Part shown: piece by piece, positions 1 to 44,419 of the stretch
Layout: each line of letters begins with the position of its first letter
Position numbering within the stretch: the stretch's first letter is position 1
Assembly (NCBI RefSeq): GCF_001186125.1
Contig: NW_014040524.1
Location: 165,192-209,610 of the forward strand
Source: Sphaeroforma arctica JP610
Lineage: Eukaryota
DNA: 44,419 nucleotides
Reading direction: 5' to 3'
Notes under the pieces: generated by a model
The model's database searches: none
What the model was told of the DNA's origin: nothing
Seen by the model: only the letters and a program-made list of their open reading frames with translations
Translations under genes and position numbers: made by a program

Positions 1-62
<62 letters not shown>
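1..62. repeat. (GT)n microsatellite
   Basis: Pure GT dinucleotide run. Confidence 0.95.
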
Positions 63-64
<2 letters not shown>

Positions 65-163
65 ACTACACACGCACACCTGCATGTGTCATCGTATGAT
101 ACCACGCCTTAACACCCCACCCCTGCCCTTTCCTCCTTCCTCCTTCCCTCTTCCCTTGAGTAG

Positions 164-623
164 GTATCGGTCGTTTGTTGATGTGCTCAACACAGTGCAC
201 AACGACCCCATTGCCCAGCCCATGCGTAGGTTAGTGGAGGTGCATCCACAGCGAATGGACTCACAGCCACTGTCGACTGACCTCGACGGGTCAAGCCCTG
301 CTACACCTGCGTTTGAGTTTAACCACACCATGGCGTACAAGTCAACTAGTATACCGACGACGGTAACGTTATGGTGCAGAGATAGAACGTTGGACGTGCG
401 TGTATGTGTGCTGTTGTGTTGGTTGTCGTTGTTGCAGGCGTATAGATGTATGTGTGTTGCCTGTGCTTGGAGGTGTAGGCTCGCTCGAGATTTGGTTGTG
501 ATCTGTGGCTAAAACATAGGTAATTATATGCACACATACATACACACATACTATATAATTACATACATACATTCAGATATGATTACATACTTACATACAT
601 ACATACATACGTACGTACATACA

Positions 624-657
<34 letters not shown>

Positions 658-2611
658 CATACATACATACGTGGCGTATTAAGTGAAGATACTATATCTG
701 AACTTCGTGCGCTCATCGGGTTGGTCTGAGGCCACCCACAACCACTGCTTTTGAGTCCTTCCAATCAGTCTGCATTCGCTGCGTGTGTGTGTGTGAGAGA
801 GAGACAAAATCTGAACACGCGTGCACATGAACAGATATGCTGAGCTGTGGCACTGTCTTTGTGTGAGCTTGCTAGTGGTGCGAGTGCTTGTTAGTGTATC
901 TTCCGTCAGCCGTGTGTGTGTGTGTGTGTGTGCGCGCGTATGGCAATGGGTGTGCATGCATCGTCTATGAGACACTACATAAGGCCTGGGCGGAGGAGAC
1001 GACAGTGTGGAGCGTTGCGTGTTGTAACAGCCATGAGGGAACAGACCACCCGCTGCATGTGGCTACACTATTCCTTTCACGCCGGATATTAAAATATTGC
1101 CCTTTTCCCAATCCCCTTGTGTCTAAAAATAGACGCAAGCCGTAACTATGGCAACGCAAACCGCCGCGCCAACCACAGCCGCGCCGAATAACGAGCGGGT
1201 TTTCCCACGAGGCTTCAACGTGCTGCTTTGTGAGGACAACAAGATCAACATAAAAGTGGCGTCGGCCTTTCTCGAACGCCTAGGGGTGAGTAGGGGGGCC
1301 AACTGTGTTGTTGTGTGGGTGTCTCTCGGGGTCATTGCGACTCGGCCTTAGACATTTGGGGTATTTGGGTTGTAGGGTTCTGTGGTGATTGAGTGATTGC
1401 CTGTGTGTTGGGTGTTGTGTGAGTTTGCTTGCGAGGTGGTGCGGCTGTATTTTATGATTTTAGTGTTGCCTAATGGTTTTAGGGTTGTCTGTGGTTTTGA
1501 GGTTGTCTAATGGTTTTAGTGTTGTCTTATGGTTTTAGGGTTGTCGTATGGTTTTTGTGTTATCTTGTGATTTTAGGGTTGTCGTATGGTTTTAGGGTTT
1601 ACTTCTGGTGGTGGGTGGGTGGGCATTGCTAAGTGTGCATGCAGGTGCGATTGTGTTGGGTTATGTCCTGTGGGATGGTGTTGGGATGGGTCAGTTAGAC
1701 TGTGCAGCGCCCAAATGCATGGTGTGATTGGTGTCACGATGGATTACGAATGTTATGGAGATGATAAGAAACATATGAGCTGTGTTGTGTGTTGTGTTGT
1801 GTGTTATGTGTGTGCTGTGGTGGATGGGTGCGTGTAGTGCTGTGTGCTTTGTGTGTGGTGTGTGTGACCATCATGAGCGGAGGTGGTGTCGTTTGTATCC
1901 TGTTGTGCTATAGGCGGCACTTCTTCACATTTACTTCTGCCCAGTGTATAGTGCCTTTCACATCGCACCTGTTATGTTAACGTATGAGCGTGCAAGGTTT
2001 ATTTCAAGCTTTATATATTCAGCCACATGGTGTGACCATACAAACGAGTGAGTGTGATGTGTAGCCATGCTGTGTCTATGCATAGTCTGTTGACCTGTGA
2101 GTCCCCCAACGGCTGAGGTGGCCTGTGCCTCGTACACTCACAGCCATTGCGTTGCTTATCACACAGACACCGTACACTGTGGCTATGACCGGACGAGAGG
2201 CGGTGGACATCATCACAGGCGCAAAGGCCAGTCCACACAACGGCGACTACCATCTCATTCTCATGGATCTGCAGGTGTGTGTCTGTGATCTGTCTTATTC
2301 GGTATGTTCTTATGCGCATAGATATACACGTGTGTGTGTGTTTAGTGTGTGTGTGGTGTTGGCTACTGTATGTATTATCGGGAAGTATTGGATTTTAATG
2401 TTTGTATCTATATAAAATTGTGTTTAGATAAATGGATAGATAGGTACATATGTATGAATTTATATATATATTTGTGTGTGTGTCTGTGTGTGTCTGTGTG
2501 TATGTATGTCTGTGTGTCTGTCTGTCTGTCTGTGTGTGTGTGTGTATATATATTATGTAATAAATATGTATATATATATATATATATATGTCTCATATAT
2601 ATATATATATG

Positions 2612-2656
<45 letters not shown>

Positions 2657-2674
2657 ATATATATAATATATATA

Positions 2675-2707
<33 letters not shown>

Positions 2708-5700
2708 GTANNNNNNNNNNNNNNNNNNNNNNNNNNNNNNNNNNNNNNNNNNNNNNNNNNNNNNNNNNNNNNNNNNNNNNNNNNNNNNNNNNNNNNNNNN
2801 NNNNNNNNNNNNNNNNNNNNNNNNNNNNNNNNNNNNNNNNNNNNNNNNNNNNNNNNNNNNNNNNNNNNNNNNNNNNNNNNNNNNNNNNNNNNNNNNNNNN
2901 NNNNNNNNNNNNNNNNNNNNNNNNNNNNNNNNNNNNNNNNNNNNNNNNNNNNNNNNNNNNNNNNNNNNNNNNNNNNNNNNNNNNNNNNNNNNNNNNNNNN
3001 NNNNNNNNNNNNNNNNNNNNNNNNNNNNNNNNNNNNNNNNNNNNNNNNNNNNNNNNNNNNNNNNNNNNNNNNNNNNNNNNNNNNNNNNNNNNNNNNNNNN
3101 NNNNNNNNNNNNNNNNNNNNNNNNNNNNNNNNNNNNNNNNNNNNNNNNNNNNNNNNNNNNNNNNNNNNNNNNNNNNNNNNNNNNNNNNNNNNNNNNNNNN
3201 NNNNNNNNNNNNNNNNNNNNNNNNNNNNNNNNNNNNNNNNNNNNNNNNNNNNNNNNNNNNNNNNNNNNNNNNNNNNNNNNNNNNNNNNNNNNNNNNNNNN
3301 NNNNNNNNNNNNNNNNNNNNNNNNNNNNNNNNNNNNNNNNNNNNNNNNNNNNNNNNNNNNNNNNNNNNNNNNNNNNNNNNNNNNNNNNNNNNNNNNNNNN
3401 NNNNNNNNNNNNNNNNNNNNNNNNNNNNNNNNNNNNNNNNNNNNNNNNNNNNNNNNNNNNNNNNNNNNNNNNNNNNNNNNNNNNNNNNNNNNNNNNNNNN
3501 NNNNNNNNNNNNNNNNNNNNNNNNNNNNNNNNNNNNNNNNNNNNNNNNNNNNNNNNNNNNNNNNNNNNNNNNNNNNNNNNNNNNNNNNNNNNNNNNNNNN
3601 NNNNNNNNNNNNNNNNNNNNNNNNNNNNNNNNNNNNNNNNNNNNNNNNNNNNNNNNNNNNNNNNNNNNNNNNNNNNNNNNNNNNNNNNNNNNNNNNTATA
3701 TATATATATATGTATATATATAACATCGATTTTCATATTGTTTCACTCAGCTATCTATTAATGTGTATATAGACTACTCATTACATCATCATTCTTCGCG
3801 ATCGAGATACCACACCTTTATAGCCCTGCACCCTAAACCTCTAGAACCAGTACAGTCTGACCTCAAGACCCTAAAACCCTATAACCCATACTACCTAATC
3901 GCAGATGCCTGACATGGGCGGTACAGAGGCAGCGATCGCCATACGCGCACACGAAGACGCACAACGCGCCAAGGAGTCGCTGAGACCACCGGCGTACATT
4001 GTGTGCATGACAGCGAACGTGCTCAGTGACCAGGTGGACGAGGGAATGGCGGGCCAGATGGAGGCCTACATGCCCAAGCCACTGCGCAAGCAGGAGTTCA
4101 ACCGGGTGTGTGCGTGTGCGTGTGCGTGTGCGTATAAGTGTAGGTGTAGGTCTAAGTGTAGGTATGTGTGTGCGTGTGCGTGAGACAGGGCAGTTTTCGG
4201 TGAGACACAGTCTGTCCATTTTACGTTGAAAAGTATAAAATTAGATTATTTTTTGCGTTTACGTTAGACGTTCACTGTATGGGTGCATAATATGCACCAA
4301 AGGTTGTATGTAGTGTGTGTGAATGCTGGCTTACGCGTGCGTTTGGCCCACATATACAATGCACTCTGCATCTATCTGTGTCTGTAGGCAATACAATTAT
4401 GTGGAGATATCAATATACCACTATCACAAACCTCATAAAGATTGTACGTCTAAAGCAGCCACAAAATTGATACGTAGATTGCGTATAGTTGACATAAGTG
4501 ATACATAGATTGTGTTTAATTGACAAAATTGATACATAGATGTTTAGTTGATATATTTGATACGTAGATTGTGTTTAATTATCATAATTGATACATAGAT
4601 TCTGTTTAGTCACATAATTGATACATAGATTGCGTATAGTTGACATAAGTGGTACATGGATTGTTTAATTGACATAATTGATACCTAGATTGTGTTTAGT
4701 CACATAATAGATATATGGATTATGTTTAGTTGATATATTTGATACGTAGGTTGTTTTTAATTGACATAACTGATACATAGATTGTGTGTAGTCACATAAG
4801 TGATACATGGATTATGTTTAGTTGATATATTTGATACGTAGGTTGTGTTTGATTGACATAATTGATACATAGATTGTGTTTAGTCACATAAGCGATACAT
4901 GGATTATGTTTAGTTGATATATTTGATACGTAGGTTGTGTTTAATTGACATAATTGATACATAGATTGTGTTTAGTCACATAATAGATATATGGATTATG
5001 TTTTGTTTTCGTGTTTGCAACTGGCGCGTGACTTTTAGTCGTTGTTGTATTTGACGGTGCATTGCACGCATTCGTCGCGTGTTTCTCTACTTCGTAAAAA
5101 ACTAAAAGATGCCTTCCTATATGTAGAAAAATATACCTACCTGTATACGGAAAGAGTTGCTTACATATAAGCTGACTTCTCGCTACAAGGGTGTGACCGT
5201 GTGTGCCTCGCAATGTCCAATGTTTTCCATCGACTGGTAATTGAGTATATTTTTTATGTCGTACGCTGACTGTCTACCTGTGCTCTCATATCTGTCATTG
5301 GATTGTAGTGTAATTGGTATAGTCATACGATAGGTAATCAGCTGTCACCTCCAATGAACTGTGATGGAATTGTCGTATTGTCGTACGGATGTTTGTCTAT
5401 TTAACTATCACTTCCAATCCCTTCTTGACCTGTGGTGTTGTCGTGTTGTCGTACGGATGTATGTCTCAACTGTCCTCACGTAAATCCCCACACAGCTGAT
5501 GTTTGAATTCTCCACTGTGCTCGTTGAACGGTTTGGCCAAACAACGGAAACCGCTACGGCCACTGCCGATGACCTCAACACCAACAACGACAACCACGAC
5601 AACAACAATAATATTATTAAAAATAAGAATGATAGTAATAATAATAATAATAATGTTAATAATAATAATAGTAACAATAATAATAAAATCAACGTGAATA

Positions 5701-7557
5701 GTGCCGTCGCCACACCTCATCAACTGACCAAACAGCCCAGTAGAACCGCCACAGATACAGCCAGTTACGCCAACACTCGGAGGATCGCCCCAGTGGTAAG
5801 TGTTAGGAAGGGCCTCGATGGCAGCAATACAAGAATCAACAAGAGAGTGTGACTATAGGCTCACTCACCCATGTGTCTGTATGTGTTCCTATCGTCTGTC
5901 TGTTCATATAACTAGTTAAACATATGCAATAAGAGAGTGTGGCTATAGTTCACTCACCCATGTGTCTGTATGTGTTCCTATCTTCTGTCTGTTCATATAA
6001 CTATTTACACATATGCAATACGAGAGTGTAGCTATAGGTTCACTCACCCATGTGTCTGTATGTGTTCCTATCTTCTGTCTGTTCATATAACTATTTACAC
6101 TTGCAATAAAAGAGTGTGGCTATAGGTTCACTCACCCATGTGTCTGTATGTGTTCCTATCTTCTGTCTGTCCGTATATATATTTACACATATGCAATAGG
6201 AGAGGGCCAATAAGTTCACTCACCCATGTGTCTGTATGTGTTCCTAACTTCTGTCTGTTCATATATCTATTTTTTAAACCCTCCTGAATTCTATGTAGCC
6301 GCCCACGCTCTGTTGTATGATCGTATCACTGTTGTGACTTTTACCTATCCCCACTCACCCAAGTCATTGCCCATTAAACCCTAAACCCCTAAACTCATAA
6401 ACCCCTAAACCCCTAAACCCCTGAAACAACAGGCAGCGCAAGACTTTGTGTTCCCGAAGGGCCTGAATGTGCTGTTGTGCGAAGACAACCAAATCAACAT
6501 CAAGGTGGCATCTGCCTTCCTCACCAAACTGAATGTAAGTCGAAGTGAAGTGTTTTGAATGCGCTGGTGATGCCAATGTGTGTCTCACCTCAAAGCTCCA
6601 CTGCCCCACACGTGTCTTAAGGTTTTAGGGTTTTCTAAATTCTCTGCCCCACACGTGTGCATGAGGTGCGTTGGCTATGTGCCCAGTAGTTCGATGTTCC
6701 GCGGGGCTGTGTCATTGCAACTCAATGGTCTGTTCTATTTTTAGGCGCCGCACGTGGTCGCTGTCAATGGACTCGAAGCGGTGGAAATCATCACCGGCGC
6801 ACGGCCCAGCCCACACAACGGCAACTATCATCTGATCCTCATGGACATACAGGTGAGGACGAGCATCAGTGTATGCCACGCACCCAACACACACAATGAA
6901 CCGGTTTATGTGACACCTGTGTGACACTTATGTGACATTTATGTGACACTTATATGACATTTATATGACACTTATGTTACTGACAAGCCCCAATACCCTA
7001 TCTGTGTACATGCGCTACATTGGGAGACAATCCGCCTGCCGCTCTTCTCTCTAATTCGAAAGTGTTGTTGTTGCGTTGAGCCTTATCAGTCTATTGCGGT
7101 ACATTCAGCGATAAAGGTGTCGGTACTATGGCCTATGCCTGGTTCTCTGAAACTCTATCAAGCATTTGACGATCGCACTATCCCAAGCCCCTTTCAAGCG
7201 AACAGCCTCAGGATTTAGTCTAACCCACGGCTAGAGCGTCGGCTTTCTATACAAATTGCACCTCCATTAGACAGGCTTGTACACAACTGGGTGCTCACAC
7301 TACCCTGCTGTGCGCGTGTATGAAGTTGTCCGTAGTCGCATGCACGTTCGCTGATGTGGGGCCACGTGTGTTGGTTTCTCTGCAGATGCCTGTCATGGAT
7401 GGAACCGAAGCCACCCTGAAGATCAGAGCGTACGAACAAGCACTCAAGGCCCAGGGGGTGGTACGTTACTGCCACGCACACACACGCGCACGTGACTCGT
7501 GTACACTTATCTCGAAAGATACTCGTTGATCACGCACACGCACACACGCACACACAC

Positions 7558-7605
<48 letters not shown>

Positions 7606-8831
7606 GCATATACACACACACACGCGCGTGACACGTGTACATTTATCTCGAGAGATGCTCGTTGATGCATAGTGTTGCCACAACAGACAGTTTCAATTGT
7701 CGGAAACCCCGCATGATTCGCTGACGCAGCCCTATCTATACCATCCGTCTATGCAGTAGCTTACCACAGTGTCTATCTTATTCTCTAGTCTCTGTATTAT
7801 ATCATCCATGCTGTGGTGAATCCTCTCCTTCTCCTCTCTGATTATGGCGGGCACCTTGGTTATTCAGTGACGTTTGTGTATGTGAACATGAACAACACCC
7901 GTTCATCAGTGGGTAGTTCCCTGAGGGTACGAGCTATAGCAGAAGCGTCCGATCACTTCGGCGGTCATTGTATCACACAACCACACTCCATACAGACCTA
8001 CACCTCCACCTCGCAAGTGCCTATGTGGTCATCTGTGAGTCTTCGTGCGCGTGGTGTCCCTTCTGTGTGTGTGTCGTGTGTGCATTCACCTACACACTCC
8101 CTCTCTCTCTCTCTCTATGAAGTACACTACTTTCTCTTAAAAGTACACCACTTCCTGCTTGTGCACAGACGCATGCGCCGATGTTCATTGTCTGCATGAC
8201 AGCTAACGTGCTTAAGGATCAGGTAGACGAGTGCATGTCAGGCAGCATGGACGCCTACATGCCTAAGCCACTCCGCAAGAAGGAGTTCAACCGGGTATGT
8301 GCACGTGTGTGTGCGTGCTTACATTGGTATAGGTGTATATGGGACGCATGCAGGGACCGTTGTGCGTCTGTATACCTTACAGAGTTATCCTTCTACGTGG
8401 GAGAGTGTATGTTCTTCATGTCTAGGGGCTGTGAATAGGCGAGTATGGGAGTGTATAGGAGAGTGTGTGTCATACAGTTAGTATACACTGCAGAGCTATC
8501 CTTCTGCGTGGGAGAGTGTATGGTCTTCATGTCTAAGGCTGTGAATAAGATAGTATGGGAGTGTATAGGAGAGTGTCGTGTCATACAGTTAGTATACACT
8601 GCAGGGCTATCCTTCTGCGTGGGAGTGTCTATGTCCTTCATATCTAGTGACCGCGAGTAGAAGAGTGTAGGTGTGATTAGTGATCATTGGTATGCGTATG
8701 TGTGACTATTGCCCTAACTTTAAGGATTATCTTATCTCTCACAGTTAATGGAAGAGTACACGCTGGAGCTCTTGAAAAGGTTCGGCTGTCCTGATGCTGA
8801 TCCTGATATGGCAATAGCTACCCGGTGGTAG
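164..8831 (+). CDS. Spliced C-terminal part of a hybrid two-component signalling protein (probably a hybrid histidine kinase) with two tandem response-regulator receiver domains; 5' end lies outside the window
   Basis: GT-AG exons join in frame: 164-362, 1133-1285 (FNVLLCEDNKINIKVA), 2167-2274 (YHLILMDLQ), 3905-4105 (MPDMGG...CMTANV...YMPKPL), 5496-5795 (Asn-rich linker), 6433-6534 (LNVLLCEDNQINIKVA), 6745-6852 (LILMDIQ), 7386-7460 (MPVMDGTEA), 8169-8294 (CMTANV...YMPKPL), 8745-8831 (TAG). The EDN-N-KVA, D-QMP-MDG, TAN and KP motifs are typical of hybrid-kinase REC domains. No kinase domain is visible in the window. Confidence 0.9.
530..670. repeat. (TACA)n intronic microsatellite
   Basis: Repeated ACAT/TACA units. 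Confidence 0.85.
2711..3696. other. Assembly gap within an intron, flanked by (TA)n/(GT)n
   Basis: N run. The exons on either side (ending 2274 and starting 3905) join in frame as DLQ-MP, so no exon is missing. Confidence 0.95.
4465..5000. repeat. Intronic AT-rich minisatellite (~30-bp subunits TTGATACATAGATTGTGTTTA.., higher-order ~90 bp)
   Basis: Many degenerate tandem copies are visible. Confidence 0.85.
5841..6270. repeat. Intronic tandem repeat, ~88-90 bp x 5
   Basis: The core TCACTCACCCATGTGTCTGTATGTGTTCCTA recurs five times. Confidence 0.9.
6433..8831 (+). other. REC domain 2 (exons 6433-6534, 6745-6852, 7386-7460, 8169-8294, 8745-8831)
   Basis: ED, LMDIQMPVMDG, MTAN and PKP motifs are all intact; it is a close paralogue of REC1. 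Confidence 0.9.
8365..8645. repeat. Intronic tandem repeat, ~107 bp x ~2.6
   Basis: TATCCTTCT(A/G)CGTGGGAG recurs three times and GTATGGGAGTGTATAGGAGAGTG twice. Confidence 0.8.
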
Positions 8832-9118
8832 GCCGCCTGTAGGTCCCACAGTATATAAGTCTGGTGCTGTTCGAAGAAAACTTATTCCGCAGTATATATA
8901 TTAATGTGTGTGTGTGTGTGTGTGTGTGTGCGTTAATTTCTTTAGGCAGTGCGACGCATGGAGTAACCACAACTGTGGTTAAGCCAGCCCCACATCACCC
9001 AACGCTATGGTATCGAATAACCACACAAACGCTGCGCATAAACTCAGGGCCCAGTCACAGCTTAGCCTTTGCCGCTGCGCGAGATGGGAATGGTATGAGC
9101 GCATGGGCTGTCGTGAGG

Positions 9119-9420
9119 ACAGCCCCATCCACAGCTGGAAGGGCTAGGACAGGACAAAAGTCATTGTTAGGACATAATACAGCCCCATCCACAGCTGGAA
9201 GGGCTAGAATAGGACAAAAGTCATTGTTGGGACATAATACAGCCCCATCCACAGCTGGAAGGGCTAGGACAGGACAAAAGTCATTGTTGGGACATAATAC
9301 AGCCCCATCCACAGCTGGAAGGGCTAGGACAGGACAAAAGTCATTGTTGGGACATAATACAGCACCATCCACAGCTGGAAGGGCTAGAATAGGACAAAAG
9401 TCATTGCTGGGACACAACAC
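9119..9420. repeat. 60-bp tandem repeat x 5 downstream of the REC gene
   Basis: Near-identical ACAGCCCCATCCACAGCTGGAAGGGCTAG...GGACATAAT units fall on consecutive 60-nt lines. Confidence 0.95.
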
Positions 9421-10841
9421 TGGCTGTGCATGCCGTTTATGTTTGGGTCCTTTCGCGACGTCGTTGTCGGATTCGGACTATGGGCTGTAACAGAGACGGC
9501 ATAAGAAACCCCACAGCAAGTCATTTTAAAATCTCTTTGGTTTGGCTAGTGCCTTATAAACACTAACAACAGCGGCTGAGGCGCCGACTATAGTGTTGGT
9601 CATGGTGACGGGCACCATCGCACCTGCCCCGACTATCTGGACCGTCAGTGCACCTGTGTTATACTTTGGACTGGTCGCCAACGTCTCAGGGCGAAGATAT
9701 GAGGACATTTTTAGCACGTGCGGGGTGATGACTTGGCCCGCTGTCTTACAATGACAAGAACTGACGTCTGTCCACCGATTAGCTGCGTACTGTGGCTGGC
9801 CAGACTACAGGAAACCCGAAGAAACTTAATGTTAGACTAATGCCCATTAGAATAAAGCTAACTAGCGAGTCTTCATCATTTGTGCCAGCGCAAGCAGTAC
9901 GCGTGTGGGGGGGGGGGTTATGTTTTTCCAAAAGATCACAAACAGACAAGAGAGTACATCACAACCATCAGCGTAAAGTGCCTTCAATGTTTAATATGTT
10001 TAATGGTGTCCCAGCCCATGTGTTTTGCCAATCTGTACGTTTGACATAGATTTCTCGCTGACAGAAAAGGTCTTTGCTAATGTCGTTGAACGAAAGCCAG
10101 TCACATTATCCTTGACACACACAATCACATCCACCAAGTGTGTCTATAAAATTAAAGAGGCATACAGCCTGCTCATTCCGAACTCTGGGGTCGTGAGTTA
10201 AACCCCATTCGCTGCACTAGCTTTGACTTACTGTCGTCAGCTGTTGACGGATAAATAATCCAAAAGAATCTTACCTACTAACAACAACCGTACTAGCTTC
10301 TTCTGGATTAAATGTACTGCGGAATCTTGACCGTGGTCTGAGATATGAAAGCAGACTTTAGGGTCAGCACACTACGCCGTAGAAAGCCCTCGCAATTCAT
10401 GATGATTTGATCGTGTACTGGTGAAATACCAAATATCTCGGATGCATTCGATTGACTCTGGTTCACTCACAGCATTCAGCCCTACCCGCCTATTATGCGC
10501 GTCTGCTGGTTGTGTACCGTGGTGTTTGAATACAGCGACGTACACATGAGAGCAGAGCCACATACAGATGGGACAAGGTGTGAAGTGGCTTGTGCATCGC
10601 AATAGCACTCACAGGCGCATGGTGAGTTGTGGGTGAACTCCCACACGCCGTATGTCGAAGACATCTGTGGTGCCCATAAGGAGGCCCATGCTAGGTTTAG
10701 CCCATCCACCATACAAGCCATAGGTGTAGTCGCCGTACAGCGGACACTGAGATTGGTGGCTGAAGTAAACCCTGAGTCTACACAAAAGCAGCACCCGTGT
10801 GAGGAGCAATATCTACTCCTTGGTAGGTAGCCTGGCAGGAC

Positions 10842-12527
10842 CTACTCCTTGATGACCTTGTAAGTCGTCTGGACCAATCCGTGCGGGTAGCACGTTGAGC
10901 TCCGCAACTCCAGCCACACGTTCTTTGGCACAAAACCAAACAGCGGCAGACCTTCGCCTATTATCACCGGCAGTGTGGAGACGCAAAGGTCGTCCACCTG
11001 CCCCGCACGCAGGAAACGCTGTGCGGTGACACCACCGTCTATATATACTCGCTTGTAACCATGGTTACCGAGTCGAGCCATGAGGACTTCGGGCTCTTCG
11101 CTGGAGTGTTCGGTGTCTGCGGGCACTTGGGGGTGCTGTGTGAAGGTCATGGGATTGCGTGACAGCACAATGCACTTCTTACCGTCGTATGGCCAGAAGC
11201 CAAAGGATAAAACCTGTGTACAGGTACGGTTAGCGGTGTATGAGTGTGGGTACGGATAGAAGGGTATGAGTGTAGGTACGAATAGCAGGGTATGAATGTA
11301 GGTACGGATAGCAGGGTATGAGTGTAGGTACGGATAGCAGGGTACGAGTGTAGGTACGGATAGCAGGGTCTGAGAGTAGGTACGGATAGCAAGGTATGAA
11401 TGTAGGTAAGGATAGCAGGGTATGAGCGTAGGTACGAATAGCAGGGTACGAGTGTAGGCTGTTGCTGTTGAATACGTAATGGGGCACATAGTGTAGATTT
11501 GAGGAGCTTAAGTAGTCAATCATGAATATAGTCGGCAAATCGAGCATATATAATAGCGGATTCTGCGTCTCTTGTACCTTACTAATTATCAACTTTGAAT
11601 GCGAAATCTAGCCGATTATAAACTAGCGAGTAAGGCTTGTTAATTTAGTAAATCGTGTAAGTGTGCGAGTGCGTTCTATAGGAGGGGGTGGGGGCTTTCT
11701 AGTCGCTGGTACTTCTATAACTGTGTTTACGCATGTGATTTACTTGTGTCTCTGTTTGCGATATGTTGATTTTTATGGCCTCTTTACTTTTCCAAATGTA
11801 AAGTATTCAATACAACCCATATCCTTGGTGATATATGTGTATACGCAAATGAAATAATAGTATGCGTGCGCGTGCGCGTGCGTGTGCGCCTGAACGAACT
11901 TATGCGTGTTTGTGTTCGAATTTACTTTCGTATATCTGTGTATATCTAAAATATGCGTGTGTGTGTGTGTGTGCTTTGATGTAGGTTACTACCCCTTCAC
12001 AGCCATGCGAGGAAAACCTGATCTCAGAGACCAGTGCGCATGCATGTGACCAAACTGCTCACATTTGACATACATCACACAAACAGTGTACTTTGAATTT
12101 TGAACACGGTTCTGCCGATGATAGCTACATCGTAAGTAGTAGAAACTAATGTGTCATATATCTCCTCTCAGTGATGTCTTGTCCCAGCTGAAGCAAGAAT
12201 GACTACGAATTAATTCACATAAGGCACATAAGGTCATATTGACAAAGAAACACGCACAATGTGAGAGAAGGAAATGCGTCAAGGTGCTGCAGTTGAAGCT
12301 TGTAACGATGCGCATACCTTCTCAAACGCGTTTCTCCCCATGACAATCACATCATATGTAGCGGAGAATGCTGCGTAGCCGCAGTCTTCTCCTTTGGGTG
12401 TCTTCTGAGTGAATTTATCCAGAAAATCGATGCCGCCATCCTTGCGTGCGATGTACCCATCCAATGACATTCCGACATAGATTGAACCGAGCGGACGTGT
12501 ATCTTTGTTCAGTTTTGGAGCAAACAT
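10842..12527 (-). CDS. Dihydrofolate reductase-like / RibD C-terminal reductase family protein, 2 exons (12527-12318, 11213-10842), ~193 aa
   Basis: Exon 1 reads YVGMSLDGYIARKDGGIDFL...DVIVMGRNAFEK followed by donor gtatgc. After acceptor cag, exon 2 reads VLSFGFWPY.GKKCIVLS...VYIDGGVTAQRFL.AG.VDDL..ST.PVIIGEGLPLF...GLVQTTY. These are the hallmark motifs of bacterial RibD_C/DHFR-like proteins; the intron is phase 0. Confidence 0.92.
11222..11458. repeat. 26-bp tandem repeat (~9 copies) at the 3' end of the DHFR-like intron
   Basis: Unit approximately AGCAGGGTATGAGTGTAGGTACGGAT. Confidence 0.9.
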
Positions 12528-13716
12528 ATTGGATGTGATGTACAACACTTCAAATACTGTACATACAAAGCTGTGTGATTGTCAGACATGAAGTTAACAT
12601 TTACCAACAACCAAGTTACTAACTCGTAAATATTTTTTACTTTTACATATTTTTTACTTTTACTTTTCTTTTTTTTCTAAATACAGACCAAGAGCCTAGT
12701 AGAGGCAAGAGGATATTTTGTTTTTGTTTTGTTATTTTATTTTTTTTAACTCCCCATCCATAGACTAAGGGGACTCGATTTTAAAGAACCAAACCTAATT
12801 CACTATATCCGGTTTTGGATATAGTCCCAATTTTATTTTCTAGACTTTTTCTATAAACATTTCAAAATAATTTTGCGACGGAGCCAAGTTGATAGCTCTA
12901 CTGGTTCATACAGTGATGTATCGATTCATGAACAGGATTGTTCGACCATGTCAAATCTTGGATTTCCATGTCGCTTATTAGCAGTTTGAACCTTCTAAGG
13001 GTTCTAATAAGTATTTTTAGTTCAGAAATCATCTTTGTGGTATAGAAGGCTTATTTTGCTTGCTCAAAATCACCATTTACGTGCATGCGTGTCCATCACT
13101 GACATCCATTTGGTGTGCATATTCAATTATATGTCTTCAATATGATTTTCAGACCTTCGTTATATCTATATAGGTATAATTAAACCATAGTAATGTTATT
13201 GTAATCGTTTGTAAGTGAATAAGTAGTGAATTTTGGCAAAAAAAAAAAGTTCAGGAAATGAGATTCAGCGTGCAATCGATGGCATGGCACATCAAAATTC
13301 GTAAACACATTTTTCTCGATTTTAGCAGCTGTAGCTTGCATTACGGTTTTAAGAATGCATATACGATATTGTTTTGACAATAATTGTACGTGACAACTTT
13401 GAAACTTTACTAATTATGCATATCCAGACCCAATAATCGCGTTTTGGAGGTTTCCGATGTAGTGTTAGACGACTCCTAGCGTAGAAGGTGTGTTCTACTT
13501 GTACTACGACCATGGCGCCTTCACATATCATTTACGAAATACTTAATCTTGAAATATGCCGAAAAAATATTGGGAATAAATTGAAGTCCAGGTTTAGTAA
13601 ATCAGGAACGCTTCTTTATTTTTGGCCCTGTTTTATTTTCTTAGTACATGGATGGGGTGTTAAAAACCCGCCAAATTTTCTATTGCCAAACACGGCTGTT
13701 TTCAGGTCGCTATTGC

Positions 13717-13727
13717 AAAAAGAAAAA
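13717..13727 (-). terminator. Pol III oligo-T terminator of the tRNA
   Basis: TTTTTCTTTTT lies a few nt downstream of the discriminator base on the minus strand. Confidence 0.7.
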
Positions 13728-13732
13728 GGGGT

Positions 13733-13805
13733 TTGCCCTTTGCGGATTCGAACCGCAGGTCTTGTCCTTAGGAGGGACACGTGTTAACCACTTCACTAAA
13801 GGGCA
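13733..13805 (-). tRNA. tRNA-Arg (anticodon CCT), intronless
   Basis: The reverse complement folds as TGCCCTT TA GTGAAGTGGTTAACAC G TGTCC-CT CCT AA-GGACA AGACC TGCGG-TTCGAAT-CCGCA AAGGGCA A, with a fully paired 7-bp acceptor, 5-bp anticodon and 5-bp T stems, followed by T-runs. Confidence 0.93.
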
Positions 13806-14691
13806 CGGAAGTTTTTGTGTATCTATAAATTATATTGTATATATTGTATCTGAACCCAGCTTTATGTATATTCTTTTGTATGTATTCTATCTTAACCATA
13901 ATGTGTTGATCCACGGGTACGATTCTCAATGTACGCATGCGAATGATAAAAACTTAGTTCGATGGGGTCGCGAGTATTCTATTTACATTTGTTTCTACCA
14001 ACGCATATGCTGGTAACATAAATATCTCGATTTTCCTTTACAGGCGAGGTACTCAAGTACGATCTCATTAACCTAACATATCCCTCTCTTACGCCTGATA
14101 AACTATGGAACCGTACCTCGAACATTATGCATACATCATTTGGCTATTGACCTCCTCATGCAGAAGCCATAATCGTCTGTTGTGTTACATAGGGTTCAAA
14201 GTAAAAACAAATTATAGCCATATTTCATATTTAAAACCGCCTTGAACTTCGATTTTCCTGTGATATATATTTGAAAGGCCTTTAGTGGATCGTCATTCTA
14301 AGTTATACCATGGCTTCCTGAGCCAGTACCAGGCGGTTTGTGACTCTTTCAAAATCTCTTCGCAGTCCATATCAGCATCAGTTGAACTAATGATCGATAG
14401 CTAAAATTAGCGTCCTGCAACGGTCACTGTCGTCAATCTTATTTTACTTCGCCCTGGCTGCTGTCTTTGTGTGCAACCTAGTTGCCGATCTACCTCGCTA
14501 TCAATCTTTGTTGTTGATCAGAAACGTGTTCGCAAGACCAAATCTAATTATACTGATAAAACCTTTCTGGCAATGATTAGGCTCGTATTCTATATGTTAC
14601 GGCATGCGGCCAGATCTGCTGCAAAAAAATGGAATAACACCTTTATTGTAAGGTAACTTTTAACTGAAAGGTTATTCGAGATGTGTTGTAT

Positions 14692-15160
14692 TACGCAAAT
14701 TTATCTCATGCGCGTTAACCACCAATAGCACATGGCTCAGGAGTGATCATGTCACTCAGCCTAAAGGTCTGCGATACTCCATGTCATGGTGTATTTCACA
14801 ATGTCAAACTGGTACACAAGACAAATCTCATCTACTGATGCCTTAAAAATTGATGCTTGTGATACTGCACTGTGATCTCATGTGCAATTTTACCACAGCG
14901 GATCCGCAGAACGTTAAATCCTTGAACATAAGAAAAATTGTGTTGTAAATCTCATGTCTAGGTGATCTCCTAAATACCCACTTGGCCAATGTAAGATTGC
15001 CAATGAGACATTGGTAATACGCAAATTAATCTCGTGCACGTTGATCTCCAATCGCACATGACTCAGATGTGTTAATGTCAATCAGCCTTAAGTTATGTGA
15101 TGTTCCATGTACTGGTGTATTTCACAAAGTCAACCTGGCACACCAGACAAATCCCGTCCA
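14692..15160. repeat. Diverged ~140-bp direct duplication (14692-14832 and 15018-15160), possibly a decayed leucine-rich-repeat coding remnant on the minus strand
   Basis: TACGCAAAT.ATCTC.TGC.CGTT...TGGTGTATTTCACAA.GTCAA.CTGG.ACAC.AGACAAATC occurs twice. The minus strand gives (A/V)HEINLR.T fragments broken by stops. Confidence 0.6.
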
Positions 15161-16599
15161 TTGACGTTTACATTCGGATGTGATAACTATCATCAGTCCA
15201 TTTGTTGTATCAGACGAGATATGTGAGCACTGCTGCGATATTCCTATACACTCGTAGTGATCGCACCAGTCACACGCGAGAGCACCCGTAACTGATAGAC
15301 AGTTAGCAGATATGGTGGCATCAGCTCAGTATGTCGCTCTGTATTGCATGTGTGAACCATTGGCATAGAATGAAGTATACTGTCCAACCCGAAACAACCG
15401 TTCAAGATTTTTTTTACTACGTATTACACACATGTACGCGAGATGAGATAGGTAAACATATACCACAAACTAGCATTCCTAATATCAGCGTCATAATCTG
15501 CTATTCTAGTCTCTCGTATAACATACATGCTTGTCGACATGCGACCTTTCTGCTTACTGTGCGTATCTTACACCATTGAAACATTAACGATAAATAGTTA
15601 TTCTCGAAACACTTTCTGTTAGTTTGTAATTCTTTTGACGGTATTAAACAAACCAACAGATGTGTTGGTTTCCATTCGTCGATTGTATTTAGTTTAATAC
15701 TATATAAGGTTCAATATATCGGTTTGATAGCTTTGACATAGGCGGTGATCCTCACATTGCTAGAAGATACACATATTTGCCTTATTTATTTTTTAAGAAA
15801 GCAATATTTTACCTTTTATTCCACCTTCCTTTAAGCTTGTGAATGTATCCATCTCGACCTTTGCTATATCTGGACAGACTTTAGTCATAAGTCTTTGTTG
15901 CTGAATTGTACAATCCAATACAGAGTTTTGCTTATTTGGATTGACTAACCTAGTAAATAAGAATATCAACCCTAATAACATATATATGGTCGAGTCTTCG
16001 TCCAAGCAGATTGCTTACAATTCATTTGGAATAGAACTGTACTTAAAACGCTCACACCACCTATCATAATAACTCTCACACTCTATCTTGAGTTGTCAAT
16101 TCAGCTCTTTATGTCTGACTTAATCATATCCCGAGTTTGAGGCTTACATGATAGTCTAAGAATCTAAATATATCCTGTTAAGATAAAGCTTCGCGCGAAG
16201 GTACATTGGCAGAACTCAATTTCGCCGGTTAACCAACGAACATCATGAGATCGAAGGAACCATGCTATCTCATTGGACTCAGTGGTAAGACTTCGAATAA
16301 CAGTTTTTCAACGCTCTCCCTCCGTACAGAGGAAGACGTTGTTCTTTTGTTAGTAATCAATCCTAAACTACAGAATCTAGTTACCTATGAGCCATGTGCC
16401 AATCTGAACATTGATCGGTGCAAACTGAATTTACAGATTCTGATATTATAAACTTGAACAAAACAAACCAATATAAATTAATAAACCCTCTCTGAGTGTA
16501 TTCTGACCACAACACTGCCTACTAGTGTGCCAGCTTTAGCAATAAGGAAAGGAATACTTAGACCCGGACCGGTACCCAGGCATTTATCATCTGAGAGCT

Positions 16600-17340
16600 A
16601 AAGCAGTGTGCTGGCGTTTAACCTCAGAGAGCTAGAGGACCCGAAGTATACTTTTCGAGAGGACCGTCGTTCATAACAAATATATGTTCTAAGTACATGT
16701 AAAAGTACAAATCTGATCGCGGCGTCGTTTACGCGTGCGTGTCTGCGAGTCCTTGTGCTAGGCGACAATGTCGTTGGGATCGCTAAAGGCCTCGACTGTC
16801 TCCCACGTTGGGTCGCCTTCGCGCCATCGCACCAAATATTCCAGTTTGCCTGTCTCATCGTTGTGCGAAGTTTGATAATGTATCGGAACTCAACTCCTCC
16901 TTCGTCCCCCGATGTGTCGTCGAGTGGCGGGTCTGTAATACGGTGTACTAACCGGATGAGTTCGACACGGACTGGCTTGCTTTTTAAGTCTGATGGGGCT
17001 GACCCGTCTTTGTTCGCTATCTGATAGCGTTGTCCGATTCTAGTCTTAGTAGCATACGGACCAAAGAGTAGACATATTGCCTTCGTCGTTCTGCCTTCAG
17101 AGCGCACTATCACCACATCGCCTTCATCGAAGTGTACCAAGTCATGGCTATGGGGACGATCGAAGGTCTTCGTTAGCCTACCCGGATATTTCTTGGCAAT
17201 ATGGTGAAGCGTTGGTAAGATGGTATCCTTCATCTGATCCAATCGTTGAGCCCAAGTGTCACTGATCACTGGTTGTAATTAAGGTGTTTCATGGGTAAAG
17301 TCGGCGAACGGAACGTGTCTACGTTCAAAATACACACTAA
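16600..17340 (-). mobile_element. Ty3/gypsy 3' remnant: integrase C-terminus with GPY motif and chromodomain
   Basis: FDEGDVVIVR...FGPY is followed, after a frameshift, by HNDETGKLEYLVRWREGDPTWETVEAFSDP (~16775-16865), a chromodomain signature. Confidence 0.8.
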
Positions 17341-20300
17341 AAGGTGCACTTTTGTGTCTGCGTGTAGCATCCAAGGGCCAGACTATCAAAAAGGCCAATC
17401 CTAAACTCAAACCCCAGGATTATCAAATACTGAGTTTTGGATCTAGGATCCAATATTTCTGATGATAGAGTGATCAGAAATATAGCGAGAATACCGGTAG
17501 ATGATACCGTGACTCCCGCGTGTGAGAGAAACACTTAAGTAAATATTGAGTCTAGTGTAGAAATTACTAAACACAATAAAGACTCAATGCGAGTCCCTCA
17601 GCCTAGGACTTTTACCTAGCTGTAGGATTCGCACTTGAGAAGAGGTCTATTGTTTCCTTTGGTCGTATCCTTTCAGTACTCTCAAACTCTACATTTTTAA
17701 CAATATTCTTACTACGGTAAGTCAAACAACAGGGATAATAACCTGTTGAGCTGGTAGAAACATTATATCAAAAACAAGAATAAGATAGCAACAGCTCGAG
17801 AATTATTATAGAGACTGAGTCACAACGGGAGGACGAGAAGATACTACTCTACAGTGGGAAGAGAGCTGTCTAACACAGGAAACAGCCGCGCACAAACTCA
17901 GAAGAAGCAACCAACTAAGAATACTTAGTGGAAAAGCAGAAGAGTAGAGAAGAAACAGGAACCTCTCGAGAACAAAACAAGTCTGACAAACCATGTACGC
18001 AGTAAGTGTTTTTAACCCTCAGGTGACTCCAAGGTAAGTTCACCTGAGAAATACACGTACAAAAATATCAGACCTGTCAAGTTGATAACTTTATCAATGT
18101 TGAAGAAGAAAAAAGACAATTTTAGAAAAGTGTCAAGGTGATAACTTCTTTTATTGTGGTAGGCCAAAACATAGTAGTACCTAAACAACGAACAAGGTGC
18201 ATAATTAGCCCAACACAATGAGCCCAACAGGGTGCAATAAGTACTAAACAAAACAACGGGATTCACGCCACACAAAACACGATACACCCGAACTCGCACT
18301 GGGGCCATTCACAAGTTAGTCCTTATTTATAGACATTGAAATGTTAAATTTAATAACATCACCCAGAAGTGAAATCTCCTATAGAAGCTCAAGGATCTTC
18401 GTAAGAAGATTTAGTAAGTCGTTTTCTAAGAACAGTTACATAAGCCTTCCACGCCAACAGAAGCTGGCAAATGAACAACATAGGCCATACAATTAAATGA
18501 AAGTAAACGAAACATGAGAATACTCGATAACATTGAGTGAATTAGACGTACAACTTCAAATTAGGCATAGAATGGCACAAAATCCAAACAAAATACATAG
18601 TCCGTAGAACTCAAACTAGTAATGCAAACCGCGGAAGTTACTGAACGCACGAGTACACACAAGATCACTGAGGGAAACAACCACAGAGGCAATCGGGCTA
18701 GAAATCAGTAAAGAAGAATTGAGGCACAAACATTCAACTCAACGTTCCATTAACAAGTCAATAAGATTATCACATCCACACCCATTACACAAACAAATCG
18801 CTATAACTCAACAAAATAAGAACCCTAGGCAAAACGGATCCTCAACAAAGAGAAATCAGACAAGTAACTCACAATCTCGAATGAAATCAGACAAGAGTTC
18901 TATAGCCACCTTCAATATAGTTGCATCTATCAATATATTAACTTAATGGGAATACAGAAGACAACACATAGGGATATTGAGCTCCACAGTACGCCCACGA
19001 TAAGACTTGTAAGCGTGCAATGTAGTAGACTTTTTAAATAAAGTGCAAATGTATGTAAAGTATGGTGCATGCGAATAAAACTTATTTATGATCTCACCCT
19101 CAGTTATATACTGATGGTGTTTGTACTAGTGTTCAACCACTTGGGTTGGCCAGGGTAAAAACTCATATGATCAGTATGAGAAACCTTATGCAGAACACTT
19201 TAGCACTCGAATATATTTCCCAGAAATAAATATATCATATTCTCTGTTACAGCACTCAGTCTCGGACATCGGCTCTCGGCTAGCCGGTGGCCCGTATTCT
19301 ATAAATAGAATAATCTGAGAAGAAGTATCAAAATACTCTTACGTTCTCTCGGGCTGACCCACCAATACTTTTATTAATTTGAGAACAAGTTCTAAATTGC
19401 TCTCGGGCTGACGACGTAAAACGTTATTAACGTATATAGAAATACGTCTTCTACTGTAGTCTCTCAAGACTTGTGTAATAAATCGCTACTGGGATCCAAA
19501 ATACATGGACATTGGAATAGATAGGACCTCTCATTGAGAACCATTTACCAGAGATCTTATAAACAAGACACATTGTGAAATGCTTTACATCGTGATCGAA
19601 ACAAGAAAAACACCATCTCTTTAAATCGGAACAATACATTCTACACAAACGTATATGCGAACATCAACCCGTGTACAAGAATACTTGACACAATAATAAA
19701 TACGTACATTTAACTAATGCACAAGAGTACTTGAAGCACAATAATAAGAACTTCACGTGCACATACAGTCACGCACACCTCTACCTAAACCAAGGGAGTT
19801 GGATGACATAACCGACACCAAGAAAGACTCCAGGTGCACACACAGACAAGAAGTATCTATCTCACTAAGTCAAAAACAGTTAATGTAACGTAGCTCACAA
19901 TAAACAGAACTTAAAGTGCATACAATACCATAACCCCCACACAACTACCTAAATCAAGGAAGTTCGGTACACCCACAAACCAAAACGATACACAAGTATC
20001 ACAATAAGGTGACATATACACCACAAGGGGACAAATAAGATACATATACACAAGGAGTTCGGTACAGTGACAAAAGTCACTACCACATTGTCACACATTT
20101 TTACAAATTAAAGTTTTATAAATTAAAATAATAAAAACCATAAACCAAAAAGTCTCACATACAACAAACTGAGTGCACACGAGAAGCCAGGTTTATTTCA
20201 AATACACAAATAAACCTAGATAAACCCAGGTTTATCCACTTAAACAAAAAACTCACAATATAAACCCAGGTATTGCAAAGAACGCTGAGTTGAGCAGACC

Positions 20301-20649
20301 AGAGACAAGCTACTACACACGTCTTCACTACGTGACACTACAAGGAAGCACAAACAAAGGTAATCAATCGAATTTACTAAAACTGACGTAGGCACATAAG
20401 AGCCACTTGTACTCAGTAGTATACACAGTCTGGCATAACAACAAATGTTACACACACAGCACTGTCAATGACTTCTGCTCCATATCAGAGGACACGTGTA
20501 GCACGACGAAGCCTACGCACACAAGTGATCTCAAGCAGAACACAGACCAGAGGCAATACGAGTCGTACGACCAGGACACGTCCAGAAACAGCAACCACAA
20601 TGCCAGTTTCGCAAGCATCGTCACGCACCTCTACCCCACACAATGGGGA

Positions 20650-21870
20650 TAGAGCGATGCACATGGACGATGAGTCCACACCAGCACGAGCTCCAATGGA
20701 TCCAGCAATGAGTAAGTACAACATAGTCTTGGACAAGATCATCTATGAGAGCAACTACTACATTATAGACATACTAGTAGACAAGTTGTATTGACATTAG
20801 AGCGTTTCACAAATTGCGCAAAGCAGTTCATGAACAACAACCAAAGCGATTAGTTCCAGTAATAGACGAGTGAGTTCCCTAAGTGGCCAGCAGACAAATA
20901 TGTCAGTATGGCTGATTGTCGTGATACAATTGAGTTTGTATCTGTAGCCAAAGACTTGTTTGCGGGCACAAACATGCCATTGATACAGTACCTCTCACTA
21001 GTACAAGAGCTGCTCTGACAGACAGATGCAACCGAAGTTTCGCGCACTGCACTCAACAATATACGTAGTACCAAAAAGCTTTGGCAAGACTTCACTGATG
21101 TGGAGGACTACAACATATTAATCATTGACAATCTACGTCGCATTCCAGTAGACTATCTACTAGAGAAACGGCTCAGCGACTTCTATGACACTCGTATAAT
21201 TGTCGAAGTACGGGCAGCACGGTTGCGTCGCACAATGTTTGAGTTGGAGAAGCGCTACAAGGGCACGGAGAGAGAGGCTATCAATTGGCAACTCCTCAAA
21301 GCATCACGTTACCAAGTATTAGTCATGTATGGTTTACAAGCAGAAACAGACAAAATGATCAAGGCCCAGACAAAACCAGACGGTAGTAGTGGACATTTAT
21401 CTGACATCTCAGAGAAAGTATTTCAAGATCTCACCGAAGACATGATCAGACAGGCAACCAAAACACAAGCCAAATCGCAAGCGTGAAGCCAAACGAGCGA
21501 AAAACACACATGCTCATGAACCGCGAGCTACTCGCCCAAGACTGGACATCCCTATAGGGGGTCCACCCAGAGGGGGGGGGGGCACCAAGAGGTGGAGGTC
21601 CACCAAGGGGTGGAGGTCCACCAGGAGGGCAAGGCAGAGGTCGTCCCGGAGGACAGGCCACTGACACTCCAGCACCACGAGGACCACGACCCTGCCCACA
21701 CTGTGGGATAAACCCCTCACCACATGCGTTCAGCAAGTGCCCCAACAAAGCGGCAAACAACCGTCGAAAGGCAGAAGCACGTGAAGCGCAACAGAACCAA
21801 ACCGTCCATGTTGACCAGTTAGCCATTACCAATGGCAATAAGGTGCAAGAGATGGATGAAGATCTATGAA
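20650..21870 (+). pseudogene. gag of element A (frameshifted)
   Basis: Broken ORFs directly upstream of the protease, ending in a GGPP/RGG tract and a CCHC-type knuckle. Confidence 0.65.
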
Positions 21871-21893
21871 AGGCTTGATGGTCGGAGGCTAAC

Positions 21894-23730
21894 ATGATAA
21901 ACATAGTAGACATTGTGAATGCACACACTGATGAAGAAACGTTGTTAATAAATGCGAATGATATTGATTACACACCCATTTCTTTACTTCCGAATCCATG
22001 CGACCAAAGATTGCACATAGACATACAAATCAATGGCACCACATACAATGCACTAGTGGATTCAGGGGCACAACGCTCTTGTATGGACCGAAGTGTAGTG
22101 ACTGAACTATACCTATCTGTAAAGGCACAACCCGGATACATTCAACTCGCACAATCAGATGCAAGAGTACAACGCACAGGCTTCACAGAAGTATGTGATA
22201 TAAATTACGGAGGCAGAAAAACCTCAAACTGTTTCGAGGTACTTGACCTCTCAGACAAGAAATCACGGAAGGGACATTCTACCGTTCTTGGGCATATACT
22301 TAGCAGGGATAATCAATCCACTAATACCAACAGATGCCAAATGCGAATCACTTCTTACACCACATGAAGACCCTGAACATGAACAGGAAGGATTCAGATA
22401 TTCACTCTCAGACTTGTTAGAACAAAATGGGCAAATCCCACCCACGAGATATCAAGTCAAGGGGTTAAAGCAAAAAACAGTGAACTTTGTTTCACACAAA
22501 CACATACCACAAACAGATGAAAGCGTTCAGAAATGGGTCAAAGATGGACACATATACAAAAGAACAACATCCACACAGGTGAACCTGTCACTACTGTCCA
22601 CAGGAGAATACAGACAGGTCTGATAAAAAAGATCCGCACATGTTTAGATTTACGAGAAGGAAACTATCAACACGAACAAGACAAATTCGTTTTACCAAAG
22701 ATAAAAAGAAGTACTCCACAATCTACAAGGTAGGTGCACAATTCTTCTCCAAACTGGACTTAACAGGATGCTTCCACCACTTCAAAGTACATTGAAAATA
22801 GCCAACACTTCTTCACATTTTCATGGATAGGGGCGCAATACTCATTCAAGTCAACTCCATTTGGACTGCACTCGCTAACAGCACAATTCCAAAGAGTGAT
22901 GGTCAACCTCCTCATTGACATTAAAGGAGTACAAGTATATGTAGACGACATAGTCATCGCTAGTATGACAGAAGAAAAACACAGACACGCAGTACTCGAA
23001 GTCATCAAAAGACTTAATGCCGCCAACTTCAAGCTAAATCACAACAAGTGTGCGTTTGCAGTCAAGACAGTCAATATATTAGGCGTCAAAGTGACTACTC
23101 AAGGGCTCAAAACAGACCCAGAGAAACATAAACGCATGATTGACTGACCCTTACCAAGAACCAAACGTGACTTACATAGAGCAGTCGGTCTAACAAATTA
23201 CATGCGAGACCACATACATCAGTTTGAACACATAACAAAACACTTCCGCAATCTCATGAAAGGCAAAATGAATCAAAATATAGCCAATCTTTGGACACCA
23301 GAACTTACCAAGAAATGGGAAGAACTCAAAGATGCTATTGGATGCTCAGCAACTTTGGCGTACCCAGTAGATGGAGTTCCATTTCAGATCATGAATGATG
23401 CAAGTGATTATGGCATAGGAGGATGTCTGTTCCAAATTGTAGATGGAGTCAGAAGAGATATACTTTATTTCTCAAAAGGTCTCAACCCTGCACAACAAAA
23501 ATATGAGACAAATACTAAAGAGTTGTTAGTGCTTGTATACAGTCTAGAACATTTCTCAGAATACATCAAAGGCGGCGATATAACAACAAAGCGTTATGCC
23601 ACATGAACAAGCAGCAAACTCTGCATCCTATGCTCGCAAAATGGATAGCAAAAACATTCCATCACCACTTCACGATTATACACATGCCAGGCAAAGGGAA
23701 TGAAGTTGCTGACAGATTGTCAAGACTACA
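21894..23730 (+). pseudogene. pol of element A: aspartic protease, reverse transcriptase, RNase H
   Basis: DSGA; IRTCLDLR; FSKLDL; PFGL; YVDDIVI; KC.FA...NILG; DASDYGIGGCLFQ; SKGLNPAQQKY; KELL; NEVADRLSR. Confidence 0.9.
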
Positions 23731-23848
23731 CGAAGACACATTCAACATCAAAACATCGAATGTGTTGAAAGAAGCCAATGAGCACATACACAATGGTCAG
23801 GAATACACCGACTTAGAAACATACTTGCCCATCTTAGTGTCTGCCATT

Positions 23849-24230
23849 GACTGGAAACTACATCCGCGATAGAAGGCCTGTTTGATAAATTCACCATTGG
23901 TTTATTTGAAGCCGCACACAATGCTCAAACCGCGAAATTCTACACCAAAGAATAAACGCGCTGCTACAGAAGTGGGCAGATGAAATAAACGCATGGGCAA
24001 ATCCTCCCTGGGAACTAATACCAGACGTGTTAGGCAAAGTCATAGAGGAAGCCACAAGCATTACAATATGCGCTCCGTACTACCCAACCGCAACATGGTT
24101 CCCCAAATTCCTGTCATTACTGGAACAAGATCCAATGATAGTTGAAAACACAAACAACACGTTCTTAAAGAACGGCACAATTGCCTGTGGTAAAACACCA
24201 TGGGAGGTCACATTAGTTGTCAAAATAGGC
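23849..24230 (+). pseudogene. Phage-Dam-like N6-adenine DNA methyltransferase domain inside pol of element A
   Basis: Read across one stop and two frameshifts: DWKLHPR*.. / FDKFTIGLFEAAHNAQTAKFYTKE / NALLQKWADEINAWANPPWELIPDVLGKVIEEATSITICAPYYPTATWFPKFLSLL. This matches the Dam/DIRS-MT pattern W.(T/L)P...DLFA...N.....FYT..DAL...W.....NPP[YFW]......P....WF. Confidence 0.85.
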
Positions 24231-24329
24231 ACAAAGTCCCCATACTTTGACCAAAAACTATCGCATCCTGCAGTGAACATTGCACCCATACACATCGCGG
24301 ATGAAACCGCAGAGCTAGACACAGACACA

Positions 24330-25334
24330 TATGAAGACAGAGCCACACTCATAGCTCAATACCACACAGTGGGTCACTACACTGTCGAAGAAACAGTGAA
24401 CAAACTCATACTCGACGGCCACACATGGTTTAGACAAAAGGAACATGTCAACCAATATATTGAGGGATGTGTACCATGTCTCAAGAACAAATTCACAAGA
24501 AGGGATTCCACCCTTTACAATCAATAACCGCTGCCTTCCCGGGCGACAGGATACAAGTGGATACCATAGGTCCCTTGATAGACTCGAATAGGGGCAACAC
24601 GTACGTTCTGGTATGGTTAGATGTATATTCATCATACGCCATACTCAGACCAATGATGGACAAATCGACAGCCGCTGTTGCCCGAACACTAGTTCCAATC
24701 ATGTGTGAACATGGATTTCCACAAGTCGTACAGACGGATCAGGGCACAGAATACGTGAATGACATACTCTCAAAAATCATTGAGCAGGCACCGTCACAAC
24801 ACTTAGTGTTCAGACCGTATCAACCCAAAGTAATGGAAGCAAATGAGCGCTCGCACAGAGACCTCATCCCTTTACTATGGAAATTTGTTGAACAAAATCC
24901 AGGCAACTGGTGCTCACGCCTCCCATTTGTCCAAATGGGCCACAACCTACGTTCCTCACGCAGACACAAATCACCAAGGTTCAATGTGTATTATGGGCGA
25001 CGATAAAACCAACTCACAAATCATGACACAACGGTCAGTGCACCAGGTACAACTATACCATGGGAAACACGACTACAGAATCTGGAGGAGTCGATAAGAC
25101 CACAACTAGATGCCAATGTGGCACAATACCAAGAAAAAAATGCGCGCAGCATTTGATCGCAAAGATCAAGAGAAGTATGTACACTTGCAAGCAAGGGACA
25201 TTGTGATGGTTCGTTACTTAGGTGAAATGAATAAAATGACAGCACCATATGGAGGCCCATACAAGATAGCAAGCAAAGAGGGCAACGGATATTTCGTCCG
25301 TAACCTTAAGTGGGTACCAAAAACCAAGATATAG
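24330..25334 (+). pseudogene. DDE (rve) integrase of element A
   Basis: YHTVGH...CVPC zinc finger, then (after a frameshift) D in QVDTIG, D in QTDQGTEY and E in ANERSH, then a YGGPY motif; 3'-truncated. Confidence 0.9.
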
Positions 25335-25339
25335 ATAAG

Positions 25340-27040
25340 TCTATATCATCAATGCTTCTGCTCCTCAGACATCTCTTGAGGAGCCTATGACTCAAGGGGA
25401 ACTCTCTCTCTCACGAGTTCTTACTCGGGGGAAGTTCAAACTTCTTCGAATACGTCAGATGCTGATACACTTAAGTGGATCAAGCAATATTATCACTTGA
25501 CGCATTCAGCAGAGATGCGATGATTCCAGAAGCAAAGCGTAGAGGTCTGATCAATCTTAATCTGCGTAAACTCTGCGAGTAAGAATACTCTAAGTGTGTT
25601 GATTGTGAAAAGACACAAATCAAGCGCTGTGGTTGGGGCCCACTTAAGTCGGTGCTTGAAGATGAACCTATGCGCATGGTCATCATTGATTTGGTTGTAA
25701 GGGATATAGTTGGACGACATGATGAGAAGTATGTATTTCATATGTTTGATGTACCCTCCAGGTATAACTTATTTAATCCTGTCAGGAATAAACTATTTGA
25801 AACAATGGCGGAATTATGCTTACGCATCTTTGCCGATCACGGCTACCCATTATTCTTATGTCATGATAATGGCGACGAGTTTATAGGCGTATTAATGATG
25901 GCTTTTAAACTCGTATCTGGCATATGTGGAAAACGGGGAGTTCCCTATAAGCCACAAACGCAAGGTGCCAATGAAGTACGTCATAGGAAACTTAAGTTTC
26001 TATTAAGGACTGCACTATAAGACGATGCTAGAGATTGGCCCTATCGCTTGACATGGGTACAAGATCAGATGAACGAAACACCTGATCCTGTCACCGGCAT
26101 AACCCCGTCACACTATTTCCGTGGTAGAAAAAGTATGTTACAACCCCTTGTAGAAGGGGTAGCTGGAAAGGTACAGTCACATAAGCGGCTGGAAAGATTA
26201 AATAGAGTACATAAGGTTTTATACCCTGTACTTAAAGAAAAGCGAATCACTGTAATTTTAAAAGCGCAAGGTTGCTGGTCTCATATGAAGATACAAGTTT
26301 ACTTCAAAAAATGTGATTATATTAACAAAACCCAGAGAAATTCGTACACGGGTAAATTTTATTCTTACTATATAGGTTCTTATACGATCTCTGTTTATGA
26401 CTTCATGACGAAAAGTCTGATACCTACAAGATTATTAATGTAGATGGTACAAGCGCCTTAATGTGGGCTTATCTCGTATACCGAGGGACCAAATAATACT
26501 CTGTTGAACATGTGATGATAATACACCCCCTGAACAACATGAGTTCAAGAAGATATAGGTATAGAATCTTTTAACGGAATTACTTATTATAAATCATAGT
26601 TTCACGACAATGAGGTTTATAACCTTACGTCTTCAGACTTTGGAAACCCTGATTACTTAAAAAATATCAATAAGAAATGGCGTAGGCGCTTACATAAAAA
26701 CCAGGAAGATATAGACAAGCTCTTTCCTCAAGCAGATAAGATTGTTACGCACTTTTATGCTGGTCTTGAGTTCTGGTCTTCTCTTTATATAGATAAACTA
26801 AAAATCTATGTCACGAAAGCGTGTACACCAAAAAACGGTTGGAACTGGGAATACCAAGCGAACAAGGGTAGACTCACACACGTGAGGAATATTTACATAT
26901 TAGGATATTCTAGAATATTATAAGTATTTATATACCTTGCTACCTTAGGTTTTACACCGCATATGCTTCCTTTCTCGATATTTCTCCACGATGGTACCTA
27001 GGTAGTACTATATTCGATAGCTTAGAGCTGGCGGGGGGCT
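25340..27040 (+). mobile_element. Second, unrelated gypsy integrase remnant (element B) abutting element A
   Basis: YHLTH...CVDC; EPMRMVIIDLV; CHDNGDEF; PYKPQTQGANEVRH; ends in a purine-rich GGCGGGGGG tract at ~27029-27038. Confidence 0.8.
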
Positions 27041-27041
27041 A

Positions 27042-27373
27042 TGATATCATAGCAGGTCCTAGATGTATTCAAGATAATACTATCTAATAAATCTAGCATT
27101 GTCTTATGTAAAGGGTTTTACTATGTAATATTACTAATACATATATTATATATAACTTATGTTATATATAATATAATACCTTTTAAAGGGTAAATAGTTT
27201 TCCTTTATAGATGACTCACAGTATAAAGGATGAAATTATTTATGTTTATTCTTTTAAAAGATAAACAAAGGTTTTTATAAACTAACAATTGATAAACTTA
27301 GTTTATACAAACTAAAAGATTTAATTATTAATAACACCAACCTCAGGCCGACCCCTAGGGCATTACCACAACA
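27042..27373 (+). repeat. Putative 3' LTR of element B
   Basis: AT-rich segment starting TG just after the G-tract (PPT-like) and ending ...ACCACAACA. No second copy in the window confirms it. Confidence 0.4.
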
Positions 27374-27699
27374 ACCTGGGGACGAAATGACAATTTTTAT
27401 TTTTATTTTTATTTTTCTTAAGTGGCCATTTAAATTCAATTCTAACGATTTCAATCGTCCATTTAACTGAAAGAATTGAAACTTTATTAAATTTTCAGAA
27501 ATCCTTAATAAAATATCGATGAAGGCTGGGACTTGGCGGCCTATAAAGGCCAGGTGCCCCCTGACTAAGGCCTCAGTCTTTAGCTAGTTACTTTAAAGTA
27601 CCTAGCTATTAACAGCTGGACTTGAAAGTTAGCTTAATTTTTTAGTCTACTGCGCCTTTATTTAATTAGTCAATTTACTATAGCTATTACAGTCCATAT

Positions 27700-29060
27700 C
27701 GGTTTATATTTCTTGTTATCGACCCATTGGAACAATGCTCCGCCTATAACGTATTCACTAGCATCGGTCGACTAGTTCAATGGCACCCTTTCTATCGAGA
27801 ATTACACCGCCATTGCATTCACCACCGCATCCCTCATCGCCTGCCACGCTTCTATATGTCGTTATTCCCAACGATCACTGATCAACTCGGTTGGTCTTAG
27901 ACGCAGCGGCGCCAAAATGTAGGCAAAGTTAGGTAGGTATTCGTGGAGGTATTTCGCTAAGCCTAGAGCCGATGCTATGTCCTTGTATCGTTGCGGGGCT
28001 GGCCAATCTAGCAGTTTTGCTTAATTCTTATAGTCCACATCGACGCCTTGCGCCAACACCTTGCCCAGTATTATTACTTCCGCAATTGCAAAGTGGACTT
28101 GGCTGGATTCAGTTTAAAACTATGGTATGTGGGACGCTTGATGACCTCCTTTATTGTGCTGATATGTTCGTCGCGATGTAGTGATGTGATGGTAGTCCGT
28201 CCAGGATTGTTCCTAATGTACGCTGGAACTGCTGTGTCAACACATACAGGCCAAATGGTACCGATGTGAACGAATACTGGTGCCGTTCATGTGTGAAACT
28301 GAACAAGTACCTGTGAATCCGGATATATCGGCCGCCGAGATGTCCAGTGTTGTGTAGTACCTCTTTCTCTTGAGCGGAATGAGTCTGTTAACTTTCGGAA
28401 ATAAGAATTGGTCACCTGGGATGAGTACATTCACCGCGCGCATGTCTAAACACACCCTCACCCTCTTGACGTTGCCTTCACTGTCAAACGTGAGTACAGT
28501 GAGCAGTGGTAGATAGACTGATGTTGGAGTCGATTAATGAATATGTCCTCCAATCACTTCTGTACTTGTTCGTCGACGTAAGGTAGCCATCGGTCCAATA
28601 CGCAATTACGTGTGGATCTGCGCATGCTCATGGCTTGTTCACGCGTAGTGTCCGGTACCGTTACTTCACTCCTCTCGAGGCGACATTGTGCGTTGTCTGC
28701 AATCGCTGCGTTCGCCTCTAACGCCGATGTCAACCGTTGTCGAGTGTCAGCTGGTTCCGTTGTATTTGGTGACTGACGACGTTGTATAGGTTTCAGTAGT
28801 TTATCAAGCTCCACGGGGTTGATATATGCGAGAAGTGATTTGATACCCCCTATGTATAACCTCAGACCCTTCATCATGTCCCGTCTTAAGATAATGTCCA
28901 TCAGTGTAGGCAGGTTCATTATTTCGAGCGAACCATTGAGAATCTTCGTGCCGTACCGTATATGTAATACTTCCGTCATCCCCAGTCGCGGAGTTTGCAC
29001 CGCCTTGTCAGCTATACAGATCAACGAACCAGGTGGTGCTGGAGTAATAGAACGGATATA
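27700..29060 (-). mobile_element. Decayed gypsy pol fragment (element C): protease end, RT, start of RNase H
   Basis: RVCLDMRAVN.LIPGDQF.FPKV...YYTTLDIS (RT); AWQAMRDAVVNA...PFEL..DASEYVIGGALFQWVD (RNase H, ~27720-27850). Confidence 0.8.
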
Positions 29061-30554
29061 TANNNNNNNNNNNNNNNNNNNNATATATATATAACACCAC
29101 CACTAACATTGAAGTATACGCTGTATGTTGGTCTGTGCTTGATTCTGAATTTGATTCACCACATAAACACCCAAATAGCTTACCTGATTTCGTAGTAGAT
29201 CTTGTGACTAGAATTTTATGAACTTTAAATACCTTATGTCCCGTGATTCCGGTTGCTCCCGTAGTAGTAATGATAGCTGGATACCTTTATTATCCGAGAT
29301 ATATTACAACCTATCCGCTACCGATTTGAACAATACTATTTCTTATTTTTTTTCAAACAGTTCTTTGAAGCGACTCAAAAGCATCTAACGCATCTAAAAT
29401 ATCGTGTCTGTCGTATATTCTCCTTCGACAATCTAGGTGCTGCTGCACGGCTTCACCTCTGGTATATATAACCTCTCGCACAAACATCACCTTCTAGATC
29501 TACAGGTACCTATTATACCCTTCCTGCCTGCTAAGGATGTAATACCAATTATCATTGTATACTAGTTATCCTTAGCGTTCTACCTCTCATAATAAACCGT
29601 TATCGCACACGATGGTGAATCCTGACTATTAATTGCTCACCCATGTCCCTATCAGTCTTCATACCTTTTTGTGTGTATTATAACAGCTCTCTGGGTACTT
29701 CTCTATCAGCGCCGGACCACTTCAAGTAACTCTGCCCCCCTCACTATTCGTTCAATTTCATCTAAAGGACCACACCATATGTTAATGTCCGTCATCATCA
29801 GGTATTATAGCTAATTCTATGTTCGTGAGCTAGGCTTGGTACTCGGTTTTTGTTTATCAAACACATAAAACAAATAAACAAGAATTTTCATTTTACCACG
29901 TATACACAATCAAAAACAATAGTATTGCCTTATGTGTGGTACCGCCGATTACTTATCTCCTTCTTCCGGGCATTCCTCTGGGTTCTCTTGCTCGGGTACT
30001 TCTTCATCGTATATTGGCGGCAATATTACTGGGGTATATTGTATCGTCAACGAGGTTCTAGCTGGTTGCTGCTCTTGATGTGACTCCCCAGCTTCCCAAG
30101 AAGTATCATCACTGAATATCAATTGTTTACGTTGTCTTCCCCTAGGCATTCGCGCCGAAACATCCCTCGCAATTCGTTATTGATGGGTCCCTCTCCCGAT
30201 GACGTGGTCTACTGTGCTATTTATTTGTAAGTAAGTGTCTCAATCGCTATTACTGTCTGACATCAGCGGTGGCATCGAATCGCCTGTGTCACTACTAGCG
30301 TAACCACTATCCGTATGATCCAAATCACTATTCTGTTACCTCCTCATTTTCTTCCTGATTCATTGATGCTTTCCTCTATACTACTTTTGTTATATGAGGA
30401 AACATTCTATTACCAGCTAAGCTACACTATAGTTGTTCGTTGGATTGATTATTAAAAAAACAATTTCATTAGTATGTTAAAAATATAGTACGACGTCGAA
30501 TAACAGTATCTCAACGTCCTCCTTTCATACAGAGGGAGACGATTGTTAATGGCA

Positions 30555-33500
30555 CAATCTAATATGAGTCATGTGCTGATCTGAACACTGATCGGTACAA
30601 TCCAAGTTTACAGTTGTTGCGTCCAGCGTCTTTAAAAGCATCAACTGTCGTATTTTTGCCTTCACGTGACAGCGCATGGTATTTGAGCATGGGATCACGC
30701 CTCTCATCTCGATCAGACAGGCTTCTCGCCTGAAAAAAAAAAACGTTCAATATCTGACGTTTCTGCTGCTTCTTCCCTTCAGATTTCCTTTAGTTTGTTT
30801 TGAATTCAAACAAAGAGGAAGCTTGTAATCACCATTGTTATTTTATATTCGGACAATGACTGTAGCTTCCCACAGTGTATGCCCCACATGTTCATTACCA
30901 TACCTTAAAAGGTATTCCGGGTTCTAGGCAATATCATATGGTCAGCACTTATCATACCTTCAAGTTCTTTCATTCGTTTAATTTCTTTCGAAGAGGGCAG
31001 TAAAACAAAGGGTTATTTCAAATCTATCCTCTTTACACGACTTAATATCTTAGTTGCTAAACAAAGGAGGATTTCTCCAACGATTTTCTTATGTCTAATC
31101 AATAGAGAAGGCATCAATTGGTCATTTTTTGTGCAGTATATGCTAATTTGATGGTTAAAGTGATTAACAAACAAGCCTGTTGTACGCTTGCCGAGAATAG
31201 GTCCCGATAGCTGGAACTACATCGGAATTGTCACCCACTCAACTATGCTGACTCAATGTTCCGGTAACCATCCTAATTATTTTCTTTGGGCGTCCGTAAG
31301 TATTTTAGATACCATATTGGCAAAGCAAGTTTTTTTCATCGGAGATATGATAGCGTGAAATCATACTGTTTAATAGTTTCTTATCAGTAGGGTCATCGTG
31401 TGTATATACATTAAGGCTCTATAGTCCTTTCTTATTACAATGTGTGCTCCATCAGAGCTTGAATTATTATGAACGACTTTTTTTTGCTTGTTGAATAGTG
31501 GATCTGGTGCTTACTCAAAAGTGAAGGAACGGATATATGACTTTTTCTCGTCTATTCTCGAATATTTCGCTCCTTCTATTGCATAGTCGGACACGCCAGT
31601 TTCCAATAAGAAAGATGCTACTCCTTTTGGATATGTCACAGCAAGAGCCTCAGCTGTTACTCTCTTTAGCGTTTTCAAGTTTCTTGTACCATTTTTCATT
31701 CCACATTTAAATTCTTTTGGGTAGAAAGCTTGCTGAAAGGTTCTGAGTATTTCGCAAGGTGCGGAATTTCCTTTCGCATGAAATTTGGCATTTCAAGCAA
31801 GTATTTTATATTTTTACTCGCTTGCGACGTTGGGAACTGCATCAGTCGTTTAATTCGCTCTGGGTCAGCTCTTCTTCTTTTAGCATCTACTACGTGTCCT
31901 AAAAAATGCACTTCCGTCAATCCAAGTTTCGACTTCGATAGATTGGGCTTAGGTTTTTCATCAACCTACACAGACTTTCAAGGTTGCTTAATGCTTCCAG
32001 TAAGATCATCTATTTTCCACGTCTGCGAACAAATGAGACACAATCATTTGAAAACAGGATACAAGCATGTGAAGGCCAAATGGTGAATATTACATAGTTT
32101 TGGTGAGATTCAGTAATCTAAAATTGATATTATCCTTGTTTCAAATGTAAAAGGTAAAGCATCTTTTCTCCTAAATTTTCCTTTAACGTAGTATTTGGCA
32201 GTAAAAATATTTTGTTTGCGTAAATGCATTCAATGGTCTAATATCCAAACACACAAGCTCGTCCTAAAGAGTTCTTAGTTGTTCTAAAGCTAACAACGCC
32301 ACAATGACTGGAGTGTTTTTATGATTTAAGTCTAATATTGATTTAAAAGTTTATCCATACTTAGATAGATTTTACCTCTGTTAAATCAGTATACTCGGTA
32401 ATGTTGGTTTTCTCATTTAACTTTAGAAGGTAAATAAATATATCAATGAGCTCTTGATTAGGCTCAACTTGTCGAGGCTTGTTTATCTCATCAATATATT
32501 CTTCGATATTAATATCGATATCCTCACATGAGTCAGCAGGCCCGTTAAGGTCATTCCAACTTAATTAAATCATCTAATATCATTTAGTATCTTCACTACA
32601 TATAGATTCATATATGCATCTCGACCATCGATAAGTTCAATTTGAACATCTGTAAGCCGCAAAAGCTAAATATAGAATACAACAAACTTCCACCCTTGAA
32701 ATCGTTAGTAAGTTCATCGGTCACTTCTATGGAAACCAAAAGGAGGGATCTATGCTACTGTGTTCGATATATATAGCGCTGCGCTGAATATGGCATTCTT
32801 GTTGACATGCTGGATTGAGCTGTAAAAATAGAGTGATATCACTTTATCAATTTTACACTGCCGGTGCAGGAACTTGAGCGTAGTTTGGTACTCACGAGGC
32901 TAGGGCGCCTTACACACGTGGAAAATACCCTAGACTTTGGGTTGTTCAACCACGTTAATTTTTATACAAAATAATCATTGCGATTGTTTTAGTTCAAGTT
33001 TTATACATTGATGTTTATTAATTAAAGAATTTTCTGCCCCGGTAATGGCTCACGCAGTGAAATTTATTTGTTTATTTATAAAGGTATCGATACATGGTCA
33101 ATTATTCATCTTAACATCACTATTGTCTTCTTTGGGAGTAATAATGCTCACTGTTAGCGTGCTATGTGGGGTTAATACGTCTACTTCTGTAGTCTCTCAC
33201 TCACTAAAAGACTGCCCGGGGCCGTACTATAATTTTGCCTCCGCCTTAGAGCATCCTGGCTTGTGACTTTTATAATATGAACACAATGAAAGCATGGCGG
33301 GTTTTTTTGGTGCTTCGAGAATCGCGATATCTCCATTGCACAAATCGTCTTCTCGGCCTTAACCCTAGCAGTTTAGCAGCTTCGGCCTGTCGCTTCTTCT
33401 TGGCAGCAGCTGCTTCAACAATTCTCGCTGCTTCATTTCGAGAGAAATTGGTATTTTTTTTTGTTCTTTGACGGAGAGGCATGGGCGGCGGACAGGATAG

Positions 33501-34320
33501 CTCCCTTCCGTTTAAGCTTTATTCGGTTTTCCTCTACAAGCATCGCCTGAATATTTCGCAAAGCGATACGGAAATTTCTATTGGAACATCTTTTGAGGAA
33601 GAGTAGATTTTAGCATCGAGGAGATACTTCAGAAATTGAGCAATCTTCTCTGAATACTGTATCAAAGATTCTGAAAGAAGTACTTCTTTGAAGTTAGACC
33701 CGGTTCTATGGCCTCACAACTGGCAATGATTTCGTTGGCTGATTGATTTTTATATAGTTCTGCTTATCAATTCGTTGCCGAAGGTACTCAGTAGCTCGAA
33801 GATCGTCTAGTCTTGTAGAGAAGAGTGTATTCACTACTTCTCCTTTGTTTACTTGGCACCTTTAGTCTATTGTCGTCGTTTGACTTCAGCACTATCTTAT
33901 CCTGCGAACGCGATGCTTCAGTATGAGAAATTAAGTCCCGTCATGGCTGTGAATTCCAGAAGAATTTTCACTTTGGAATACTACTTACCGTACCCAACGA
34001 GTTCTTCAGCAGTTTGTTTGCTTTTGTGACTGTGCTCCAACGCTTCATGTCAGCAAAATCTGTCGAATTTATTTTGATCATTAATCGCTTTACCCACATT
34101 ACCTTCTTTACATGTTAGGCGACCTGTTAAGCAAGCCCGAATGGCTTCAGCAATAGCCTTCTGTTCGCTATCTTCCTCATCTCTTTGATCATCATGATCA
34201 TGATGTTGGCCAGACGAACTTTTGTGAACTGGATGGATATGGCTTCTATGAAGGGAGAGCGCAGAGAAGTAGACAGGACAATCTGTGTACATTTCAAATG
34301 AGTATCAATGGGCAAGCGAT
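30555..34320 (-). mobile_element. Heavily decayed gypsy element D: gag?-RT-RNaseH-Dam-like MTase-start of integrase
   Basis: RT EVHFLGHVVD....ADPERI...PNFMRKEIPHLA; RNase H LETGVSDYAIEGA, DYRALMYIH, QYDFTLSYL; MTase remnant 30845-31240; integrase start ERRDPMLKYHALS, parallel to EDRATLIAQYHTVG in element A. Confidence 0.78.
30845..31240 (-). pseudogene. Dam-like N6-adenine MTase remnant in element D
   Basis: Minus strand reads EWVT..; TTGLFVNHFNHQISIYCTKND; IDAFSID*(W); RWRNPP(L/F) (NPP at 31073-31065); ILSRVKEDRFEITLC; DHMILPRTRNTF..YGNEHVGHTLWEATVIVRI. This is collinear with element A's DPMIVENTNNTFLKNGTIACGKTPWEVTLVVKI. Confidence 0.75.
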
Positions 34321-35518
34321 TTGTAACCTTAAATACAAAAGCAGTAGATCAGAAAATGTAAAAACGGATTTGCGAAATGTCTATTTTTATTATGCAGTAT
34401 GCCATTCCGAATTTTACCTTATAATTTCAAAGGTGAGAGTCGATACTCCTGGGGAAAAAAATGTAGACGTTGAATAAGCCACAGAATCATAGAAATTGGA
34501 GAACGATAAATATTTTCAAGCTCCAGGTTATCCAGATGCTACTGATTAGTGAGTGGCTCACATTTCACTCTCAAAAACGCATACACATGATTCTCCTCCC
34601 TGAGAAGATCTTATATAACAAGCCTTTGGATTTGAAGGACGGAGCAGACATTTTACCTCGTGGATCTTTAAAATGGTATCAATGCACTGTGTCTCTAGCT
34701 ATATACAGCAAAAAACAAAAAAAATGCTTGTCGGATCTTTATCTATCGTATGCATCTTTATATATTCTTGTATATGAGTATATTCGTACATCTTTATATG
34801 CCTTTGTATATTCATACATCATCTATTATTTTTATATACCTTTATATATATATACGTCATCGACTATATGTCTGTAGGCCGTGCCTATACGTCACTGTCA
34901 TAGTAATATAGCTATAGTATTATCTTCAGATATTCGATCGTTGAAAGGATTAACACACATGCACCAAGCACATGTCGTCATACACGACACGCATATAATA
35001 AGCCGCATAGAAAATTCAACGACATGCTCATATAATGACCCTTTATTTTGAGATAGATACGACACGAAGCAAACGAGCAATATGTGTCAGTATTTTGGGA
35101 TGATACTGCCGGCTGCTCAGATTATGCACACATGATCAAAGCGAGTTCTGCTGCACATGATTAACAACTAAAGTTGCTGCGCTACTACCATGTGCAATAC
35201 TACTGCAATCGATGTTCTTTCATATCCAGTTGTGGCCAGTTACGCAACCGATGTACAGGTGTGCGTGTATATTTTATGTACGCGTAAGAGGAGCAGTTTT
35301 GTTCTTATTCCGGCTTGTTGCCTGTGGTCGCATAGAAAACGATAGTACACATCCGCCCTGCGACTGATTCTTTTTTAATTTTTATTCGCGACTAAGCTTT
35401 CAGTTCAAACCAGAGATTAAAGTGCGGGACACTCAAAAGACACTAGAAACGTCTCATGATGATACACAGATCACGCATGAGCGCCCTCAGAATCTTCGGT
35501 TGCTTCTGAGCCAGGTCA

Positions 35519-37048
35519 CTAGTATCCCTCCTCTTTGCTTACAACGTTCTGTAGCGCATCTACCCCCCCGTTGACATAGCGGTTTAGTTCGGCCATGAAC
35601 ACGTGCATGGTGAGCTCCCAGTAGTCGTCTGTCCTGTCCACACAGTGGCACGTGAGCAACGCCTGCAGTACCAGTTGATGGATAAGATAAGAGTGAGGAT
35701 GAATAAGGGAGCAAGTATCGTAAAAGGTATTCAGTGTAATTATGGTGCTCGTTTATAGCCCCAGCCTCTTCAATTTTAAATAGGGTAAGTCAGACTACAG
35801 ACAACATTTTGGACTAGGATGTAATAGATGCGAAAGAACACAGCGCAAGCTTGCCATGAGTAATAGAAACAAAGGATCAGCACCTCGAAGTATAATTGTC
35901 GGAGAGATGAGCCTGTAGTAGCTGTAGAGCGTGAGCTAACAGGTGTAAGGAGAGCATTCACTGTTCACGACATTGCACTGTAATGAATAACAACTCACGA
36001 GATACTCGCCCGTTTACTTAATGATATGTCGGACCTCAAGTAGACCAGATAAGCCTATCAAGATATCATCGGAGATATCAATACACAGTGAATCAAGCGA
36101 GAATAAATTAAATGAACAACACAGCCAATATATGTACTGGATTGGAACAATAAGCAACACCACACATGGCCGTAGATGAATGGCCTAGAAATTTGCGTAG
36201 ATAGAAAACCCTAGACATCTGCGCAGGTAGAAAGCCCTAGAAAGCGGCGTAGGTAGAATACCTTGTCCTCGCCAAGTTGATACAGGGGTGAGCTATCGGG
36301 CAGGGGCTCCTTCTCAAACACATCCAGTGCAATACCTGTGGCAAAAATATACAGTCAGGCCAGGGAATAAGGGCCAAGCACTCACTCGCTCATACGCTTC
36401 AGGTTTATGCAGTGAGTAACGGTGACGTAGGCGTACATATCCACTGCAGAATTAGACCTCAACCGAAGATAGTACGGAAACGCAAAGCATCTAAACTCCA
36501 ATGCGACTAGACTTACACTGGTACACAGGTGCATGCAACCTACAGGTGATAAACCCTAAACCCTGAAACCTTCATGCCAGCCAATGGCACTCAGCTGACG
36601 ATATCACAGAACACATGGAACATCCAAGGGATTCTGAATATGTGGCAACTGCGATGGATGAATCCCCTCACACTTCGACTCAACAGTGGAATGTGTTTAA
36701 GGATGTGTCTGTACACTTGTGGACACACAGCACACACGCCATCACCGCACAGAAAGACGAATGCAAACTAGCAATCGAAGTGACATCCTATGTCAATCCC
36801 ACGAGTATACGTAAACTAAAAATATCCCAAATGACTTGCGTATACACGCCCTAAAAATACATATCACTGCCTGTTTTTATTTCCTGACTGGAACAATACC
36901 ATCCACGTTTACTTCATCAGAACTCAATGGACGTATTAGGTACACGCACCCTTCATACATCTCACATTCTAAGCAAATACATCCTTCATACAACACACAC
37001 ACACACACACACACTTAAATATATATATATATACAATATATATGGATA

Positions 37049-37127
<79 letters not shown>

Positions 37128-37457
37128 GTAGTATAGTATAGTAGTATTAGTTAGTATTATTATAGTAGTNNNNNNNNNNNNNNNNNNNNNNNNNNNNNNN
37201 NNNNNNNNNNNNNNNNNNNNNNNNNNNNNNNNNNNNNNNNNNNNNNNNNNNNNNNNNNNNNNNNNNNNNNNNNNNNNNNNNNNNNNNNNNNNNNNNNNNN
37301 NNNNNNNNNNNNNNNNNNNNNNNNNNNNNNNNNNNNNNNNNNNNNNNNNNNNNNNNNNNNNNNNNNNNNNNNNNNNNNNNNNNNNNNNNNNNNNNNNNNN
37401 NNNNNNNNNNNNNNTATATATATATATATATAGTAGTAGTATATANAAANAATAATA

Positions 37458-37514
<57 letters not shown>

Positions 37515-40500
37515 ATGTATGAAGAATGTATTTGCTTATAATGTGAGATGTGTGAAGGGTGCGTGTACTCAGTACGTCCATTGAGTTCTGATATATATAT
37601 ATGTTTAATATATTCTAAATAAATACATCCTTCATACATATTACATTCTATGTAAATACATCTGTAGACAGACACAGCACTGTCTATACCATCCATGGCT
37701 AATCAATCACAAATCAATGGACATATAACCATTCAGATGGCCGTTCGCCAGGAAACTACACACACTACCACACGACGTGTGCAATTGCGTCTAGATAAGC
37801 ATACCATAAACTGAAAGCTCAAAGCCTTACTGCTGATGTGCACCCATGTACTCTCATTGACCGTGCGCAGTGCACAACCGCTCTCTACCAGTCAGTGTAA
37901 GCCTAAGATCGAGTAGCAGGTCCACATGGGACCTAAGGTTTTCAGGGATTCAAAACCCAACCCTCCTGAGAACACCATACCTAAAGGCTCACATTGAGAA
38001 TAGCCAGCTACGCTCTGGGCGGATACCTATACTCCATATAAGGACATACCTTTCAGGTGTCCTGATTTCATCACATCATACAGATCCTGTTCATTGACGC
38101 TGTTGCCTCTGCCGATGTTGACAAACACACAGTCCTTCTTGAGCTTCATCAGCTGGTGCGTGTTCCAGAAGTGGTGTGTTTTGGCGGTGCCCGGGAGTGC
38201 ACTGACTATGTAGTCGCAGTTGGCTGGTATAGTGGTGTTATGATTCGAACAAAAATAAGAAAAATAATTAAACCCTGAAACATAGTATGCACACTACGGG
38301 ATGAGGAAGGCCCTGGGGACTACAGAGCACTGATATATGACTCCGGATGTAACGTCCGATTGGGCTGAGCTTTAGGCTTTCAGGGTATAGGGTTTAGGGG
38401 GTTGCTCACGGCTTAGTCAGTATAAACGCCATTAAAAAAGCTGATACAATAAGAGATGATTTAATACCATCTCCATACTACGAACCGACTATGCAACACG
38501 TATCCCCCGCGCACACCATGACAAGGCTAGATGCAACGCACAAACCTCTCACAATACACACAGAGACAAACAGTCCCCAGTACAACTATCTCACAATACA
38601 CACAGAGCCAAACAGTCCCCAGTACAACCATCTCACAATACCTGCACATAGCACGCTGGTGTATAACCACCAGCGCGTGCACTTGTTCGAGGACTACATG
38701 TCTGCAACAGAAACCCTTGGCATACCAATTAACGCATCATCCGCTGACCCACACACTTGGTCGGCTATAGTGCGGTCCTCCTCTGTGAGCTGCTCAGGCC
38801 TCCGTTTGACGGCAACGATCTTTGGGGATGACGCGAGTATGTAGTGTACGGAGATAAGAACGGGCACACAGGTGAGGGAAGCCTTTGTGCACGTGGATCA
38901 GAGGGTCTCAACAACACACACACAACCACAGACACAGACACACACAGAGCAGCCACAGGCAGGTGTGCTGCGTCGTACTAGCGTATGCATATGCCGGCTA
39001 GTTCATCTGCGCACAACACATGCAACCGGGCATACACATGCCTACAACCATCGGTCATCAGCTCCAGACGGCTTATTCGGTTGAGAGTCGTTGAGGGTAT
39101 TAGTGATGCTCGGTACGTTCCAACCCCAAATGATCCATTGTATGCATATGAAGTATACAGTGGACTGTGCTGGTTGCATGCAATCACCTACCTACCTTCA
39201 TGCCAAATCCCTACTTAGCTGGTTGCATACAGTCACCTACCTACCTTCATGCCAAATCCATACTTAGCTGGTTGCATGCAATCACCTACCTACCTTCATG
39301 TCAAATCCATACTTAGCTGGTTGCATGCAATCACCTACCTACCTTCATGCCAAATCCATACTTAGCTGGTTGCATGCAATCACCGACCTACCTTCATGCC
39401 AAATCCATACTTAGCGCGTTTCGCCACCTCTCGCCCAATGCTGCCATACCCTGTCAGAAAAAACATTCAATAGTTTTAGGCTTTTAGGGTGTACAACTAT
39501 TGTTTCTTCCAAGACTATTAGATAATCTTCAGATATCCGTTGAACAGGACACTGCGCCGTACAACACAACGTATTCACGTAATGTGAGCACAGGGAGATA
39601 CAATCAAGCATGCACACACGCGCACAAACCTACAATCCCTAGAGACTTCCCCTTTAGCATGGATACGGAGTACTGTTCCCATTTTTTCTGGCGGTACAAG
39701 TCCACTGAGAGCGGAACCTAACGGAAGTGGATTCAGCAACGTAAACAAGAAGTGTGCATGAGGAATGAGCACATGGCGGTGAACGTGACGGCGACACTGC
39801 CGAGTCACTAATAGAAAACGTTAAACATAATTTACGGCGAGAGACGACAGTCACATGTAGGTCTATAGATGATACTTCAGATGTTGTCGCCGTTCTGTCA
39901 ATGCTGGCTTATGAACGTTAACACAGCCATCATCGCTGCACTTACAAATCCAATACTACCGAATACTGGAACATAGTCAGAATACCGAGCATATATGTTC
40001 TCGTTCCGCATGCAACACCAGTCATACGTATTGCACTTTCTACACACAACAGTCTCACCTTCTTCGCAAAATGCAGCAGCGCCCCAACCGCGTATTCCCC
40101 CAGTGATTCACTAAACGCTGATTTGGAGTTGGTCAGTGTGATCTGTAGGAGAGACGGGTGAAAGGTTAGAAGGCCACAACCACCAGCTGTCACTGAGCGT
40201 AGTCGCTTGTTGGATTAACTGAGTTTTTCACTGAGCATAGTCGCTTGTTGGATTAACTGAGTTTTTCACTGAGCGTAGTCGCTTGTTGGATTGACTGAGT
40301 TGGCTTGGCACTATACGCCCAACAGTCGACATACCCACAGGTGTTGTTAGTGGGTGCAGTACACCTGGTGCTGTGAGTGCACTGCCTGTCCTGGGTGGCT
40401 GCATTGTTCGTTACTCATCAAATGGCCCGTGTTTGGCCTACGAGATATCTCCCCAGCGGGACTTCCTTCGTTTGTACTAATTCGGATATCAGACAACGTG

Positions 40501-41449
40501 TATCGATAGACTGCTCAGCGTCCAAACCATAGGTCGGTCGGGAAGACACGAGTCTTTTAATTTGGCTTTTAAAAGTAGTAGTCAAATAGACTACCATGTG
40601 ATCACGTGCTGACATGTTGTACTGAAGAGCAGAGTACGCAATCTCGCGAACGGACTACGATGCACTTGAGCTGCTGTATAGGCATATCACAGACACACGC
40701 ATACCACCAAGCACGGCTCACCTGTGCATACAACCCCCCCCCGAGTGCACATGCGCACTACCCCGCCATGACAACAGAATCACGCACACACAGGCATCCA
40801 ACATACACACTTTGCTAACAAAGACAAACGAATATGCGACACACACACACACTTTGCTAACAAACATAAACGAATATGCGACTCACACACTTTGCTAACA
40901 AACATAAACGGATATGCGACTCTAACCCCAACGCCAATGCACAACCCACAGATAAGGACGCACCCTGTCTGCAGCCTTAAGCCCAGGGCTCAGTATACCA
41001 TCTACCCCCGCCCTGCATAGATGAATGCGATGACATGGAACGGTTAAAGGTGTGCACACACGCACGCACCAAGAGTCCTGCACACAGAAGGTAGTGCACC
41101 TCGATTGCGACTATGAGGGCCGGGACGCACCCACTCGGGCCTATCAACTTGCGGACGTCAAGCGGTATGCACCTACCAGAAGCAATGGAACCACTCAGCA
41201 CGCACAGCCGTGTGGGTGACCAGCCTGTCAATGTCTTCGAATGTCATACCCACGGGATTCATAGCCACGGCTTTCACATGGGCTGTGTCAGCCGCGGTGA
41301 GGTCTGCCAGGTGCGTCAGCTGAACACCTGCCCTGTTGATGTGGGTATGGGTCAAGTGTCCATGGTTTATTTAGCCGGTAGATGGGTTGCTGGTGGCTGT
41401 GTATGTGCGTGCGTGTAAATTCATATGCAATGGGAATGTATACATATAC

Positions 41450-41480
<31 letters not shown>

Positions 41481-42781
41481 GTCCAATCCAGTAGTGTGAG
41501 GCGTTTCATCAGCGAGATGGGTTACAGGTGCATCACATACCCTTCACTGTCAACTGCAGGTGCATTGCCGGAGTCTTGGGGTTTCTCCAGCGCAACAATC
41601 TGAAACGGTGTTTTATTTTTATCTTGATAGACACCCCGTCCGTGTCGGCTGATTGGACCCAAAGTCCCCGACTCAACAATCTGCGAGGGCAACAGGTGCA
41701 TTGAAAACGCTCAGGTTACTGTAGCTATGTGAAGACAGTGTGTTGGCGTGCGGGCTCCTCCTATCAACCAGCAACACACGGACGGGTGAGCTTCATCACA
41801 CAGCAAACACAGCTGAGGACGCTGAAGTGCACGCACGCAATGCGACTGCTGGTACAGTATGCGCGTAAACAAACCCTCTCAGTCATATCCGATGTAACCA
41901 CAAGTCTGCATCGCCAACTCTCTACTAGTACACTAACCGATACTTAACTTTGAACCTGGATTTGGGTCTACGGGTAGGCGATATCTTAATAGAAGAGGCT
42001 CCAATGCAGGCATCATATGCACAACGTCNNNNNNNNNNNNNNNNNNNNNNNNNNNNNNNNNNNNNNNNNNNNNNNNNNNNNNNNNNNNNNNNNNNNNNNN
42101 NNNNNNNNNNNNNNNNNNNNNNNNNNNNNNNNNNNNNNNNNNNNNNNNNNNNNNNNNNNNNNNNNNNNNNNNNNNNNNNNNNNNNNNNNNNNNNNNNNNN
42201 NNNNNNNNNNNNNNNNNNNNNNNNNNNNNNNNNNNNNNNNNNNNNNNNNNNNNNNNNNNNNNNNNNNNNNNNNNNNNNNNNNNNNNNNNNNNNNNNNNNN
42301 NNNNNNNNNNNNNNNNNNNNNNNNNNNNNNNNNNNNNNNNNNNNNNNNNNNNNNNNNNNNNNNNNNNNNNNNNNGGCCAGACCTCAAATACAAGGACCGG
42401 TACATTTATATATCCAGGGGCAAAGGTATTCAGCGTTTTAAATACAAATATCTATGACACAGATGCACAACGTCTGGTCAGACCTCAAATACAAGGACCG
42501 GTACATTTACATATCCAGGGGCAAAGGCATTCAGTGTTTTAAATACAAATATCTATGACACAGATCGCGAACACTGGTACGGTGTCGACCTATCCAAGCA
42601 CATCCATGCACATCACAGTCTTTGGCAATCGCATAACATAACCAGTCCAGAGAAAGCACTTGGTTGGTACGGAGTACACGCACTCCCGGGCACAAACATG
42701 GCATACCGCCTGGTACAGCCTATGCGTCGCACTCGGCAGCAGGACAAGTAAGTCTGCGGGTGTTTCGGTTGACGTGCTCAT
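35519..42781 (-). CDS. D-isomer-specific 2-hydroxyacid dehydrogenase (NAD-binding), multi-exon
   Basis: Exons 42781-42707, 41599-41541, 41332-41177 (..EWFHCFW), [unresolved small exon(s)], 40142-40059 (ITLTNSKSAFSESLGEYAVGALLHFAK), 39717-39630 plus 39450-39392 (LKGKSLGIVGYGSIGREVAKRAKYGFGMK), 38819-~38755, [unresolved], 38223-38050 (DYIVSALPGT...FVNIGRG), 36335-36262 (ALDVFEKEPLP), 35662-35519 (LLTCHCVD...GY*). GxGxxG and the catalytic Arg, Glu and His are present. Confidence 0.9.
36916..37592. repeat. ~77-bp inverted repeat (36916-36992 / 37516-37592) enclosing (CA)n/(TA)n tracts and an N gap
   Basis: ATCAGAACTCAATGGACGTA...CCTTCATACA and its slightly diverged reverse complement. Confidence 0.85.
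39169..39415 (-). repeat. 49-bp tandem repeat x 5 spanning an exon end and 5' splice site
   Basis: Minus-strand unit GCTAAGTATGGATTTGGCATGAAG|GTAGGTAGGTGATTGCATGCAACCA. Confidence 0.92.
40191..40302. repeat. ~38-bp tandem repeat x 3 (intronic)
   Basis: CACTGAGC(G/A)TAGTCGCTTGTTGGATT(A/G)ACTGAGTT occurs three times. Confidence 0.88.
42015..42565. repeat. ~101-bp tandem repeat, at least 2 copies, probably continuing through gap 42029-42374
   Basis: CAGACCTCAAATACAAGGACCGG... occurs twice; ATGCACAACGTC occurs both before the gap and between the copies. Confidence 0.8.
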
Positions 42782-43399
42782 GGTGTTCAATTGTATCTTC
42801 GGCCACGCAGGTCCTTTGGGTAGGTAGGTAGGTAGTAGTCAATACAGAGTTCAGCAGCAACAAACACCGCCCCGCGCTACGCTGGTGTAGTGATACCTGT
42901 ACGCTCCCACAGGCCGTGTGTGTTGTAGCCCATATGTATACCAAACTACGCACACTCGCACACATGCTCAGATGCACACCACAGGCACTCTGCACAGGTA
43001 TGTTTGCCCTTACACATCCTCTGGTGCCGTGTGGTTGCAGCAGCGTCTTATAGCACAGATAACCTATTTCACCACACACTGCCGGCGGGGAGTGGGGTGG
43101 GGTGGGGTGGCTATTGGTATATGCAACACCCTGTCTCATGCAGCACCTTGTGTTTGGTCGTGCTGATCTAAGAGAATCAGAATGTGTCGTGTGATCGGGA
43201 TATGTCGTATGTCCCAGGGTTTAGGGGTTTTAGAGGTGTGGTATACTCTAGCACACAAGCATACGAACTGTGCGGTTTGGCGGTTTGGCTCAGACGTAGT
43301 GCAAAAAAAGAGGGGCTGACCCAGTATTCCATCATGCAAAATAAAATGAACTTCTGATTCACCATGTAAACTAAATGCGATAACATTAAGTATGCATCT

Positions 43400-44419
43400 G
43401 CGTATCTATCTATGGATGTATCTGCTAATGTATTCAGTATCTGTGCATTTATCCACGGATGTGACTATGGATGCATCTATCTATGGATCTATCCATGTAT
43501 AAATCTTTGTATGCAGCTATATATGTTTCTATGTATATATATTTATGTATCTATTTATGTATCTATGTATGTATCTATGAATGTATCTATTTATGTATCT
43601 ATGTATGTATCTATGAATGTATCTATGTACGTATCTATGAATGGATCTATTTATGTATCTATGTATGTATCTATTTATGTATCTATTTATGTATCTATTT
43701 ATGTATCCTCTGTATGTGTCTATTTATGTATCTATTTATGTATCTATTTATGTATCCTCTGTATGTATCTATGACTGTATCTATTTAAGTATCTATGAAT
43801 GTATCTATTTATGTATCCTCTGTATGTGTCTATGAATGTATCTATTTATGTATCTATGAATGTATCTATTTATGTATCTATGCATGTATCTAATTATGTA
43901 TCTATTGATGTGTCTATGAATGTATCTATGTATGCGTCTATGAATGTATGTATTTATGTGTATGAATGTATCTATTTGTGTATCTATTTATGTATCTATG
44001 AATGTATCTATTTATGTATCTATGCATGATATATCTATGTATCTATGTATGTGTCTATGAATGTATCTATTTATGTATCTATGTATGTATCTATGAATGT
44101 ATCTATTTATGTATCTATGTATGTGTTAATGAATGTATCTATGAATGTGTCTATGAATGTATCTATTTATGTATCTATTAATGTATCTATGAATGTATCT
44201 ATTAATGTGTCTATGAATGTATCTATTTATGTATGTATGTATCTGTATATGAATGTATCTATTTATGTATCTGTGTATATGTCAACGAATGTATCTATTT
44301 ATGTATGTATGTATGTATCTATGAATATATCTATTTATGTATCTATATATGTATCCATGAATGTATCTATTTACGTATCTATGAATGTATCTATTTATGT
44401 ATGTATGTATGTATGTATG
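43400..44419. repeat. Degenerate 12-bp satellite (TATCTATGAATG / TATCTATTTATG)
   Basis: Continuous array running to the end of the window. Confidence 0.92.

What the first reader, a model, noticed from the sequence alone, without database searches (positions are those of the whole stretch)
30845..31240. A second, divergent gypsy element has the same MTase at the same position
Seen: element D (minus strand, not recognisably similar to A at DNA level) retains collinear MTase motifs (GLF..H.N.Q...YCTK; DAFSID[W]; W.NPP; ITLC; D.MI...T.NTF...G....G.T.WE.T..V.I). They again lie between RNase H and the integrase N-terminus, and the ORF track does not show them. Inference: the RH-MTase-INT order is an old, vertically inherited trait of a clade rather than a one-off chimera, which implies selection on the domain.
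Basis: partly seen in the sequence, partly recalled or inferred. Interest (0 to 1): 0.85.

Follow-up and report, generated by a model that had tools for sequence, protein, structure and literature searches.

The report
Dead methylase-carrying gypsy retrotransposon, second family
A broken jumping gene here carries an adenine-methyltransferase domain right after its RNase H, like a distantly related neighbour in the same DNA, which likely reflects old shared ancestry, but this kind of element was already described in a 2026 preprint.

Summary
D (minus strand) has a decayed Dam-type (PF05869-like) N6-adenine methyltransferase at 31240-30846, broken by about 5 frameshifts and 3 stops. It sits about 20 codons after RNase H. 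It aligns to A's domain far above shuffles (79 vs at most 38), and a profile built without A or D finds it (iE 1e-9). A and D share no DNA similarity. The integrase start after it is only weakly supported (p about 0.01).

RT and Dam trees both put A, D and 12 database RH-Dam polyproteins in one clade (100/99; 94/92). That clade includes named Abeoforma proteins, and A's named near relatives are from Sphaeroforma. This matches the 'Ichthyosporean DAM-LTR lineage' of a May 2026 preprint, so old vertical inheritance is likely but already described. AU tests do not lock D's placement.

D is dead, so the evidence for selection comes from relatives (NPP kept in 15 of 15). The shared 'GLF' is decay of DLF, shown for A. 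Two points go beyond the preprint's text: this clade has a divergent C-terminal chromodomain, and Ty1/copia polyproteins also carry Dam. The scan found DAM-LTRs before in other genomes.

The parts
30846..31240 (-). Element D: decayed Dam-type N6-adenine methyltransferase domain (NPP kept; DLFA motif reads GLFV; about 5 frameshifts, 3 stops)
31304..32254 (-). Element D: decayed reverse transcriptase and RNase H (11 frameshifts, 2 stops by profile; tBLASTn extends to about 32340)
30613..30684 (-). Element D: probable His half of the integrase zinc finger; weak support
   Evidence: 1 of 100 and 2 of 200 shuffles reach the score; 2 of 14 single relatives score above their shuffle maximum
30488..30613 (-). 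Stretch about 82% like 16436-16285; either more D-family integrase sequence or a short LTR of a neighbour (unresolved)
23843..24239 (+). Element A: Dam domain (2 frameshifts; about 75% identical to intact P0001/P0002)
21894..25307 (+). Element A pol: protease, RT, RNase H, Dam, zinc finger, rve integrase; cut off before the C-terminus
25392..26800 (+). Element B: integrase to C-terminus of a third family, 66% identical to Dam-bearing P0014; its own RT-RH-Dam part is missing here
27697..29039 (-). Element C: protease, RT, RNase H of the same RT clade, cut off before the place where Dam would lie
16719..17374 (-). Element E: integrase C-terminus and chromo-like end (possibly the 3' end of C)
15659..16436 (-). 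D2: decayed integrase core/C-terminus (matched part 16145-15659), sharing about 150 bp with D's 3' end
   Evidence: score 61 vs shuffle maximum 44, 0 of 60

Best explanation
D is a dead Ty3/gypsy retrotransposon copy with a Dam-type adenine methyltransferase domain right after RNase H, which it likely inherited, as element A did, from the common ancestor of the ichthyosporean DAM-LTR clade. Shown: the domain, its order, the decay, and tree placement with named Abeoforma proteins. Inferred (about 0.8): one old capture, probably of a DIRS-type module, followed by vertical descent into many families about 40% identical. Inferred (about 0.5, following the preprint's model): in living copies the domain is made as part of Pol and packaged with RT and integrase. 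There it would put 6mA on the element's own reverse-transcription products, so that new insertions carry the host's mark of active chromatin. D itself cannot make the protein.
For: Domain real. Intact 1288-aa relatives P0001/P0002 read PR-RT-RH-Dam-INT with Pfam Dam E about 1e-14. RT tree: A, C, D and 12 Dam-bearing polyproteins form a 100/99 clade with 0 of 19 Dam-less gypsy RTs inside. Dam tree: the same set at 94/92 with largely matching subgroups. On raw DNA, D's RT-RH scores higher with all 8 clade members (minimum 167) than with all 14 Dam-less RTs (maximum 141), and D's Dam scores higher with all 11 clade members (minimum 68) than with all 12 DIRS-type domains (maximum 61). Named relatives: Sphaeroforma arctica (P0004, P0005, P0008) and Abeoforma whisleri (P0007, P0011, P0013). 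Constraint: NPP and the Asp motif in 15 of 15 clade domains; 18 of 28 listed differences among A-family copies in the Dam region are synonymous. The model of P0005 (pLDDT 92) matches predicted phage DNA N6-adenine MTases best (E 2.5e-8, TM 0.73-0.75). The preprint reports more 6mA and expression on DAM-LTRs in two ichthyosporeans.
Against: AU tests do not reject D grouped with the mostly Dam-less RT clade (p 0.191) or with DIRS Dams (p 0.185). A tree with the clade minus D held together is as good (p 0.545). D's branch is long (1.6). RT/Dam distance congruence is modest (rho 0.37, p 0.015; 0.34, p 0.06 without near-copy P0002). Clade members were found through their Dam, so Dam-less members would be under-sampled. 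Other Dam-LTR RTs overlap the clade's scores (P0040 scores 194). The preprint's E. coli assay found no DNA methylation by these domains. The synonymous count uses 28 of the 40 best-supported rows shown, out of 337. The host is inferred, not shown.
Confidence: 0.6

Rival explanations
1. Same descent, different job: the domain works on RNA (cap-adjacent or internal adenosines of the element's transcript, as PCIF1 does), or only binds nucleic acid, rather than writing 6mA on DNA.
For: The best solved-structure matches are PCIF1/CAPAM cap-adenosine methyltransferases (ranks 1-6, E 7.5e-4 to 1.2e-2, TM 0.59-0.66); E. coli Dam is rank 26. Iyer et al. (PMC4738411, passages) place DIRS1 MTases in the PCIF1 clade and call them likely inactive. 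The preprint's DNA assay was negative, and its text never mentions PCIF1.
Against: Predicted phage DNA N6-MTases fit better than PCIF1 (TM 0.73-0.75, E about 1e-8), and PHROG 111 'DNA methyltransferase' matches P0005 at 4e-13. NPP is kept in 15 of 15, which argues against a dead binder. DAM-LTR insertions are enriched for DNA 6mA (preprint).
Confidence: 0.25
2. A and D gained Dam separately at the same site, either by repeated capture of a DIRS RH-Dam module or by recombination between families.
For: RH-Dam is the DIRS order, so captures would land there. P0019 and P0065 have the same order on RTs nested among Dam-less elements. The preprint counts at least four captures. AU tests are non-significant. 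D's best RT match is P0014, while its best Dam match is P0009.
Against: Both domains of D point to the same clade on raw scores and in both trees. No Dam-less RT lies inside it (0 of 19).
Confidence: 0.13
3. The match is chance, an assembly error, or a recent copy or duplication of A.
For: Plain tBLASTn E 0.45 and no Pfam hit in D's single frames.
Against: 0 of 150 shuffles reach the score; HMM iE 1e-9; identical contig in 3 studies; no DNA similarity to A.
Confidence: 0.02

Closest known systems
Ichthyosporean DAM-LTR lineage (Fernandez-Moreno et al., bioRxiv 10.64898/2026.05.21.726589; whole main text read, figures and supplements not seen)
   Same: Ty3/gypsy Pol with a Dam domain and NPP triplet; reported from Pirum, Abeoforma and Sphaeroforma as one clade (97%). 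Named Abeoforma proteins fall in my clade, and A's named near relatives are Sphaeroforma proteins.
   Different: The text says the lineage lacks chromodomains, whereas the relatives here have a divergent one. The text does not describe several families about 40% identical side by side in one genome. D is a heavily decayed copy that a getORF/hmmsearch screen would probably miss.
DIRS1-type tyrosine-recombinase retrotransposons with an MT domain (PMC4738411, passages)
   Same: Homologous Dam-like domain directly after RNase H.
   Different: A and its relatives use an rve integrase with a zinc finger, and the RTs group with Ty3/gypsy, not DIRS.
Phage Dam family PF05869 / PHROG 111
   Same: Sequence and predicted fold.
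   Different: Embedded in a retroelement polyprotein; activity not shown.
PCIF1/CAPAM cap-specific adenosine N6-methyltransferase (PDB 6IRW)
   Same: Nearest solved fold.
   Different: 13-16% identity, no WW or helical domain, and a worse fit than phage models.

Membership tests
Ty3/gypsy LTR retrotransposon | Gypsy-type RT followed by RNase H | tested here: met
Ty3/gypsy LTR retrotransposon | DDE integrase downstream of RNase H | tested here: inconclusive
   Met for A and intact relatives. For D only a weak zinc-finger half; the core is absent after about 30490.
Ty3/gypsy LTR retrotransposon | LTRs, primer site, gag and protease | tested here: inconclusive
   No LTR pair could be assigned to D by self-BLAST. 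The protease profile was not significant upstream of D (9 of 60 shuffles reach it).
DAM-LTR, ichthyosporean lineage | PF05869-type domain within an LTR-element Pol | tested here: met
DAM-LTR, ichthyosporean lineage | Asn-Pro-Pro catalytic triplet | tested here: met
   WRNPP in D, WANPP in A; 15 of 15 clade domains
DAM-LTR, ichthyosporean lineage | Groups with Abeoforma, Sphaeroforma or Pirum elements | tested here: met
   Clade with named Abeoforma P0007 and P0011 in the RT tree (100/99) and Dam tree (94/92); AU tests do not exclude other placements of D
DAM-LTR, ichthyosporean lineage | Lacks a chromodomain (as the preprint states) | tested here: not met
   An HMM from 7 Pfam-positive chromodomains hits the C-terminus of 9 of 15 clade proteins at iE 0.004 or better, including Abeoforma P0007 (4e-8); profile-profile probability 98%. 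D's own C-terminus is missing.
DAM-LTR, ichthyosporean lineage | 6mA on insertions; host encodes AMT1 | not testable with these tools
   No methylation data and no host genome
DIRS retrotransposon | DIRS-type RT and tyrosine recombinase instead of a DDE integrase | tested here: not met
   RT lies outside the DIRS clade; intact relatives have rve

The most novel reading that the evidence does not exclude
The ichthyosporean DAM-LTRs are an old radiation of chromodomain-bearing gypsy families, at least three of them represented in this 44-kb window, that may never have lost the methyltransferase because replication depends on it. Its true substrate would be the element's own RNA or RNA-DNA intermediate (PCIF1-like chemistry inside the particle), not host DNA.
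Probability: 0.15. Interest if true: 0.65.

Novelty: new member of a known kind. Interest (0 to 1): 0.25.

Why it matters
It confirms, from a decayed copy, that the RH-Dam-integrase design is a stable trait of many long-diverged families in one lineage and not a one-off chimera. That strengthens the case that the domain is useful to the element. The design and the lineage are already in a preprint, and D is dead, so the gain is modest. The open question is the enzyme's substrate, and intact natural relatives such as P0001 suit that test; D does not.

Tried and rejected
No whole genome is held for this window, so copies could not be counted genome-wide. Plain tBLASTn, Pfam and PHROGs on D's single frames gave no Dam hit because of the frameshifts. 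No intact D-family member was found: the best identities among the proteins compared were about 30-39%. No Dam was found after C's RNase H or before E (scores at background). A protease upstream of D looked plausible by eye but was not significant. A zinc finger in D2 looked plausible by eye but was not significant (183 of 200 shuffles reach it), so whether 30613-30488 / 16436-16285 is integrase or LTR stays open. A PDB sequence search with the Dam alignment gave 0 hits at E 1 or below. The VIA-align fold comparison was never obtained. The ESM Atlas gave only unnamed eukaryotic clusters and one with Dam in 14% of members. The metagenome scan gave one locus covering only RT-RH, so no dN/dS on Dam was possible. 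No RNA holder was listed for D, and X22 and X23 laid nothing on A; neither is evidence about expression. I first considered an animal host because of the microsatellites and rejected it: the window's intron-rich gene reads by eye as a two-component receiver domain (family recalled, not searched), and A's named relatives are ichthyosporean. Rows left out of the RT tree: P0178, P0179, P0153, P0154 and 8 of 12 DIRS-type proteins (49 of 61 rows used).

Full report
Observation. Single-frame tools miss it: tBLASTn with A's ORF gives E 0.45, and Pfam finds no Dam in D's frames. A frameshift-aware aligner gives 79 (A read with X at breaks), 87 (P0001) and 74 (P0002) against shuffle maxima of 38-42, with 0 of 150 shuffles reaching each score. 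Across 294 tiles of the window only tiles on A and D stand above 43. An HMM from 17 database Dam domains, without A, D, P0001 or P0002, hits D at iE 1.1e-9 and 9.3e-7. By profile, D's domain has 5 frameshifts and 3 stops, and its RT-RNase H (32254-31304) has 11 frameshifts and 2 stops. The stretch is identical in single contigs of three studies, so the breaks are real. A and D share no DNA similarity. The gap from RNase H to Dam is about 20 codons. The integrase start is the weak part: a His-half zinc finger at 30684-30613 was reached by 1 of 100 and 2 of 200 shuffles. After it, 30613-30488 is about 82% like 16436-16285, which leads into a decayed integrase core at 16145-15659 (0 of 60 shuffles). 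Whether that shared piece is integrase or LTR I could not settle.

What it is. A's intact relatives P0001 and P0002 are single 1288-aa frames reading protease, RT, RNase H, Dam (Pfam E about 1e-14), zinc finger, rve. A profile-free HMMER search returned 150 relatives of the Dam region. Of 30 scanned, most were Ty3/gypsy polyproteins with Dam between RNase H and integrase; 27 more were mostly RT-RH-Dam proteins without integrase, which I labelled DIRS-type from architecture. In the RT-RNase H tree (49 of 61 rows), A, C, D and 12 Dam-bearing proteins form one clade at 100/99, and none of 19 Dam-less gypsy RTs lies inside. The Dam tree (54 rows) groups the same set at 94/92 with largely the same subgroups. 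Scores on D's raw DNA agree: RT-RH scores 167-268 with 8 clade members versus 36-141 with 14 Dam-less RTs, and Dam scores 68-132 with 11 members versus 28-61 with 12 DIRS-type domains; other Dam-LTRs overlap both ranges. Against this, AU tests do not reject D placed with the mostly Dam-less clade (p 0.191) or with DIRS Dams (p 0.185). D may be sister to the rest of the clade (p 0.545), and RT/Dam congruence is modest (rho 0.37, p 0.015; 0.34, p 0.06). The clade was found through Dam, so Dam-less members could be missed. D is 26% (RT) and 34% (Dam) identical to A, while intact families average 42-43%, so part of the gap is decay (inference) and D is still a separate family.

Host. Not shown directly. 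A's named near relatives (60-70%) are Sphaeroforma arctica proteins, and three clade members are Abeoforma whisleri proteins, so an ichthyosporean host is likely.

Selection. D gives no evidence of selection itself. In 15 of 15 database clade domains the NPP triplet and the Asp motif are kept. The A family is multi-copy (254 contigs laid on 1.1 kb). Of 28 listed differences in its Dam region, 18 are synonymous (p 1e-5 against 25%); these come from the 40 best-supported of 337 rows. At the 'GLF' position all 6 other contigs have Asp, so A's Gly is private. D's Gly is probably a separate decay (inference).

Mechanism. The fold of P0005 (pLDDT 92) matches predicted phage DNA N6-adenine methyltransferases best (E 2.5e-8, TM 0.73-0.75). 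Among solved structures it matches the RNA cap methyltransferase PCIF1 (E 7.5e-4). Being part of Pol, the domain would be packaged with RT and integrase (established Ty3/gypsy biology, recalled). The likeliest job, following the preprint, is 6mA on reverse-transcription products so that insertions join active chromatin. This is untested, and the preprint's E. coli assay was negative. The RNA or binder rival rests on the PCIF1 link, which Iyer et al. drew for DIRS MTases (PMC4738411, passages only) and which the preprint's text does not mention.

Known and new. Fernandez-Moreno et al. (bioRxiv 10.64898/2026.05.21.726589; whole main text read; figures and supplements not seen) define five DAM-LTR lineages, one from Pirum, Abeoforma and Sphaeroforma. 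A and D are most likely members of it. Two points depart from that text. An HMM of 7 confirmed chromodomains hits the C-terminus of 9 of 15 clade proteins at iE 0.004 or better, and the profile-profile probability is 98%, though the lineage is said to lack chromodomains. Two Ty1/copia polyproteins carry Dam, while 'copia' is absent from the text. The unseen supplements may bear on both. Five paper searches (listings only, apart from the two papers named) showed no other description of these elements. Earlier notes of this scan report DAM-LTRs in other genomes; I did not test them.

Verdict. Real and correctly read, a further decayed family of a described lineage. Interest 0.25.

Noticed in passing
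proteins P0042 and P0047: Ty1/copia-type polyproteins (RVT_2) carry a Dam domain, after the protease-like barrel in P0042 and before it in P0047; their Dams are sisters (100/99). 'Copia' does not occur in the preprint's main text, and one paper search listed no paper about such elements, judged from titles and abstract starts.
   Followed up: partly
C-termini of P0001-P0018, P0153, P0154; window 25392-26800 and 16719-16900: A divergent chromodomain ends the polyproteins of this clade, although the preprint says the ichthyosporean lineage lacks one.
   Followed up: partly
window 15659-33000: A nest of at least five fragments (A, B, C, D, E, D2), all of or resembling the DAM-LTR clade. C and E share strand and composition (GC 0.48-0.50) and may be two ends of one element split by A and B.
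   Followed up: partly
window 30875-31487, run X3: Another genomic contig matches D at about 30875-30910 and again from 31487, skipping 576 bases that include most of Dam; what lies between is not known (a diverged or a Dam-deleted paralogue).
   Followed up: no
window 23871-24589, run X24: A 2097-base contig from a run guessed to be RNA (organism B) covers A's Dam-to-integrase region with 85 differences; a lead for expression of the A family.
   Followed up: no
proteins P0025, P0026, P0141: Other positions of Dam: between an endonuclease domain and RT (P0025, P0026), and after the integrase (P0141).
   Followed up: no
window about 3900-8800 (+): Intron-rich gene whose exons read like a response-regulator receiver domain, with one exon present twice (3989-4148 and 8178-8337, 79%).
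   Followed up: no
window 13733-13805 (-): tRNA-Arg(CCT) gene just beyond the retroelement nest.
   Followed up: no
window 14688-14838 and 15014-15164: 151-base direct repeat at 80% identity.
   Followed up: no
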